Translations under genes and position numbers: made by a program
Assembly: GCA_965219915.1 (NCBI GenBank)
Contig: OZ244794.1
Location: 708,322-772,321, forward strand
DNA from: Rhodothermales bacterium
GTDB taxonomy: Bacteria; Bacteroidota; Rhodothermia; Rhodothermales; Bin80
Length of the DNA stretch: 64,000 nt
Direction of reading: 5' to 3'
In this document: one piece after another, positions 1 through 64,000 of the stretch
How the letters are laid out: each line of letters opens with the position of its first letter
Position numbering within the stretch: the first letter of the stretch is position 1
The notes under the pieces: generated by a model
The model's input: only the letters and a program-made list of their open reading frames with translations
Database searches by the model: none
Told to the model about the DNA's origin: nothing

Positions 1-357
1 GATGCGTGGATCACAAAATTCCATGACATGGTGACAATCCAGGCAGATCAAATGATCATGCTGCCAAAAGCGGAAGGAAGGTTCATATTTGGCCTGCGAG
101 TTTCCAAACTGATGTCGGACTACGAGGTCGGAATCCAAAAGCAGACTTAGCGTATTGTAGACTGTAGCACGACTGATCGAGTGTTTTTGCTGCTTCAGTT
201 GAAGGTACAGCGTATCTGCATCTATGTGTCCCGTGGCATCGTATATGGCATCAAGAACGACAAGTCGTGCCTGGGTTTGCCGCAGGCCCCTACGTTTTAG
301 AAATGCTATAAAAAGGTCGCGGACTTCTTTGCGCTGATCTGGGGAGAGTCTCGACAA
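1..357 (-). CDS. Fur-family metal-responsive transcriptional regulator (3' end runs off the window; start uncertain, possibly TTG at 357)
   Basis: My own minus-strand translation gives LSRLSPDQRKEVRDLFIAFLKRRGLRQTQARLVVLDAIYDATGHIDADTLYLQLKQQKHSISRATVYNTLSLLLDSDLVVRHQFGNSQAKYEPSFRFWQHDHLICLDCHHVMEFCDPRI. This has the winged-helix layout (ISRATVYNTL) and the HDHLICxxC metal-site motif typical of the Fur family. It is absent from the ORF track because it is edge-truncated and has no ATG. Confidence 0.7.
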   Translation of the reverse strand, partial: MSRLSPDQRKEVRDLFIAFLKRRGLRQTQARLVVLDAIYDATGHIDADTLYLQLKQQKHSISRATVYNTLSLLLDSDLVVRHQFGNSQAKYEPSFRFWQHDHLICLDCHHVMEFCDPRI

Positions 358-543
358 TGCAGTACTGGGTGGTTGATGTTTATACCTTACACGGGGGAAT
401 CCAGCGTGTTCCGGTAAACAGAGTTACAATAGTATGCTGAAATCCTGTTTTCTTAGGGCGAAAAAACACCCCGTTCATTTGAAGTTTCGGGTGTATTTGC
501 GTAACTTAGGTCTGCGCTCGATAAGCCCCATTGAGGTAGTTCA

Positions 544-1953
544 ATGAGTATTTATTATGATTACAGAGACGACGATTCGTCTGAGGGTCAGAATATCAGG
601 GCCTTGATCAATGCTTTTGAGCGCAGAAGTCCTGAGACTTATTTTGATGTTGATTCGCTTGATAAAATAGCGTTTCACTACTTTGAATCCGGTCGATTCG
701 AGGAAGCACTTTCCGCAATTGATCAGATTCTGACAGTTCAGCCTTTTTCCGCATATACTTGGCTCAAGCGAGGTGTCTTGTTGGGAAATCTGTGCCGTTA
801 TGAAGATTCCCATCAGTCATTGGAAAAAGCGCTCAGCCTCAATCCGCATGACAGCGAGATTTTGCTCAATATGGGCCTAACGCTTGAGGCACTTGGGTGC
901 GATGATGAGGCCGTCAAGCGTTTTGATGAGGCCGTTCGTTTGGATCCGCTTAATGAGGATGCAAACTTCCATCTGGGTTGTGCATCTGCCCGACTGGGCA
1001 GGATTGAAGAGGCGGTTGCCAATCTGCGGATGTGTGCAGATCGAAACCCAGAGCACCCGGATGTCTGGTTTGAGCTCGGTTACTGCTACGATATTCTTCA
1101 GGATTTCGAGGCGAGCCTGGAAGCTTATTCGCACCAGATTGATTTAGATCCGTACTCGTGTGAGACCTGGTTCAATAAGGGGGTGGTGTTGACGAAGCTT
1201 GGGCGAATGGAGGAGGCCCTGCACTGTTATGATCTCACGCTGGATATTGACCCAGGCTTCATACCGGGTTACCACAATCGAGGTAACACGCTGGCCCTGT
1301 TCGGGCGCTTTGAGGAGGCGATAGAGTGCTATCAAGAGATTCTTGATCGCTTGGGTGATGATGCACAGGCATATTGCAATATGGCGCTCGCTGCGGCAGA
1401 GTTGGACGAACTGGATCGCAGTATCCGCTTGTTTCGGAAATCGCTAAATATCGAGCCTGACTTTGCCATGGCGTGGCATGGATTAGGTTGCTGCTATACG
1501 GAGCTCGGACGTCATCGCTTGGCGGTTAGGGCGCATACAAAGGCTACCGAACTTTCTGGAGATAACCTGGATTTCTGGTGTTGCAGGGCTGATGCTGAAT
1601 TAATTGCAGGATACAAACGGAAGGCAGTCAAGTCGTTCAGAAGAATGACCGAGTTACTCCCTGACGATCATCGAGTCTGGATGGAGTACGCATCAGTACT
1701 GTCCCAAAACGGAAAGACACGCGAGGCGTGCAAGGCGTATGAGCGTGCAATCAAGCTGGATCCGGAGTGCCCGACGGCGTGGTATCAGTATTCTGAACTT
1801 CTATTTATGCTTGGCAAGGTTGATCTGTGCCTGGATGCGCTATCAAAGTCCTTTGAGCTAAATCCAGAGTACAGGAAGCGGTTCAGGAAGCACTGTCCTC
1901 CAGAGATATACAATCATCCGCGTTTCAGAGAACGCGTCGGGATAGATTATTAA
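544..1953 (+). CDS. Tetratricopeptide (TPR) repeat protein
   Basis: 469-aa ORF with repeated 34-residue A/L/Y/G-patterned units (e.g. AWHGLGCCYTELGRHRLAVRAHTKATEL, TWFNKGVVLTKLGRMEEALHCYDLTLDIDP). Confidence 0.85.
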   Translation: MSIYYDYRDDDSSEGQNIRALINAFERRSPETYFDVDSLDKIAFHYFESGRFEEALSAIDQILTVQPFSAYTWLKRGVLLGNLCRYEDSHQSLEKALSLNPHDSEILLNMGLTLEALGCDDEAVKRFDEAVRLDPLNEDANFHLGCASARLGRIEEAVANLRMCADRNPEHPDVWFELGYCYDILQDFEASLEAYSHQIDLDPYSCETWFNKGVVLTKLGRMEEALHCYDLTLDIDPGFIPGYHNRGNTLALFGRFEEAIECYQEILDRLGDDAQAYCNMALAAAELDELDRSIRLFRKSLNIEPDFAMAWHGLGCCYTELGRHRLAVRAHTKATELSGDNLDFWCCRADAELIAGYKRKAVKSFRRMTELLPDDHRVWMEYASVLSQNGKTREACKAYERAIKLDPECPTAWYQYSELLFMLGKVDLCLDALSKSFELNPEYRKRFRKHCPPEIYNHPRFRERVGIDY

Positions 1954-1959
1954 ATAGTC

Positions 1960-2571
1960 TTGGACTGGATCAGGCGGCTATACGATTGGGTGCTCGGCTG
2001 GGCTGAGTCCCCCTATGGGGCGGTGGCACTGTTTTTTCTGGCGGTGGCTGAGTCTGTGTTCTTTCCTATTCCCCCGGATGTACTTTTGATTGCGCTCGCG
2101 CTGGGGCGGCGCAGGAAGGCATTGTACTTCGGATTGCTGTGCAGTGCAGGTTCACTTTGTGGGGGGATGATTGGTTATGCACTCGGTCATTTTGCGTGGC
2201 TGACCCCTGATGGATTCACAGCACTCGCACAGTTTTTCTTTCAAAATATCCCTGGATTTAGTGAAGCAGTTTATGCGGACCTGGGGCAAAGATTTGAGGA
2301 GTGGGGTTTCGTGATCATCTTTACCGCAGGTTTTACGCCCGTTCCCTATAAGCTCTTCACTATCAGTGCCGGCGCCTTTGCTATTTCCTTTCCCCTGTTT
2401 CTCTTGGCCTCAGCAATTAGCCGCACAGCACGGTTTATGCTCGTGAGCGTCCTGATCTGGCGCTTTGGAGAACCAGTTCGCGTCTTCATTGACCGCTACT
2501 TTAATTGGCTGGCAATTGCTTTTGCGGTGCTCCTTGTGGGGGGCTTTGCTCTGCTCAAGTTGCTTACTTGA
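1960..2571 (+). CDS. DedA/YqaA-family (VTT domain) inner-membrane protein, TTG start
   Basis: 203 aa and multi-TM. The N-terminal AESVFFPIPPDVLL motif is characteristic of YqaA/DedA proteins. Confidence 0.7.
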   Translation: MDWIRRLYDWVLGWAESPYGAVALFFLAVAESVFFPIPPDVLLIALALGRRRKALYFGLLCSAGSLCGGMIGYALGHFAWLTPDGFTALAQFFFQNIPGFSEAVYADLGQRFEEWGFVIIFTAGFTPVPYKLFTISAGAFAISFPLFLLASAISRTARFMLVSVLIWRFGEPVRVFIDRYFNWLAIAFAVLLVGGFALLKLLT

Positions 2572-4111
2572 TCAGTACGACCTTCGTGCTTGTTACATGT
2601 CGGTCTGTCTGAACCCGGATATAGTAGGTCCCGCTTGGCAGATCACCTGCGTCAAAGGTCAGCGTATGCTCCCCAGCAGGCAATACTCCGTGGTGAATAA
2701 CGTCAATGGATCGCCCAAGCAGATCAAGGGCTTCTGCACGCACTTCAGCCTGTTCGGGTAATGCAAGCACTGCGGATGTGGTAGGATTGAAAGGGTTCGG
2801 GTATGCGGAAGAAAGCGAAAAGGACTCCGGAATTTCCGCCAATCCATCAGTACTTGTAACTGCACCAAGCATCGGATCTAGAATGAATAGGCCGTCTGGA
2901 AAACTACCAACTACTGTAGTGCCACTATCCGGGAAGCGAAATGAGCTCCAGGCTCCATCGTAGGATTTGTTGTCGGAGTCTAGATGCGTGTCAAAGTGCG
3001 CCACCTCCTGTGGTTTTTTGATATCAGAAATATCCACGATGCGCAGGCCAGTGGTATAGTTGGCTGCATACATGTAGTTCCCGTGCACATAGAGATTGTG
3101 ATCAATTGACGAGGTCGAGTGATTGAATGCGGAGAAGAAGACCGGATCCTCAAGGTCGAGCAGGTCCCAAATAATCGTGCGTGTGTTGGGCAACCCATTA
3201 CTCTCATCAAACTCATCATTCATAAGGAAGTATCTGTGGTCTTCGGTAAGCCAGCCCTGATGTGAATACCCGACGGCCGGGTATTCACTTATTGCCAGCG
3301 CCATAGGGTTTTGCTTGTCGGTCACATCGGCTATGCTGATGTGGGTTTCGTTTGATCCGATACAGATTTCTCGGCCTTGGAACTTAGCTTGTGGCCCGCG
3401 GTAGATCACGCATTGGACATCGTGTGTGTACCCATTGCGAGATATGCCGGTTTGCTTATCGGCAAAGCAGCCGGCGAAGGTTGGGTTGACCGGATCTTGC
3501 AGGTCCAAGATATGCAGCCCACGCCCGCCGCATTTATCACGCGGTACCGTGGAATTCGACAGGCTATATCCCACGACGTACGCGAAGCCAGTCTCCTCAT
3601 TTATGGCAATGTTGTGCGCGGATTTAATCGCTTCGTAGGCGGCAGTTTCCTCGAAAATGATGGGACTGCCACTGTAGGCGCGCAGTTGAGTTAGATCAAA
3701 GATCTGTACGCCATTTTGGCCGACCCCATCAACTGTTACATACATGTAGTTCTTATAAACCTTCATATCACGCCAAAGGGTATGCACTTGTGGATCATGA
3801 CCCGGTAGTTGGCCCACGTAAATGGGGTTTACAGGATCAGTAACATCAACAAAGACAACTGCAGCGCTAGAACCCTGGAGTACATACTCACGGTTTGTAT
3901 CTGGGTCGACCCAGCCCCAAATGTCGTTCAGGTATCTAACTTGCATATCCGCCATCGACAGTCGGGATAGCATGTCAACGTTGCTACATGCGTGGCCGGC
4001 GGCCACATTTGCAATACATTGCGTTTCCGATCCGACCACCGACAATGCTTGTGCACCGGCCGAATGTGTGATAAAAAGGGCTAGGATAACGAGACAAAGG
4101 TGACGTTCCAT
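2564..4111 (-). CDS. Secreted choice-of-anchor-B / LVIVD-repeat beta-propeller-like protein with T9SS C-terminal sorting domain
   Basis: Signal peptide MERHLCLVILALFITHSAGAQA. The core is homologous to the C-terminal half of the 14962..17292 protein (WGWVDPDTNREY.., KVYKNYMYV, HNLYVHGNYMY). The C-terminus AYPNPFNPTT...GTYYIRVQTD...VVLIK is a Por/T9SS type-A CTD pattern. Confidence 0.75.
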   Translation of the reverse strand: MERHLCLVILALFITHSAGAQALSVVGSETQCIANVAAGHACSNVDMLSRLSMADMQVRYLNDIWGWVDPDTNREYVLQGSSAAVVFVDVTDPVNPIYVGQLPGHDPQVHTLWRDMKVYKNYMYVTVDGVGQNGVQIFDLTQLRAYSGSPIIFEETAAYEAIKSAHNIAINEETGFAYVVGYSLSNSTVPRDKCGGRGLHILDLQDPVNPTFAGCFADKQTGISRNGYTHDVQCVIYRGPQAKFQGREICIGSNETHISIADVTDKQNPMALAISEYPAVGYSHQGWLTEDHRYFLMNDEFDESNGLPNTRTIIWDLLDLEDPVFFSAFNHSTSSIDHNLYVHGNYMYAANYTTGLRIVDISDIKKPQEVAHFDTHLDSDNKSYDGAWSSFRFPDSGTTVVGSFPDGLFILDPMLGAVTSTDGLAEIPESFSLSSAYPNPFNPTTSAVLALPEQAEVRAEALDLLGRSIDVIHHGVLPAGEHTLTFDAGDLPSGTYYIRVQTDRHVTSTKVVLIK

Positions 4112-4759
4112 GAGATCTTGCCAGCTTAGATGGATTCAACTTTGGGGGAGAGGACGGATGGGAACAAGGTACTGATAGACCACAGACAAATGCAACTAAG
4201 GTCGGTCTTCCTGAGTACTGAGTTCTAAGAGTAAAACGGAGAGTATTTTCGAATGTTCGTACGAGATCAGATTTTCTCCATCCGCCCGCAAGCGTGGGGT
4301 ATATCATCTGAGACGAGATGTCTTTACGAACTTGGGATGTACCTGTGAACCTGATGAATATCCATCCCGGTCGCCATCGGATGACCAAGATCCTCGTCGG
4401 AATCCGAGCTGTCTAGCTGCAAATTATTCCCGGCATCAATTCGATATTGCTCTCGCTGCGTGCGCTTCCGTCAAACACTTGTGCAGCTGACCTGACACAA
4501 TTTTAAAACGTAGGTGTACTCAAGTCAATATGGATTCCCGAAGGGATACGTCCTATTGGATACGAAAAAACATTTTCGGATGCTCGAGGTGTTCACGCAG
4601 ACACCATTGAGCAATCCAGAGTGGTGCCAGCCTTGTACTCGTCTACGCTGTGCCAGTATGAACGTTAACTGTGACTGGTTTGGCGTAATTGATGATCTTG
4701 AGTATTTCTGTTGAGGGTGTGTAGAGCGAAATAGCACTATTTTTCGTACAGCATCCAAG

Positions 4760-6349
4760 ATGCTAAACAACTATTATTTGTTACGCCGACTCGCCCGTGC
4801 CTGGAGTGAGACGCTTCCCGGCAGCAAAGTCCTGGATGCCTGGTCCCATTCACCGGGAGAGTTGACCATAGCGCTTGAACAGGATGGTGTAGTTACGGCG
4901 ACGTCATTCCTGACACACGCGCCGATTGTCGGTGCATTCAGGCGTACAAAGGTAGGGCGCCCGAGACGCAACGTTAAGCCCCTTTTACGATCACTACATG
5001 GGCAGTCAATTGTAGAGATCAGGGTTTCGGAGAGTGACCGCATTCTAACTTTGAGGTGTACGGGAGGTCTTCAGCTTCAGGCGCACCTGTATGGGGCGCA
5101 CGCCAATGTGCTTCTGGCAGACAAGAAGGGGAAGGTTCAGGAAGCGTTTCGCAAATATGCCTCGGCAGAACTCCCTCTTTTGCGCGCCGCGCCAGAGCCC
5201 AAAAATGTTGAAGAGTTTGCAACACGCTGGAAGGATGCGCGTGGTAGTGCTGAGAGGGCCATCCGACGCATTTTCGTACGCTTCAACAGAGATCAGGCTA
5301 GAGAAATCATGCAGTTGCAGCAGTTTAAAGGACGCAGCGCGGAAGTTCTCGACCCTGCGCTAGTGTTTGAGGTGGCGCAGGAATTGCACGAACGTTTGAT
5401 GAGTGCCCGAGGCCCCCTGTATGTCTACAAGGATCCGGTCGCAATCTCTCCTGTTCCCCTTGAGGCGCGAAAGGGAGAGGAGGTATCTGTGTACAGCGAT
5501 ATAGACAATGGTCTGCATACTTATGCACGGCATGCGCTTTCAGAGAGGGCTTATCGCGCACAGTATGAACCTCTACGAAAAAAGCTAGTGCGGATGCTAG
5601 ATAAGGCTGAGCGTTCAGCCTCACGAATGAGGGTTGAGCGGTCTCGCCCCTCACGTGCAGATGAGTATGAACGCCTGGGACATGTTTTGATGGCCTCACC
5701 GCCGTTGCCTGCAGGTAAGCACCGTGTGCGAATCCCGGATGTATTCAATCCCGCAACAGAACTGACCGTATCGCTGGATCCGGCGCTGAACTCTCTGCAA
5801 AATGCGGAACGCTACTATTCGAAAGCACGCAAGGCACGCACATCCCGTGCGCACCTGGATACACTCATCATGCAAGCTGAGGAGAAGGTGGAGTCATTAA
5901 AGCATCAGTTGCAGGCATTGGAAAAAACCCGAACGCAGAAGGATATCAAAGCATTCCAAAAGACATATAAGCAGTCTGTTCGCCCAAATCAGCCTTTCAA
6001 GCGTTATGCTCTCGTGCCGCCCTACGAATTGTGGGTTGGTCGTAATGCGAGGGAAAGTGAGATGCTAACACTCCAGTATGCACGTCCATTTGATTTGTGG
6101 ATGCATGCACGTGGGGTGAGCGGGGCGCACGCGGTGCTAAGGTTACCTGGGCGCAATGCACAGCCAAGTAATCATCTCATAGAACAGGCGGCGTCGATTG
6201 TAGCTTGGCACAGTAAGGCACGAACCAGCAGTGTAGCGCCGGTAATTGTTACTCCTCGTAAGTACGTTCGTAAGGTGCGGGGCACTCCAATCGGTGAGGT
6301 TGCCGTGAGTCGTGAAGAGGTCGTGATGGTCGAACCCGCCTTGCCGTGA
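4760..6349 (+). CDS. NFACT-family protein (FbpA/RqcH-like, C-terminal DUF814/NFACT-R domain)
   Basis: 529 aa. The C-terminal block ELWVGRNARESEMLTL...DLWMHARGVSGAHAVL...AASIVAWHSKA matches the NFACT-R (DUF814) signature. Confidence 0.7.
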   Translation: MLNNYYLLRRLARAWSETLPGSKVLDAWSHSPGELTIALEQDGVVTATSFLTHAPIVGAFRRTKVGRPRRNVKPLLRSLHGQSIVEIRVSESDRILTLRCTGGLQLQAHLYGAHANVLLADKKGKVQEAFRKYASAELPLLRAAPEPKNVEEFATRWKDARGSAERAIRRIFVRFNRDQAREIMQLQQFKGRSAEVLDPALVFEVAQELHERLMSARGPLYVYKDPVAISPVPLEARKGEEVSVYSDIDNGLHTYARHALSERAYRAQYEPLRKKLVRMLDKAERSASRMRVERSRPSRADEYERLGHVLMASPPLPAGKHRVRIPDVFNPATELTVSLDPALNSLQNAERYYSKARKARTSRAHLDTLIMQAEEKVESLKHQLQALEKTRTQKDIKAFQKTYKQSVRPNQPFKRYALVPPYELWVGRNARESEMLTLQYARPFDLWMHARGVSGAHAVLRLPGRNAQPSNHLIEQAASIVAWHSKARTSSVAPVIVTPRKYVRKVRGTPIGEVAVSREEVVMVEPALP

Positions 6350-6377
6350 GGTATCTTCAGCTACACAATAAAAGTAT

Positions 6378-7184
6378 TTGTTCATGACGTGGTGGCAAGC
6401 GGTGATACTGGGACTATTACAGGGACTAACGGAATTTCTTCCCGTTTCTTCCTCGGGACATCTTGTCCTCGCGCAGCATGCGCTTGGGATTCAGCTCACG
6501 CCGGATGTGACGTTTGAAGTTTTGCTTCACACAGGTACGGCACTCAGTATCATGACGGTGTACAGAAATCGATTGCTGACAATGGTAACAGATACGGTCC
6601 GCACGTTACTGCACCCCCAAAAGGCCTACCATACGAACACAAATGTGCGAACTGCATGGCTAGTAGTTTTGGCGAGCATCCCCGCCGGTATGGCGTATGT
6701 GTTCCTCGACGTGCAATTAGAATGGACCTATGCACGTCCCTGGTTCGCGTGCATTATGTTGATCGTAACGGGGGTATTGCTTGGATTTACTATGCTGGCC
6801 CGGTCACAGGGTGCTCCGGTCACACTATGGAAGTCCCTGTTTATGGGTGTTGCACAGGCCGTATCACTTCTTCCGGGGATGTCCAGATCGGGAGCCACCA
6901 TTAGTACGGGGTTGCTGTTCGGTATTAAACCTGAAACTGCTGCGGATTTTTCATTCATAATGGTTCTGCCGGCTATTCTTGGAGCGACGCTGATCAAGGG
7001 AATATCTCTTATGCAATCCCCGGAAGCCGTGGACTGGTTGCCAATGCTGCTCGGTACGGTCATGGCGTACGGTGCAGGCGTTTTTGCTATTCGTGTGGTC
7101 CTCGGCTTTGTTCGCCGTGGACGACTGCATACATTTGCGGTCTATTGCGTAGGAGTAGGGGTGCTGGGACTGATTTTGCTGTAG
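6378..7184 (+). CDS. uppP: Undecaprenyl-diphosphate phosphatase
   Basis: 268-aa polytopic membrane protein with the canonical LTEFLPVSSSGHLVL motif and the PGMSRSGATI second motif. Confidence 0.95.
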   Translation: MFMTWWQAVILGLLQGLTEFLPVSSSGHLVLAQHALGIQLTPDVTFEVLLHTGTALSIMTVYRNRLLTMVTDTVRTLLHPQKAYHTNTNVRTAWLVVLASIPAGMAYVFLDVQLEWTYARPWFACIMLIVTGVLLGFTMLARSQGAPVTLWKSLFMGVAQAVSLLPGMSRSGATISTGLLFGIKPETAADFSFIMVLPAILGATLIKGISLMQSPEAVDWLPMLLGTVMAYGAGVFAIRVVLGFVRRGRLHTFAVYCVGVGVLGLILL

Positions 7185-7224
7185 AATCTTACATTGGTCA
7201 TACCCCTGAAAATTACGCGTTGTC

Positions 7225-8043
7225 ATGCGACTAACACCTTACGAAAAAACTGCACAGAAGGAAGTGGACGCGTGGTTGCGCGGCGATGCCTCTCTTGTTG
7301 CTCGAGCGATGGATTGGGTCATGCGTCCGGTAGACTGGGCGGTGGAGCAGGGAGTCCCAGACAGTGTCGTAGATCAAATGAGCGAAGCTATTGGCGGCTT
7401 TTTATCTAAACTCAATGATGCCACCAAGTGGGCCGTTGACTTGAGCAGCATCCAATCTGAGGCGCGAAAGCATGGCCTGGACATTGAGGATCTGGAAGAT
7501 TTACGCACCGCGTCTCTGAAAACACTGGACGCTATAGCTAGGGGGCTATTCACCCAGAATACCGTGATGGCTGCGCTCAGTGGGGGTGGGACGGGACTGG
7601 GTGGAGCAATGCTGATTGCAGCGGATATTCCACTGCTCTTCGCGATCAATCTTCATCTCATACAGCGGATTGGGGCGGCGTATGGGTTTCCGATGATGGG
7701 GCCTGAGCATGGGCCGATCGTATTGTCAATCTACAATGCGGCGGCCGCCAGTTCCCGGGAGGCCCGCAGTGGCGCCTTGCACGAAGTGGGCATAGCCGCC
7801 GCCGCGTATGCGGGTGGCAGCACTTATCAGGGTCGTGTACGTGGGGTATTTTCGGACCAGTCCAGGCATGTGCCGCGTGAGCTGGCGAAGAATCTGGTTG
7901 GACGAAAACTGTTACAGACAATCCCGTTGGCCGGTGCAGCGGTCGGTGCAGGTGTTAACTATTGGTTCACGAGAGAGACCGCCCAAACGTCTTACATGTT
8001 GTTTCGGGCGCTCTATTTGGAGCACAAAGACCGCCTTCAATAG
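7225..8043 (+). CDS. EcsC-family protein
   Basis: 272 aa. LTPYEKTAQKEVDAWL.., GGTGLGGAMLIAADIPLLFAINLHLIQRIGAAYGF and GRKLLQTIPLAGAAVGAGVNYWFT are collinear with the EcsC family (B. subtilis EcsC layout). Confidence 0.8.
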   Translation: MRLTPYEKTAQKEVDAWLRGDASLVARAMDWVMRPVDWAVEQGVPDSVVDQMSEAIGGFLSKLNDATKWAVDLSSIQSEARKHGLDIEDLEDLRTASLKTLDAIARGLFTQNTVMAALSGGGTGLGGAMLIAADIPLLFAINLHLIQRIGAAYGFPMMGPEHGPIVLSIYNAAAASSREARSGALHEVGIAAAAYAGGSTYQGRVRGVFSDQSRHVPRELAKNLVGRKLLQTIPLAGAAVGAGVNYWFTRETAQTSYMLFRALYLEHKDRLQ

Positions 8044-8675
8044 CCACATATTGAGGCCCCCTAGGCTACAACTATGAAATAGGGGGACTTTCGATATTGC
8101 ATCGCGGCCAATTCCTCTATTGCAGATAGTATGCCCCTTGCGGGCCGCTTGATTCTGCTGCTACTGGTTCGACAACTCAAGTTTCTTCGCTAACCATCCT
8201 CACACTTCCGGCCATTCCTCTTGGATGGATCGGCGTGGTCCGTTGGGTTATGACGTTGCTAGAGGTGATTTCGTTGGCCGGAATCGCGCTCGATAGTGCG
8301 ACAGGTCTCATTGATCGGATTCAAATTGAGGTTGACGAGAATAGCCTCGCTCCGGGGAGGGCCGACACATAAGCCGCTCAGCAAATGTTTCGGTCGATCA
8401 AGTCAACCACCGCGGTTGGTGGACTGCTTAGTCTGTGGCTGGCTTGCGATTCCCCGTTCCTATCTGAAGCGGTTGCGATCTTGTTTGGAGTGGCGTTCGC
8501 CTCCGTCTTTGCCCTCTGTTCGTACCGGCATTCAATTGTCTGCTGTTCCACGGGCACTCCCATAAGACTGCAAAGCCGTTGGCCGTACTCGTCGGCATAT
8601 TAACAGCAATGATGCCCACGGAACCACACACGATGCTGAATTCAACTCCCAAACGAACCAGAGAATATCCTTCAA

Positions 8676-9029
8676 CTAATGATTACTTGGCAAAATCAGT
8701 TCTTCTTTAAGCCAGACAGCCAACTCCTCAAGCGACATGTCTCCGCGAGCAACGGCAGTGATGACTCCTACCATGGCTTCAGGGTCCACCGTCGTGTCAT
8801 ACCCACTTCTGCGAATAAGCAAAACGGCTAGATAAAGAGCTGTTCGTTTGTTCCCATCCACAAACCCATGGTTTGAAACGATTCCGTGAATCAGAGCAGC
8901 AGTTTTTTCGTGAAGGGACTCGAAATATCCGTGATACGGGCGTGCCAGTGCGGAACGAATGGCATGTTCGTTCAGGATTCCAGGTGCTCCGCCATCAACA
9001 AGTGCTTCATCGTGGGCACGAATCGAATC
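8676..9029 (-). pseudogene. doc: Doc (death-on-curing) / Fic-family toxin, apparently 5'-frameshifted
   Basis: The minus-strand frame reads DSIRAHDEALVDGGAPGILNEHAIRSALARPYHGYFESLHEKTAALIHGIVSNHGFVDGNKRTALYLAVLLIRRSGY..., which contains the Fic motif HxFxDGNKR. An in-frame TAG lies at 9032-9030. The only suitable ATG (9036-9034, reading ATG GTA G|GAT TCG ATT) is one base out of frame. The ORF track reports only the 61-aa tail, whose start falls inside the Fic motif. Confidence 0.7.
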
Positions 9030-9054
9030 CTACCATGCGATGAGGTAGTGAGTT

Positions 9055-9261
9055 TTACAGATCTGCCAACATCTCCATGGCCTTCCTATGCTTGACCGAG
9101 GTTTCTTTGATGATCCTTTCAGAAATCGGGCATACTTTCAAGCCCGATTCGTGGGTCGTAGAAACCACAGGCTTCGGCGTATCATCTTTTGAAGCTGGCT
9201 TGACCTTGTCCGGCCGCAAGCCAGGGGGCTGATGAGTTTTAGCTGTCATGAAGATTTCCAC
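9055..9261 (-). CDS. Putative antitoxin partner of Doc (family not recognised)
   Basis: 68-aa ORF ending 18 nt upstream of the Doc-associated ATG on the same strand. The assignment rests on position only. The N-terminus is low complexity and Pro/Lys-rich. Confidence 0.35.
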   Translation of the reverse strand: MEIFMTAKTHQPPGLRPDKVKPASKDDTPKPVVSTTHESGLKVCPISERIIKETSVKHRKAMEMLADL

Positions 9262-9445
9262 ATTGGGCTACTCCAAGCGTGCTACGCGTGCTATTTTGCA
9301 TGGTTTCAACCCCCCTAACAACGCAACAAAGTAGACCATCTAGAAAATCCCCCGTCTGTTGTAACACATGATCGGATGACGTGAAGGGGGCCTCACCAAA
9401 ATTGGGCGTCTCCTATGCCAGGGGCTCACGCTTGAAAATAATTGG

Positions 9446-9554
9446 TAACGAATGATGCAAGGATAATCAAGTTGCCAAATACGTGAGGGGTAGTTACCTT
9501 TGAGTTTTTTAGCAAACGGTGCCGCGCATTTTCAGGCTCCATTCTGAGTTCAGT
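9446..9554. repeat. Degenerate ~110-bp direct repeat, copy 1 (upstream of the antitoxin/doc cassette)
   Basis: Shares collinear blocks with 10316..10431: aacgaat; ataatcaagtt (11/11); tacgtgaggg vs tacgtcaggg; and the core gcgcattttcaggctccattctgagttcagt vs gcgcattttcaggcaccattcttggctcagt (27/31). Confidence 0.75.
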
Positions 9555-9689
9555 AAGCTAATTAACGCTATGCAACTACGATATCCGGCACCTGGGTATG
9601 GACGTATCAAGATGGGAGTGATTATACGCTTATAAAGGCGAAGGCGAATTCTCTTTGATCTCCTTCTCGACATCCAAAATCACCTTTCG

Positions 9690-10274
9690 CTAATCTCCAA
9701 AACTGCATTTGTGCGGAGAGAGTTTTAAAAGAGAACTCAAACCAATCGTTTTTTGCCGAGGTACCTCTCGATCCAGAACTTTAGTAGCAATGACATAAAA
9801 GTCCCATTTGTTCATGTCAAGGCATTCAAGAGAGTTCTCACCCTCAAACACACAGAAAACATAGATGTCAGCCCAGCGCCTTTTTTCTTCATTGAACTTA
9901 TTGGTTTCTGCGTTCCAGCTCCCGCTAGGTGCTATCCCAAATTGGATCGTGGAAGGCTTATCCTGTTTCCATGACTGACTATATGCCGCAGACTTCACTT
10001 CTATTGACGTACCAGATAGCATGCGAATATCACACTCATCCCACGCCCTCTTTATTTCTTTGTGGAGTTCCAGTGCCGCCGCAACGAGAAACTCGGCAAG
10101 ATCTCCTCGAGTTGTATTATCAGAAAGCATGGAACCCGACCAGCGCCAATAGTCAATCAATTGGAGCTTCGGCATGACTTTCTGCCCGCGAAACGGCTCT
10201 TTACCAGTAAGCAGTTCAGCTTTGTGCTGGGATAGTCCATCATTCATGAGTTCTCTTTCGCTTGTATGTGCCAA
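9690..10274 (-). CDS. Hypothetical protein with PD-(D/E)xK-like nuclease motif
   Basis: 194-aa ORF. The candidate catalytic arrangement is ...WDECDIRM(x6)SIEVKS..., i.e. D...(E)xK spacing, preceded by the helix GDLAEFLVAAAL. I did not recognise a named family. Confidence 0.45.
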   Translation of the reverse strand: MAHTSERELMNDGLSQHKAELLTGKEPFRGQKVMPKLQLIDYWRWSGSMLSDNTTRGDLAEFLVAAALELHKEIKRAWDECDIRMLSGTSIEVKSAAYSQSWKQDKPSTIQFGIAPSGSWNAETNKFNEEKRRWADIYVFCVFEGENSLECLDMNKWDFYVIATKVLDREVPRQKTIGLSSLLKLSPHKCSFGD

Positions 10275-10315
10275 TAATTGCTTTTCTGATTGGGATCCAC
10301 TATCGCGAATATACG

Positions 10316-10431
10316 CAACGAATCAAGGCAAGAATAATCAAGTTTATCAAGTACGTCAGGGTTGTTAATTTTGCTACAAATGAACGTAGCTCATGCTGCA
10401 GCGCATTTTCAGGCACCATTCTTGGCTCAGT
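10316..10431. repeat. Degenerate ~110-bp direct repeat, copy 2 (upstream of the PD-(D/E)xK-like gene)
   Basis: See copy 1 for the shared blocks. The core occupies 10401..10431 here and 9524..9554 in copy 1. Confidence 0.75.
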
Positions 10432-10623
10432 GACCTTGGACATGCTTGAAGGATGACAATCCAAATAGACAACAGCTGATCACATTGGAGATCTTCATAT
10501 TCGAGTTTGCGCGAGATTGCGCACTGTAAATGGTGTATATTCTGTGCGCAACGGCAGCCCGTGATCTTGTGATAAGTAAGTCGTGAGAAGCTCAGACCGG
10601 AGCTAGATAAGTTTTGGGATACT

Positions 10624-11940
10624 ATGGCACTTGTTGCGATCGTTGGCCGTCCGAATGTGGGGAAGTCCACGCTGTTTAATCGATTGACGGAATCGCGTCA
10701 GGCAATTGTCCATGACGCGCCCGGCGTTACGCGGGATCGAGTCTATGGCGATGTTATCTGGAATGGAAAGGAGTTTGCACTTGTGGATACGGGAGGGTAC
10801 GTGCCGCGGAGTGCGGATCGGTTTGAGCGTGCGATACGCGAACAGGTTCAGATCGCGCTAACAGAAGCGGACATCGTTCTACTGATCACAGACGTCACGG
10901 CAGGCGTGACCGACCTGGATCAGGAAATGGCACGGATGCTCCGACGAAGCAATAAGCCAGTGTTCGTTGTTGCGAATAAAGCCGATAACGAAAAGCGCCA
11001 GTGGGAAGCAGCATCCATGTACAGTCTGGGACTAGGCGAAGTCTATCCCGTGAGTGCAACGAACGGGATGGGCACAGGTGATTTTCTGGATGCGGTTGTT
11101 GAAGCACTGCCCGAGGACGAACATGGTGAGGATGACCGCGGGGTGAGGATTGCGCTCATAGGAAGGCCGAATGTAGGAAAGTCCCAGCTCACGAACACGC
11201 TGCTGCAACAGGAACGCTCTATCGTGACGGAGATCAGCGGCACAACGAGGGACGCCATTGACGCGGAGCTGACCTACAAGGGAGAGGCTATCACATTGGT
11301 TGATACGGCTGGATTGAGGCGGCGGACCAAGGTTCGTGAGAATGTGGAATTCTACGCCACACTGCGTACAGAACGCGCGATTCGTAGTTGCGATGTTGCA
11401 GTACTGCTTTTGGATGCCACGGTGGGACTGGAAGCCCAGGATATAAATGTTCTCAAGGAAGCGGAAATACTAAAAAAAGGTCTGGTGATTGTTGTTAACA
11501 AATGGGACCTGGTTGAAAAGGAAACAAACACTGCCCGAGACACTGAACGTGCGATCCAGGAGCGTCTGAAAACGCTCGATTACGTTCCGGTCCTGTTTGT
11601 TTCTGCACTTACAGGCAAGCGTGCGCATCGGGTGCTGGATGTTTGCCTGGAGATAATGCGCAATGCGGCATATCGCGTGCCAACATCTGAACTCAATCAA
11701 ACGGTGCAGCAATCAATTGGGCGCTATCATCCTCCCACTTGGCGTGGGCGGTATGTTCAGATCAAGTATGTAACTCAAGTCGGGGTATCTCCGCCACTCT
11801 TTGCTTTTTTCTGCAATCATCCCCAAGGTGTTGGGACGGCTTATTCCCGTTATCTCGAAAACCAGCTTCGCAAAGCGTATGGCTTCTTGGGGGTTCCGAT
11901 TACCCTGGCTTTTCGGCGTAAATCTCCAGAAGACGAATAA
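10624..11940 (+). CDS. der: Ribosome-biogenesis GTPase Der (EngA)
   Basis: 438 aa with two tandem GTPase domains ([12 protein letters not shown] and [28 protein letters not shown]) and a KH-like C-terminus. Confidence 0.95.
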
Positions 11941-11994
11941 TGGAACAATCACCGCCCGGTTTGATATTCAGGGGCTGAACGGTAGATAGCCCCC

Positions 11995-12705
11995 ATGCCT
12001 GGTGTACCGAAGAATACCAAATCCGAGAACGAACGAAATCTCAATTTCTGGGAGCGACTATATCTTCCAGAAATCTTCAAAGGTCTCAGGTACAGCTTCC
12101 GTAAGATGGTTAAGGAACCGTCCTACACGACGGAGTATCCAGATGAACTTTGGGAGCCTCCTGATTCTTACCGTGGGCGCCCCGTTCTTGTAGAGGAAGA
12201 AGGCAAGCCGCGCTGCGTATCCTGTAATCTTTGCGCCAAAGCATGCCCTCCAATGGCAATAGCAATGCAGTCACGCGAGGTGGATGATCCGAACAGCAGC
12301 AAAGAGCGTGAACCAGCCTGGTTCGAGATCAACATGCTCCGCTGCATCTATTGTGGATTCTGTGAGGAAGTTTGTCCAGAGGAAGCTATTGTGATGTCAA
12401 AAGAGTACGATCTCACTTTTCATGGACGGGATGAGGCAATCTTTGGGCTCGATCGGTTGTTGGTGCCCGCAGAGCGACTCACAGATCGGCTTGATTATCT
12501 GGAGGAAGCCCGCAATAAGCAGGAGAACGCGGATGCTTGGCAGCACCGCAAGGACAATAATCTGCACAGTTTAAGGGACCGCCAGTATGTGCGTGAGCTG
12601 GCCGAGACGGAAATGCCGGAGTTGAAGAACACGCATTTGCGCTCAGAAACCCCAATTGCTGCCGCCAACACATGGGAGGGCCGTCCTTCGTCCGACGATG
12701 CCTGA
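11995..12705 (+). CDS. nuoI: NADH-quinone oxidoreductase subunit I (2x[4Fe-4S]) with ~70-aa C-terminal extension
   Basis: Two ferredoxin Cys clusters, [12 protein letters not shown] and [12 protein letters not shown], in a NuoI-like context (YPDE...YRGR). The acidic/basic tail after about residue 165 is not part of canonical NuoI. Confidence 0.85.
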
Positions 12706-13153
12706 ACCAGATCCAGCGCGCTCTCGCAGTGCAGTGCTGGATCAACTGCGCTATCTGATAGACGAGATCGCTGCACTGCGACAAATTTCAGCACGCCTGC
12801 ATGAGTCGCAAATAACCAACACTGACCGCGGACCGTCAGTCAAACAGTGCTATGGGGCGATAATCACGCGAGATCGAAACAAAATTCTCCCCGCTCTGAA
12901 GAATATATCTGGACGTAAGATTCCCTCGGAGGCCCTGTCCGTGGATTGGAACAGCGTACCTATAAAGGATATTCTAGTGCAGGTTGAATCCGCCCGGAGA
13001 TCGGTCATTGAGGCTGCCGAAAATCTAAGTTCTGAAGCTTGGTCACAGCAGATTATGGAGGGGGAGGATGTCTTTCAATTCCTTTTAACCGCCTCGCAGC
13101 AGGATACGGACACGCTTCGTACTGTTGCAGAAAGGCTATATCGTACCTGGTGA
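12698..13153 (+). CDS. Hypothetical protein
   Basis: The ORF is in the track from 12656. I prefer the ATG at 12698, which overlaps the nuoI stop (ATGCCTGA) and is followed by the TGATG overlap into holA. No family was recognised. Confidence 0.4.
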
Positions 13154-14226
13154 TGTCTGCAGCGGGCGGTAAGCGCAAAAGAAAATCTTCGCTCCAGATC
13201 TATAAGGATCTGAAAAAAGATTTTGAGGGAGGACGCTTTAAACCGGTCTATCTCTTCTATGGAGAGGAATCATACTTCGTAGATCAGCTGCAGCAGATTC
13301 TTATTGATCATACGATTCCCCTGGAAGATCGTGACTTCAACCTTGATGTAGTCTACGGACCGGATATAGCTGCTAAAGATGCACTGGGAATATGCCAAAT
13401 GGCCCCCATGCTGACTGAGCGACGTATTGTCGTCATACGGGCATTCGATAAGCTCAAGGGGAACCAGTTGTTTGCAACGCTGGCTAAATGGCCAAATCCA
13501 GCGGCAGTTGTGCTCCTGATTTGCGAAAACCGTCCCAGGTTAAATGCGAATCCATATAAAGCGCTGAAAGAAAACTCACAAGTCGCTCAGGTTGTCGAAT
13601 TCGCTCCGTTGTGGCGCAATCAGATGGGTTCGTTCTTACGTGAGTATGCACAGTCCCGAAGTTATAAGTTGGAAAGGAATGCTGAACAGCTGCTGATAGA
13701 GTTTCTAGGCACCGGATTGGCCCTACTCACCCAGGAGATCGAAAAGCTAATCACTTATGTGGGTTCGTCTGAAGAGAGAGTGATCACAGAACAGGATGTT
13801 TTTCAGGCCAGTGGACAGACTCGGGAGATCAACATATTTGAGCTACAGGATGCCATCACGGATCGCAGAAGGGTTGAGGCGCACAGGATTGCAGAGCAGT
13901 TATTGCTGGGTGCTTCTTCAAGGCAGGGTGAGTGTCTTCGAATTGTGTCCGTGCTAAGCCAACATTTCGTCAAGCTCTGGAAACTGCATGGCTGTCCCTC
14001 ATATGGCCTCAAGCCCGCAGAGATTACCAAGAGGACCGGCATTCCTTCCAACATGATTTATAAATACAGGCAGGCTGTACGCAAATGGTCACTACCAGAA
14101 ATCAAACGGGCCATGCAACTGTTTCTGAGTGCAGACAGCGAAATCAAAGGATTCTCGAAACGTAGCCCGCATGTAATCATGACACTTTTGATTGTGCAGC
14201 TTCTGTCTGAACCTTTGCGGTACTAA
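13153..14226 (+). CDS. holA: DNA polymerase III subunit delta
   Basis: The N-terminus is LQIYKDLKKDFEGGRFKPVYLFYGEESYFVDQL, with a later ...IFELQDAI... block typical of HolA. The start at ATG 13153 overlaps the upstream stop. The track start at 13039 would overlap the upstream ORF by 115 nt. Confidence 0.8.
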   Translation: MSAAGGKRKRKSSLQIYKDLKKDFEGGRFKPVYLFYGEESYFVDQLQQILIDHTIPLEDRDFNLDVVYGPDIAAKDALGICQMAPMLTERRIVVIRAFDKLKGNQLFATLAKWPNPAAVVLLICENRPRLNANPYKALKENSQVAQVVEFAPLWRNQMGSFLREYAQSRSYKLERNAEQLLIEFLGTGLALLTQEIEKLITYVGSSEERVITEQDVFQASGQTREINIFELQDAITDRRRVEAHRIAEQLLLGASSRQGECLRIVSVLSQHFVKLWKLHGCPSYGLKPAEITKRTGIPSNMIYKYRQAVRKWSLPEIKRAMQLFLSADSEIKGFSKRSPHVIMTLLIVQLLSEPLRY

Positions 14227-14414
14227 TTGCGTTGGCATTGTCCAAGGGTTCTGTGGGGATCTTTGCAAACGCTTTCATGTAATGATTATCCGAGGTGCTT
14301 CGGTCTGGCTCAAATCAGGGTACATTTGTGTTCTGCCTTCGCTGTGCCACGTCTCAAGAAGCCAATCTCACGCTGGAAACTGATCGTATGAATGACAAAT
14401 AGCTACTCTCGCTC

Positions 14415-14855
14415 ATGTTGAGGAAAGCCCACTGGATGGACGAACTCTTGTGCGAGTACGTGGACGGGACGATGGACCGTAGTGTTCGCACTGCGTTTGA
14501 GGAGTGTGTGAAAGGCGATAGAAGGCTTGCAAGCCAGGTCAGGTGCTTGCGTTGTATACGACGTTTACTGTGTGATCATCGTTTGCGAACTCCAATTGGT
14601 TTGCGTGAGTGTGTTCGTAGGCGCTTGTATCGTCATTTACCGTTTGCCAGTCCAGTCCGTCCACCACACACGAGTATTTTGGTCGGCACGGCCATTGCGA
14701 TTGTTTTGGCGGCGGGACTTGTAGCCGGTGCTTCGCAACAGGTACCCAATTCGGTAATGAGGATGCATGGTGGGGTGCAATCTGTTTTGGAAGCGGATCC
14801 TGGGTCAGTTAAAAAGGTTCACGGTCGGCCCCTATGGGAGTATCTGTCTGGTTAG
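14415..14855 (+). CDS. Putative single-pass membrane protein with degenerate anti-sigma (zf-HC2-like) N-terminus
   Basis: CEYVDGTMDRSVRTAFEECV..LASQVRCL resembles the anti-sigma N-terminal layout but lacks a clean HxxxCxxC. There is one TM helix (ILVGTAIAIVLAAGLVAGA). No adjacent ECF sigma gene is present. Confidence 0.35.
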   Translation: MLRKAHWMDELLCEYVDGTMDRSVRTAFEECVKGDRRLASQVRCLRCIRRLLCDHRLRTPIGLRECVRRRLYRHLPFASPVRPPHTSILVGTAIAIVLAAGLVAGASQQVPNSVMRMHGGVQSVLEADPGSVKKVHGRPLWEYLSG

Positions 14856-14932
14856 GGGCTCTTAGCTCAGTGGTTTAGAGCGCTCGCCTCACACGCGAGA
14901 GGTCACAGGTTCGAATCCCGTAGGGCCCACCA
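14856..14932 (+). tRNA. tRNA-Val (anticodon CAC), CCA encoded
   Basis: Hand-folded cloverleaf. Acceptor is gggctct/agggccc (one G-U pair). D arm is gctc-agtggttta-gagc. Anticodon arm is ctcgc-ctCACac-gcgag. T arm is acagg-ttcgaat-cccgt. The discriminator is A, followed by CCA. Confidence 0.9.
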
Positions 14933-14961
14933 ACTGCTTACACTAAATTACTCATCTCAAA

Positions 14962-17292
14962 ATGATGCGAACTCTTCCAGTTTTGGCCATTGTAGCCACA
15001 TTGACAGCGCCTTTTGCAGGAGCCTCTCCTTCTGAATCAATGGCTGGTTTTGGCGGAGCGATTGTTGCCGGAGATGGTCACCTTTTTGTAGCTGAGCCTC
15101 GGGGCTTCAAAAACCCGGGAATGGTTCATGTTTATGTGCGCGGTGCAGATCAAGAGTGGTTACTGAGTAGCTCACTGCGTGCTCCAAATGCCCACGTTAA
15201 TGATGGGTTTGGGAGCACGATTGCGTATGGAGGCGGAACATTGGTTGTGGCGAGCGCATCCGCCGTTTATGTTTTTGAGCAAGAGGATGGAACGGGCAAC
15301 TTCGTTCAATCAGGAAGACTCGCGTCAGGTCATCCCGCCTTTGGCAGTGCACTCACAGCAGATGGGGGATGGATTGCTGTAGGTACTGCACAGCGAAGTG
15401 CAGGCGATGTGTTCGTTTTTTATCGTAACCCGGATGGCGTTTGGGTTGAGGGTACAAAACTTGCCGATCCCGGCACAGAGGCGGAGTCAATGTATGGAAT
15501 GACGCTTTCGATGGATCAGGGGCGTTTACTCGTGGGCTCCCCCGGGGCCTGTAGCGCGTACTTGTACGAGCAGGGCGATGATGAGTGGGAGCTTGTCGAA
15601 ACTTTTTCGTGTGGAGAGTTAGGCACAGAGTCGGCGTTTGCTGCCTCTGTAGACTTAAAAGGAAACCGGGCAGCCATGGGGGCGCCTCGGCATAACGGCG
15701 GGGTGGGTGCAGTGGCTGTCTGGCGCCTGGGGGATGGCGAAAACGCGACGTGGAGTGAAGGGGAGGCACTTACTCCTGCCGATCAGTCAGGGCCCCAGTT
15801 TTTTGGTGCGCAGGTCCAGATCCGGAATCCTCAGTGGATTGTTATTGGTGCGCCGATGGCCTCGGATATGGATGGGGCAGTACACGTATATTCGGTGCAG
15901 GAAAGTGGATATGCTGAGTCTGACAACCACGCAGTAGTTCGCGGGCCCGGACCAAGATTTGGATCAGTTTTAGCAATTGATGAATCAGTTATTGCAGTGG
16001 GTGCCCCGGGTGCAGCCTATGGAGAAGGAAGTGCCTTGTTGGTGGAAAGAACGAATGAAACTTGGGAGGTAACTCAGGAGATTTTTAATCCGGGAGAACC
16101 TATGTCAGGTATTGCCGGGACGCAAGTGACCTGTGCGGGGGGAGAGGCGGATAGCTTTGACTGTGGTCTAGTGGATTTACTGGCATTCCTGCCCAACCAG
16201 GAAATGGAGATGAATCGAGGTGTGCGTCTGAGCGATGTGTGGGGTTGGACGGATCCCGAAACCGGCATCGAATATGGTTTGATCGGCCATTTGGAAGGAA
16301 CTGTTTTTATTGATTTAAGCGATCCATCCATGCCGAAATATCTGGGCACGCTGCCGCGCACAGAAGGCTCGCCTGGAAGTACCTGGCGGGATATCAAGGT
16401 GTATAAAGATCATGCGTTCATTGTGGCTGACGGTGCACGCGAGCACGGGATGCAAGTCTTTGACTTAACGCAATTGAGAGAGGTGACCTTTCCACCAGTG
16501 CAGTTTGCAGAAACTGCGCACTATGACAAGATTCACAGTGCTCACAATATTGTTATTAACGAAGACACAGGATTTGCCTTTGCGGTTGGTGCTTCCGGCG
16601 GAGCCGAGACTTGCGGCGGTGGCCTCCACATGATCGATATTCGTGAACCCCAAGCCCCCGTTTTTGCGGGTTGCTTTGCAGATGAAACGACCGGACGACG
16701 TAAGACCGGATACAGTCATGATGCGCAGTGCGTGATCTATAATGGACCGGATGCCGAATATGTTGGACGTGAAATCTGCATTGGTGCCAACGAAACTGCA
16801 ATCAGTATTGCGGATGTCACCGATAAAGACAATCCGGTTGCGGTTGGAACAGGTTCCTATCCCGATGCAGGATATGTACATCAGGGCTGGCTTTCGGAAG
16901 ATCACTCCTACTTCTATCAGAATGACGAACTGGATGAAATCGTCGGAAGGGTTGATAAAACACGCACGCTGGTTTGGGATGTGAGAGATCTGAGTGATCC
17001 GATAATGATACGTGAGTTCTATGGGCCCACATCGGCTACAGATCATAACCTTTATGTACACGGTGATCTGATGTATCAGACCAATAATGCGAGTGGTCTG
17101 CGACTCATAGATGTATCAACACCGGACAATCCGGTGGAGATCGGATACTTCGATACGACGCCGTATGGAACCGATGAAGCTGGATTCAATGGAACCTGGA
17201 GCAGCTATCCGTACTTCAAGAGCGGTATCATTGTGGTGACGAGTCGGCGGGAAGGCGTGTTTATTCTCAAGAAACAGACGGTAGATACCTGA
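14962..17292 (+). CDS. Secreted FG-GAP-like repeat + choice-of-anchor-B / LVIVD-repeat protein (paralog of 2564..4111, no T9SS CTD)
   Basis: Signal peptide [21 protein letters not shown]. The N-terminal ~390 aa carry repeated GFG..(A/V)..G..L(V/A)VG(A/S)P units. The C-terminal half aligns with the 2564..4111 product ([33 protein letters not shown]). Confidence 0.75.
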
Positions 17293-17386
17293 TCAATGGA
17301 TCGTAGATGGTGTCAATTATATAACCGCCGGGCAGCATCATGACCCAGCACGTAATCTGAAACGCACTCACCGGAGCCGCTCACAT

Positions 17387-18226
17387 ATGTACGTTCCACG
17401 TCGCCAGCGAATGCTGGATCAGTATCTGAAAGAGATAGGTCAAATTGACCTCGTAACTCCAGCAGAGGAGGCGGAGTTAGCGCGGAAGATTAAACAGGGA
17501 GATGAAGATGCGCTTCTGAAGCTCACCCGTGCCAATCTTCGGTTTGTAGTTTCAGTTGCGAAAAAATTTCAAGGACAGGGGTTGCATCTGACCGACTTGA
17601 TCAACGAGGGCAATTATGGACTCATCAAAGCCGCTAAGCGGTTTGATGAGACGCGTGGATTCAAGTTCATCTCCTATGCCGTGTGGTGGATTCGCCAATC
17701 TATCCTGCAGGCGCTGGCTGAACAGGGACGGGTAGTGCGTTTGCCGCTAAATCAGATTGGCACGATAAGCAAGATTCGCAAGAGCAGCGCACGGCTGGCT
17801 CAGGAGCATGAGCGTGACCCAAATCTGGAAGAACTGGCAACTGACCTCCAGATTGATATTGAAAAGGTTCGCAGTGCAATGCAGCGCACTGCCAGGCACC
17901 TGTCTATGGATGCCCCCTTTAATGAGGACGACGAGAACAGCCTGCTGGATGTATTGCCCAGTAATGAGGTGGCCTCGCCTGACGAACCGCTTCGTGGGGA
18001 GTCCCTGAAGATTGATATTGAAGTTGCGCTTAGCAGCTTGAGTCCGCGTGAGGCAGAAATCACCCGTCTATACTTCGGGGTCGGTCGCGAGCATCCCCTC
18101 ACACTGGAAGAAATCGGCCTCCGATTTGATTTGACAAGAGAGCGAGTGCGCCAGATTAAAGAAAAAGCCCTCCGCAAACTTCGCCAGAAACACCGGCGCG
18201 AAGATTTGAAAATGCACGACATGTAA
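17387..18226 (+). CDS. rpoD: RNA polymerase sigma-70 family factor, RpoD-like (short Bacteroidota-type primary sigma)
   Basis: Carries region 2 ([36 protein letters not shown]), region 3, and region 4 ([29 protein letters not shown]). Confidence 0.9.
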
Positions 18227-18455
18227 GGGAATTACAGTTCCCAATGAGATTCCCGACCCTTGCCTCGTGAAGCGCCGGAGTGGATACAGATTCCCGGTCG
18301 TCTATGAATGCGGATGTGACTGCTATGATTGGTAACCCCTGCGTGTGGCTTGTTCTGTGTGTAACAATGGCAGATACTACTTCGTAGATACGGATAGCCG
18401 ATTGCAGTGCTACCCCGAAAAAAATCGCAAAATTAACCTCTCCAAAACTTCTTCA

Positions 18456-19832
18456 ATGAGTACGCTCATGACTTTTCGGCTCCCCTTACTGTTATCTTCG
18501 CGCATGTTTTGTGTGGGCTTGCTGGCCTTCGTCACTCTTGCTGCGTCAGCCCAGGTACCCCAGGAAATTACATTTCAGGATGCAGTACGCATCGCGTTGG
18601 ACCAGAATATTCAGTTGCGACAAAGCGCCAATCAGTTGCGGCTCAGTGAGATTGATGTTCGGTCTGCACGTGCGGCATATTTGCCAAGTTTTAACCTGAG
18701 CACAGGAGGCGGGACAAACTTCGGGTTGTCTTTTGACACAAATGTTGGTGAGCTTCGCACAACGGCCAACTCACGATTCAATATGAGCGCGCGCACGTCA
18801 GTGACGCTGTTTGATGGTTTCCAGAGACAGTCGAATCTTCGTCAGAGTCGATTCGACGTGACCGCAAACGACCTGAATCTTGAACGTCAGCGCCAGTGGG
18901 TGGTGTTCGAAGTTGCAACCCAGTTTCTCCTCTATATCCAGCAGAGTGAACAGATTGAGGTTCAGCAGGAAAACCTTGCTGCTGCTCAGCAGCAACTGGC
19001 GCAGATTGAGGAGTTTGTACGGGTCGGGACACGCCCAGTGTCGGATCTGTACCAGCAACAGGCCGAAGTAGAATCCGCAGAGCTGGCGATACTCACGACC
19101 GAGCGGCAGGCGCAGAATGTGATGTACCAATTAATACAGACTTTACAATTGGATCCACTGGGCAGCTACGAGCTTGTGGTTCCGGAATTGCAGGACGAAT
19201 ACTTGGTACCGGAAGAGTATGACCTGGATGAGCTGATCACGCGTGCGCGGCAGCAGCGAAGTGATTTGCGTGCACAGGAGATTTCAGTGCTGGCAGCCCA
19301 GCAAGGGCTTCGCGCAGCGTCCAGCAGCATGTTACCGCAACTTGGATTTTCGGCAGGTGCAGGTACAAGCTATAACAGTGGGATTAAGGCGGTTGATTTT
19401 AGTGGGCAGTTGGAGCGGAACCGATCTGAGTCAATTTCGCTGTCGGTAAGTGTACCGGTTTTTAATGGTCTCCGTACACGTACCCAAAAGCAGCGTGCAC
19501 AGGTATCGTACGAAAATGCACGGCTCGCCGTTGAGAACACTCAGCAGCAGGTCGGAAATGAAGTTCGGGCGGCGTATCATGACTATCTGATAGCTGAAAA
19601 GGAGTTGGAGGTATCTGAGAGGCAGTTGGTTTACCGGCAGCAGGCGTTGGATGCTGCTCGGGAGCAATACAATGTGGGCGCTGCTACGCTCGTTGAACTC
19701 ACACAGGCGCAGTCTGCTTTTGTACAGGCGTCCCAAGAAGCAATCACCGCACGATACACTATTTTTGTGCGTAAACGAATGATTCGTTATTTCACTGGTG
19801 AACTGGATCCAAACCAACCATTATTTGACTAG
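18456..19832 (+). CDS. TolC-family outer-membrane efflux protein
   Basis: Signal peptide from ATG 18456 (MSTLMTFRLPLLLSS...AASAQ). Duplicated coiled/beta TolC repeats are present (ITFQDAVRIALDQNIQLRQ...). The track start at 18345 adds an implausible Cys-rich leader. Confidence 0.85.
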   Translation: MSTLMTFRLPLLLSSRMFCVGLLAFVTLAASAQVPQEITFQDAVRIALDQNIQLRQSANQLRLSEIDVRSARAAYLPSFNLSTGGGTNFGLSFDTNVGELRTTANSRFNMSARTSVTLFDGFQRQSNLRQSRFDVTANDLNLERQRQWVVFEVATQFLLYIQQSEQIEVQQENLAAAQQQLAQIEEFVRVGTRPVSDLYQQQAEVESAELAILTTERQAQNVMYQLIQTLQLDPLGSYELVVPELQDEYLVPEEYDLDELITRARQQRSDLRAQEISVLAAQQGLRAASSSMLPQLGFSAGAGTSYNSGIKAVDFSGQLERNRSESISLSVSVPVFNGLRTRTQKQRAQVSYENARLAVENTQQQVGNEVRAAYHDYLIAEKELEVSERQLVYRQQALDAAREQYNVGAATLVELTQAQSAFVQASQEAITARYTIFVRKRMIRYFTGELDPNQPLFD

Positions 19833-19839
19833 GATTCCC

Positions 19840-21204
19840 ATGGCAAAGAAAAAAAATCGAACTCGTAACCTTCTAATATTTGTCGCAATAGCAGTGGTCC
19901 TTCTGGTGGCTCTGGGTTTTGTTGGGCAGCGTATCTTCGGTGGTCCCAGTGCAGAGCGCGTGGAGATTGTCACAGCGGAATTACGGACGGTCACACAAAC
20001 GGTGACCGCGTCTGGGCGTGTGCAGCCGGAGGTGGAAATCGTGATTAGCCCGGATGTCTCGGGTGAAGTTGTGCAGTTACCTGTCGTTGAAGGTCAGCAG
20101 GTCCGCAGGGGAGAGCTTCTTGCACGTATCAAACCGGATTATTACGAGGCTCAGGTGGAGCAGGCGGAAGCACAGCTTTCGCAGGCCAAGGCGAACCTGT
20201 CTCAACGCGAAGCAAGCCTGCTACTACAGGAACAGATACTCGACCGACAACGTCAGCTTTACGAAGCACAGGTTATCCCTCTTGACGAATATGAGCAGAG
20301 CGAAACCCAGTACAAGATCGCCAAGACAGATCTGGACGCGGCAACGTTTAATGTGGAGAGTTCAGAGGCACGTCTGCGGGAGGTCGAGGAACAACTCAGC
20401 AAAACCGCACTCTACGCCCCGATGTCTGGAACGGTAAGCCAATTGGATATTGAGTTGGGTGAGCGGGTGACGGGCAACGAGCTTCAGGCGGGCACTACGG
20501 TTATGAAGGTAGCCCGTTTGGACCAGATGGAATTGGAAGTGGAAGTCAGTGAGAACGATGTGGTCAACGTTGCGCTTGGTGACACCGCCTCCATTGAAGT
20601 GGATGCCTACCCTGAGCGCTTTTTCAAAGGAATCGTTACGGAGATCGCAAATTCGGCTCGACTGCAAGGAAGTACATTTCAGGAGCAGGTGACGAATTTT
20701 CCAGTCAAAATCCGAATCCTGGATTCCCATAATCCAGCTTCGCAGGCTCCCGGCGTTCTAAACGAGACGCCTGCGGTTCAGGACTATCCGAGCTTCAGGC
20801 CGGGTATGAGTGGGACCGTCGATATCTTTACAAACACGGTCACCGAGGTCGTTGCTGTTCCAATTCAGGCCGTGACCGTGAGGGATTTTAAAAATATTAA
20901 TAGGGCTCGTGCCCGGCGAGCCACTAGTTCGGGATCAGACTCGACAGCGGCAGACGACAATGAGGCTGGATCGGCTTCATTCTCGGATGAAGAAGATCTG
21001 CAGCGGATGGTATTTGTAGTGAATGGCGAGATGAAGGCGATTGCGACTGCAGTCGAAACAGGAATTTCTGACGATCAGTTTATTGAAATCAAGTCAGGTC
21101 TGGAAGAGGGACAGCGGGTCGTGAATGGTCCATACAGTGCCGTAAGCCGTGAACTCGGCGATGGAGACCTGGTCGAGGAACGTGGATTCCGAGGTAGCAG
21201 ATGA
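19840..21204 (+). CDS. Efflux transporter periplasmic adaptor (HlyD/MacA-type membrane fusion protein)
   Basis: [10 protein letters not shown] plus a TM anchor, lipoyl-like motifs ([39 protein letters not shown]), a long coiled coil, and a beta-barrel domain. Confidence 0.85.
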
Positions 21205-21947
21205 ATAACGGGACAAGCGGTCATCCGCTGATTCAGCTACGCGATGTAAGGAAGCTTTATCCTATGGGTACGGAGATTGTCCGCGCCTTGGATGGAGTGA
21301 GCCTGGATGTGTACCCGAACGAATACGTAGCGGTCATGGGTCCCAGTGGTTCCGGCAAGTCCACGCTCATGAACATGATCGGTTGCCTGGATACACCTAC
21401 GGATGGGAGCTATCTCCTTCGCGGGCACAATGTGGGTGAGATGGTTGATCACGAACTAGCAGAAATCCGCAATCGTGAGGTCGGATTTGTTTTTCAAACC
21501 TTCAATCTATTGCCGCGCGTCAACTGTCTGCAGAACGTAGAGCTCCCGCTCATATACAGCGGCAAGACACGTGGCCAGCGCCGTCAAATGGCTGCACATG
21601 CACTGGAGCAGGTTGGATTGTCGGACCGGGTGACACATAAACCCAACGAACTGTCCGGTGGACAGCGCCAACGGGTCGCTGTTGCACGCGCCTTGGTAAA
21701 TAATCCTGCATTGGTTCTAGCCGATGAACCCACCGGAAACCTTGATACCAAGACGGGTCGAGAGATCATGTTTCTTTTCGAGACACTTTACCGCAGGGGC
21801 AACACGATCATGGTGGTAACTCATGAAGAAGAGGTTGCCCATCATGCGCGCCGCATTGTTCGCTTGCTGGATGGTTTGGTAGAGAGCGATGTTCGCGTTG
21901 AAAACCCTATACTGGCCGGCCAGGATACATCTGCTGTGCTGGGTTGA
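21201..21947 (+). CDS. ABC transporter ATP-binding protein (MacB/LolD-type ATPase, no fused permease)
   Basis: Walker [10 protein letters not shown], signature [15 protein letters not shown], Walker [14 protein letters not shown] 4-nt overlap joins it to the adaptor gene. Confidence 0.9.
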
Positions 21948-22043
21948 GAGAAAGCATGCCGGCCAATGGGCGTTGAGCAGGAGCCGGCGGTCAGGCTGGC
22001 AGTGGTTTTCGTTCAGGTTGGATCGACTCCAGCACCGTGGTAG

Positions 22044-22529
22044 TTAGTTTGGTTCACAGTCCAGTGCTTCCTCAATTTGCACAAACCTGACTGGATCCTG
22101 TGTTCGACGGATCCGAACGGCTTCAAAAGCAACCCCGGTTGAAAAAGATGGACGACAATCGGGGCCCGGGGAGAACAGCCGATAGGTTGCAACCACTGTA
22201 TCCCTAAGACTTTCAACGAGCTCAAAACGAAGGTCATATCCTCCCGCATTAACGTCAACAGCGGCAAGGAGGACCATTTCTGTTTCAAAGTCTGGTGACG
22301 TGAAGGGCATCAACGGCTGAAGTGAATCCGTATATGCGGTCCATGTATCCACATCTGTGATCAAGCGTATGGTGGTTGTGTCGATGGAAGCCTGAAGTCC
22401 GCGGCCCAGTGACACATAGGGGAGGAGTTTGGCTAGGTCTTCTTCTGTCAGTTCAGGTAGTGGCGCGGTCTCACAACTTGCAGAAAGCAGTAATGTCGAG
22501 ATCAATATTATGGAACTAAGTTTTTGCAT
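22044..22529 (-). CDS. Lipoprotein, possibly PrcB-like C-terminal domain
   Basis: The lipobox is MQKLSSIILISTLLLSAS|C from ATG 22529. The AAVDVNAGGYDLRFELVE block resembles the PrcB_C GGY motif. The family call is tentative. Confidence 0.45.
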   Translation of the reverse strand: MQKLSSIILISTLLLSASCETAPLPELTEEDLAKLLPYVSLGRGLQASIDTTTIRLITDVDTWTAYTDSLQPLMPFTSPDFETEMVLLAAVDVNAGGYDLRFELVESLRDTVVATYRLFSPGPDCRPSFSTGVAFEAVRIRRTQDPVRFVQIEEALDCEPN

Positions 22530-22574
22530 TAGCGTGTCAATGGTTCGTAACGCGTTCGTGTACATAAACTACTC

Positions 22575-22877
22575 ATGCCGCTTAAAACAGTTGATGTTGA
22601 TGCGCTGGTTGAACAAACAGGTAACCTGTTTGAAGCCGTTGCGATCCTTTCGAAACGCTCGCGCCAAGCCGCGATTAAAATGAAGTCGGAACTTGATACG
22701 CGCCTCGCGTACTTTGAGGGTTTCGATCCCGAACTGGAGGATCCGCATTTTCAGGAAGAACAGCGCCGCATATCTATTGAGCACGAGGAGCGACCCAAGC
22801 CGACGGAGGTTGCGGTCGAGGAAATGTTCAATTCCGAAATATACTTCCGGGATCCCACCACGGAGCCGGAAATCTAG
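22575..22877 (+). CDS. rpoZ: DNA-directed RNA polymerase subunit omega
   Basis: 100 aa. The N-terminal [15 protein letters not shown] matches the conserved omega helix (NxYExVxxxxKRARQ). It sits directly upstream of uvrA. Confidence 0.75.
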
Positions 22878-22895
22878 GGCGCAGCCCGGCCTGTC

Positions 22896-25802
22896 ATGGA
22901 AGGCCAAAATAGAGAACGCCCGGACGAGTATATTCTCGTCCGAGGTGCGCGTGAGCACAACCTGAGGGATGTGAATGTGGATGTTCCGCGCGACGAGTTG
23001 GTTGTCGTAACTGGTCTATCAGGTTCGGGAAAGAGTTCACTCGCCTTTGATACTGTTTATGCAGAGGGTCAGCGACGATACCTGGAAAGCCTGAGTGCAT
23101 ATGCACGGCAGTTTGTTGGGATGCCTGAACGTCCCGACGTTGATCATATCGAAGGGCTCTCCCCGGTCATTGCGATTGATCAGAAGACCGTCTCCAGGAG
23201 TTCGCGGTCAACGGTTGGTACGGTTACCGAGATATACGATTTTCTGCGACTGCTCTATGCACGCGCAGCGACCTCCTTCTCGGCAGCATCGGGCAAACCG
23301 CTTATCAGGCAGTCTACGGGCGAGATAATTGCAGCGATCCAGGAGTACCCTGTGAATTCAGAAATTGCGCTGCTTGCGCCTGTAGTTCGAGGTCGCAAAG
23401 GACATTATGGGGAACTCTTCGAGAGGGTGTCTCGCCAAGGCTATACCAGAGTTCGCGTCAATGGTAAGATCCGTGAGATCAAGCCTGGTATGAAGGTTGC
23501 CAGGTACAGAACGCACAACATCGAGATTGTAGTAGATCGTTTGCGGATTGAGGAAGGTATGGGGGCTCGCATAGCTCACTCGGTCAAGACCGCACTGGGG
23601 TTGGGGAAAGGAGTCTTGATTCTGGCAGAAGCGTCTGAAAAGGATCGCATCTTCAGTCGTCACCTATATGATCCTGAAACAGGAGAGTCCTATCAGGAGG
23701 CCTCGCCGAGGACTTTTTCTTTCAACTCACCGTTCAGTGCCTGCAAGGTATGTCGTGGCCTCGGCATACAGGATTGCTGGAATGAAGAATTGCTTGTGCC
23801 GGACCGCTCGCTCAGTATCAAAAACGACGCAATAGAACTCCTTGATTCCTGGAGGGACCAATACTTCATTGACGAGATAGCGTCGGTCTTAGAGAAACGG
23901 GGCTTTTCTTTAGATACGCCCGTGAAGGAGATCAGTAAAACTGCGTGGAATGAGGTACTGCATGGTTCCCATAAATACCATCAGATGATGGTGGGTGGCA
24001 CCAAGTACGCCTACAAATCACCAGATGGGCGGGGCGTTTACAGCTTTTTGGACACGCGATATAAATTTGCAGACAAAAGGGAGCGAAGAGAACTTGACTG
24101 TTACAGGACGAGTCGGCCGTGCACCGAATGTAAGGGGGGCCGTCTTTCCAGTGAGGCGCTTTCGTACAGAATTGCCGGAAAGACGATTGCTGACCTGACG
24201 CAGATGGATCTGATTGGTCTGCGTGAGTTCTTGAATACAGTTCGTTTTGGCAAACGACAAGCCCAGATTGCTGCACCCATTATTAAGGAGGTCCAGGAAC
24301 GCCTGATGTTCATGGTTGATGTTGGGGTTGGTTATCTAACCTTGGATCGACCGGCTGCCACATTATCCGGCGGAGAAAGCCAGCGTATTCGACTGGCCAC
24401 ACAGATTGGTACACAGTTAACAGGAGTCTTATATGTTCTGGATGAGCCCTCTATTGGGTTACATGCTCGGGATAACCGGCGTTTGATAGCATCCCTGCGC
24501 AGGTTACGTGATCTAGGCAACTCAATCCTGGTCGTTGAGCATGATCGCGATATGATAGAGTCAGCAGATCATATCATTGACATAGGGCCCGGTGCTGGTG
24601 ATCAAGGTGGGGAGGTTGTGTATGCTGGATCTCCTGCAATGTTACGGCAAAATGGCAGTTCAAAAAAGGGATTGACCTTGCCTTATCTCTTGGGACAGCG
24701 TCGCATAGAAATTCCAGAGAAGCGTCGGGAGACACAAAAGCAAGTCATTGTGCTTTCCGGGGCAACGGGCAACAACTTGAAGAACGTCACGCTCACCCTG
24801 CCCCTTGGGACGTTCGTTTGTGTGACCGGTGTCAGCGGATCGGGAAAGAGTTCGCTCATTAACCAAACGCTTGTTCCTGCACTCACGTACCGGATGAATC
24901 CTCGTACCCGGGTACGAGGATTGCCGTATGAGAAGCTGGATGGGTATTCGTTGATTGATAAGTTGATCAACATTGATCAAAAGCCAATTGGGCGAACGCC
25001 TCGGTCAAATCCGGCCACGTACATCAACTTGTTCACGGAAATCCGGCAGTTGTTTGCTAAACTACCGCTGTCAAAAGCACGGGGCTATAAGCCGGGACGA
25101 TTTTCGTTCAATGTGCGAGGCGGGAGATGCGAGACCTGTTCCGGGGCGGGTATTGATCGCCTGGAGATGAATTTTTTGCCTGATGTATATGTAGAGTGCG
25201 AGACCTGTCAGGGCAGGCGTTACAATCAGGAAACATTGGAGGTGTCCTACAAGGGTAAAACCATTTCGGATGTTCTGAACATGCGTGTAACCGAGGCGGC
25301 AGCCTTTTTTGCCAATCTGCCCAAGATTGCCAAGAAGCTGGACACGCTTCTCTCGGTTGGTCTGGGGTACATACGTTTAGGGCAGCAGTCAACCACGATT
25401 TCTGGGGGAGAGGCGCAGCGCGTGAAGCTGGCCAAAGAGCTTTCACGTTCGGCAATAGGGCGGACACTGTATCTATTTGATGAGCCAACGACGGGACTGC
25501 ATTTTGAAGATATCCGGTTATTTCTGAATGTTTTGCAGGAACTGGTGGACAGAGGCAATACGGTGCTTGTGATAGAACATAACCCGGATGTGATAAAAGT
25601 TGCGGATTACATTGTGGATATGGGCCCGGAGGGAGGTGAGGCAGGTGGAGAGATTCTTTTTGCTGGTTCCCCAGAGGGAATGAGTCGTCAAAATACTCAT
25701 ACAGCAGACTTGCTCAGGGAAATATTTTCGGGTGTGCAAGGCGAGCACGTTTCTGGTGATCCGGCAATTGAACCCGAAAGATCCCCCATGTATGGAGTCT
25801 GA
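22896..25802 (+). CDS. uvrA: Excinuclease ABC subunit A
   Basis: 968 aa. Two ABC modules ([48 protein letters not shown]) and zinc modules ([30 protein letters not shown]). Confidence 0.97.
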
Positions 25803-25950
25803 TTCATCAGGTGTGTAAAGGAAAAAATAATCGTCAAGGAGCAAGATTAGCCCTAAAGTCTCCCAATTCTACTTGGGCATTTTTTGAATTCAACGCTTAC
25901 AATGCAACTCGCTGTTCGCTTCTTTGCGCGAGTGCCTCATGGAACGAAAG
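25569..25950 (+). repeat. uvrA-tail repeat copy A1 (last 234 nt of intact uvrA plus ~150 nt downstream)
   Basis: Collinear with 28002..28388 over ~385 nt. Shares the uninterrupted blocks CTGGTGATCCGGCAATT and CCCGAAAGATCCC. Confidence 0.85.
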
Positions 25951-26080
25951 AAATTTGTCCTTGGACATCAATAGATTAGCAATCTGATAATGTGCAGCTT
26001 AACTGGTGGCAGGCCGAAGTATACAGGAAGAAGTAGTCACAGTGGTCAAGACTTGCCAAGGGCAGGCGCCGGGGACCCGG

Positions 26081-27925
26081 TCAAGGTAGAGTCTTAAACC
26101 AAGTCTTGATCTTCTGGGCCATCAATTCTCTGCGTAAAGCCAAAAATTCATCGTAATCAGGAACTGATCCGTCGAGGAGGGATAGAGGAATGCAGTTTTG
26201 CTTAAAGTTTTCCTCCAATTCTGCACGTTTAGTGATTCCTCCATACCGGATTTTTCCACCGCTAACTTGTTCAAGTAGTTGAGGGAAGTATATCATTGGC
26301 GGCGTGTCAGATATGGCGATGTTGATTGGGCTTTCGGTGAATGCATAGTTGGCGATCTGATTGTACCGTCCCCGGGGGAGTTTCTGTTTCATCAGATATT
26401 TGCGTGGATATACATGATGACGATCTCCCCCACTGAGCAGTAGGTTTTGTACAGTAATTGCAGTTGAGAGAAACCCTTTATCACCGAGGAATGCCTGCGC
26501 CGCTTGATACGCAATAAAATAGGGACTTGTTGAGCTAGAGGTTTCCATGTCTTGAAGCAGCATACCCGTCCAATAGCTCTCAGGAAGTTCGTTTTCGATA
26601 GTGGTCTCTACATATGGGCGTAACCCCTGAGCAGCGATTTGGCGGATATCGAGGTCGAACATAGTCTCCGGGCTTCCTGAGTAACGTCTCGTGAGGATTG
26701 ACATTGCATACCATCGACGGGTCAAGCTTGCAACTTTGGATAGAGAGAGCCCCTTTTCACGCCCTTCCAGGTAAATAATGAAAGCAAAGTTGACAGCATT
26801 CTGACTACGGATCATCTTGGATGTAAGGAATCCCGAAGAGCGTAGAATCATGGTCAGCCGGTCGAAGTGGGTCTTGCTCATGAAGGCAGAGACACCTTTC
26901 TTCAACTGGTCGAAAGTATTATCTACGATCTCTTCTTCGTACTCGCGAGTCTCGAAATTACGACCCGATAGAAGGGATACCAGATCCTGTAGCTTGCCAC
27001 GCTTGAATTTTGAAGTAAATGCCACCCGTAGCATATCGGTATAGGTTGGATCGTAAAGGTCATCGTTTACCCCTTTTAGCCAAGTCATTTTTGGCCAAAA
27101 TGGAGAGTTCACAAAATCGGAGTCCTTTTTGATCTCCGGGAAGGATTCAGGAGCAACGGCTAAATGACAGAAGTAGTCAATGGCCTTACGCAAGAGTCCG
27201 CCTCCGTGGGTTTCATTTGCCGCGATTTTTGACATCGCGAAGTCTGCTTGGGAGAGAGTAGTACCAGCTGAGTTAACACGGATGAAAATTTCAGTTACTT
27301 GATCTATATCAAGTTGCGCATCCAGTGCAATGACCCCAACTTGGTTGTTGGCGATTTTGAGAACATCTTGGATTGCTTGGTGGACATACTTTGGTAAGGT
27401 ATTCTTATTGCGTTTAGTGTAAATCGTAACAAACTCATACTGATCAAATTCGGGAGCAAAGATCTCGGCAACATCATTAATCCAGGCCCGATCTTTTTCA
27501 ATGGCCGGATTGCATACATCGAAGCGTTTTTCCAAAGGATTGAACGCGATACGAATTCGCACTGATTTATAATCTTTGGTAAGTACTGGCTGTCCCAGGA
27601 GTGCCGCCATGAGTGCGGTAACTCGTTGTTGGCCGTCAATCAGTATGCGTTTTCCGTTCGAAAAAGTACCATCCTTTAGTTTGATTGAAGGGTTGCGCCA
27701 GGAAATCAGATAGCCGATCGGATAACCCTGATACAGTGAGTCAAGTAGATTGCGCACTTGTATTGAGTTCCATACAAAAGGACGCTGGATTTCGGGAATC
27801 GCAATATTGTTCGTCTTCACCCAAGTCAGCAAAGTCCCTACCATGTGAGAGGTAACAGAATATTGTTCTCGCATTGCCATCAGATGTTGCTCTTTGTTTG
27901 TATTATCCGAAATCGATCCCACCAC
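26081..27925 (-). CDS. DUF262 (ParB-like NTPase/nuclease) + C-terminal His-Me/DUF1524-like domain protein, GmrSD-family type IV restriction-like
   Basis: 614 aa. The N-terminus has [33 protein letters not shown] and [12 protein letters not shown] (DUF262 hallmarks). The C-terminus has [13 protein letters not shown]...[18 protein letters not shown] (an HxxP...N nuclease-like motif). Confidence 0.8.
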
Positions 27926-28001
27926 AAGGTACTACAGATTCAGGAATTGGCATAAATATGTTGGTAGTTGCAAGCGGTACTCAGCAGCAAAATTTTTTGG
28001 A

Positions 28002-28388
28002 GTGATAGGGCACAACCCAGATGCAATAAAAGTTCCCGATTACAGTGCGGATATGGGTCTAGAGGGGGGCGAGGCCGGCGGGGAGATCCTTTTTGCTGGT
28101 TTTCCCGAGGAGATGGTTCGTCAAAATACCCATGCTGCAGACTTGTTCAGGCAATCATTTTCCGGTAAGCAATGCAATCAGGTTGCTGGTGATCCGGCAA
28201 TTTAGCCCGAAAGATCCCGATGTATGTAGTCTGATTCGTCGGCTATGTTTAGAACATTTATATTCGTCAAGGAGCAAGCTTAACCCCTCGAGTCCACCAA
28301 TCCTACATGGGCATTTATTGAATTCACCGCGCGCAACGCAGCTCGCTGCATTCTCGTGGCGAGTTCCTTCAGGAACGAAAAAATTGGG
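28002..28388 (+). pseudogene. Relic copy (A2) of the uvrA 3' end plus downstream flank
   Basis: Translation is [67 protein letters not shown]. The uvrA C-terminus reads [72 protein letters not shown]... A TAG replaces the GAA codon. The downstream flank is also collinear (tcgtcaaggagcaag..., gggcattt.ttgaattca..., ggaacgaaa). No upstream uvrA body is present. Confidence 0.85.
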
Positions 28389-28507
28389 GAATGATACGTC
28401 TAATAAGTGACCCACTTCAAATTCTTACCGATTATTGATCGTCCTGAGGGGCGTGTTCAGCAGTGTCTTTGCGTACTCTTCAGGATTCATAGGAATAGAT
28501 CTATTTA

Positions 28508-28815
28508 CTGCATCCCAATCCTTGGCGGTCTCGACGGCTAGTCAGTCTGGCATTAGCGCGTTTGGTCTCGAAGGACGGTAACGCATGGTTTCGGGTTTGC
28601 GAGAAGCTGCCGCGATCTTTGGGCCAGGCTATTAACCGGAGCAACATGGGTATCGGGAGGGACGAAGCGCCCAGCATGCGGTAAAGCGAATCCTCCATCT
28701 GTTGAACCGCAGCCACCTTGAAGGCGTGGACGCGGACTTATCTACCTACCTTGGCGAAATCCCACGCGCGGGATTGATGAAAAGCCTGGATCGTCGCATC
28801 AGTGACGTGCGGATG
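28508..28815 (+). pseudogene. Decayed reverse-transcriptase fragment (group II intron / retroelement-type RT motifs)
   Basis: Pieced together across two frames and two stops: ..PWRSRRLVSLALARLVSKDGNAWF.. / RMVSGLREAAAIFGPGY* / PEQHGYREGRSAQHAVKRILHLLNRSHLEGVDADLSTYLGEIPRAGLMKSLDRRISDVRM. This is collinear with the RT motifs xDRxxQ..L..vLEPIFE..F...SYGFRPGRSxHxAl and vvDADIxxFFDxIxHxxLmxxLxxRIxD. It is truncated before the YxDD motif. Confidence 0.5.
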
Positions 28816-28838
28816 CCTAGGGGTGGCGAAAAAATAAG

Positions 28839-29720
28839 TTATCCTGACATTTCTTCATGGTACCGCAATATTCCAGTGGGTTGCGGGCTTATAGTATAAT
28901 TCCACTGTGGGATTTCAGGATTCTGTTTTCGGTGAGTTGCGTCATTTGCTCGTCAGAAACTTTGGTTCCTTTCTCGTGGTCTCTTTGGATGGACTTTGCC
29001 GTGACGGTGAGTCGAGATTGTGTATTCGTGGTTCTCATATAGTTCAGTATGGTATCCATGGACTCTAGGGGGAGGTCGGTCCAGTTATTGGCGAGTTCAC
29101 TGGATGGGCTGTGTTCAGTGGAATTCCACTTTGATGCACCGCGGGGATAGTGTGCAACAGTCACCTTAGGATTAAACGGAGTTGCGAGGATATGCTGTAG
29201 GAAGTATTTCTACGGTCGGGGGCGATATCTATTGCTGCCTCCACTAACGGCAAGAATACTGAGTGCATGTACACGGGGATACTGGAATTGCCCCATTTCT
29301 TTCCACCAGTTTGCGATGCAGCCCACAGCAACTCGGGCGTATCATCGGAAGACCCGACAAAGAAGGACCCCGTGTTGCACGAAGGTCATACACGCCACTT
29401 GGGATAGTGATGCCGCTCGCTAAAGAGCGGAAGTCGTGATCACAAACTCACTTCGGTATTCGCAGCCAAGATGTGCCAGGATTGCGAAAGCACCCGATGA
29501 GTTCTTTTTTCTTGGCATCCACGCTTAGGCTAGGGAGGCATTCCGAGTTGGCCCGCGTCCGAAAAATAGGAATCTGCGTGAACTGCTGGTCTCGGTCAGG
29601 ACGCTGGGATCCGGACAACATATTGAGACTGTTGAAGAAAAGCGTTCAATTATGGAGGAGAAGATTTCAATCGTCAAGAGATCCTGAGTTCAACAAACTC
29701 TGCTTTGTTCAAATGAATCA
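28839..29720 (-). mobile_element. ISAzo13-family (DDE_Tnp_ISAZ013) transposase remnant, multiple stops/frameshifts, 5'-truncated
   Basis: Minus-strand pieces are ..QRPDRDQQF..SVDAKKKELIGCFRNPGTSW.. / PSGVYDLRATRG / ..WWKEMGQFQYPRVHALSILAVSGGSNRYRPRP*KYFLQHILATPFNPKVTVAHYPRGASKWNSTEH..LPLESMDTILNYMRTTNTQSRLTV..GTKVSDEQM.. / NYTISP. They are collinear with the conserved ISAzo13 transposase blocks (SVDTKKKELxGNFKN, PYGxYD, ADGGGSN, HYPPGxSKWNxIEH, WNYTIxP). Confidence 0.8.
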
Positions 29721-29819
29721 TTTCTCAACATTCTCTTGCACGATGTGAGTGTGTCGCATTACTTAATGAGATCCTGCACATTTGTTGATTATTCTCGTAC
29801 ATTCGCTTGGGGTTAACTA

Positions 29820-32663
29820 TTGAAACTCATGGTTCCCAGAGTTAGTTATTTAATTGTTTCCCTCCTTTACATAGGATCCAGTTTTTGTCTTTTAACCGAG
29901 CCAGTTCTTGGCCAGACTGCGACCGTGGTTGGGAAGGTTACCGATTCGGAAACCGGTAAATCATTGATTGGGGCGAACGTGCAGGTTGCTGGGACCTCGA
30001 TTGGAAGTGCCACTGATATTGAGGGTAATTTTGAAATTTCGAACCTTCAAGCTGGAATCCATATCCTGCGAGCAAGTTTTATAGGGTATTCAGCTCAGGA
30101 GTTGGCGGTTACTCTGGCTGAGGGAGAGAATTATGTCTGGAACGTTGCCTTAGACCCGGGAACAGATCTAGACCCCGTGCAGGTGACAGCAGGACGCCGG
30201 AATGAGAAGACGTTGAATGCACCCTCTTCCATTGATGTCATTACTTCGCGAGACCTTCAATTAGATGTCGCACAGACAACGGCGAAATCACTCCGAAATG
30301 TGACCGGGTTGGATATGGTTCAGACCGGCGTGGATCGCTACGAAATCGTACTCCGCGGATTCAATGACGCTTTCTCAAGATCTACACATGTACTCACCGA
30401 TTACAGGAAGGCAGCGGTTGCCTCCATTGGGGTCAACCTGCATAATGTCATGCCAAGTCTGGCCATTGATACGGAACGGATTGAAATAGTTCGGGGGCCG
30501 GGATCCGCACTTTATGGACCTGGTGTAGATTCAGGAGTGATCCACTACATCTCCAAAGATGCATTCAATTACCCAGGAGCTACGATCTCTGTTTCAGGTG
30601 GTCAAAGGTCTATGCTCAATGTTCAGGGACGTGTGGCTACGGTTCTAGGCACAAATCTCGGTGTCAAAGTGATTGGCAGTTACGCAACATCGGAGGATTT
30701 TACTCTTGAAGGGTGTGATGCTGCACTCCTCAAAAGTGAAAGGTTTAGTGAATGCCCTGATCCCGAAGATGCAGTTCAGTTGTTTGTTGATGGGGTTCGC
30801 GAAACCAAAAACCGCAAGCTTGTGCTGTCCAGTACTGTGGACTTGCGCTTGGGCAAATCAACCACTCTTTCGTTGAGTGGGGGAATTGGAAATCTGGATG
30901 GTGCAATGCTCAGCAGCCTGGGCACAATTCAGGCAAAGGGAATGGTTGCCAGCTATGCTCAGATTCGGCTGTCCAGCGGTCCTCTCTTTGTACAGGCGTA
31001 TATGAATTCAATCAATTCGGGGAACTCCTATATCTATGGTGGAGATCCTGTTCAAGAATACTCCGAAGAATTTTCCGTGCAAGGCCAGTATACGCAAGAG
31101 ATTGGGTCTAGACAGCAGCTGATTGCAGGAGTGGACCTACGATTTGATCGTCCTGATACCAGAGCAATTGTTATCGAACGCATCGATGGGATTGCAGGGC
31201 TTGACGAATATGGTGCATACCTGCAATCGACTACACAGATCTCAAATAGACTCAAACTGACACTCGCCCTTCGGGGAGACTACAACAATATCGTACCCGA
31301 TCTTCAATTATCTCCTCGCGTCGCACTCGTGTTAAAACCAACTCCTTCCTCAGGTCTGCGTGCAACCTATAACCGTAGTCTCTCTTCACCGCTGTCGACC
31401 GATTACCTGTTGGATTTAGTGGTAGCTTCCCTTGGGCCGCTCACTGTGCGGGCCCGCGGTGGGGCAACCGGATTTACCTTTGAAAGAAATCCCAACTACC
31501 TTGAACTTGGTGCACCTACGTCGCTTGTTGCTTCCAGTATGCTCCCGGGAATGGAAGGATATCCAACTCCCGTTGGAATAGATACAGGGTTCCTTTATGG
31601 GTTGATTTACGATGGTCTAACAATAATTCCAGATGATGAACTTGCACGAATACTTGCCGATGCGGGACTAGATATTCCCCCTCAGCTTCTGCCCCTCCTG
31701 AAGCAGGGATTGAACCCAGAAGTGACTCCAGTTCAGGGATTCAGTCCTGGGATCCTTAGTCTCGTGAACCTGAGTACACTCGAGCTCAAAATGGCCCCCG
31801 AGTTGAACAATCTTCAGGATACCGGACCAATCAAGCCAACCATCACTCAATCTTGGGAAATTGGATATAAAGGAATTATTCGTGATCATATTCTCTTCGC
31901 ACTGGACGGGTACTACAGCAGAAGAAAAAATTTTACAGGTCCACTTCAGATTAAAACACCATTTGTTCTGGTTCCAAATCTGAAACAGGATCTCATTCAA
32001 GACATCTCAGCTGGACTGGCAGCAAATTCGGACGTTGCGAATGCACTGGAGTTATTTGGGCTGACCCCTCAGTTGGCTGCAGAAATGCTCGTCGATATTG
32101 CGGGCAGTGATCTGCCAGATAGCGAAACTCCAGTGGCAATTGTACAGACAAACGAGAACAACAAGGGAGCGGGAAATTTTCCTGAACTGATGCTGACCTT
32201 TCCCAACTTTGGAGATATCCAGTATTTTGGCATGGATGTTTCAACTCAGATCATCGCCAGTGAAAAACTGATGTTTTTTGGAAATGCATCCTGGGTAAGT
32301 GATGATTATTTTGACCATACGGAGATCAACGAGGAGTCAGAGGATCTGGAATTGGCCCTCAATGCGCCGGGATTCAAGTTTAAGATCGGCGGTCAATACC
32401 AACCAAAGAACGGTTTTTCGTTCACGGCATCGGGACGGTTTACGATGGGATTTCCTGTTATTTCTGGTCAGTATATAGGGAATGTACCGAGCTATACGGT
32501 GCTTGATGTAGGCATCGGATATGCGATTCATAAAGCCGGATTCCGTGCTGATCTGGGAATCAACAATCTTTTCGACAGTAACCACCGCGAATTTGTCGGT
32601 GCCCCCCGGCTCGGGCGTATTGCAACTATTAGGCTCACGTATACAACGGATCGCAGCGGTTAA
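29820..32663 (+). CDS. TonB-dependent receptor with N-terminal carboxypeptidase-regulatory-like domain (start TTG 29820 or ATG 29829)
   Basis: 947 aa. Signal peptide, then the CarboxypepD_reg block VVGKVTDSETGKSLIGANVQVAGTSIGSATDIEGNFEISNL, then the plug (ERIEIVRGPGSALYG), then a long beta-barrel. Confidence 0.9.
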   Translation: MKLMVPRVSYLIVSLLYIGSSFCLLTEPVLGQTATVVGKVTDSETGKSLIGANVQVAGTSIGSATDIEGNFEISNLQAGIHILRASFIGYSAQELAVTLAEGENYVWNVALDPGTDLDPVQVTAGRRNEKTLNAPSSIDVITSRDLQLDVAQTTAKSLRNVTGLDMVQTGVDRYEIVLRGFNDAFSRSTHVLTDYRKAAVASIGVNLHNVMPSLAIDTERIEIVRGPGSALYGPGVDSGVIHYISKDAFNYPGATISVSGGQRSMLNVQGRVATVLGTNLGVKVIGSYATSEDFTLEGCDAALLKSERFSECPDPEDAVQLFVDGVRETKNRKLVLSSTVDLRLGKSTTLSLSGGIGNLDGAMLSSLGTIQAKGMVASYAQIRLSSGPLFVQAYMNSINSGNSYIYGGDPVQEYSEEFSVQGQYTQEIGSRQQLIAGVDLRFDRPDTRAIVIERIDGIAGLDEYGAYLQSTTQISNRLKLTLALRGDYNNIVPDLQLSPRVALVLKPTPSSGLRATYNRSLSSPLSTDYLLDLVVASLGPLTVRARGGATGFTFERNPNYLELGAPTSLVASSMLPGMEGYPTPVGIDTGFLYGLIYDGLTIIPDDELARILADAGLDIPPQLLPLLKQGLNPEVTPVQGFSPGILSLVNLSTLELKMAPELNNLQDTGPIKPTITQSWEIGYKGIIRDHILFALDGYYSRRKNFTGPLQIKTPFVLVPNLKQDLIQDISAGLAANSDVANALELFGLTPQLAAEMLVDIAGSDLPDSETPVAIVQTNENNKGAGNFPELMLTFPNFGDIQYFGMDVSTQIIASEKLMFFGNASWVSDDYFDHTEINEESEDLELALNAPGFKFKIGGQYQPKNGFSFTASGRFTMGFPVISGQYIGNVPSYTVLDVGIGYAIHKAGFRADLGINNLFDSNHREFVGAPRLGRIATIRLTYTTDRSG

Positions 32664-32756
32664 AGGCTACCCACCCGAGTCATAGTTCGTATGTAATGCA
32701 ATATCTGCAATCGGTCTCGTCACGGAGAACTGTAGAATCATGAATCGGCGTCAATA

Positions 32757-32786
32757 TGTTTGGCGATCCGGCAATTGAGTCCGAAA
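32757..32786 (+). repeat. Third, short relic (A3) of the uvrA 3'-tail core
   Basis: gtttggcGATCCGGCAATTGAgtCCGAAA here vs gtttctggtGATCCGGCAATTGAacCCGAAA in uvrA. The 14-mer GATCCGGCAATTGA is exact. A possible further remnant is atgaatcggcgtcaatat, resembling uvrA atgagtcgtcaaaatac just upstream. Confidence 0.6.
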
Positions 32787-32878
32787 CCGCGCTGAATTGT
32801 AACAACTAGGACGCTGCCGACTGAGGTTTCGGCGTAGCTAATGTCTGTCTTGGTCTGATCCGGCCTAGTGCTGAACTA

Positions 32879-34072
32879 TTAATCGGACCGTAGTCGATTG
32901 ATCAAATCTCTCGCCAGAGTTTCCCCTATGGCAAGTGACGCGGTTGCGCTTGGCGAACTCGCATTTAGTACACTCAGCGCTCGTCGACTTTCTTGGACAT
33001 ACATGCTTCGAATCATCGTGCCATCAGTCTTGACTGCCTGAGCGCGCACTCCACTTCGTGCAGGCCTAAGATTAGAAAGTTCAACTGCGGGAATTAGTCG
33101 TTGTAATACCCGCAAATAATACTTTTTGCTGAGGCTTTGCAGAATTTCTCGTGCACCAGTTCGCCACAATGAACGTGCGAGATGCCAACTACCAGGCCAA
33201 AGGACTGTATCCAGGATGTCTCCGCGTGCTACTGTGAAGCGTTTGTATCCCTCCCGGGATAATGCCAGAACGGCGCTTGGGCCACAAAGAACACGGCCGT
33301 CAGTCATACGGGTTGCATGTACGCCAAGGAAGGGGACGCGATCATCTCCCGCGGGATAAATAAGGTGGCGGCAGTACTGTCGGGGTAGGAGTTCGTAATA
33401 TTCCCCTCTGAACGGTAATACACGAATAGTGGGTTCCTGCCCCAGAAGTTTAGCTACGCGGTCGGCATACAATCCGGCACAGTTAAGAATGTGCCGCGCA
33501 TGGACCGTAAGATTGTCGGTCTCCAGAACAATATGGTGACGTTCCACGTGTGCCCTGTGCACGTATGCATTGGTCAATACCTCAGTACCTTGTTCCTGTG
33601 ACAGCGACATCAGGCACTGTACAACGCCCCGAAAGTCTACGATACCAGCATCACGCACCAGAAGTGCTTTATTACCGGCTGCATAGGGCTCACGTTCTAG
33701 GAGTGCGTCTCGGCCAATGATTTGGCATTGCACACCGTTTGCACGTCCCCATTCGTGTAGGGTGTTTAGACGAGCCAATTCCCGGGGGGTACTGCCTATG
33801 ATCACTTTGCCGCAGAGCTCGAATGGCAGGTGGTTTGTCCGGCAGAAATTTTCCATTAATCGTCGCCCTCGCAGACACGTCTGTGCCTGATTCGACCCTG
33901 GACGATAGTAGATTCCTGAGTGCAGCACTCCAGAATTACGGCCTGACTGATGCGTTGCGACGGAGCTCTCCTTCTCAAGAACCAAAACTCGACAATCACA
34001 GCGCTGGCCCAGGTGCCAAGCTGTCGCAAGGCCTACAATTCCTCCCCCAATGATAGCTACGTCACACTCCAC
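32879..34072 (-). CDS. lhgO: L-2-hydroxyglutarate oxidase/dehydrogenase (FAD-dependent, LhgO family)
   Basis: 397 aa. The N-terminal FAD fold is DVAIIGGGIVGLATAWHL, followed by SGRNSGVLHSGIYY. The overall layout matches LhgO. Confidence 0.75.
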   Translation of the reverse strand: MECDVAIIGGGIVGLATAWHLGQRCDCRVLVLEKESSVATHQSGRNSGVLHSGIYYRPGSNQAQTCLRGRRLMENFCRTNHLPFELCGKVIIGSTPRELARLNTLHEWGRANGVQCQIIGRDALLEREPYAAGNKALLVRDAGIVDFRGVVQCLMSLSQEQGTEVLTNAYVHRAHVERHHIVLETDNLTVHARHILNCAGLYADRVAKLLGQEPTIRVLPFRGEYYELLPRQYCRHLIYPAGDDRVPFLGVHATRMTDGRVLCGPSAVLALSREGYKRFTVARGDILDTVLWPGSWHLARSLWRTGAREILQSLSKKYYLRVLQRLIPAVELSNLRPARSGVRAQAVKTDGTMIRSMYVQESRRALSVLNASSPSATASLAIGETLARDLINRLRSD

Positions 34073-34080
34073 AAGTTGGA

Positions 34081-35382
34081 CTAGGAGCTCTCTGTTGCAG
34101 GTAAACCGTGATGCACAACCTGTTCCATGGCATCTACAAAACGGTTCAGTTCCTCCAAGGTTGTGAACAGGTTAGCCGTAACTCGCAGGCCTTCAAATTC
34201 CGCGTGTTTAATTGGCGTGGCGATTATGCGGTGCGCATCCCATAGGTGCGTGCCCAACTTTGCCGTGTCAATGCCCTCAATCTGGACCGTGCCAATACAA
34301 CAGGAGAATTCGGGCTTGAGACTGGTGTGCAGACGAACTCGATCGTGCTGCATGAGGGGTTTTGCCCAGTAGTCACGCAGGTAACGCAGGCGATCCTCTT
34401 TGCGTTTGGCTCCAATACCCTGATGAAAGGTCAGCGCTTCGGCAATAGCTATGTAGTTAGCCGCAGGGTGCGTACCAATCTCTTCGTATTTGCGAATATC
34501 CTCATCCATCCCCTCGGGAGCTGCCATCAGCGGCCATAAGCCCTTGATTTTATCCTTGCGCACATACAATAGTCCCGTGCCATGTGGTGCTAATAGCCAT
34601 TTGTGCAGACTGGAAGCATAGTAGTCACAATCCAGATCTTCATGCTTAAAATCGAAATGACCAAACGCGTGTGCACCGTCCACGATAACCGGGATTCCCT
34701 TGCGTCGAGCCATTTGGACTACCTGTTTCACAGGCAGGATTTGACCGGTGATATTGATCATGTGACACATGAGAATAGCACGGGTACGGGGGCCAATGTT
34801 CTCTTCAAACAGGCGAACGATCTCCCCAGGATCTTCGGAGGGTATAGGTATGGAAAATTGTTTAAGGACAATTCCATCACGCCGTTCTCTTTGCTTGAAC
34901 GTAGTGATCATGCGTCCATAGTCCTGCGTGGTAGTTAACACTTCATCACCAGGCTCGAATTCCAGTCCTAATTGACATATCTGAAGCCCTTCACTTGCGT
35001 TGCGAGTCAGTGCGATCTCCTCGGAATCACAGCCAAACTCCAAAGCCAAGCGCTGTCGGACTCCCTCGCGCTGAGGTTCCAAGATGCGCCACATGGTGTA
35101 CACCGGTGCTTCGTTGGAGTAGTCCAGATGACCTTTCATAGCCTCTTGGACAATCCTTGGAGAAGGACTCACACCGCCGCTATTGAGGTTGATCAGACTG
35201 CGGTCAACCGTGAAGGCTTGTTGCACCTCCAGCCAAAAAGTCTCATCACGCGTTACATCGCCGGTTACACCTGCTATGTGTTCAAGTACAGCCGGGACAC
35301 GCGCAGGTACCAGTGAGCCGTATGTGAGGGCTGCGGCTGCGGGGGCCCCAATCTGGTAAAGAAACTGCCTGCGGTTTGACAT
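34081..35382 (-). CDS. Class-V-fold PLP-dependent aminotransferase/epimerase-like enzyme with Tat signal
   Basis: Start at MSNRRQFLYQIGAPAAAAL (twin-arginine motif). The class V core is present, with the PLP-lysine context SSLHKWLLAPHGTG. Confidence 0.75.
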   Translation of the reverse strand: MSNRRQFLYQIGAPAAAALTYGSLVPARVPAVLEHIAGVTGDVTRDETFWLEVQQAFTVDRSLINLNSGGVSPSPRIVQEAMKGHLDYSNEAPVYTMWRILEPQREGVRQRLALEFGCDSEEIALTRNASEGLQICQLGLEFEPGDEVLTTTQDYGRMITTFKQRERRDGIVLKQFSIPIPSEDPGEIVRLFEENIGPRTRAILMCHMINITGQILPVKQVVQMARRKGIPVIVDGAHAFGHFDFKHEDLDCDYYASSLHKWLLAPHGTGLLYVRKDKIKGLWPLMAAPEGMDEDIRKYEEIGTHPAANYIAIAEALTFHQGIGAKRKEDRLRYLRDYWAKPLMQHDRVRLHTSLKPEFSCCIGTVQIEGIDTAKLGTHLWDAHRIIATPIKHAEFEGLRVTANLFTTLEELNRFVDAMEQVVHHGLPATESS

Positions 35383-35468
35383 GATAAAACCCTTCTTTAA
35401 GTGATCAGTAAACAAATTAAGATATTTCATTCACTGATATAGGGTTAATTGTGCGGTCCGAGGTACGC

Positions 35469-36500
35469 ATGTTTTATTGGGTGCTTGTCTGTGTACTAAT
35501 TGCAAACTGCGACGCAGGAGACCGGCAAAACGATACGGTCTCCGTGATCAGAGCCGTGACACTTGACGCTCGGAATGAGCCGTCCGCAGAAATGCTGCCT
35601 AAGCTAAAGGAATCCGGGCTTACGCATATAACGCTGGTGCAGTTTGGTTTTCAGCGGGACGCTGACGTTCCCGAGATCCGAATGAACCCCGATGCAAGAT
35701 GGTACAGTGAAAGTGATCGGGCGGCACGGGAATTGTCTAAAAAAGCGGACAGCCTCGGAATGGGGATCATCCTGAAACCGCATCTTTGGCTTGGTCGCTA
35801 CAGTGCTGAGGGCCAGTCGAGAAGCTCAATTGGTTATTCGGAGGAGCATGATTGGCAGACTTGGGAAACGCAGTACACTAAGCTCCTCATGCACTATGCA
35901 CACCTCGCCGAAGAGATTGATGCGGCGATGCTCGTAATTGGTACTGAACTTGCAAGAAGCGCCCATGAGCGCCCCGATTATTGGCGCGGACTCATAAAGG
36001 ATATTCGTGCTGTGTATCAGGGCGATCTGACTTATGCGGCTAACTGGTGGGAGGAATACGAGGAAATTGAGTTTTGGGATATGCTGGATTATATAGGTGT
36101 GCAGGCATATTTCGAACTTTCCGATGAACCCAACCCAACCAATGGGATGTTGGCAGAGGGCTGGGAGCCTCATATTGAGGCACTTGCGGGTCTCTCCAAG
36201 CGTATGAATTGCCCCATTCTTTTTACTGAAATTGGCTACCGGAATGTCCCTGATGCGGCCGCCAAGCCATGGCGTTGGCCCTCACGTGGAGAAGCGGATT
36301 TGGTGGAGCCGGATGATGATCTTCAGGCCAGGCTATATGAAGTATTTTTTGATGAGTTGTGGGACAAACCCTGGTTCAGTGGTGCTATTCTTTGGAAATG
36401 GCACGGTGATCGCGACCGGCCTCGATCCTATCTAGATTTCACTCCACAAGGTAAGCCGGCCGAAGAAGTTATCCGTTCCCGGTTCACATCCAGCCTGTAG
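35469..36500 (+). CDS. Putative TIM-barrel glycoside hydrolase (clan GH-A-like) lipoprotein
   Basis: The signal/lipobox is MFYWVLVCVLIAN|C. Candidate catalytic Glu residues lie in VIGTELA and LFTEIGY, about three strands apart as in 4/7 hydrolases. The family was not resolved. Confidence 0.5.
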   Translation: MFYWVLVCVLIANCDAGDRQNDTVSVIRAVTLDARNEPSAEMLPKLKESGLTHITLVQFGFQRDADVPEIRMNPDARWYSESDRAARELSKKADSLGMGIILKPHLWLGRYSAEGQSRSSIGYSEEHDWQTWETQYTKLLMHYAHLAEEIDAAMLVIGTELARSAHERPDYWRGLIKDIRAVYQGDLTYAANWWEEYEEIEFWDMLDYIGVQAYFELSDEPNPTNGMLAEGWEPHIEALAGLSKRMNCPILFTEIGYRNVPDAAAKPWRWPSRGEADLVEPDDDLQARLYEVFFDELWDKPWFSGAILWKWHGDRDRPRSYLDFTPQGKPAEEVIRSRFTSSL

Positions 36501-36504
36501 GCAC

Positions 36505-37683
36505 ATGCGAACGCTCTGTTTGCTGCTCGTGGTTTTTTTGCTGGGCTGCGATTCGTCAGGCATGGAACCCGAACCCACTCCGGTTAGGGGGGATGTTATT
36601 GATGTGACCACTCTTGCAACCTACACAGCTGAGGAGGTATCACAACTGGTTGGCGCATATGGGATACCTTATTCAGCGAGGTATGGTATTTCATTTTATG
36701 TCATAGAGTACCTGACCGTGGATACGCATGGAGAGGAAACGACGGCTTCGGGTGCAGTAGCCGTTCCGCAACCTGTTCTACGGTCGCTTCCGATGGTTTC
36801 GTTTCAGCACGGTACGGTAACGCGGCGTTCGGGCGCGCCTTCTAGAGGGGACACGAATGAAGCTGTGGTGGGCATGTTTTTTGCCGCAGACGGGTATTTA
36901 TCAGTAATGCCGGACCTGCTTGGGTTGGGGCGTTCGCCGGGGCTGCATCCCTATTTGATAGCTGATGTATCTGCTTCGGCAATAGTCGATATGATGCAGG
37001 CTGTGGTTCGCTGGTCCGCCAGCCAGCCATGGAGCTACTCAGGCGAGGTATACATGGCAGGATACTCGGCAGGCGGTTACACTGGCATGGCAGCACATCG
37101 CCTTTTGGAGGCCCAGTATTCAAGCGAATTTACCATTAAAGCGTCTTCCCTGATGGCAGGACCTTACGATTTGAGTGGAACCATGCTGGACCTCATGCTG
37201 CGGGAAGAACCATATCCCCAACCATATTATTTCCCCTACGTGCTATTCAGCTATAACGAGGCTTACGGTTTGTATAACAGTCCGTCTGATTTTCTTGCGA
37301 GCCCTTACGATGTTACGTTACCTCCATTATTTGACGGAATGCATGGCGGCGGTGACATTAATGAGGCTATGCCAACTATCCCGATTCAAATTGTACATCC
37401 AGATGTTCGCCGGTCCTTTCTGTCTGACCTCAACCACCCATTCCGTCAGCGTCTGCGTGAGAACGATCTGACCAACTGGACACCGCGGGCACCAACACGG
37501 TTATATCATTGCGCGGCTGACGAACTCGTACCCATTGAAAATTCTATAATTGCCGCACAGTCGCTTGGCGAGGCCGCTACATTGTTGGATCCGAGCCCGC
37601 AAAGTAAGCATGGTGACTGTGCTCCCCTCGCAATTGCAAGCACACGAGCGTGGTTCAATTCGGTATCTACATCGGGACAATAA
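36505..37683 (+). CDS. Alpha/beta-hydrolase (lipase/esterase-like) lipoprotein
   Basis: Lipobox LLVVFLLG|C. The nucleophile elbow is MAGYSAGGY (GxSxG). A late Asp/His region is present (HCAADELVP ... KHGDC). Confidence 0.6.
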   Translation: MRTLCLLLVVFLLGCDSSGMEPEPTPVRGDVIDVTTLATYTAEEVSQLVGAYGIPYSARYGISFYVIEYLTVDTHGEETTASGAVAVPQPVLRSLPMVSFQHGTVTRRSGAPSRGDTNEAVVGMFFAADGYLSVMPDLLGLGRSPGLHPYLIADVSASAIVDMMQAVVRWSASQPWSYSGEVYMAGYSAGGYTGMAAHRLLEAQYSSEFTIKASSLMAGPYDLSGTMLDLMLREEPYPQPYYFPYVLFSYNEAYGLYNSPSDFLASPYDVTLPPLFDGMHGGGDINEAMPTIPIQIVHPDVRRSFLSDLNHPFRQRLRENDLTNWTPRAPTRLYHCAADELVPIENSIIAAQSLGEAATLLDPSPQSKHGDCAPLAIASTRAWFNSVSTSGQ

Positions 37684-37732
37684 CATTCGGCTCCGGTCCG
37701 AATTGGTCAGGCTTTCCGGGACAGCAAGGGGG

Positions 37733-39436
37733 TCACTGAACCAGAAGTTTCCCGTGAGCAGTCAACAACGCATTCTGCTTGGAAACGATGACACGGTACA
37801 GGTACACTCCTCCAGGGAGCGTACTTGTGGGTACAAGGACGGATTGTTGAATTGCCGGAGCCATTATTTGTGGGGGTATAGTAGTAATGCGGCGCCCAAG
37901 CAAGTCATGTAACTCTACCGATACGCTGGCTCGCTCAGGCAGGTCAAAAACTATGCGCGTGTCACCGGACGAGGGACTGGGAAAGTGACCATGAAGAATA
38001 AAGCCTGGTAACGCATCTGGGAGTTCATTGCTCAGTGATTCGTGTACGGAGAGTTCGAACTGTAGTGCCCCCTGCAAACCGTTGGTATCTACAGCATGGA
38101 GCGTATAGGTAGTCGTGTCTGCGAGGACAGTGGCTGTTCCCTGTAATGTGCGCGTTGAAGCATCAAAGGACAGCCCCGCGGGAAGAGAGGGGGAAAGCGA
38201 GTAGGTAAATGATCCACTACCTCCTCGGGCAGCGGGTAGCGTGGTGGTTGGGATCGGGGCACCCAGCATGAATTGAAGAGGCTCAACAAAGGATTCAAAT
38301 CCCAGTGAGCCGCCTGTTGCCGAGAACCTGTAAATCCGCCCATTTCCAGCGAGCATAAAGACTTCGCTTTGGTGATCTATGCCGAAAGAAAGAGGAGACA
38401 GGAAAGTGTCTTCTAGTAATGCGCTTTCCAGCAGGGTATTTCCGTCGTAGAGCAGTCCCCAAAACCGACCGTCGACATAGTCTCCGAAAACATACCAGCC
38501 TGTAAGATCCGGTACCCCAGGGCCGCGATAAACGTATCCGCCCGTTACGGAGGCAGGACCGTTTGAGTGATCATATTCAAAAATCGGCAGCACCAGGCCA
38601 CTTTGGTCACAGTTCGCACGCGGCCGAAAACACCGCGTTCCTTCAATGATCGGCCACCCATAATTCTTGCCATTTTCGATGATATCGATTTCTTCGATCG
38701 TGTTTTGCCCTACATCTGCGGCGTAAAAAACGTCAGTCTTGAAATCGAAAGCGAATCTCCATGGGTTACGAAGTCCCCAGGCAAAGATTTCCGGCAGACC
38801 GCCAGCCCCGCTGGCAAAAGGGTTATCCGGCGGGATTGTGTAGGGAACATCATCCACATTGATTCTGGAGATAGTACCCAGAAGCGAGCGTGTATTCTGA
38901 CCGTTTCGGAATTGGTCGTTTGCACCGCCCCCATCACCGAAAGCAATGTACAGAGCGCCTTCGGGCCCAAAGCCCAATTGTCCGCCGTTGTGGTTGCCAG
39001 CGGGCTGATTTACCTCGAGGATCACGGTTTCGCTGTTCGAATCGGCCCGGTTTGGATCACCAGCGAGCAAACTAAAACGGGCGACTACGCTCCGTCTTGG
39101 GTTTGAGGCACTGTAGTAGACAAAAAAGTACCCGTTAACGGCGTGGTCCGGATGAAAGGCCAGCCCAAGCAAACCTTCCTCGTTATTAACTGCTCGAACG
39201 CGGTCCCGTATGTCCAGGAATCTGTGACGATCGGTTACATCCTGCTTGTTTTCAAAAGTCCAAATAATGCCTTGTTGCTCGACAACAAAGAGCTGTTCTC
39301 CGAAGTGCTGCATATCCACGGGCCGATTAAAGAAAAGGTTTGGAAATGCGTGTTCGAGAGTGACCTGGGGCTGGCTCCAGGCAGGGACTGCGGCAATAAA
39401 TATCCCAGCGAGAATGAGGATGCACGTCCTTTGCAT
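37733..39436 (-). CDS. PQQ-dependent sugar (glucose/sorbosone) dehydrogenase-family beta-propeller with Ig-like region and T9SS C-terminal sorting domain
   Basis: EGLLGLAFHPD.., NHNGGQLGFGPEGALYIAFGDGG and FAWGLRNPWRFAFD are sGDH-family blocks. The C-terminus ..GGVYLYRVIVSKQ...GKLLVQ is T9SS CTD-like. Confidence 0.8.
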   Translation of the reverse strand: MQRTCILILAGIFIAAVPAWSQPQVTLEHAFPNLFFNRPVDMQHFGEQLFVVEQQGIIWTFENKQDVTDRHRFLDIRDRVRAVNNEEGLLGLAFHPDHAVNGYFFVYYSASNPRRSVVARFSLLAGDPNRADSNSETVILEVNQPAGNHNGGQLGFGPEGALYIAFGDGGGANDQFRNGQNTRSLLGTISRINVDDVPYTIPPDNPFASGAGGLPEIFAWGLRNPWRFAFDFKTDVFYAADVGQNTIEEIDIIENGKNYGWPIIEGTRCFRPRANCDQSGLVLPIFEYDHSNGPASVTGGYVYRGPGVPDLTGWYVFGDYVDGRFWGLLYDGNTLLESALLEDTFLSPLSFGIDHQSEVFMLAGNGRIYRFSATGGSLGFESFVEPLQFMLGAPIPTTTLPAARGGSGSFTYSLSPSLPAGLSFDASTRTLQGTATVLADTTTYTLHAVDTNGLQGALQFELSVHESLSNELPDALPGFILHGHFPSPSSGDTRIVFDLPERASVSVELHDLLGRRITTIPPQIMAPAIQQSVLVPTSTLPGGVYLYRVIVSKQNALLTAHGKLLVQ

Positions 39437-39662
39437 AACTGATTGAGACTATGAGGATTCTTGGATGCAATCTCCTTGGCTTACCCGTCTCTCACAAAAA
39501 CGTTTTTCGAAATTGCGATAACCGGGAGGTATGAAGTGCATGGGTTCGGAAGCCTTCCTCAATTCACGATGATCCAGAATGTCTGCAGGGCCGGTTCGGG
39601 AAGTTGAAAGGGAATATCTTATAGCATCTCAAAAGAGACTGGTCTCAATTTGCAGGTTACAC

Positions 39663-41666
39663 ATGAAAACATTTGCAGGTTTAGTTGTCCTATTCGTAAT
39701 AACTGCCAGCGTGCAGGCGCAGGAACGGATAGAGTTGGCGCAGTATTTGGACATGGAAACGGTATCCAATCCTCAGTTGTCCCCGGATGGGGCGGAAATC
39801 ATTTATACGAGAGGCTGGATTGATAAGATGGAGGATCGGAGAGCATCAAGCCTCTGGATCATGGATTCGGATGGTGCCCACAACCGGTTCCTGATTCACG
39901 GTTCTTCTCCTCGCTGGTCACCTGACGGTACACGCTATCTCTATCTCGCGGACGGAGAACCCAGTGGGCGTCAAGTTTTTGTACAATGGCGGACCATTGC
40001 CGGGCCGGCCACACAGGTCACGCGCCTCGAGCAGGCGCCCTCCAATGTGCGATGGAGCCCGGATGGGAAATGGATTGCCTTTACTGCCTTTGTTCCGGGA
40101 GATAAAGGCTGGGGCATCAGCCCACCCGGCAAACCGGAAGGGGCCAAGTGGACGGCCTCCCCGAGGGTCGTAGAAGATTTGGTCTACCGGCGTGACCGCG
40201 TTGGATTCTACGAGCCGGGATATACCCATGTGTTTGTAGTTTCCGCCGAGGGAGGAACAGCACGGCAGCTCACTGAAGGTGACTGGCATCACGGACGTGC
40301 AGGTATAGCCTGGACCCCAGATGGATCCGAAATCCTGTTTTCCAGTCTTCGCACCGAAGATGCACCCTGGGCATGGAGGGAGTCCGAAATCTATGCGGTC
40401 AATGTGTCCTCGGGTGATATTCGACAGCTTACTACACGTAGAGGTCCTGATAGTAATCCTGTGGTATCTCCTGATGGACGCCTGGTCGCTTACACGGGAT
40501 ATGACTTTTCAGATGACACATACATTGCGCAGCGCCTTTATGTGATGAACATTGACGGCAGTGGCTCAAAAGTATTGACGGAAAGCCTTGACCGTTCCCC
40601 CAGAGGATTGATATGGCAGCCTGACAGTGAGGGAGTATATTTTACGGCCAACGATCACGGTACGCGCAACCTGTACCATGTTGATCTGGATGGCAACGTG
40701 AGGCCGATCACCCAACTGAATGCCATGCTGAGCATTTCGAGTGCGGTGGGAGGCCAGTTTGTAGGTACGTACAGCGATTCATACAATACTTCACAACTGG
40801 TCACTTTGGGTGTCGAGGAAGATGCTCCCCAAGTATTGGTTAATGTTAATGACGATGTTTTGGGGCATGTCGATCTAGGCGTTGTCGAAGAAATAAACTA
40901 TTCCTCCTTGGATGATCTAGGTATTCAGGGGTGGATCATCAAGCCGCCAGACTTTGATGCCGATAAAAAGTATCCGCTGATTCTTGTGATCCATGGTGGT
41001 CCACATGGCATGTATAATGTCGGTTTCAATTATTCCTGGCAGTACCATGCCGCCCAAGGGTATGTCGTACTATACACCAATCCACGTGGATCAAGCGGAT
41101 ATGGCAGTGATTTTGGCAATGCCATCAAGCGGGCTTACCCCGGCAAAGACTACAATGATCTGATGCGTGGAGTAGACGAGGTTATAGCACGTGGTTATAT
41201 AGATGAAGACAACTTATTCGTGTATGGTTGCAGTGGGGGAGGTGTATTAACTTCATGGGTTGTCGGGCAGACTGATCGTTTTGCTGCCGCCAGTGCCAAC
41301 TGTCCGGTAACCAACTGGCTTTCATTTGTAGGGACGACAGACGGCGCTTCCTGGTACTATAACTTTGACCATCTTCCCTGGGAAGATCCCTCGGAGCACC
41401 TGCGTCGCTCGCCACTAATGCACGTCGGTAATGTCTCGACACCAACCATGCTCATGACGGGGGTCAATGATTTACGTACACCCATGTCGCAGACCGAGGA
41501 GTACTATCAGGCGCTCAAGTTGCTCAAGGTGCCAACTGCCATGATCCGATTCAACGGAGAATACCACGGTACAACCTCCAAACCCAGCAACTATTTGCGC
41601 ACGCAGCTTTATCTGCACCATTGGTTTAAGAGGCATGCGCGTGAGAGTGATAGAGCGCACTTGTAA
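39663..41666 (+). CDS. S9-family serine peptidase (prolyl oligopeptidase / acylaminoacyl-peptidase type) with N-terminal beta-propeller
   Basis: Signal peptide from MKTFAGLVVLFVITASVQA. Repeated SPDG propeller blades. The catalytic domain has IHGGPHG, GCSGGG (GxSxGG), and D/H near the C-terminus. Confidence 0.9.
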   Translation: MKTFAGLVVLFVITASVQAQERIELAQYLDMETVSNPQLSPDGAEIIYTRGWIDKMEDRRASSLWIMDSDGAHNRFLIHGSSPRWSPDGTRYLYLADGEPSGRQVFVQWRTIAGPATQVTRLEQAPSNVRWSPDGKWIAFTAFVPGDKGWGISPPGKPEGAKWTASPRVVEDLVYRRDRVGFYEPGYTHVFVVSAEGGTARQLTEGDWHHGRAGIAWTPDGSEILFSSLRTEDAPWAWRESEIYAVNVSSGDIRQLTTRRGPDSNPVVSPDGRLVAYTGYDFSDDTYIAQRLYVMNIDGSGSKVLTESLDRSPRGLIWQPDSEGVYFTANDHGTRNLYHVDLDGNVRPITQLNAMLSISSAVGGQFVGTYSDSYNTSQLVTLGVEEDAPQVLVNVNDDVLGHVDLGVVEEINYSSLDDLGIQGWIIKPPDFDADKKYPLILVIHGGPHGMYNVGFNYSWQYHAAQGYVVLYTNPRGSSGYGSDFGNAIKRAYPGKDYNDLMRGVDEVIARGYIDEDNLFVYGCSGGGVLTSWVVGQTDRFAAASANCPVTNWLSFVGTTDGASWYYNFDHLPWEDPSEHLRRSPLMHVGNVSTPTMLMTGVNDLRTPMSQTEEYYQALKLLKVPTAMIRFNGEYHGTTSKPSNYLRTQLYLHHWFKRHARESDRAHL

Positions 41667-41674
41667 ACTTCTGG

Positions 41675-42799
41675 ATGATTACACATCCCATAGCTGTATT
41701 CCTGATTCTGGCGGTTATCGTTTGGGCTTCGGTGTGGTTGGAGTCTCACGTAGCGCTCTTCAAGGCGCTCAGTGCGGCGTTGGTTGGCATACTGTTGGCA
41801 ATGGTATTATCCAACGTGGGGATTATTCCGGCAGATAACAAGGCCTATGATATTCTGATCAATCCCGGTATCAGTCTGGGCATTGTACTGATTTTGCTGG
41901 AAGTAAATGTCAAAACCATTCGCAAGGCAGGTGGAGCAATGCTGGCTGCATTTGGTCTGGGGGCGGTCGGCACAGCTGCTGGCGCATTTGTCTCGGCATT
42001 GGTGTTGGCACCGCTCGTTGGACCGGAAACCTGGAAGCTGGCCGGTCAATTTACCGGTACGTATAATGGAGGTGGGGTCAATTTTGCAGCGCTGGGGCGT
42101 GCGTTTGAAACCAGCAGTGAGCTTTTTGCTGCTGCGATTGCCGCGGATGTGCTTCTGACAGCACTGTGGATGGCCGCTTGCCTGATGGTTCCGTTACTGT
42201 TCAGGCGAAAGCAGAGGGAGGAAAGTATCCAGTCCAGGGACGGTCTAACCCAATCTTTATACAAGAGCAAGGAGCGCATAGCTTTGCAGGATACCGCCCT
42301 CCTGGTGGTTATCGCACTGGGTGCCGTTTGGTTTGCCGAACAATTGGGGAATCTAATTCCAGTCATCCCCGAGGTGCTGTGGTTGACCACCATTGCACTT
42401 GCAGTCGCACAAGTGCCACAAGTGCGTCGGCTTTCAGGTGCAGCCATGTGGGGATACTACTTGCTCTTGCTCTTCCTAACCACGAATGGGGCGCAGTCCG
42501 TGGTGCGCAATATTGTAGCCATCGGTCCAGGTGTGCTTTATTTTGCGATTGGTACACTGACGCTGCATGGAATTTTCGTGTTCGGACTTGGCGTGTTGTT
42601 AAAGATGGATCCGACTACGCTGGCAATAGCTTCACAGGCAAATGTGGGCGGACCTGCCTCGGCAATGGCATTGGCCACTGCTCGGGGTGCTGCGGATCGG
42701 GTATTGTCAGGTGTGGCGGTGGGGCTGCTTGGATACGCGATCGGCAATTACACTGGGTTCGCAATTGGTATGCTGGCACGTGGAATCCTGGGGTACTAG
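41675..42799 (+). CDS. Polytopic membrane protein, DUF819-like
   Basis: 374 aa with ~10 predicted TM helices. The N-terminal ...FKALSAALVGILLAMVLSNVGIIP resembles the DUF819 family. The call is tentative. Confidence 0.55.
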   Translation: MITHPIAVFLILAVIVWASVWLESHVALFKALSAALVGILLAMVLSNVGIIPADNKAYDILINPGISLGIVLILLEVNVKTIRKAGGAMLAAFGLGAVGTAAGAFVSALVLAPLVGPETWKLAGQFTGTYNGGGVNFAALGRAFETSSELFAAAIAADVLLTALWMAACLMVPLLFRRKQREESIQSRDGLTQSLYKSKERIALQDTALLVVIALGAVWFAEQLGNLIPVIPEVLWLTTIALAVAQVPQVRRLSGAAMWGYYLLLLFLTTNGAQSVVRNIVAIGPGVLYFAIGTLTLHGIFVFGLGVLLKMDPTTLAIASQANVGGPASAMALATARGAADRVLSGVAVGLLGYAIGNYTGFAIGMLARGILGY

Positions 42800-42943
42800 G
42801 GTATGGGTTGCATCGGGTGTGGGCGGTTAATAATGAGGATGAGAGCCCACTTGGGATAGATATAGCTTAAACGGTGAGATTCCTGACGGATCAATACATG
42901 TCGTGAAGGGAATAAAAGCCATCCTCAACACCGCAATAGTTTC

Positions 42944-44746
42944 GTGATCGGTAAGCGCCGTAAAATCACTCGGTCGGCCTGGCACCAGGCACGGCGCCTA
43001 ATGTGGAATTATCGTAAGGTCCTTGCCATAGGTATGGGCCTCATGGTGGTCAATCGCGTGAGTGGGTTTGTGTTACCGGGCAGTAGTAAGTGGTTGATTG
43101 ACGAGGTGATCGGCAATGATCGAATGGATCTCCTTCTTCCGCTGGCTATACTGGCGGCTTTGGCCACCGTCGTCCAGGCCGGAACGTCCTATTTATTATC
43201 GAACGTGATCAGCATAGCGGCCCAGCGCGCTATCATGGATATGCGCCGCCGGATCCATGAGCATGTGATACATTTGCCAGCACGTTTTTTCGAGCGACAC
43301 AAGAGCGGGGAGCTTATATCGCGCGTAATGAGTGACGCGGAAGGGATTCGCAACCTGGTGGGTACGGGTATTGTAATGCTGGCGGGGGGCGTGGTCACGG
43401 CTGTTTTGGCACTCCTAATCATGTTCGTACTCTACTGGCAGCTCACGCTTATTACCTGTGTAATTCTAGGGGTTTTCGGAGGCTTGATGGCCTATGCTTT
43501 CCGGGCACTACGCCCCATATTCAGAAAACGTCAGAAAATCCAGGCAGAGGTAACAGGTGCTCTCGGAGAGACATTGGGAGGCATTAGGCTGGTCAAGGCT
43601 TACGGTTCTGAAGATCGGGAGCAAGCCAAATTCAGCGGCGGAATTGAACGGCTGTTTGATTTGATTGCCAAATCTATTCGAGGACGCTCTGCAACGGTTG
43701 CGTTCGGTACGGTCTTCGTTGGCGTAGTTGGTGTCCTCATGATTGTGATGGGGGGCAGGGCAATCGCCGAAGGCGTATTGACACTTGGAGACTTTGTGAT
43801 GTACATCTTTGTGGTTGGTGTCATGGTCGCACCGATCGTGCAAATGGCTATGGTAGGCACCCAAGTTTCAGAGGCCTTTGCAGGACTTGATCGAATCCGG
43901 GAGCTGATGGCAGAGACGCGTGAAGATGAGGATGAAGCTCAGCGAAAGACGCTGAGAACTGTTGGGGGAGAGATTGTTCTGGAAAACGTACACTTCCGAT
44001 ACGACGAAACAGTACCTGTTATACAAAACGTTTCGCTCAGAGCTGCCGAGGGGACGACGACTGCGCTTGTTGGTTCTAGCGGTTCAGGCAAGAGTACCCT
44101 CGTGAGCTTGGTCATGGGTTTTAATAAACCCGACGCGGGACGGGTTTTGGTGGATGGCCTGGATCTAGCAACAATAAAGTTGAGGGATTACCGCAAGCAT
44201 CTGGGGGTCGTGATGCAGGAGAATTTCCTGTTTGATGGCACGATCGCGGACAACATCAGTTTTGCCAGACCAGAGGCCTCACGCAACGAGATTGAGGACG
44301 CAGGCAGGATTGCTAATGCGGATGAGTTTATCAGAAGTTTTCCCAATGCCTACGATACGATCGTTGGTGAGCGCGGGGTCAAACTAAGTGGAGGACAGCG
44401 GCAAAGAATCTCCATCGCACGTGCGATTCTGGCAAACCCAAGAATCCTGATTCTTGACGAGGCAACGTCCAATCTTGATACGCAAAGCGAGGCATTGATC
44501 CAGGAAGGATTCCAGAATCTGCGTTATGGAAGAACGACGTTCGTGATTGCACATCGACTCTCAACGATCCGCAGTGCGGATCAAATATTAGTCCTGGAGG
44601 ACGGCGAGATTATCGAACGTGGTAATCATTACACACTCTACGACCTAGCGGGCCGCTATCGCGAGCTGTATGACCAGCAGCATAGTTACGAAAAAGATCT
44701 TTATGTGAATCCTGGAGAGGACTATCTGCCTAGTTTCAGCCGGTAA
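42944..44746 (+). CDS. ABC exporter, fused permease/ATPase (MsbA/multidrug type), GTG start
   Basis: Six-TM N-terminal domain followed by an NBD with [25 protein letters not shown] and ILILDEATSNLD. Confidence 0.9.
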   Translation: MIGKRRKITRSAWHQARRLMWNYRKVLAIGMGLMVVNRVSGFVLPGSSKWLIDEVIGNDRMDLLLPLAILAALATVVQAGTSYLLSNVISIAAQRAIMDMRRRIHEHVIHLPARFFERHKSGELISRVMSDAEGIRNLVGTGIVMLAGGVVTAVLALLIMFVLYWQLTLITCVILGVFGGLMAYAFRALRPIFRKRQKIQAEVTGALGETLGGIRLVKAYGSEDREQAKFSGGIERLFDLIAKSIRGRSATVAFGTVFVGVVGVLMIVMGGRAIAEGVLTLGDFVMYIFVVGVMVAPIVQMAMVGTQVSEAFAGLDRIRELMAETREDEDEAQRKTLRTVGGEIVLENVHFRYDETVPVIQNVSLRAAEGTTTALVGSSGSGKSTLVSLVMGFNKPDAGRVLVDGLDLATIKLRDYRKHLGVVMQENFLFDGTIADNISFARPEASRNEIEDAGRIANADEFIRSFPNAYDTIVGERGVKLSGGQRQRISIARAILANPRILILDEATSNLDTQSEALIQEGFQNLRYGRTTFVIAHRLSTIRSADQILVLEDGEIIERGNHYTLYDLAGRYRELYDQQHSYEKDLYVNPGEDYLPSFSR

Positions 44747-44755
44747 ACCTGAGAA

Positions 44756-45625
44756 TTACAGACGATAGCGAACAGTGGCCATCACGGTAGTCAGATTGGC
44801 CTCACTGAAGGTTGTCCTACTGGCTAGATCTGGGATCTTGTGCTCAGCGTAGCGTCCCTCACTGGAAATGCTCTGTAATAGCGTATAGCTAATACGTATG
44901 CCTGCCAGGATCTTGGTTGTGAGTGTATACTCGAACCCAGCGTGGCCGACACCCAGGAGAATCGTGTCAGAAAGATCTTCGTCCGCCAGCGAGTCATAGC
45001 TTGAAACGTCCCCCTTACATGGTGGGCCGGTGCATGAGAAACGCTCCTCGAAGTACAAATCCGTGACTACCCCGCGTGCAGCTCCCCCTCCCACACCGAT
45101 ATATGGACGGAGCATACGTGTCTCAGGGAGCAGGCTTAGAAATACATTCAGGCGAAAGGAGGATGCCTGAAGCCGCCCTATAGTTGTTGTGACCGTGCTT
45201 TGAACCCCGCTGCTCGGGTCATATGCAGGATAGTCTGTTCCATCCAGAAACGTGAGGCCCGAGAAGACTTGTTCCAGATTCTGTGATGAGTATTTAACGT
45301 TTGCGTCTATGCGCAGGCTACCTTGCTCCTTTCCAGCACCGACGCGAAAAGCAAACCCCGCATCTGTTGGTATTCGGTAGTACCAGCGATATCCGTCACC
45401 GGGTTGACATTCTGTTCGACCGGGGTAACAGGATGTATCGAAATTAAATCCCGCCTGGGACAGCTCGCTACTAAAGGTCGGGCCTGCCCCGATTTCTACA
45501 TACCAACTATCTGTCTGGGCCTGTGTGATTGAAAGTGCATTTACGGCAATAATTGCGAGAATAGCGATCCGTCTCACAGTTTTGGCAGCAAGTTTTGAGA
45601 CAAACCGTTTATCTTGGGAATTCAT
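44756..45625 (-). CDS. Outer-membrane beta-barrel protein (porin-like)
   Basis: Signal peptide ending AQ. Alternating hydrophobic beta-strand pattern. The C-terminus is TVMATVRYRL. Confidence 0.5.
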   Translation of the reverse strand: MNSQDKRFVSKLAAKTVRRIAILAIIAVNALSITQAQTDSWYVEIGAGPTFSSELSQAGFNFDTSCYPGRTECQPGDGYRWYYRIPTDAGFAFRVGAGKEQGSLRIDANVKYSSQNLEQVFSGLTFLDGTDYPAYDPSSGVQSTVTTTIGRLQASSFRLNVFLSLLPETRMLRPYIGVGGGAARGVVTDLYFEERFSCTGPPCKGDVSSYDSLADEDLSDTILLGVGHAGFEYTLTTKILAGIRISYTLLQSISSEGRYAEHKIPDLASRTTFSEANLTTVMATVRYRL

Positions 45626-45651
45626 GGCGATTGAGTAAATAATATGGCGAA

Positions 45652-47049
45652 ATGCGTTTTTCAGGTGTACTAGCAGTCCTAGTTATTGTGGCGTTCTGCG
45701 GCTGTGAATCGAACTCACTAGTGAGTAAGAATGGTTCATTTGCTGGGCAGCCAAACTTTGTGATAATCTTCGCTGACGACCTGGGTTACGGTGACTTAGG
45801 GGTGTATGGTCATCCGACGATTCGGACTCCGCATTTGGATCGGATGGCCTCTGAGGGACTTCGTTTTACCCAGTTCTATACCGGTGCATCGGTATGCACG
45901 CCTAGCCGGGCCGCTCTTCTGACCGGGCGGCTGCCTGTTCGAAGCGGAATGGCCGATGATCGAATCAGAGTTATCTTCCCTCCGAGCAAAGGAGGGTTGC
46001 CGGCGACAGAGATCACCATAGCGGAAGCGCTTAAGTCGGTCGGTTACGCGACAGCAGCGATTGGCAAGTGGCATCTGGGACATTTGCCGGAGTATTTGCC
46101 GACGGCACATGGCTTTGATGAGTATTTTGGAATCCCGTACTCGAATGATATGACCCCTTCGGCGAGTAAGGGGGCGCGCGTACAGACCTATCCGCCACTA
46201 CCACTGATGCGTGGTGAGGATATCATTGAAGAGGAACCCGACCAGCGTCTCTTGACACGCCGATATACAGAAGAATCGATCACTTTTATTCGCAGCAATG
46301 TAGATAACCCTTTTTTCTTGTATGTACCTCATTCGATGCCCCACATTCCCATTTTTGCCTCAGAAGATTTTGAGGGGACCAGTACACGTGGGCTTTACGG
46401 GGATGTAATTGAAGAATTGGACTGGAGCGTCGGACAAATACTGGAGGCCCTGCGAGAGACCGGGTTGGATCGCAAGACATTCGTGATATTCACTAGCGAC
46501 AATGGTCCATGGCTTACTGTCGGGCTTGCAGGTGGTACCGCAGGGCTTCTACGCAATGGTAAGGGAACGACTTGGGAAGGGGGGATGCGTGTACCGACGA
46601 TAGCCTGGTGGCCGGAGACAATTCCGGCTGGTAACGTTACACAGGCATTGGGAACGACCATGGATCTGCTACCGACGATGTTGGGACTGGCCGGAGCAGC
46701 GCTGCCGGGCGACCGGGTTCTAGATGGTGTCGACCTGACTCCGATTCTTTATGATCCTGCAGCTCGTGTTCGGGAATCCGTTTACTACTATCGAGGCGCA
46801 CAATTATGGGCCGCGCGGAAGGGCCCTTGGAAAATGCACTACATGACTCAGAGCGCTTATGTGGGAGATCAGCCGGTCATGCATATTCCGCCCGCGCTCT
46901 ATCACCTTGATAGGGATCCAAGAGAGCGATTTAATGTAGCCGCAGACGAGCCGGAGGTCCTGCGTGAGATTCAGGCAATGGTAGACGCGCATAAGGATGA
47001 ACTTGTAAAAGCGCCGTCGCAACTAGACATTCCAGAATGGAACAACTAA
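45652..47049 (+). CDS. Cys-type arylsulfatase (sulfatase family) lipoprotein
   Basis: PNFVIIFADDLGYGDLG followed by CTPSRAALLTGR, the C-x-P-x-R formylglycine target motif. Confidence 0.9.
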   Translation: MRFSGVLAVLVIVAFCGCESNSLVSKNGSFAGQPNFVIIFADDLGYGDLGVYGHPTIRTPHLDRMASEGLRFTQFYTGASVCTPSRAALLTGRLPVRSGMADDRIRVIFPPSKGGLPATEITIAEALKSVGYATAAIGKWHLGHLPEYLPTAHGFDEYFGIPYSNDMTPSASKGARVQTYPPLPLMRGEDIIEEEPDQRLLTRRYTEESITFIRSNVDNPFFLYVPHSMPHIPIFASEDFEGTSTRGLYGDVIEELDWSVGQILEALRETGLDRKTFVIFTSDNGPWLTVGLAGGTAGLLRNGKGTTWEGGMRVPTIAWWPETIPAGNVTQALGTTMDLLPTMLGLAGAALPGDRVLDGVDLTPILYDPAARVRESVYYYRGAQLWAARKGPWKMHYMTQSAYVGDQPVMHIPPALYHLDRDPRERFNVAADEPEVLREIQAMVDAHKDELVKAPSQLDIPEWNN

Positions 47050-47900
47050 CACGTTGCTTCTTGTTTTTGCTGTTTATTGGTGTAGCTGCGTGTGGTCAGG
47101 GACCATCGCCAACCCCTCCGCCTGGCATGGTGTATATCCCGGGCGGAAGAACGCAGATCGGTTCAGAGGATGGTGTACCGCATGAGCGGCCGGTCTTCAA
47201 GGCGCGAGTCAAATCTTTTTTTATGGATACATCCCCGGTTATTGTTGGAGATTTTCGGGAGTTTATTCAGGCAACTGGGTATGTGACCGAGGCTGAGTCT
47301 TTTGGGAACGCGGCTGTTTTCAATGTTGGAACCAGGCAGTGGGAGCTCAGAGACGGCGCGTACTGGGAGTGGCCAATGGGGCCAGATGGTCCTCCAGCAT
47401 CGGAGAATCATCCGGTGACGCAGGTATCGTGGAATGATGCAGTTGCATATGCGGCATGGGCTGATAAACGGCTCCCGACTGAGATAGAATGGGAGCATGC
47501 TGCCCGTCTGGGGAGCGATGGTCAGTATGCTTGGGGTGATTCGCTTGTAAAAGATGGCCAGCACAAGGCGAATGTATGGAATGGGCGATTTCCCGCATTT
47601 AATACCAATACGGATGGATATGCGACTACCTCACCTGTTGGAGTATTCGGGGCCACATCAACAGGACTCGTTGACATGGGGGGCAATGTTTGGGAGTGGA
47701 CAGCAGACTGGTACCGATCGTATGCAGACCGCAATAAAGAATTCAGGCCGAACCCGAACAGCGAAAAAGCACAGCGGGGAGGGAGTTTTCTGTGCGAACC
47801 TGGCTGGTGTCACGGCTATCGTGTGTCCGGGCGAAGCCACTCAACACCGGAGACGGCACTCTATCACGTAGGTTTCCGTCTCGTGAAGGATGTGCCGTAG
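47037..47900 (+). CDS. Formylglycine-generating enzyme (SUMF1/FGE family)
   Basis: Blocks HPVTQVSWNDAVAYAAWA..RLPTEIEWEHAAR, GNVWEWTADWY and RGGSFLC..WCHGYRVSGR match FGE. It overlaps the sulfatase gene by 13 nt. Confidence 0.9.
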   Translation: MEQLTRCFLFLLFIGVAACGQGPSPTPPPGMVYIPGGRTQIGSEDGVPHERPVFKARVKSFFMDTSPVIVGDFREFIQATGYVTEAESFGNAAVFNVGTRQWELRDGAYWEWPMGPDGPPASENHPVTQVSWNDAVAYAAWADKRLPTEIEWEHAARLGSDGQYAWGDSLVKDGQHKANVWNGRFPAFNTNTDGYATTSPVGVFGATSTGLVDMGGNVWEWTADWYRSYADRNKEFRPNPNSEKAQRGGSFLCEPGWCHGYRVSGRSHSTPETALYHVGFRLVKDVP

Positions 47901-48472
47901 TAATGCAGATATTGATCAACTGCTGCCACAGCGGTATTCAAGCGTTCGGTGTGGGTCCCTTTGATACTGACCGTGTTCAGCGCATGCTTTTGCGCCTCAG
48001 CGCGCAGGAGCGTATGCGAACGTAGACGTTCTTCCGGACTCGCACGTTGGCCGGGATCTGGTTCCCATGGAAAGTCCGGTTCCGTGAACAGGTATAGTCC
48101 TGACCTATGGTCCAAGGCGGACTTTTCAATGTCTGATGGGCAAGTTCCAAAGTAGATGCGCTGGTAGACACACGTTGTAAATAGGTCTGTATCCACGAAT
48201 AGAACCCTGCGGGCTCTGAGCCGCATCCGGGCGACAAGGTTCAGGTGTCCTTGAGCGATGGCATAGACATCAGACTCTTTGGGAAGTGCCCCTTTGTTGT
48301 CGACAAATAGACGCAGATATTCGGCAACCCAGGCAGTCTTGTAGTGTTTTGCCAGGGCTGTCGCCAGTGTTGTTTTTCCGGTCGATTCCGCCCCCATCAA
48401 CACCACGGTATGTAGGCGGCTGGGGTTTGCGTCCGACGGTTCAATTTTCTGTTGTTCTGTTTTCCAGGCCAT
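47864..48472 (-). CDS. P-loop ATPase, NadR-type (ribosylnicotinamide-kinase-like domain)
   Basis: VVLMGAESTGKTTLATALAKHYKTAWVAEYLR resembles the C-terminal kinase domain of NadR. No NMNAT or HTH part is present. Confidence 0.5.
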   Translation of the reverse strand: MAWKTEQQKIEPSDANPSRLHTVVLMGAESTGKTTLATALAKHYKTAWVAEYLRLFVDNKGALPKESDVYAIAQGHLNLVARMRLRARRVLFVDTDLFTTCVYQRIYFGTCPSDIEKSALDHRSGLYLFTEPDFPWEPDPGQRASPEERLRSHTLLRAEAQKHALNTVSIKGTHTERLNTAVAAVDQYLHYYGTSFTRRKPT

Positions 48473-48771
48473 GCATCAACCAAATGCAAACATACTTAAC
48501 AGAATGAACCCAAGAGTACTCATAGGGAATTATGTATTCAATTGTGTAAGCCAATTAAATTAGAATTGATGTTCCATCTACTTGCCCTTGTTGCGGACTC
48601 GTCAACTTGATCTGGCCGGTTGTGATAGTTTTGAAATATCGGGTAAAATTGGTACAGATAAAACTTATGGGGCGAAGTATGGGCCGGAATAAAAGGGCGA
48701 CCAATCGCGTCTTACTTATGATACTTGGACGTTGACTTAACTTTCAATCAATTTTACAAGAGTGAGAAATC

Positions 48772-49566
48772 ATGGATTCAGACGATAGGCCGGTTGGTCG
48801 GATTCTTAGTCGACGGGAGATAATGCAGATCTTCGGAGCTGCTTTCCTGGTAAGTTCGGGGAGTGACATTATCAGGCAGCCGACTTCTGCAATGGGCAAG
48901 ACAGCGTTGCCCCCGTGTATTGTTCGTCCTGAGCAGACAGAGGGTCCCTTCTTTGCGGATCTCGAGCTTGAACGGTCTGATATTCGAACTGAACCTTCTA
49001 CAGGGGCCTTCCTGCCGGGTTTGCCATTGGAGTTGACCTTCCAGGTATCCCGGGTTGGCAATGAAGAGTGCGCTCCATTGTCCGGCGCAAGAGTAGATGT
49101 TTGGCAGTGTGATGCAGAGGGACGCTACTCGGCATTTCGGGATCGGGGAGCAGGTGGGGACCTGCGCGAAGAGAAATTCCTGCGTGGATATCAGTTAACC
49201 GATGCGTCTGGAATGGCCAAATTCACGACAATTTATCCAGGATGGTATCGTGGGCGGGCAGTGCATATTCATTTCAAGATACGCACCGAGGTCAGTCCGG
49301 GCAGCATATATGAGTTCACTTCTCAGCTCTATTTTGAAGATGCACTGTCTGATCAGGTGTTTGCGAAAGCGCCATACGCGGCGCGTGGAGCGCATACTAC
49401 ACGGAATTCCAACGACGGGATTTTTCGGCGCACCGGGGATAACCTGATGCTTGATCTGTCCCCTAATGGTGAAGGATATAAGGCGACGTTCGGTATAGGT
49501 CTAGACCTTTCAGATACCGAAGCAGGTGGTCGAGACTCTAATCGTCGGTCGCGCAGGTCCAATTGA
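48772..49566 (+). CDS. Intradiol ring-cleavage dioxygenase-family protein with Tat-like signal
   Basis: LSRREIMQIFGAAFLVSS leader; TEGPFF; ARVDVWQCDAEGRYS; YPGWYRGRAVHIHFKI, the intradiol dioxygenase core. Confidence 0.7.
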   Translation: MDSDDRPVGRILSRREIMQIFGAAFLVSSGSDIIRQPTSAMGKTALPPCIVRPEQTEGPFFADLELERSDIRTEPSTGAFLPGLPLELTFQVSRVGNEECAPLSGARVDVWQCDAEGRYSAFRDRGAGGDLREEKFLRGYQLTDASGMAKFTTIYPGWYRGRAVHIHFKIRTEVSPGSIYEFTSQLYFEDALSDQVFAKAPYAARGAHTTRNSNDGIFRRTGDNLMLDLSPNGEGYKATFGIGLDLSDTEAGGRDSNRRSRRSN

Positions 49567-50098
49567 AGGCGTTGAGCCAGGGTCAGACTTGTTAACAAGG
49601 AGTGTCTACACCGTGAACTGCCTATCGATAGCGTTGTGGCTTCCCGCCAGATGTGATTGAACGATTGTAGTTGATTGGTGTAGTAATCCATTGCTATTGC
49701 CAGGGACACTATCCTTGCCTTGCTACGCGCAGGTTTGCGCGTCCCCCCGATACGCGGCCATACAAGTATGACCCATGCCTCGGCACAGACAAATAAACTA
49801 ATGCTGCCGTCTGGATAAGTATATCATTAGGTGAGCCTGTAGATGGATGGGAAACGACATCGCAGCTGGCCGTTTTGCTCAAAGCTCAATTTATTCAACT
49901 TAATACCTTGGGGTACATTGTTAAAGCAACATGTCCGCTAGTCTGACACAAGTATCATTGATCAATGCACTCAGTCAATAAGAGATTCTGGAACGGTTAC
50001 GGTTCAACACAGCGTGAATATATTCTGGTCAGTTGGAATAATTAGATTTGGCAATTGTACTAGGCAAGTATCCTATCCATGTGCGGCAGCAGGCTACT

Positions 50099-52201
50099 AT
50101 GGCACGGTACGTATTTGCTGAGGGAATAAAATATCTCAAGGGGGTAGGGCCCGCGCGCGCGGACGCACTGGCCCAGGTTGGCATCAAAACCTGTCGTGAC
50201 CTCCTGCATTTCTACCCTAGACGTCATCTAGATCACACCAATGTGTCTCGGGTAGTAGATCTAAGAACAGAGGGAGAGACCGTAACGATTATAGGGACCG
50301 TTGTCGGTACCCAAGTAATTTCTGGTCGTCATCGTGAACGATTTGAAGTAGATGTCCGTGACGATTGGGGCGGGCGTTTAAAACTGGTCTGGTTCAAAGG
50401 CTTCAAATGGATCCGTCGATTTTTTGTGGAGGGCTATAGAATCGCATTCACCGGGGATGTATCGTCAAAGTATGGTGGGAAATGGACGATGGTGCACCCG
50501 GATTTCGACAGGCTGGACGAAAGTGGTCCGCGTCTCTCAACAGCGCGGATAATAGCACTTTATCCCGGTAGTGCGCGGTTACAGGCCGTAGGGTTGAGCA
50601 GCAGGACGTTTCGGAATATAATTTATCAACTCATCAAAAAACGTGGGCTGGAGTTCCCGCAGGTCCTTCCCGAGTGGGTCCAGGAGGAATACGACTTATT
50701 GGATGGTCGCGTAGCCCTGCGTGCTATCCACTTCCCAAAAACACATGACGAACTTCACAAAGCTAAGCGGCGGCTAAAATTTGAGGAGTTATTCTTTCTC
50801 CAGCTCATGCTCCGGCAGATCAAGAAGATGCGCGCCAAGCGAAAGGGCATTCGTCTGGAGGTTCAAGGTTCGCGGTATTCGCAGTTTATAGATCATGTAT
50901 TGCCATTTGAATTAACCCAAGATCAGGAAAAAGCCCTGCACGAGATTAAACGGGATATGCAAAGTGGGCATCCCATGTACCGCATGCTGCAGGGCGATGT
51001 TGGTTGCGGTAAGACGGTTGTTGCTGTTGCGGCGTTGATTCTGGTTGTAGACAGCAAATTCCAGGGTGCTTTCATGGCACCAACAGAAGTTCTGGCGGAA
51101 CAGCAATATGCAAGCCTTCAAAAATATCTAGAGCCTATCGGCATTCGTGTGTGTTTACTGGTGGGAGGGCAGCGCAAGCGTCTGCGCGAGCAAATTCTGC
51201 AAGAGATTGCCACGGGTTCGGTAGATATCGTTGTAGGCACCCATGCAGTATTTCAGGAACAGGTGAAGTTCAAAAATCTGGCACTTGCAGTGATTGATGA
51301 GCAGCATCGCTTTGGTGTTGAGCAGCGGGCCACACTTTTTGCGAAAGGCAATAACCCGCACATGCTCTTGATGACTGCGACACCAATTCCACGTTCTCTT
51401 GCACTGACTGTGTATGGAGATTTGGGGATTACAACCATACGCGAGCTTCCCAAGGGACGTAAGCGCGTAGTCACAAAGCTTTTTCGAGACAAGTATCGCT
51501 CCGAAATGGAGAAACTGGTTCTGAAGCAATTAAGCGAAGGGCGTCAGGCATATATTGTTTATCCGCAAGTGGAAGAGAGTGAGACCAGCGACCTAAAGAA
51601 TGCGGAAGCAGGGTTTCGTGCGTGGCAGCAGTTGTGTGATGGGTATTCAGTTGGACTTGTGCATGGCAAGATGAAGTCTTCAGACAAGGAAACTGTTATG
51701 GCGCAGTTTAAGTCGGGTGAGACCCAAGTTCTTGTCGCAACTACGGTCATTGAAGTCGGTGTTGATACCCCAAACGCAACAGTGATGGTAATTGAACACG
51801 CCGAGCGGTTTGGTTTAAGTCAGTTGCATCAGTTGCGTGGACGTGTGGGGCGGGGAAAACATCAGAGCTATTGTGTTCTGATGGCTGATTGGCGGCAGTC
51901 CATTGAATCGAAGGAACGGCTAAGCGTGATTTTACGTACTTCTGATGGATTTGAGATCAGTGAAGCCGATCTGAAGCTGCGCGGGGCCGGAGATTTTTTT
52001 GGAACACGCCAGAGTGGCATGCCAGAGCTCAGGATTGCGGACATCTCGGAGGATATGCCGATTCTGGAGCAGGCTCAGGAGGCAGTTAGGCGGATTTGGG
52101 AACAAGATCAGGATCTGAGCCTACCGGAGTACCAGATCATGCGCAAATATTTTGAGACTTTTGTACTGGCGCGTCTGGAAGGGTATGCGCGTACAGGTTA
52201 A
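50099..52201 (+). CDS. recG: ATP-dependent DNA helicase RecG
   Basis: The wedge/OB N-terminus (IKYLKGVGPARADAL) is followed by helicase motifs GDVGCGKT, DEQHRFG, TATPIPR and HQLRGRVGRG. The track alternative is a TTG start at 50048. Confidence 0.95.
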   Translation: MARYVFAEGIKYLKGVGPARADALAQVGIKTCRDLLHFYPRRHLDHTNVSRVVDLRTEGETVTIIGTVVGTQVISGRHRERFEVDVRDDWGGRLKLVWFKGFKWIRRFFVEGYRIAFTGDVSSKYGGKWTMVHPDFDRLDESGPRLSTARIIALYPGSARLQAVGLSSRTFRNIIYQLIKKRGLEFPQVLPEWVQEEYDLLDGRVALRAIHFPKTHDELHKAKRRLKFEELFFLQLMLRQIKKMRAKRKGIRLEVQGSRYSQFIDHVLPFELTQDQEKALHEIKRDMQSGHPMYRMLQGDVGCGKTVVAVAALILVVDSKFQGAFMAPTEVLAEQQYASLQKYLEPIGIRVCLLVGGQRKRLREQILQEIATGSVDIVVGTHAVFQEQVKFKNLALAVIDEQHRFGVEQRATLFAKGNNPHMLLMTATPIPRSLALTVYGDLGITTIRELPKGRKRVVTKLFRDKYRSEMEKLVLKQLSEGRQAYIVYPQVEESETSDLKNAEAGFRAWQQLCDGYSVGLVHGKMKSSDKETVMAQFKSGETQVLVATTVIEVGVDTPNATVMVIEHAERFGLSQLHQLRGRVGRGKHQSYCVLMADWRQSIESKERLSVILRTSDGFEISEADLKLRGAGDFFGTRQSGMPELRIADISEDMPILEQAQEAVRRIWEQDQDLSLPEYQIMRKYFETFVLARLEGYARTG

Positions 52202-52206
52202 TTGAC

Positions 52207-53115
52207 ATGTTGAAATACTGGGAAATATTTCTGGATGCCTACGATGGGTACGCTCACTATCTGTGGGGGGAAATCACTACGCCTCACTGGCAGAACTATT
52301 TCTATTGGCTTATTGGGGTAAGTGCATTTTTCTTTGTGCTGGAGTTGTTCGCACCCTGGCGGAAAGAGCAAAAGAAATTCAGGCATGATTTCTGGCTTGA
52401 TCTCTTTTACATGTTCTTTAACTACTTCCTGTTCTCGCTATTCATTTTTAATGCGGCGAGTATGGTGTTAGTGAATCTTTTCAATGATGCGTTGGCCAGC
52501 ATAGGGATTACCAACCTGGTGGCCATCCAGGTAGGGAACCTCCCGGTGTGGGCCCAACTGCTTGTTCTGTTTGTGATTCGGGACTTCATTCATTGGAATG
52601 TTCATCGGTTACTGCACCGGGTCCCGGCCTTGTGGGAATTCCACAAGGTGCATCATTCTGTTGAGGAGATGGGTTTTGCCGCGCACCTCCGGTTTCACTG
52701 GATGGAAAATGTGGTCTACAACGGATTGCAGTACATCCCATTGGCTATGATCGGTTTTGGAATTGAAGAATACTTCATTGTTTACCTGATCACTCTAGTT
52801 ATTGGCCATGCGAACCACAGCAATATTTGGGTACCGCTGGGGCCGCTGCGTTACGTGATCAATAACCCTCAGATGCATATTTGGCATCATGCAAAGCATT
52901 GGCCGGAGGGACACCCTTACGGAATTAATTACGGGATCAGCCTCAGTCTTTGGGATTACCTGTTCAAGACCGCGTCCATCCCACACGACGGGCGTGACAT
53001 CGAATTGGGCTTTGAGGATATCGAAGAATTCCCAAAAACTTTTGTGGGTCAGAGTCTGCACGGCCTTGGACTGGATAGAAAGGAGGATGATCCACCTGAG
53101 CGCCCACAACCCTGA
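52207..53115 (+). CDS. Fatty-acid hydroxylase / sterol desaturase superfamily membrane protein
   Basis: Histidine boxes HWNVHRLLH, HKVHHS and HIWHH in a multi-TM protein. Confidence 0.8.
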   Translation: MLKYWEIFLDAYDGYAHYLWGEITTPHWQNYFYWLIGVSAFFFVLELFAPWRKEQKKFRHDFWLDLFYMFFNYFLFSLFIFNAASMVLVNLFNDALASIGITNLVAIQVGNLPVWAQLLVLFVIRDFIHWNVHRLLHRVPALWEFHKVHHSVEEMGFAAHLRFHWMENVVYNGLQYIPLAMIGFGIEEYFIVYLITLVIGHANHSNIWVPLGPLRYVINNPQMHIWHHAKHWPEGHPYGINYGISLSLWDYLFKTASIPHDGRDIELGFEDIEEFPKTFVGQSLHGLGLDRKEDDPPERPQP

Positions 53116-53684
53116 CATGCGGCGGATGTTGGGCTTTGCAGAATTTGGAGTCTCCTATTAAAGCTTGCTGGGACGTGTGGTCAAGATTAGTTTTGTAGGC
53201 TCCTCTGGTGTTGCAGGAATAGATTTTTGCAAGTTCACGGTGTCGCTCGCTACTAGCCTATCATTTCGTTTTGTTATCACTTGGCGCACTTCGTCAATTC
53301 GCCTAGTTGGCCGGTAGGCTTGGTACGGATTCTGTTGGGGGTTCACGGAAATTTCGTTTGCTAGTATAGCCACGGTAGATTCATTGTTATGCCTGAGTGC
53401 GGATTGTTCGTTACGGGAAGCTTTGGAAGAAAATCAATGTCAACTATGTACTCCACGGCTTAACGGGTAGTTATTATGCATTTAATTGCAACCCTCCGAA
53501 GACGATGACTGGGGCAAAATAGTAGTAATTGCGGATGTGGGATGAGACAATTATCTATTGCCAGTAGTGAAAGATTGATCGTGTTTGAAACATTCATTTG
53601 GCTTGGATACATTCGAACATGGGGTCCAATCCAGAGTTACCAAATTAGGGGACTTCTTCGCTGTATCCAATTTTGTGGCAGTCA

Positions 53685-56600
53685 ATGGAGCGTCCAGCGC
53701 AAGCAACACCGTACCAAGCGTCTAATTCCATTCGGATTGTTACGGCAGCGAGTCTATTTGACGGACACGATGCCGCCATCAACATCATCCGGCGCGTACT
53801 GCAGGCTTCGGGTGCAGAGGTAATTCATCTTGGGCATAATCGGTCTGTGCAAGAAGTCTTGGAGACAGCTTTGCAGGAGGATGTGCAGGGGATTGCAGTG
53901 TCTTCATATCAGGGTGGCCATTTGGAATACTTCGGCTATCTGCTTTCGGAGCTGAATGCGCGCGGAGCGGCACACATAAAAGTCTTTGGAGGTGGCGGTG
54001 GTGTGATTGCCCCGGACGAGGTCAGGCAGTTGCATGCTATGGGCGTGACTCGGGTTTTCACATCTCGGGATGGGATGCAGCTCGGGCTTCAGGAGATGAT
54101 CAATATTGTGCTCAAGGCCTGCGATTTTCCGGTCAATACCAAACCCGTGGGTAAAATTCCATTTGATAAGCTGGCCCGCCAACTTACCCACGTGGAATTG
54201 CAGTCTTCGAATGAAACAGAATGTCCAGATCGCGCAGTGGTAGTCGGGATTACTGGAACAGGCGGTGCCGGCAAGTCTACACTCGCCGATGAGCTTGTTC
54301 TTCGCCTGCTTGAAGACATTAATGAGGTAAGCGTTGCGATTTTGTCAGTGGATCCTACACAGCGGCGTTCCGGGGGTGCACTGCTGGGCGATAGGATTAG
54401 GATGAATGCCCTCTATGGTCCAAAAGCCAAGGGGCGAGCTTTCTTGCGTAGCCTAGCCACAAGGCGGGCGCATCGCGCTACCAGCGAGGCACTTTTGGGA
54501 AGCATAACGGCCTGCTCCAATGCTAAATTCGATTTAGTTATGGTAGAAACGGCTGGCGTTGGGCAAAGTGACACCGAAATTGCCGATTTGGCGGATGTAA
54601 CGCTATATGTTATGACCGCTGATTATGGTGCGGCGACACAGCTGGAAAAAATTGGTATGCTGGATGTGGCCGACTTTGTCGTGCTCAACAAGTATGATCA
54701 CAGAGGTAGCATGGATGCACTGCGTGATGTCCGCAAACAAGTGCAGCGCAATCGGATGGCGTTTGACCAGACTCCAGACACCATGCCGGTTTATCCCACC
54801 ACTGCCTCTCGTTTTCATGATCCCGGTGTGACGGCTTTATATGTGGATTTGGTTGCCATGCTGCGTGAGAAATGCAATTTTCAATACACTACGTCTATGG
54901 AGGGGCTTCCGGTGTCTCCCAATAGCGAAACAATTATACCGGCCCGACGCCAACGCTATTTGGGAGAGATCTGCGACTCGATTCGGGATTACCATGATTG
55001 GGTGCGCAGCCAAGTCAGTTTTGCCCGCAAATGGGGTCAGGTGAAAGGGACGAAAGATCAGGTGGAGGACTGGAATCCAGCTGATGCCGAAGAATTATGC
55101 ACGCGCCTTAGCACGATGGAGGCCCATTGGTGGGGTCGCTTGGATAGTCGGTGCAGGAATATCCTGATCAATTGGGATGCATGGGCTGATAAGTATCGGG
55201 AGGAAACGTGTACCTACACGGTGCGTGATCGCGATATCAACGTTCCGCTATTTTTCTGGTCTTTGGCCAATACCAAGATTCCGCGTATAGCCTTGCCCGC
55301 AGTGGCCGACCAAGGTGAGCGGCTGAGTTATGCCCTGAAAGAGAATCTGCCTGGTTATTTCCCGTTTACGGCCGGCGTGTATCCTTTCAAGCGAAGGAAT
55401 GAAGCACCGACACGGATGTTCGCGGGGGAGGGATGCCCAGAGCGGACCAATCGCAGGTTCCATGTAGTGAGCCAAGGTATGTCCGCCCATCGGCTATCGA
55501 CGGCTTTCGACTCCGTGACACTCTACGGATTTGACCCTCATAAGCGGCCGGATATTTATGGTAAAGTGGGCAATGCGGGAGTTTCAGTGTCGACGCTGGA
55601 TGACATGAAGAAGCTCTACAGCGGATTCAATCTTTGCGATCCGGAGACCAGTGTATCTATGACCATCAATGGACCGGCGCCTGTGGTCTTGGCCCTGTTT
55701 TTCAATACTGCGATTGATCAGGCGACTGAGTTATTTCTTCGTGATTCGGGGCGGTGGGAGAAAGCCCAGAGGGTTATTAACAGCCAACTGGAATCGAACC
55801 GAACTCAGTACATCCCTTTTGGGCCGGAGGGATGTGAGACGGATTATCCTACGGGGCATGACGGTAGTGGTCTCGGCCTTTTGGGCACTTCCTCCAAAGA
55901 GCTCGTCGAGTGGGGCCTGCTGGAGGACATAGAGTTCGAGCGGATCTTTCGCAAGGCAATACAGACTGTTCGGGGCACCGTACAAGCGGATATCCTCAAG
56001 GAAGATCAGGCTCAGAATACGTGCATTTTCTCTACGGAGCTAGCACTGCGCATGATGGGCGACATCCAGGAATTTTTTACGCAGGAACGGGTACGTAATT
56101 TTTATTCGGTATCCATATCTGGATACCACATTGCAGAGGCCGGAGCCAATCCAATTACGCAGCTTGCATTCACACTGGCGAATGGATTTACGTATGTAGA
56201 GTACTACTTGAGCCGCGGGCTGCATATTGATGACTTTGCGCCCAATTTGTCCTTCTTTTTTTCAAACGGGATGGATGCCGAGTACGCGGTTATTGGTCGC
56301 GTAGCACGGCGCATCTGGGCTGTGGCCATGCGGCAGTTATACAGTGCAAATGAGCGAAGCCAAAAACTGAAGTACCATGTTCAGACATCCGGCCGCAGCC
56401 TACACGCTCAAGAAATAAGTTTCAATGATATTCGGACAACTTTACAAGCACTACTTGCGATATATGACAATTGTAACAGTCTGCACACGAATGCCTATGA
56501 CGAAGCATTAACGACCCCGACAGAAGAGAGCGTCCGCAGTGCAATCGCGATCCAGCGCATCGTTAACGAGGAATTCGGTTTGGCCCAAAATGAGAATCCG

Positions 56601-57068
56601 CTGCAAGGATCCTATATAATTGACGAACTGACTGATTTAGTGGAGGAGGCAGTTCTGCTTGAATTTGAGCGGATAAATGCACGGGGAGGTGTGCTAGGAG
56701 CCATGGAACTAATGTATCAGCGCAGCAAGATTCAAGAGGAGTCTTTACACTATGAGCGCCAGAAGCAATCTGGCGCACTTCCGGTGATTGGAGTTAATAC
56801 TTTCCTGCCTCGCACTCAGCCCATCCAAGTTGCACAATCACTAATGCGGTCCTCGGATGACGAAAAGCAGCATCAGATTAATGGTCTCAAGGCATTTCAT
56901 TTGCGTAATCGACATCGATCAGAGGCGGCCTTGCATAAGCTCATGAACGCTGCCCAAGATGGGGACAATTTGTTTGCAGAACTTATGGACACCGTGCGGT
57001 GGTGTTCATTGGGGCAGATCACTGAGGCGCTGTTTCGCGTGGGTGGACGTTATCGGCGCAGCATGTGA
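53685..57068 (+). CDS. icmF: Fused isobutyryl-CoA mutase (IcmF-type: B12-binding domain + MeaB-like GTPase + mutase barrel)
   Basis: The N-terminus LFDGHDAAINII..GAEVIHLG is the DxHxxG B12 motif. VVGITGTGGAGKSTL plus NKYD is the G3E GTPase. The C-terminal ~600 aa form the methylmalonyl-CoA-mutase-like substrate domain. The track alternative start is TTG 53673. Confidence 0.9.
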   Translation: MERPAQATPYQASNSIRIVTAASLFDGHDAAINIIRRVLQASGAEVIHLGHNRSVQEVLETALQEDVQGIAVSSYQGGHLEYFGYLLSELNARGAAHIKVFGGGGGVIAPDEVRQLHAMGVTRVFTSRDGMQLGLQEMINIVLKACDFPVNTKPVGKIPFDKLARQLTHVELQSSNETECPDRAVVVGITGTGGAGKSTLADELVLRLLEDINEVSVAILSVDPTQRRSGGALLGDRIRMNALYGPKAKGRAFLRSLATRRAHRATSEALLGSITACSNAKFDLVMVETAGVGQSDTEIADLADVTLYVMTADYGAATQLEKIGMLDVADFVVLNKYDHRGSMDALRDVRKQVQRNRMAFDQTPDTMPVYPTTASRFHDPGVTALYVDLVAMLREKCNFQYTTSMEGLPVSPNSETIIPARRQRYLGEICDSIRDYHDWVRSQVSFARKWGQVKGTKDQVEDWNPADAEELCTRLSTMEAHWWGRLDSRCRNILINWDAWADKYREETCTYTVRDRDINVPLFFWSLANTKIPRIALPAVADQGERLSYALKENLPGYFPFTAGVYPFKRRNEAPTRMFAGEGCPERTNRRFHVVSQGMSAHRLSTAFDSVTLYGFDPHKRPDIYGKVGNAGVSVSTLDDMKKLYSGFNLCDPETSVSMTINGPAPVVLALFFNTAIDQATELFLRDSGRWEKAQRVINSQLESNRTQYIPFGPEGCETDYPTGHDGSGLGLLGTSSKELVEWGLLEDIEFERIFRKAIQTVRGTVQADILKEDQAQNTCIFSTELALRMMGDIQEFFTQERVRNFYSVSISGYHIAEAGANPITQLAFTLANGFTYVEYYLSRGLHIDDFAPNLSFFFSNGMDAEYAVIGRVARRIWAVAMRQLYSANERSQKLKYHVQTSGRSLHAQEISFNDIRTTLQALLAIYDNCNSLHTNAYDEALTTPTEESVRSAIAIQRIVNEEFGLAQNENPLQGSYIIDELTDLVEEAVLLEFERINARGGVLGAMELMYQRSKIQEESLHYERQKQSGALPVIGVNTFLPRTQPIQVAQSLMRSSDDEKQHQINGLKAFHLRNRHRSEAALHKLMNAAQDGDNLFAELMDTVRWCSLGQITEALFRVGGRYRRSM

Positions 57069-57451
57069 GCATGTGGTTGGCGATTTAAGGGATTGATGGC
57101 TCAGGCATGGGGACGCAGACCCGCCGGCTGGCTGAGCGGTTGCGGGGTATACGTCACATCTATTTCATTCCCCGAACACTGCCAGGCCAAGAGATCAAAC
57201 CTCAATGGTCAGTGTACTGCGATCTTTCGCGTTCAGGCTAGAGTTCACGATCCAGTGCACGGACTAAGAGCATGAGGGACGTCTCCATAGTCATTTGGAT
57301 TGACGTGACGATTAGAGAAGGCACAAAGATCACGAAGAACCGGACCTTAATGGCTTTGCTCCGAAAATGTATAAAGGCCCGCGGTCCGCAGGATTATCGG
57401 GAATTCCGAAACGAGACTCCAATACATCGCGGATTCTCCACTATGTATGTG

Positions 57452-58009
57452 CTACTGAGGCCAAAGCCAGCCAAACACGCCAGCAGTCAGCGCGCCGTAA
57501 AACAAGCCCTCGAGCACACGAATCCATGTCACCTTCCAGCTGAATCCGTACCATATGGCGTGCGTGATATGTCCAGCCGAATGGGCCAGAAAAGCAGCCG
57601 TACCCACTACCTGGAACACTTCCAGATACGAGGTGCCAGGTCCGAGGCTGGCGGTGCCCATGTAGGCTGCCGCCGTGGCAACCGCAAGCGTATACATTGC
57701 CTCGAAGATGAGTTGCTTAGTCATGCCAGTACCGGGCCGTAAAACGAACAGAATCCCCACAGGACCTCGATTGGCCTTCTCCTTCCATTCCGGGGAATTC
57801 CATTCCTCTCGGCTCTCTACACCTGGAAACATGTATTGCCCTCTTTGTACTTCCTGCGCACGCAGAGCGTCCATAATCGCATCTTCATTCGGGAGTTTCA
57901 CAAAATCCTTTGAGTGTAGTGGGAGGGCTGCATTCAGTACGAAGGCGGCAACATACACCAATGCTGCAGAGATAAGAATTGGGAGCCAGAGCGAGAGAAG
58001 CGAGACCAT
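57452..58009 (-). CDS. Hypothetical membrane protein (4 TM)
   Basis: 185 aa with clear hydrophobic helices at both ends and a soluble middle (PNEDAIMDALRAQEVQRGQYMFPG). No family was recognised. Confidence 0.45.
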   Translation of the reverse strand: MVSLLSLWLPILISAALVYVAAFVLNAALPLHSKDFVKLPNEDAIMDALRAQEVQRGQYMFPGVESREEWNSPEWKEKANRGPVGILFVLRPGTGMTKQLIFEAMYTLAVATAAAYMGTASLGPGTSYLEVFQVVGTAAFLAHSAGHITHAIWYGFSWKVTWIRVLEGLFYGALTAGVFGWLWPQ

Positions 58010-58254
58010 TTATCTAGATTTTTTTTCGGGTTGCACAAAACCAACGACACAACAATATACGGTCACAGTTTGACAGAAAAGGACGACATATTGTCGCATA
58101 GAAAAAATGCCACTGAGGCAGTGCCGGACATTGATGCTCCCAAATATACTCAGCCTGTGGATTTATGGCATTTCACTGCCTGTGCTGTTGAAGCGGCGGG
58201 TTCATGTGTCCCGTCCGGGGTTTCAGCAGCATGTGTTCCAGTGTGTATGAGTAG

Positions 58255-59709
58255 CTATTCAGCGAAATTCCATCGGGGAATTTTGGATTCACTGCGCGAC
58301 TGCATAAGGGCGAGCAATTCTGAGGCAATCTCGGGGTGTGTATCTGCGAGATCGGTCGTTTCCGCACGATCGTCTAGGAGATTGTAGACCCTCACAGGTG
58401 CGGATACACTGTCCTTGCCGCCCAAACGAATGCCTTTCCAGGGACCAATTCTGGCAGCCTGTGCTCCGCGCCAGTTTCGTCCGTGATATTCCCAGTACAT
58501 TTCGCTTGGTGATAAAGGCTGCTCTCCTAGGAGCACGGGAAGAAAGGAAGTCCCATCTATTTCGACCGTCAGTTCTGTATTCACAACATTGGCAAGTGTC
58601 GGCATTACGTCCCAGAAGGCGGATACGTGATCAGTAACTGATCCAGGGGCAATGACACCGGGCCAGGAGGCAATCATGGGTACGCGAATTCCACCTTCAT
58701 AGACCTCTCCTTTTCCACCCCTCAGGCCTCCAGAGCTTTGAAACTGTTCAATATCCACACCCCCTACATAGGTGTGGCCGTTGTCGCTGGAGAACATGAT
58801 CAACGTCTCATCATCAATACCGAGTTCACGGAGTACTTCCATGATCTGTCCCACATGGGCATCCATTCGCGAAATCATGCCCGCATATGCCGATTGCGGA
58901 CGGATGTGTGGCAGGTAGCCCCTGGTCCCGTCGTAGGGCGACTCGGACAGTACGTCTTCGTATGCGTCCAGTTCTTCGTCTGGTACCTGAAGTGCGAGAT
59001 GAGGTACGGTGTGTGCCAGGTAGAGGAAGAACGGTTCCCCTGCATTTTCCCGGATGAATGCCTCAGCTTCATCCGCCATGAGATCTGGAGCATAATCAAC
59101 GCCTTTGAAGCGGTCGTAGGCAGACGGGTCATGCGGATCTGTACCCTCGAATCGTTGATGTGGATGGAAGTAGCCGTTAGCGAGTGTATCCCATTCCGCA
59201 TTGCGCCACAGGTGGGAGGGATAATGGTTATGGGCCTGTTTCTGGTCTAAGTAGCCATAGAAATAATCGAACCCCTGTTGATTGGGCACACCGATGGAGT
59301 TGGGCCCTCCCAGGCCCCATTTGCCGATAATTGCTGTTGTGTACCCAGCCTCCTGCATCATACGACCAAGCGTGTAAGTGTTTTCCTCCAGCGGCAGTTG
59401 CCCGCGCTCAGTGCTGTCAGCAAATCCACCTAACTCGTAGTTATCGCGTACCTGGCAGTGACCGGTATGTCGGCCGGTGAGAAGTGTGCAGCGACTCGGC
59501 GCACACACGGGGCTGCCGCTGTAGTGCTGCGTAAAGCGCATACCTTCGGAAGCCAGCTGATCCAGATTCGGAGTTCGAATCAGAGATTGTCCATAGCTGC
59601 CGAGCTCCCCATAGCCCAGATCATCGGCGAGAATGTAAATGACGTTCGGTGGATCCGCTTGTGTGCATCCAGCGATTACCAGAACGGCAGCAATAATTAT
59701 TCGTGGCAT
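58255..59709 (-). CDS. Cys-type sulfatase (arylsulfatase family) lipoprotein
   Basis: PNVIYILADDLGYGELG followed by the CAPSRCTLLTGRH (C-x-P-x-R) motif. Lipobox VIAG|C. Confidence 0.9.
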   Translation of the reverse strand: MPRIIIAAVLVIAGCTQADPPNVIYILADDLGYGELGSYGQSLIRTPNLDQLASEGMRFTQHYSGSPVCAPSRCTLLTGRHTGHCQVRDNYELGGFADSTERGQLPLEENTYTLGRMMQEAGYTTAIIGKWGLGGPNSIGVPNQQGFDYFYGYLDQKQAHNHYPSHLWRNAEWDTLANGYFHPHQRFEGTDPHDPSAYDRFKGVDYAPDLMADEAEAFIRENAGEPFFLYLAHTVPHLALQVPDEELDAYEDVLSESPYDGTRGYLPHIRPQSAYAGMISRMDAHVGQIMEVLRELGIDDETLIMFSSDNGHTYVGGVDIEQFQSSGGLRGGKGEVYEGGIRVPMIASWPGVIAPGSVTDHVSAFWDVMPTLANVVNTELTVEIDGTSFLPVLLGEQPLSPSEMYWEYHGRNWRGAQAARIGPWKGIRLGGKDSVSAPVRVYNLLDDRAETTDLADTHPEIASELLALMQSRSESKIPRWNFAE

Positions 59710-59784
59710 AAGAATGGAAGAATGGTGAGGTTTTAATGGTAACGATAAGACATATATTTGTTACGAGTGAACCACAAACGTCCA

Positions 59785-60222
59785 ATGGCAGCCAGAACAC
59801 TGGCTATGAAATTAGGTCTGAAAGCAGGCATGCGTGCGTATGCGGTCAATGCACCATCACACTATCACGAACTGATTTCTGACGCTCCCGTGTTCCCAAA
59901 GGCGGAGGCGATCGATGAGGCAGATTTCGTGCATATATTCAGCGATCGTCAGGGACACTTATTGATAATGCTCGAGGCTGCGATACCAACGTTGGCATCC
60001 TCCGGTATGCTGTGGATCTCCTGGCCCAAGAAGACATCAGGCGTACGGACGGACTTATCAATGGGCACGGTTCAGAAGATCGGATTGTTTATGGGGCTGG
60101 TAGATGTAAAGATTTGCTCGGTTGATGAGGTCTGGTCGGGATTGAAGTTTGTTTATCGGGTGCGTGATCGTGGAAAAACGCCTAAGGCTACCGGGATGGG
60201 ATCCCATTCCCGGACTCCGTAG
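59785..60222 (+). CDS. DUF3052-like small protein
   Basis: MAARTLAMKLGLKAGMRAYAVNAP...MLWISWPKK resembles DUF3052 family members. The track alternative start is TTG 59758. Confidence 0.45.
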   Translation: MAARTLAMKLGLKAGMRAYAVNAPSHYHELISDAPVFPKAEAIDEADFVHIFSDRQGHLLIMLEAAIPTLASSGMLWISWPKKTSGVRTDLSMGTVQKIGLFMGLVDVKICSVDEVWSGLKFVYRVRDRGKTPKATGMGSHSRTP

Positions 60223-61100
60223 TCTGCGTTTCGAACGTACAGTTGCGAGGAGGCTCCGCCATCAAGTGCGATCGCGTTTCTGGCTCCGAGGCCGCGTAAG
60301 AGCACGGTCAGCTGCGGGATAGTGAGACCAACTAATTCGGCATTGGATGCGACCAAGAGGAGGTCACCCTTTGATGTGAGCGCAGCAGCGGAGCGTCGAG
60401 CGACGTTATTCATGTTTTTTGCGGTATCACTTGTTACTTCACCGTCTATCAACAGCAGAGGGAAGGATTGAATGGCGTTTTCTGCTTCGAGGGTGCGTGT
60501 GGGGCCGATATGGGCTCCCTCATTCCACAGGAGCAGGTATCCGTGCGTCCGGTTAGGCGCACGGATTTCTTTTCCATTTTTCAGCACCAAACCTCGTGCA
60601 CCTTTCTCATCGAAAAACCCGGCGTTGATGGCGGCGATAGCTCCGGTATTCTGAGCCATGGCTTCTGCAAAATCTCGCTTTACAGCTAGGGAATCGTTCG
60701 TGAGAACACGCACATCCGCCTTGGTCAGGTCTACCTTTGTCACAACGAGCGAAAAACTCGTACCATGCTCGTGTCGAATCGGTACCGAGCCGATCTGTAT
60801 TCCCGAACTGACCCGACTATAGGATACCTGCGATTCCAGTGATCCTTCCCAGAGGCTATCACTCAGCGCCTCTTCATGGAGTGGATCCCAGCGCTCACCA
60901 TGCACAACCCCAAGCCTTCCCAGGTTTTGGTGGTGGGAGTCCATAACTGCTTCAGCGACGAATTCAGCGAGTTCTCGTGCCCACGGTGTTTGAAGAAGGA
61001 AGCGGTGGAACGGGTCTGATTGCCATAAGAGGGCCCCCAGCAGCAGTAGCCCAACTGTAGCTAGAAAAATCCGCCAAAGAGTGTTGACTACGTAATACAT
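60153..61100 (-). CDS. Phosphodiester glycosidase (DUF2233/NAGPA-like) family protein, N-terminal membrane anchor
   Basis: AINAGFFDEKG... and NAIALDGGASSQLY blocks. The start chosen at MYYVVNTLWRIFLATVGLLLLGALLW gives a TM anchor. The track start at 61253 adds an Arg/Gly-rich leader. Confidence 0.7.
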   Translation of the reverse strand: MYYVVNTLWRIFLATVGLLLLGALLWQSDPFHRFLLQTPWARELAEFVAEAVMDSHHQNLGRLGVVHGERWDPLHEEALSDSLWEGSLESQVSYSRVSSGIQIGSVPIRHEHGTSFSLVVTKVDLTKADVRVLTNDSLAVKRDFAEAMAQNTGAIAAINAGFFDEKGARGLVLKNGKEIRAPNRTHGYLLLWNEGAHIGPTRTLEAENAIQSFPLLLIDGEVTSDTAKNMNNVARRSAAALTSKGDLLLVASNAELVGLTIPQLTVLLRGLGARNAIALDGGASSQLYVRNADYGVREWDPIPVALGVFPRSRTR

Positions 61101-61750
61101 CTGCGAATCGAACCATACACATAGAATTGGTTCCCCGTTAGTGGCGCCGCGCGGGTATTCGGATTGCCCTGATCTGTGGGGCCTCAGCCAAGGCCGCCCC
61201 GTCTGGATCATACCAGGAATGGCCACGCCGCTGCGCAAGCGCCCACCCAGCACTCTCGGTCAGTTCTATTTCGTAGAGTACATGTTCAAGGGTTAAAGAT
61301 TCGAGTGCATTAGCAGCCCGGGAGGGCGGACGTTGGCCGTTTTTTGGTCCAGATTGAGTGCGGGATTGAGTAGCAGTTTGCATGTGATTGGATGAAAGAA
61401 ACAGCAACCCAATTTTATGCAAGATTGATGAGATATATGCATTTTAAGCCAACAAATTGCAAACAAGAATTACCCCTTTATTCCCCACAATTTCCCCATA
61501 GCTAAAGAAGTCCTAGAATCGGTGAATTTGGCGGTTGTGCACGAACATCAGCGCTGCAAAATGACTTCAGCGGTTAGTTAACTGGGTACAGTTTGCGCCA
61601 ACTAATGCCGCTGGGCAGGCTTTCTTCCATACTTGATATGAGCGCGTCGGGAATTGTGCTTTTCGCGATACAAACAAAATGATTCTTCCACCGTACCTAT
61701 CCGCCAGCGCTCCGAAGGATAACAAAATGAACTAGAAAGAACGAGAATCA

Positions 61751-62107
61751 ATGTGGGTGGATATCACGGTTGACGATGCGGAAACACTTCGCGATTTTTA
61801 TGCTGCGGTAATTGGATGGGAATCCGAGCCCGTCGCAATGGGCGGATACGACGACTATGCCATGGGCATAGACGGTGAAGCGCAAGCCGGAATTTGTCAT
61901 GCTCGTGGCGTTAATGCCAAGCTGCCCCCGGTCTGGCTCCCTTATTTTCGTGTAGAATCCATAGAAGAGAGTATTCAACACTGTCTGGATCGGGGCGGAG
62001 AGTTGATCTCACCGGCAAAAACGTTTGGTCCCGGCCAAAGTTATGCCGTTATTCGCGATCCTTCTGGGGCTGCCTGCGCCATTTGGAGCGCTGTTGATTC
62101 ACAGTGA
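61751..62107 (+). CDS. VOC (glyoxalase/bleomycin-resistance) family protein
   Basis: 118 aa. WVDITVDDAETLRDFYAAVIGWE and a C-terminal ..AVIRDPSGAACAIW match the VOC beta-alpha-beta-beta-beta pattern. Confidence 0.7.
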   Translation: MWVDITVDDAETLRDFYAAVIGWESEPVAMGGYDDYAMGIDGEAQAGICHARGVNAKLPPVWLPYFRVESIEESIQHCLDRGGELISPAKTFGPGQSYAVIRDPSGAACAIWSAVDSQ

Positions 62108-62206
62108 ATTTTACAGTATCCTGTTGACTGGCTGCTGGGTTGCAGCATGGGGTCAATCGGCCCGGTTGGATACATATAACTAACTCGCAAAACCACTCAT
62201 TTCAAG

Positions 62207-62614
62207 ATGCATATGCCCGAAAACTGGATCGCATTCGTGATAGCAATTTTTCTCCCGATGATCATAGGATCGTTATGGTATGGTCCACTATTTGGTAAAA
62301 TGTGGATGCGGATGATGAATCTGACCGAGGAAAAGATCAAAGAGACCCTCAATCCGGCCAAGTCTTACGGAGGGTCAATGGTAGGCTCAGTATTGACGGC
62401 ATACGTCTTATCAATGCTTGTTACGCTCATGGATATGGGCACTTTTACGGGCGGTCTGACGGTTGGCTTTGCGGCTTGGGTGGGTTTTTCGCTCCCTCTA
62501 GGCTGGCAGAGTGTAGCATGGGAGGATAAAAGTATGGGGGTTTTTGTGCTGAATCAGGCGCAAAACCTGATTGTTTTTCTGGCCATGGCCGGGCTTCTGG
62601 GAGCTTGGCGTTAG
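62207..62614 (+). CDS. DUF1761-family membrane protein
   Basis: 135 aa. NWIAFVIAIFLPMIIGSLWYGPLFGKMWM is the typical DUF1761 N-terminus. Confidence 0.6.
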   Translation: MHMPENWIAFVIAIFLPMIIGSLWYGPLFGKMWMRMMNLTEEKIKETLNPAKSYGGSMVGSVLTAYVLSMLVTLMDMGTFTGGLTVGFAAWVGFSLPLGWQSVAWEDKSMGVFVLNQAQNLIVFLAMAGLLGAWR

Positions 62615-62635
62615 TATTCTTAGTGCCTGGTGTAG

Positions 62636-64000
<1,365 letters not shown>

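What the first reader, a model, noticed from the sequence alone, without database searches (positions are those of the whole stretch)
9446..10431. A ~110-bp degenerate direct repeat precedes both minus-strand cassettes in the ecsC-der islet
Segments 9446-9554 and 10316-10431 share ordered blocks:
- aacgaat;
- ataatcaagtt;
- tacgt(g/c)aggg;
- a 31-nt core, gcgcattttcagg.. , with 27/31 identity.

Each copy lies upstream, in the minus-strand sense, of a cassette. Copy 1 is ~185 nt before the antitoxin/doc start. Copy 2 is ~40 nt before the PD-(D/E)xK-like gene start.

Read on the coding strand, the core is GAATGG(A/T)GCCTGAAAATGCGC, which contains an SD-like GGAG/GGTG plus an ATG that opens only a tiny ORF.

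Possible explanations are a duplicated promoter or leader, cassette boundary sites (attC-like, in a CALIN-type array without an integrase), or a small MITE. None of the annotated features explains the repeat.
Basis: seen in the sequence. Interest (0 to 1): 0.6.

Follow-up and report, generated by a model that had tools for sequence, protein, structure and literature searches.

The report
Old duplicated upstream segment in defence islet
The two look-alike stretches are real, but they are an old, purely local duplication of about 150 bases of non-coding DNA next to two small toxin/nuclease genes, not a mobile element, an integron site or a structured RNA, so the feature is ordinary.

Summary
The repeat is real. 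Copy c1 (9447-9554) aligns with copy c2 (10317-10431) at 83/107 identity, score 61 against 16.6±2.2 for shuffles. A profile built with orthologues extends the homology to about 165 nt (9419-9584 and 10292-10461).

Both copies sit at orthologous positions in at least three other Rhodothermaceae MAG lineages (Der about 95% identical). They cluster by paralogue, so there was one duplication before those lineages split.

A more distant relative (L097) has the nuclease gene with c2 only, and no doc block. Its homology with the window ends exactly at the nuclease-side edge of c1. So c1 is the terminal piece of a roughly 2.1-kb block (c1, antitoxin, doc).

I found no further copies in the 64-kb window, 922 kb of related loci, or pattern scans of public collections. 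There is no conserved fold, covariation, Rfam hit, terminal inverted repeat, attC core site or conserved small ORF.

c2 is conserved slightly above local synonymous sites and keeps a promoter-like site facing the nuclease gene. c1 drifts at about the synonymous rate and has lost that site.

Best reading: a scar of stacking two cassettes at a variable ecsC-der hotspot. c2 is probably the nuclease gene's promoter region and c1 is mostly a relic. Interest is low.

The parts
9419..9584 (-). Copy c1 of the repeat. The best-aligned part is 9447-9554. It is the nuclease-proximal end of the block c1, ~170-nt spacer, antitoxin, doc.
   Evidence: define the copy. Orthologous copies are in L008, L009, L011 and L012. 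Homology with L097/L099 stops at about 9557, the edge of c1.
10292..10461 (-). Copy c2 of the repeat. The best-aligned part is 10317-10431. It lies in the divergent intergenic region between the nuclease-like gene and der.
   Evidence: define the copy. Orthologous copies are in L007, L008, L009, L011, L012 and L097/L098.
10341..10368 (-). Sigma-70-like site TTAACA-16-TAAACT, preceded by TG, inside c2 and pointing at the nuclease-like gene. This is a candidate promoter and is inferred only.
   Evidence: The same site is at the orthologous position in L012 and L008. It is not found in L097 or in any c1 copy.
9630..10247 (-). Solitary PD-(D/E)xK restriction-endonuclease-like gene. It is 205 aa in relatives. 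Here an in-frame TAG at 9690-9692 cuts off the last 20 residues.
   Evidence: Homologues are about 205 aa. The AF2 model has pLDDT 91. Top PDB fold matches are NhoI, the Eco15I N-domain, PvuII, EcoRV and I-Ssp6803I.
9055..9261 (-). Antitoxin-like small ORF of 64-68 aa, directly upstream of doc. It matches no known family.
   Evidence: It is conserved in relatives, with 0.85 of columns invariant.
8676..9062 (-). doc (death-on-curing, Fic family) toxin gene with an in-frame TAG at 9030-9032.
   Evidence: One search shows the TAG. It matches Pfam Fic and TIGR01550 at 2e-17 on the L012 version. The TAG is shared with L008/L009; L012 has GAC there.
10462..10623 (+). der-proximal upstream region, contiguous with c2 in all lineages that have c2.
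   Evidence: In L097 a 219-aa gene plus GmrSD is inserted inside this region.
7225..8043 (+). ecsC, the left anchor of the variable islet.
   Evidence: Pfam EcsC at 6.6e-44.
10624..11940 (+). der (EngA GTPase), the right anchor of the islet.

Best explanation
**What it is**
- The two segments are paralogous copies of one non-coding stretch of about 150-165 bp.
- A single local duplication produced them, before the sampled sister lineages split.
- c2 is part of the divergent intergenic region between a solitary PD-(D/E)xK nuclease gene and der.
- c1 is the terminal piece of a roughly 2.1-kb block (c1, ~170-nt spacer, antitoxin, doc) lying on the other side of the nuclease gene.

**Most likely history (inferred)**
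- Two alternative cassettes each abutted the same der-proximal flank at a variable ecsC-der hotspot.
- An illegitimate or unequal recombination event stacked them in tandem and left one copy of the flank in front of each cassette.

**Function (inferred)**
- c2 carries the promoter and 5' leader of the nuclease gene.
- c1 is largely a decaying relic, at most a weak far-upstream promoter for antitoxin-doc.

**What it is not**
It is not a mobile element, an integron attC site, a coding sequence or a structured RNA.
For: **Shown: the repeat and its age**
- The repeat is far beyond chance.
- Both copies are at orthologous positions in L008, L009/L010, L011 and L012. c2 is also in L007, whose contig ends before the c1 position.
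- Copies group by paralogue, with 99.7% bootstrap for the c1 clade. Paralogue identity is about 0.70, against 0.84-0.88 for c2 orthologues and 0.72-0.79 for c1 orthologues.

**Shown: c1 belongs to the doc block**
- L097/L098 (EcsC 91%) have the nuclease gene with c2 only, and no doc.
- Their homology with the window ends at about 9557, the edge of c1. L008 differs from L097 by a clean 2113-nt block ending in c1.

**Shown: the repeat does not travel with the nuclease gene**
- More distant nuclease homologues (62-76% aa) sit alone between housekeeping genes.
- None of them has the repeat.

**Shown: the ecsC-der interval is variable**
- ecsC and der are adjacent in L017.
- L097 has GmrSD in the interval.
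- L105/L106 have a TerB, ATPase and helicase set.
- L102-L104 have an RND operon.

**Shown: conservation**
- Four-fold-site identity in der and the nuclease gene is 0.70-0.78.
- Three-lineage invariance is 0.78 for c2 and 0.66 for c1. Four-fold sites give 0.61-0.73 in the adjacent genes.
- c2 contains a 28-nt invariant run.

**Shown: promoter-like site**
TTAACA-16/17-TAAACT is retained in c2 of three lineages and faces the nuclease gene.

**Shown: negatives**
- No fold signal, covariation or Rfam hit.
- No 3-base periodicity, and orthologues differ by indels of 1, 2 and 4 nt.
- The small ORF is broken in L008.
Against: - The promoter role of c2 rests on a consensus match. Such matches are no more frequent than in shuffles in any single scan, and the match is absent in L097.
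- The organism may use Bacteroidota-type promoters instead. TAnnTTTG is enriched in intergenic DNA of the window, 12 seen against about 5.5 expected. A TAnnCTTG motif is kept in 9 of 10 copies including c1, so c1 could still be active.
- Conservation of c2 (0.84-0.88) lies inside the range of four-fold-site identity across neighbouring genes, which reaches 0.87-0.91 in nuoI and bacA. The evidence for constraint is therefore modest.
- The order of events cannot be rooted with these data. Either the doc block with c1 was inserted, or it was lost in the L097 lineage.
- The rest of the 3.55-Mb source genome could not be scanned for further copies.
Confidence: 0.65

Rival explanations
1. Both copies are functional: a duplicated promoter/operator that places the nuclease gene and the antitoxin-doc operon under the same regulator or sigma factor.
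For: - Both copies lie upstream of, and in the same orientation as, a cassette.
- The A/T-rich block AACTTGATTATYCTTGC, which contains TAnnCTTG, is identical or nearly so in 9 of 10 copies.
- TAnnTTTG and TAnnCTTG are enriched in intergenic DNA of the window.
Against: - c1 orthologues diverge at the local synonymous rate (0.72-0.79 against 0.70-0.78).
- In L012 c1 the 17-mer has two substitutions and a deletion.
- c1 lacks the sigma-70-like -10 hexamer in all lineages.
- c1 ends about 170 nt before the antitoxin start, which has its own conserved proximal sequence.
- No -33-type TTTG lies at the right spacing, from reading the sequence.
Confidence: 0.2
2. Cassette-boundary recombination site: an attC- or attI-like site, or a landing pad, at which defence cassettes are inserted or stacked by a site-specific recombinase.
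For: - The edge of c1 coincides with the breakpoint between two islet architectures.
- The copies bracket the nuclease gene.
- The ecsC-der interval is a variable hotspot.
Against: - No hairpin potential (z between -0.24 and +0.60) and no covariation.
- No RYYYAAC or GTTRRRY sites.
- No copy after doc.
- No recombinase gene within about 6 kb on either side.
- In L097 the new genes (219 aa plus GmrSD) are inserted inside the der upstream region, not at c, and no new c copy was made.
- Distant homologues of the nuclease gene have no such site.
- A breakpoint at the edge of the homology is expected for any duplication junction.
Confidence: 0.06
3. A small non-autonomous mobile element (MITE-like) that inserted twice.
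For: The size (about 110-165 bp) and intergenic location fit. Short inverted repeats exist inside single copies.
Against: - Those inverted repeats differ between c1 and c2 and are not kept in orthologues.
- No target-site duplication is visible at the junctions.
- Only two copies occur in 64 kb, and none beyond the orthologous ones in 922 kb of loci.
- There are 0 hits in the JGI metagenome and IMG/VR pattern scans. The species-representative genomes gave only core-length hits of 21-24 nt, which look like chance.
- The copies are 30% diverged and fixed at the same sites in all sister lineages.
Confidence: 0.03
4. A structured cis-regulatory RNA or small RNA, or a leader peptide, encoded in each copy.
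For: The core holds an ATG preceded by a GGAG/GGTG-like motif in the window. A local hairpin GCTAC-N8-GTAGC exists in c2.
Against: - RNAalifold consensus energy is -2.8 and -4.7 kcal/mol on the two strands, with 0 compensatory pairs.
- Fold z-scores are about 0.
- No Rfam match even at E<=1.
- The hairpin is deleted in c1 of the window and L008, and weakened without compensation in L012 c2.
- The ORF has a premature TGA in L008 c2, no ATG in L008 c1 and a frame-shifting deletion in L097. There is no codon periodicity.
Confidence: 0.03

Closest known systems
Paralogous (duplicated) upstream or promoter segments created by segmental duplication or unequal recombination in variable genomic islets
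   Same: - Two co-oriented copies, each in front of a different gene set.
- One origin, and the copies cluster by paralogue.
- One copy is conserved and the other is drifting.
- The homology ends at a rearrangement breakpoint.
   Different: Promoter activity has not been shown for either copy. The element has no relatives outside this small clade of Rhodothermaceae MAGs.
Integron attC sites and CALIN arrays
   Same: Short repeated sequences lie between co-oriented small, promoterless-looking cassettes (toxin-antitoxin, nuclease), and there is no integrase nearby.
   Different: - No imperfect palindrome or hairpin.
- No R''/R' core sites.
- No copy after the last cassette.
- Sequence rather than structure is what is shared.
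- Only two copies.
MITEs and REP-like intergenic repeats
   Same: Size of about 110-165 bp, and intergenic location.
   Different: No terminal inverted repeats, no target duplication and no dispersed copies found. The positions are orthologously fixed and the copies are old and diverged.
Defence-island hotspots between conserved core genes
   Same: In relatives the ecsC-der interval holds different defence-type genes. These include doc with its antitoxin, a solitary NhoI/PvuII-like nuclease, GmrSD, and a TerB, ATPase and helicase set.
   Different: This describes the context of the repeat, not the repeat itself. No integrase or tRNA anchor is present at the site.

Membership tests
Integron attC site | Imperfect inverted repeats (R''-L'' / L'-R') that fold one strand into a hairpin | tested here: not met
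   Fold z-scores lie between -0.24 and +0.60 on both strands of both copies. The consensus folds are weak with no covariation. Internal inverted repeats are 10-15 nt and not shared between copies.
Integron attC site | Conserved core sites RYYYAAC and GTTRRRY at the two ends | tested here: not met
   Neither motif occurs in either copy plus about 20-25 nt of flank, on either strand.
Integron attC site | One site downstream of every cassette in a co-oriented array | tested here: not met
   c1 follows the nuclease gene, but no copy follows doc (8044-8675). This region instead holds a remnant of an RND transporter gene.
MITE | Terminal inverted repeats flanked by a target-site duplication | tested here: not met
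   No inverted repeat is shared by the ends of c1 and c2. No direct repeat is seen at the block junctions.
MITE | Multiple dispersed copies in the genome | tested here: inconclusive
   Only two copies occur in the 64-kb window. None beyond the orthologous sites occur in 922 kb of loci. Public pattern scans were negative or gave hits that look like chance. The rest of the 3.55-Mb source genome could not be searched.
Known RNA family (Rfam 15) | Match to a curated covariance model | tested here: not met
   Only a tRNA at 14856-14929 passes gathering scores in the window. There is no match at E<=1 in 8000-10700.
Bacterial promoter (sigma-70 type) | -35 and -10 hexamers at 16-18 nt spacing, correctly placed and oriented upstream of the gene | tested here: inconclusive
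   c2 has TTAACA-16-TGaTAAACT facing the nuclease gene, kept in L008 and L012. It is lost in L097 and absent from c1. The number of such sites does not exceed shuffles. No transcript data are available.
Bacteroidota-type promoter (-33 TTTG / -7 TAnnTTTG) | TAnnTTTG about 7 nt before the start site, with TTTG about 19-21 nt upstream | tested here: inconclusive
   TAnnCTTG is kept in 9 of 10 copies, and TAnnTTTG is enriched in intergenic DNA of the window. No TTTG lies at the expected spacing, from reading the sequence. Promoter usage in this clade is not documented in the searched literature.
Type II toxin-antitoxin module (phd/doc type) | Small antitoxin gene directly upstream of a Doc/Fic toxin gene | tested here: met
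   Doc matches TIGR01550 at 2e-17 and Pfam Fic. A 64-68-aa ORF ends 4-7 nt before the doc frame. The antitoxin itself matches no family. doc carries an in-frame TAG here.
PD-(D/E)xK restriction endonuclease fold (the gene between the copies) | Alpha/beta core with D...(D/E)xK catalytic motif | tested here: met
   D73, E83 and K85 (P0001 numbering) are invariant or nearly so in 41 homologues. The AF2 model has pLDDT 91. Foldseek top hits are NhoI, Eco15I-N, PvuII, EcoRV and I-Ssp6803I, with E from 2e-4 upward and TM 0.35-0.54.

The most novel reading that the evidence does not exclude
The c segment is a conserved landing pad with an outward-facing promoter on the der side of a defence-gene hotspot. 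Incoming cassettes are joined to it, and stacking cassettes duplicates it. The locus would then behave like an integrase-less counterpart of an integron platform.
Probability: 0.07. Interest if true: 0.55.

Novelty: new member of a known kind. Interest (0 to 1): 0.15.

Why it matters
It matters little beyond this locus. The analysis shows that the repeat is a historical scar, and that the scar helps reconstruct how a small defence/toxin islet between ecsC and der was assembled in sponge-metagenome Rhodothermaceae. It removes the more exciting readings (integron-like array, MITE, regulatory RNA). If c2 is the nuclease gene's promoter, it could guide expression studies of this uncharacterised family of solitary NhoI/PvuII-like nucleases.

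Tried and rejected
**Scans for more copies**
- An exact-pattern scan of 185,579 species-representative genomes with the 21-nt core gave four hits of 21-24 nt. They lie in unrelated taxa with no flanking similarity, so they look like chance. The pattern was too specific to match even the known relatives, so the scan says little about them.
- A gapped two-block pattern gave 0 hits in the JGI metagenomes and in IMG/VR.
- blastn of 8600-10480 against the plasmid and phage collections gave no match.
- An nhmmer profile of 10 copies, run against the window plus 106 loci, found only the orthologous copies.

**RNA and coding tests**
- Rfam gave nothing at gathering thresholds or at E<=1.
- RNAalifold on both strands and single-sequence folds showed no structure.
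- The small-ORF or leader-peptide idea was rejected. The ORF is broken in orthologues and shows no codon periodicity.

**Does the repeat travel with the nuclease gene?**
This was rejected: L013, L014 and L016 lack it.

**Search for an empty site holding a single copy and no cassette**
- None was found.
- L017 has ecsC and der adjacent, but its 250-nt spacer is unrelated.
- L100-L106 are rearranged, or have other genes after ecsC.

**Other**
- Literature searches for promoter consensus in Rhodothermus found nothing.
- PADLOC and NCBIfam gave no family for the nuclease or the antitoxin.

Full report
**Observation**

A local alignment of 9400-9600 against 10275-10475 returns c1 9447-9554 and c2 10317-10431. 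There are 83 matches in 107 ungapped columns and a score of 61. One thousand dinucleotide shuffles gave 16.6±2.2, with a maximum of 26. The 22-nt core GCGCATTTTCAGGCWCCATTCT occurs only at these two places in the 64-kb window, even with 3 mismatches allowed, and none is expected by chance. When orthologous copies from related genomes are added, the homology extends to about 165 nt. An nhmmer profile hits window 9419-9584 and 10292-10461.

**Genes around the repeat**

- ecsC is at 7225-8043 (+) and der is at 10624-11940 (+).
- All genes between them are on the minus strand.
- doc is at 8676-~9062. It matches Fic/TIGR01550 and has an in-frame TAG at 9030-9032.
- A 64-68-aa antitoxin-like ORF is at 9055-9261.
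- A third gene has homologues of about 205 aa that start at MNDGLSQ, the ATG at 10247.
  - In the window this gene carries an in-frame TAG at 9690-9692. Nineteen further homologous codons follow, up to TAA at 9630-9632.
  - Its AlphaFold model (pLDDT 91) most resembles the methyl-dependent nucleases NhoI and Eco15I-N, then PvuII, EcoRV and I-Ssp6803I.
- The D...ExK residues are conserved.
- On the coding strand, c2 lies about 45-70 nt upstream of this gene.
- c1 lies about 60 nt downstream of the gene's original stop and 170-200 nt upstream of the antitoxin ORF.

**Source and relatives**

The window is identical to part of a 3.55-Mb contig of an ENA metagenome assembly (checked). Four related lineages of Rhodothermaceae MAGs have Der 94.5-95% and EcsC 96-97% identical to the window. 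They carry the same islet in the same place.
- Both copies are at the orthologous positions in L008, L009/L010, L011 and L012.
- c2 is also in L007, whose contig ends before the c1 position.
- The copies group by paralogue, not by genome. Bootstrap support for the c1 clade is 99.7%.
- Paralogue identity is about 0.70. Orthologue identity is 0.84-0.88 for c2 and 0.72-0.79 for c1.
- So there was one duplication, older than the split of these lineages, and no recent gene conversion or transposition.

**What the wider comparison shows**

- In L097/L098 (EcsC 91%) the islet reads ecsC, nuclease gene, c2, part of the der upstream region, a 219-aa gene plus GmrSD, then der. There is no doc and no c1.
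- Homology between that lineage and the window runs from the 3' end of the nuclease gene to window position about 9557 and stops there. That position is the nuclease-proximal edge of the c1-c2 homology.
- L008 differs from L097 by a clean 2113-nt block holding a 179-aa gene, doc, the antitoxin, a spacer and c1. L097 has 39 nt in its place. No direct repeat is seen at the junctions.
- c1 is therefore the terminal part of the doc block.
- More distant homologues of the nuclease gene (62-76% aa) sit alone between housekeeping genes and have no trace of the repeat. The repeat does not travel with that gene.
- The DNA downstream of ecsC is variable in the family.
  - ecsC and der are adjacent in L017, with an unrelated 250-nt spacer.
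  - L105/L106 have a TerB, ATPase and helicase set.
  - L102-L104 have an RND operon.
  - L101 has an ISL3 element.

**Tests of the exotic readings**

*Structured RNA*
- RNAalifold gives -2.8 and -4.7 kcal/mol on the two strands, with no compensatory pair.
- Single-sequence fold z-scores lie between -0.24 and +0.60.
- Rfam has no match even at E<=1.

*attC*
- There is no hairpin.
- There are no RYYYAAC or GTTRRRY sites.
- No copy follows doc.
- No recombinase gene lies within about 6 kb.

*MITE*
- Internal inverted repeats are short, differ between the copies and are not kept in orthologues.
- An nhmmer profile found no further copies in the window or in 922 kb of loci.
- A gapped pattern gave 0 hits in the JGI metagenomes and IMG/VR.
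- The core gave only hits of 21-24 nt, which look like chance, in the species-representative genomes.
- Plasmid and phage collections gave nothing.
- The remainder of the source genome could not be scanned. This is the main gap.

*Coding sequence or leader peptide*
- The ORF opened by the ATG in the core has a premature TGA in L008 c2.
- It has no ATG in L008 c1, and a 1-nt deletion in L097.
- Substitutions show no 3-base periodicity, and orthologues differ by indels of 1, 2 and 4 nt.

**Selection**

- Four-fold-site identity between the window and its relatives is 0.72-0.78 in der and 0.70-0.78 in the nuclease gene. It is higher in nuoI and bacA, at 0.82-0.91.
- Invariance across three lineages is 0.78 for c2 and 0.66 for c1. 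Four-fold sites give 0.61-0.73 in the adjacent genes and 0.72 pooled.
- c2 contains invariant runs of 28, 14 and 13 nt. The longest in c1 is 10 nt.
- c2 is therefore at or somewhat above the local neutral level, and c1 is at the neutral level.
- A sigma-70-like site, TTAACA-16/17-TAAACT, faces the nuclease gene. It is kept at the orthologous place in c2 of the window, L008 and L012. It is absent in L097 and in every c1.
- A TAnnCTTG motif, close to the Bacteroidota -7 element, is kept in 9 of 10 copies. TAnnTTTG is enriched in intergenic DNA of the window. No -33 element lies at the right spacing.
- No promoter consensus for this clade was found in the literature.

**Interpretation**

*Shown*
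- There was one old, local duplication of about 150-165 bp of non-coding DNA.
- One copy lies in the nuclease-der intergenic region. The other lies at the end of the doc block.
- The edge of the homology is a rearrangement breakpoint.
- The locus is a variable hotspot.

*Inferred*
- Two alternative cassettes that each abutted the same der-proximal flank were joined in tandem by an illegitimate or unequal exchange. A copy of the flank was left in front of each.
- c2 probably holds the promoter and leader of the nuclease gene.
- c1 is mostly a relic.

Both toxic genes carry premature TAG codons in this genome. This fits an islet in decay. The direction of the event, gain of the doc block or its loss in L097, cannot be rooted.

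**Verdict**

I rate it a new member of a known kind (a paralogous upstream segment in a variable islet) and of low interest. The most novel reading left open is a promoter-bearing landing pad for cassettes. It has no positive support beyond the breakpoint coincidence, which any duplication junction would produce.

Noticed in passing
window 9030-9032 (doc, minus strand): doc has an in-frame TAG (…LIAW*DSIRAHDEAL…) and no canonical start codon in frame before it. The same TAG is present in L008/L009, while L012 has GAC there. doc is otherwise well conserved (0.78 invariant columns). It may be a shared pseudogene, or it may be expressed from a non-canonical start downstream.
   Followed up: partly
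window 9690-9692 (nuclease-like gene, minus strand): An in-frame TAG replaces the CTG codon found in all relatives and removes the last 20 residues, a C-terminal helix in the model. The downstream 19 codons are still homologous. This change is seen only in the window genome.
   Followed up: yes
window about 8250-8560 (+): The unannotated stretch between ecsC and doc contains a C-terminal remnant of an RND (AcrB-type) transporter gene, matching residues 921-1026 at 63% aa identity. It is inverted relative to the intact gene that follows ecsC in L102-L104.
   Followed up: partly
window 10517-10551 (+), upstream of der: There is a palindrome TTGCGCAC-N19-GTGCGCAA in the der upstream region. It is conserved in L007 and partly in the other relatives, and could be an operator.
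   Followed up: no
window about 10585-10615 (+); L008 4641-4658; L012 3340-3357: A conserved hairpin (AGCTC…GAGCT) followed by GATAAGTTTT lies about 10-20 nt before the der start codon. It was flagged as terminator-like in the relatives.
   Followed up: no
L097/L098 8029-10861; L105/L106 8032-13690; L101 5360-8211; L102 3196-4545: In related MAGs the DNA next to ecsC holds different defence or mobile genes. L097/L098 have a 219-aa gene plus GmrSD inserted inside the der upstream region. L105/L106 have a TerB_N/TerB_C protein, a BrxC-like ATPase and a DEAD helicase. L101 has ISL3 transposase fragments and a NACHT-like ATPase. TnpB/Cas12f-like genes lie upstream of ecsC in L101 and L102.
   Followed up: partly
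L009 (=L010, GCA_009845435.1) antitoxin ORF, aligned to window about 9190: A poly-A run is one base longer than in L008, which shifts the frame of the antitoxin ORF. It could be an assembly error or a real frameshift.
   Followed up: no
L017 235-486: In a relative with Der 71% identical, the 250-nt ecsC-der spacer contains what looks, from the reading frame only, like a C-terminal fragment of a four-helix-bundle (23S rRNA intervening-sequence type) protein gene. That would be another small insertion at the same site.
   Followed up: no

Follow-up and report, generated by a model that had tools for sequence, protein, structure and literature searches.

The 3' end of uvrA occurs three times in the DNA analysed here, and the question is how a housekeeping repair gene came to leave copies of its own tail on both sides of unrelated genes. 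The window is a stretch of 64,000 nucleotides from a Rhodothermales bacterium, and the features of interest are collected in Table 1. The first-pass annotation of the window took the copies as the signature of serial site-specific integration into the end of uvrA, each element carrying a replacement gene end. We compared the copies with one another and with the corresponding interval in related genomes, and arrive at a different interpretation.

Table 1. Features of the uvrA–dao interval and its neighbourhood (window coordinates)
Feature	Positions	Strand	Remarks
uvrA, functional copy, 968 aa	22896..25802	+	Pfam UvrA_inter, UvrA_DNA-bind, ABC_tran
A1 coding part	25569..25779	+	native uvrA tail, ends in 26-nt core 25754-25779
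flankY (A1 copy)	25780..25955	+	allele-specific; replaces ancestral uvrA downstream flank
DUF262 (GmrSD_N) gene	26081..27925	-	public gene call: 599 aa, start 27880
A2 left junction	28002..28009	+	microhomology GTGATAG(A)
A2 coding relic	28002..28212	+	displaced/duplicated uvrA tail, aa 892-961
flankY' (A2 copy)	28213..28388	+	74% to window flankY, 80% to L175's, 98% to A2 of L173
Stretch between flankY' and IS relic	28389..28838	.	Pfam, Rfam: no matches
ISAzo13-family DDE transposase pseudogene	28839..29620	-	frameshifted and truncated; PF07592, two frames, E 2.7e-32 / 1.6e-18
TonB-dependent receptor	29820..32663	+	Pfam CarbopepD_reg_2, Plug, TonB_dep_Rec_b-barrel
Remnant left of A3	32692..32760	+	ends at deletion joint
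A3	32761..32786	+	last 26 nt of oldest uvrA-tail relic
flankX'	32787..32921	+	ancestral uvrA-dao intergenic region and last 14 dao codons
dao	32879..34072	-	FAD-dependent oxidoreductase (DAO family, 'lhgO-like'), convergent with uvrA; Pfam DAO, E 4.6e-57
amt5	34081..35430	-	class-V aminotransferase; Pfam Aminotran_5

The three uvrA ends and the DNA between them

The three copies are real. A blastn comparison, as the first-pass annotation had proposed, aligns A1 (25569–25955) collinearly with A2 (28002–28388) at 77.4% identity over 389 columns (E 2.5e-80), close to the three quarters estimated by eye; the coding portion aligns without gaps at 80% identity, and the left edge of the repeat is abrupt, at 25569/28002. 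A2 is open in frame for 67 codons and then reaches a TAG, in agreement with the approximately 68 codons previously noted, and its coding relic is 82% identical to the uvrA of L003. A3 matches the A1 core at 23 of 26 nt (E 0.003). The 14-mer GATCCGGCAATTGA is found exactly at 25758 and 32765 and with one mismatch at 28191, and with 0.05 matches expected its presence in both A1 and A3 is beyond chance, as had been claimed. The placement of the core in a non-conserved tail was also correct: it sits in a lineage-specific C-terminal extension of UvrA, and the distant homologues in L005 and L006 end right after ..FS. The 17-nt stretch that had been singled out as best conserved between A1 and A2 is indeed their longest exact run, but it has no privileged status, since in a shuffle test at 76% identity over 391 columns the probability of a longest run of 17 or more is 0.62 and the median is 18. 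The 26-nt core is conserved no better than the remainder of the 385-nt repeat.

The window uvrA is 94% identical in nucleotide sequence to that of L003 up to 25779, and the coding part of A1 lies inside this block, which is common to L003, L177 and L175. Homology to relatives of the flankX type breaks exactly after CCCGAAA, and flankY contributes the last seven codons and the stop of the window uvrA. None is found in L003, L004, L177 or L178; flankY is present in L090, L092, L173 and L175. The window copy contains a weak terminator-like hairpin at 25862–25877. Rightward of A3, similarity runs on through 32787–32921, a sequence 75–76% identical to that directly 3' of uvrA in L003 and L177 (75% for L003). 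A3 itself corresponds to the end of a relic of about 330 nt in L003, L004 and L173, and of 65 nt in L175. At the position of the remnant to its left, L173 and L003 have 470–660 nt made up of N-terminal dao' and C-terminal amt5' fragments and about 300 nt of uvrA'.

The region between A2 and A3 had been described as carrying reverse-transcriptase and IS debris and a TonB-dependent receptor. The last two are confirmed, but a six-frame Pfam search of 28389–29820 at E<=1 matched an ISAzo13-type transposase only, and the reverse transcriptase was rejected. The transposase pseudogene retains a C-terminal motif, ..WNYTISP.., with a stop at about 28841. Profile positions 1–61 are absent and inverted repeats were not found, indicating that this is not an intact IS; its boundaries could not be drawn. 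Among the relatives, 28389–28838 occurs only in L173/L174. The receptor is 94–96% identical in L003, L004, L173 and L175, and absent from L178. An Rfam search of 22000–36000 gave a single sub-threshold chance match. A tRNA-type att site is excluded, because no RNA element was detected at the locus and the sole tRNA of the window is at 14856.

Alleles of the uvrA–dao interval in relatives

All of the genomes compared are metagenome assemblies of uncultured bacteria; the UvrA proteins of the close relatives are 86–96% identical to that of the window, and L005 and L006 are more distant. From the uvrA tail to the point where conservation resumes, the close relatives show at least six allele states: no additional DNA (L003, L177), another, full-length GmrSD of 702 aa (L004), the same DUF262 gene as in the window either without A2 (L090, L092) or with it (L173/L174), flankY with no DUF262 gene (L175/L176), and a pair of genes, AAA_31 and AlbA_2/HATPase_c_4, with no TonB receptor (L178). 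The interval is bracketed by uvrA on one side and dao–amt5–GH113 on the other in the window, L003, L004, L173, L175 and L178, and in L005 and L006 uvrA and GH113 still enclose a variable interval. The comparison of intervals thus bears out the expectation of a hotspot with variable cargo. The clean empty site that had been predicted to join uvrA directly to the sequence right of A3 was not found among the relatives compared.

The left joints of the cargo differ, lying after GGTGAT in L004, after CCCGAAA in the flankY alleles and after CCCGAAACCGC in L178, and the right breakpoints fall at varying points within the IS relic. Positions 26250–29400 of the window are 97–100% identical to L173, compared with 85–95% for the uvrA flank and 75–80% for flankY; a block of about 99% identity inside more diverged flanks shows recent transfer of the allele by homologous recombination. 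L090 and L177, which represent two allele types, were recovered from a single metagenome, ERZ25069412. A scan of JGI metagenomes with the C-terminal half of UvrA found no relative above 69% identity and hence added no alleles. The 563 nt unique to L175 gave no match save a short repeat in L004.

The DUF262 protein of the window matches Pfam GmrSD_N (E 4e-31), with no GmrSD_C match, and PADLOC HEC-05, the latter match being confined to the N-terminal part. Homologues 67–73% identical are spread across phyla. Those at 82% in other Rhodothermaceae occupy another site, flanked by a peptidase M32 / AAA_21 gene and a proline racemase gene and away from any uvrA, and their homology is limited to the ORF. 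We considered whether the gene travels with flankY and rejected this, as the 82–84% homologues elsewhere share the ORF alone, within about 20 nt either way. GmrSD-type (type IV, modification-dependent) restriction enzymes pair an N-terminal DUF262 domain with a C-terminal DUF1524 (His-Me finger) nuclease domain, and the L004 protein has both. In L004 the cargo is this different, full-length GmrSD (GmrSD_N, GmrSD_C and DUF5655; PADLOC Orf5, E 3e-195, and mREase_IV); in L006 it is an AAA_15/AAA_21 ATPase (NsnB/HEC-03B/PDC-M55A), in L005 a Panacea-domain protein and in L178 SLFN_AlbA_2/HATPase_c_4 and AAA_31. Predicted defence-type genes are found 3' of uvrA across Rhodothermales. The cargo therefore appears enriched in predicted defence genes, with an anti-phage role suggested by homology. 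No integrase, resolvase or large serine recombinase domain was detected among the interval genes of L001, L173, L175, L177 and L178, nor any recombinase domain by Pfam in the long ORFs of the window or the six frames of 28380–29830, which upholds the earlier remark that no tyrosine or serine recombinase is visible. These data support a hotspot flanked by core genes, with predicted defence cargo and without the hallmarks of mobile elements.

Origin of the displaced ends

At the A2 joint the sequence on the left matches the DNA upstream of the DUF262 gene in L090/L092 and that on the right matches uvrA from 25569, and the 7–8-mer at the joint occurs in both parents, that is, in uvrA and in the DUF262-upstream DNA of L090/L092, which lack A2. 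At the joint between amt5' and uvrA', C(G)TCAAT, the parental homologies overlap by 5–7 nt, and the deletion joint at A3 in the window falls between AGGTT(T) repeats. The outer junctions of flankY and of the DUF262 gene show no repeats. In L003, L004 and L173 the TonB gene lies between direct repeats of about 467 nt and about 80% identity, each composed of uvrA tail, intergenic region and dao 3' end, and inside the right repeat end a dao' N-terminal / amt5' C-terminal fragment abuts uvrA'. A 5' fragment of dao is duplicated beside TonB in L003/L004, and the fragment attached to the old uvrA relic in relatives derives from amt5 (window 33964–34281 is 78% identical to L003 17772–18088). Such a layout is that of a host segment duplicated from the uvrA tail through dao to the amt5 end, with the TonB insert inside it. 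Because the oldest relic in L003, L004 and L173 is joined to pieces of host amt5 and dao, the event was a duplication of host DNA and not the insertion of an element. A weak 42-nt similarity (E 0.009) of the DNA left of A3 to the region upstream of DUF262 in L092 was judged to be chance once the deletion joint had been resolved.

Changes specific to A2 are distributed over the codon positions as 8/7/9 (8 synonymous, 16 non-synonymous) and those of the other relics as 12/12/10, 13/10/11 and 10/9/11, compared with 8/8/35 and 12/12/52 for functional uvrA alleles; the remaining states of A2 all occur among the functional alleles of the clade. The relic-specific substitutions are evenly spread, and the relics are therefore products of neutral decay of the clade's own uvrA and not mimics borne by an element. 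The raw A1–A2 differences (11/10/22) are mildly biased, but a foreign origin of A2 on this ground was rejected because the bias is gone after removal of functional-allele polymorphism. The flankY alleles are 71–83% identical among themselves, with those of A1, A2, L175 and L090/L092 about equidistant. At 12.5%, the neutral age of A2 comes close to the depth of a single branch in the allele radiation and fits a strain-derived and a sister-chromosome origin alike.

In our view it is probable that the uvrA–dao gap is a hypervariable hotspot and that the extra tails are fossils of two microhomology-mediated segmental duplications, with displacement of the 3' end. The host clade, uncultured sponge-associated Rhodothermaceae, would gain and lose mostly defence-type genes in this gap without a dedicated recombinase, each duplication being anchored by ordinary homology within uvrA. 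In the older event, common to all close relatives, a segment that begins near codon 833 of uvrA, takes in the intergenic region and dao and ends with the last ~80 codons of amt5 would have been placed in tandem, with the new joint at C(G)TCAAT. An ISAzo13-family element and the TonB-receptor gene would then have destroyed most of the upstream dao copy, and the uvrA tail downstream would have turned into a pseudogene; in the window, a later deletion between AGGTT repeats would have cut this pseudogene to the 26 nt of A3. The second event may have started from an allele in which flankY and a DUF262 gene were already present immediately after ..CCCGAAA; there another uvrA tail with flankY, now A2, would have joined the DUF262 upstream region at GTGATAG(A). 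The product of either event may have arisen by unequal exchange between sister chromosomes, giving a tandem duplication, or by homology-facilitated illegitimate recombination (HFIR) of DNA from a related strain, in which the resident gene end is pushed downstream. Both routes fit the data equally. Completed alleles would later have spread among lineages by homologous recombination. That the junctions crowd into the final ~25 nt of uvrA would arguably reflect selection, because only the dispensable tail and the short spacer before the dao 3' end (an interval of roughly 75–145 nt) would tolerate insertions.

We do note several observations that count against the two duplications. Three cargo joints of independent origin are confined to about 25 nt. 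Rightward of GTGATAG, what separates the window from L090/L092 is a replacement (180 unrelated nt versus A2 and about 720 nt) and not a clean indel, so at least one further event is needed; L090/L092 could in principle be deletion derivatives that end by chance at the A2 edge. On neither strand do the 180 nt resemble the window more than shuffled controls do. Neither expected intermediate, one with two DUF262 copies for tandem duplication or one with full flankY directly before 28389 onward and no DUF262 for an HFIR recipient, is among the alleles found, and tblastn and blastn at lax thresholds found no trace, after A2, of the second DUF262 copy that a simple tandem duplication would lead one to expect.

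The clustering of joints is a point in favour of the integration proposed by the first-pass annotation. Here the ~26-nt core would be the target in the uvrA 3' end, incoming elements would bring a replacement gene end, and A1, A2 and A3 would be the attL, hybrid att and attR of a tandem array whose integrase is lost or acts in trans. The sharing of the 26-nt stretch by all three copies, with a 14-mer far above chance for the window, the end of window/flankX-type homology exactly where this stretch ends and the differing cargo are all as this would predict. We nevertheless regard such integration as unlikely: the repeats are long (385–467 nt) and evenly diverged with no better-conserved core, the joints carry microhomology and lie at several positions instead of one, and A3 is all that is left of a 330-nt relic joined to amt5' and dao'. 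Moreover, L090/L092 have the same DUF262 gene yet no A2 at its 'right end', and the sequence right of A2 is flankY and not an attR-type host flank, so that additional elements and deletions would be required. The clade's own allele was the starting point of the A2-specific changes, which are neutral, and no allele examined has a recombinase. Scans of viral contigs gave zero matches to the core and, for the flankY motif, 14 chance matches of 15–27 nt.

The ISAzo13-family transposase might instead have caused the duplications, deletions and capture of cargo, through adjacent deletions, one-ended transposition or composite-transposon capture. The IS relic adjoins the variable segment in every close relative and the right breakpoints of all alleles are in or at it, the orthologous relics being cut at window-equivalent positions 29105, 29261, 29478 and 29697. 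These breakpoints truncate the transposase gene internally, however, and adjacent deletions mediated by a transposase would break at the IS end. Every lineage carries an orthologue of the relic, already degraded (79–87% identity, consistent with neutral decay), the microhomology joints of the uvrA relics are far from it, and no cargo is bracketed by a second IS copy or inverted repeats, which together make this mechanism improbable.

We allow a slender chance that the uvrA tail is the true target of an unrecognised, integrase-free mode of insertion, by a recombinase encoded in trans or by cleavage and repair promoted by DUF262/GmrSD proteins; if so, defence genes would be placed repeatedly in one and the same ~25-nt interval, leaving the displaced tails as a by-product. 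Nuclease-driven targeting, in which a nuclease of the GmrSD-family genes themselves or of a partner cuts near the uvrA tail and homing-like repair copies the gene in, is very doubtful. The sequence-unrelated genes for the 599-aa (window) and 702-aa (L004) proteins have the same orientation and left joints 19 nt apart, and the roughly 70% identity of the 599-aa family across phyla points to frequent transfer; but its closest homologues, at 82%, are at the other locus described above, cargo after uvrA in other lineages is not GmrSD, and homing does not produce flank duplications. GmrSD enzymes are modification-dependent restriction enzymes, and are not known as site-specific homing enzymes. Chimeric assembly of co-existing strains is scarcely credible as the source of the repeated tails, even with several alleles co-occurring in the same samples and all sequences derived from metagenomes, given that the window layout recurs in a 3.55-Mb contig, in the Logan assembly L002, made independently from a different run, and in L173/L174 from other samples (A2 98% identical), and that copies 20–25% diverged are beyond assembler confusion.

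Comparison with known systems

Islands and prophages with tyrosine recombinases integrate into the 3' ends of tRNA, tmRNA and protein genes, where the duplicated gene end forms attL and attR. As in these, direct repeats of a gene end flank inserted DNA at the uvrA locus and the gene is intact. The locus differs in that it has no recombinase, its repeats extend over hundreds of nucleotides at about 78% identity and lack a crossover core, fragments of other host genes are attached to one repeat, and the microhomology joints are at varying positions. Repeated gene ends around cargo are in themselves no evidence of att sites or of a lost integrase, a caution for annotation.

Spontaneous tandem duplications with short-homology joints have been studied in Salmonella and E. 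coli, in which they are normally unstable and lost. The uvrA duplications resemble them in the head-to-tail segment and in a novel joint with a few nucleotides of identity between otherwise unrelated sequences. Unlike them, two have been fixed at the uvrA locus, probably because one copy was quickly disrupted or diverged.

HFIR and '3'-end displacement' with orphan gene ends have been proposed at Rhs, CDI and T6SS effector loci (PMC5361080). There and, as proposed here, at uvrA, the conserved upstream part of a gene serves as the homology anchor and the incoming module provides the new 3' end; earlier 3' ends pile up downstream as orphans, the process takes place without an integrase, and finished arrays are handed on by homologous recombination (PMC5361080). 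The layout of the window, with A1 functional and A2 and A3 as collinear relics in the same orientation downstream, is that of 3'-end displacement. At Rhs, CDI and T6SS loci selection keeps the displaced ends as functional toxin/immunity modules, whereas those of uvrA, a housekeeping repair gene, have no function and are decaying neutrally, with the cargo situated outside the gene.

Chromosomal hotspots for defence genes that lack any recognisable mobile element are known in E. coli (hotspot #37) and as the core defence hotspots of P. aeruginosa, and their mode of mobilisation has been called unclear (PMC10121019). The uvrA–dao locus shares with these a fixed site between conserved genes, differing cargo of defence type and, frequently, the lack of any mobility gene (PMC10121019). 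It differs in its host, uncultured Rhodothermaceae, in its position between convergent uvrA and a DAO-family gene, in also holding a non-defence TonB-dependent receptor, and in keeping junction fossils that point to a mechanism. The locus bears on how defence genes turn over at hotspots free of dedicated machinery: two displaced ends, a microhomology deletion and a 99% block suggest that plain illegitimate recombination and homologous exchange are enough to build and spread such a hotspot.

Origin of the three uvrA tails

We ran the blastn comparison of the A1 region with the window that the first-pass annotation had suggested, and the three copies of the uvrA tail that it described are indeed present. 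In this self-blast of 25400-26100, A2 (28002-28385) matches A1, the native tail with its downstream flank, with 77.4% identity over 389 columns (E 2.5e-80), and A3 matches at 23 of 26 positions (E 0.003). A repeat finder gave the same registers and pairwise alignment agrees, with a sharp left edge to the A1/A2 similarity at 25569/28002 and a gradual fading near 25955/28388. The A2 reading frame continues for 67 codons before a TAG. A1 and A3 share the 14-mer GATCCGGCAATTGA exactly and A2 departs from it at one position, where 0.05 matches are expected by chance; the 17-nt stretch previously singled out as the best conserved is expected by chance at 76% identity over 391 columns (P=0.62). The layout is not an accident of assembly, since a 3.55-Mb ENA contig, a Logan assembly made independently and two homologous loci from other samples (L173 and L174) all show it.

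Features of the window between uvrA and the GH113 gene
Feature	Position	Strand	Remark
uvrA	22896-25802	+	
A1	25569-25955		native uvrA tail and flank
DUF262/GmrSD_N gene	26081-27925	-	
A2	28002-28388		downstream copy
TonB-dependent receptor gene	29820-32663	+	
A3	32761-32786		downstream copy
DAO-family oxidoreductase gene (dao)			beyond TonB, first
Class-V aminotransferase gene (amt5)			beyond TonB, second
GH113 gene			beyond TonB, third

After ..CCCGAAA, A1 and A2 run into flankY, an allele-specific flank of about 175 nt, and A3 and the related relics run into flankX, the ancestral uvrA-dao intergenic region with the 3' end of dao. FlankY is missing in L003, L004, L177 and L178. In two relatives, L090 and L092, the order uvrA-flankY-DUF262 is found again and the sequence is 88-90% identical to that of the window; the similarity ends at GTGATAG(A), beyond which lie 180 unrelated nucleotides. 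This 7-8-mer is the start of A2 and is also present in uvrA at 25569, so the A2 joint is a microhomology joint between uvrA and sequence upstream of DUF262. To its right the window and L090/L092 differ by replacement instead of a clean indel, which requires at least one additional hidden event. A2 is present in L173/L174, 98% identical to the window copy; L175/L176 retain the first 106 nt of flankY and have neither DUF262 nor A2.

The history of A3 is visible in relatives. L003 has a UvrA with 96% identity, and there 133 nt of flankX adjoin the end of uvrA; they match the sequence to the right of A3 in the window, the last 14 dao codons included, with 75% identity. Beyond flankX are the IS relic, TonB, an N-terminal dao fragment (dao'), a C-terminal amt5 fragment (amt5'), a uvrA relic of about 330 nt (uvrA') and the real dao and amt5; L004 and L173 are built in the same way. 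TonB is flanked by repeats of about 467 nt (uvrA tail, intergenic region and dao 3' end) that are about 80% identical, the right-hand one being joined to the host amt5/dao junction. The topology is that of a tandem duplication, or of an equivalent single-crossover product, of a host segment with its ends at uvrA codon ~833 and amt5 codon ~368, and the IS and TonB would afterwards have taken the place of the middle part of the upstream dao copy. Where amt5' meets uvrA', 5-7 nt, C(G)TCAAT, belong to the homology with both parents. The window has lost amt5' and about 300 nt of uvrA' in a deletion with both ends in AGGTT(T) repeats, and A3 is the 26-nt stump of the deleted relic; the corresponding stump in L175 is 65 nt. 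The left border of the 26-nt core common to the three copies is therefore a deletion joint and its right border is the point at which A1 and A2 switch to the other flank, so that the two borders are unrelated. We also note unique replacements on either side of TonB in L175/L176, including in L175 563 nt of DNA without a match (12991-13554) and a 227-aa ORF without a Pfam or PADLOC match (16616-17299); the relic region to the right of TonB is thus also variable.

The first-pass annotation held that integrating elements had carried replacement gene ends. Among functional uvrA alleles (n=7) the variable sites number 8/8/35 by codon position, and the states unique to A2 number 8/7/9 (eight synonymous and 16 non-synonymous). 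The older relics show 12/12/10, 13/10/11 and 10/9/11, compared with 12/12/52 in functional alleles, and only seven changes are common to all three. This even spread indicates that the relics began as ordinary uvrA alleles of the clade and then decayed neutrally by ~11-12%, and that neither A2 nor the older relics were kept as replacement ends borne by an element. The four flankY alleles (window A1; A2; L175; L090/L092/L173-A1) are pairwise 71-83% identical, so A2 dates from about the time at which these lineages radiated.

Allele states and cargo

Allele states were scored within the clade from the uvrA tail to the point at which conserved sequence resumes. The six states found, with different cargo, support the earlier proposal of a hotspot. 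The orthologous IS relic is cut by right-hand breakpoints at four different positions.

Allele states downstream of uvrA (n=6)
State	Loci	Content
1	L003, L177	flankX only
2	L004	702-aa GmrSD (GmrSD_N, GmrSD_C and DUF5655), inserted after GGTGAT
3	L090, L092	flankY-DUF262
4	window, L173	flankY-DUF262-A2
5	L175, L176	truncated flankY and 563 unique nt
6	L178 (86% clade)	AAA_31 and SLFN_AlbA_2/HATPase_c_4 genes after CCCGAAACCGC, directly upstream of dao; without TonB or duplicate

The host is an uncultured member of the Rhodothermaceae, with sponge-metagenome MAGs as its nearest public genomes. Its 599-aa DUF262 protein has family members 67-73% identical across several phyla, and at about 70% identity the family spans Bacteroidota, Gemmatimonadota, Alpha- and Gammaproteobacteria and WOR-3; the protein is strongly conserved and widely transferred. 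As it has no recognisable GmrSD_C domain and PADLOC matches only in its N-terminal part, we name the gene a DUF262 defence candidate and not a GmrSD enzyme. Some 350 C-terminal residues are without a Pfam domain. The 82% identical homologues of other Rhodothermaceae occupy a different locus, with similarity limited to the ORF. There (L083-L089), between peptidase M32 and proline racemase genes, the DUF262 gene adjoins an AAA_21/AAA_15/DUF2813 ATPase gene, and in L091 it is also beside a DUF4276 gene, the latter forming with the ATPase a putative OLD-like pair; this locus looks like a second defence islet.

The full-length GmrSD gene at this spot in L004 (14306-16414, minus strand; PADLOC Orf5, E 3e-195) encodes a protein without tblastn similarity to the window DUF262 protein at E <= 1e-5, and the L004 UvrA reads through the joint to end in ..VSGDVV*. 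In L177, a one-base insertion near the uvrA end (~12845-12865) gives a 954-aa product ending ..GKQDGAGFW in an otherwise L003-type allele, and could be a real frameshift in a dispensable tail or a long-read error. Defence-like genes also lie immediately after uvrA in more distant relatives among the Rhodothermales: the AAA_31 and SLFN_AlbA_2/HATPase_c_4 genes of L178 (13028-15264), a SocA/Panacea-domain protein in L005 (14064-14609) and an AAA_15/AAA_21/DUF3696 ATPase (NsnB/HEC-03B match) beside two unknown ORFs in L006 (14320-17598). Their gene content suggests an order-wide tendency.

The reverse-transcriptase debris reported previously was not found: all that 28380-29830 shows at the protein level is the relic, on the minus strand, of an ISAzo13-family DDE transposase with a frameshift. 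The adjoining ~450 nt (28389-28838), from the A2 flank to the transposase pseudogene, has an orthologous stretch in L173/L174 and no other protein, RNA or DNA match; it may be an IS end or a further relic.

Proposed turnover of the uvrA-dao interval

Finished alleles pass between lineages. Window 26250-29400 and L173 13350-16500, which take in the greater part of DUF262 and some of the IS relic as well as A2 and the unassigned region, are 97-100% identical, compared with 85-95% for uvrA and 75-80% for flankY. Such a block between more diverged neighbours indicates transfer by homologous recombination, and it is a recent import, the crossovers of which lie near 26100-26250 and 29400-29550. A single metagenome yielded both L090 and L177, with different alleles. 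Between L003 and L004 the identity changes near locus position 14134, from 97.3% over the upstream 14 kb to 93.5% over the downstream 7 kb, so for this pair the hotspot doubles as a recombination boundary.

The best-supported interpretation is integrase-free turnover at uvrA-dao. Homology in uvrA would anchor the exchange and the other end would be joined illegitimately at a few nucleotides of identity, so that the resident gene end is duplicated or displaced. The partner DNA could be the sister chromosome, giving a tandem duplication, or that of a related strain, by homology-facilitated illegitimate recombination (HFIR); no intermediate of either kind was seen among the alleles examined. Displaced tails would then decay and be trimmed by microhomology deletions, and homologous recombination would spread the finished alleles.

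Serial integration at an att site, as first envisaged, does not agree with the neutral relics, the host-gene fusions and the microhomology joints. Nor was any recombinase domain found in the uvrA-dao intervals examined (28380-29830 in six frames; genes called in L001, L173, L175, L177 and L178), an absence that the first-pass annotation had already reported for the window. The joints do lie close together, within the last ~25 nt of uvrA, probably because the tail past ..FSG is lineage-specific and dispensable and because only a short spacer precedes the dao 3' end; we consider a process targeted to the uvrA tail very improbable.

Integrase-free turnover places the locus among known kinds, as a defence hotspot flanked by core genes combined with 3'-end displacement by illegitimate recombination. 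HFIR and C-terminal displacement, described at T6SS/Rhs loci (PMC5361080), are the closest described processes, and among described types of locus the nearest is the defence hotspot that has no recognisable mobile elements (PMC10121019). What distinguishes uvrA-dao is that its junction fossils are unusually legible.
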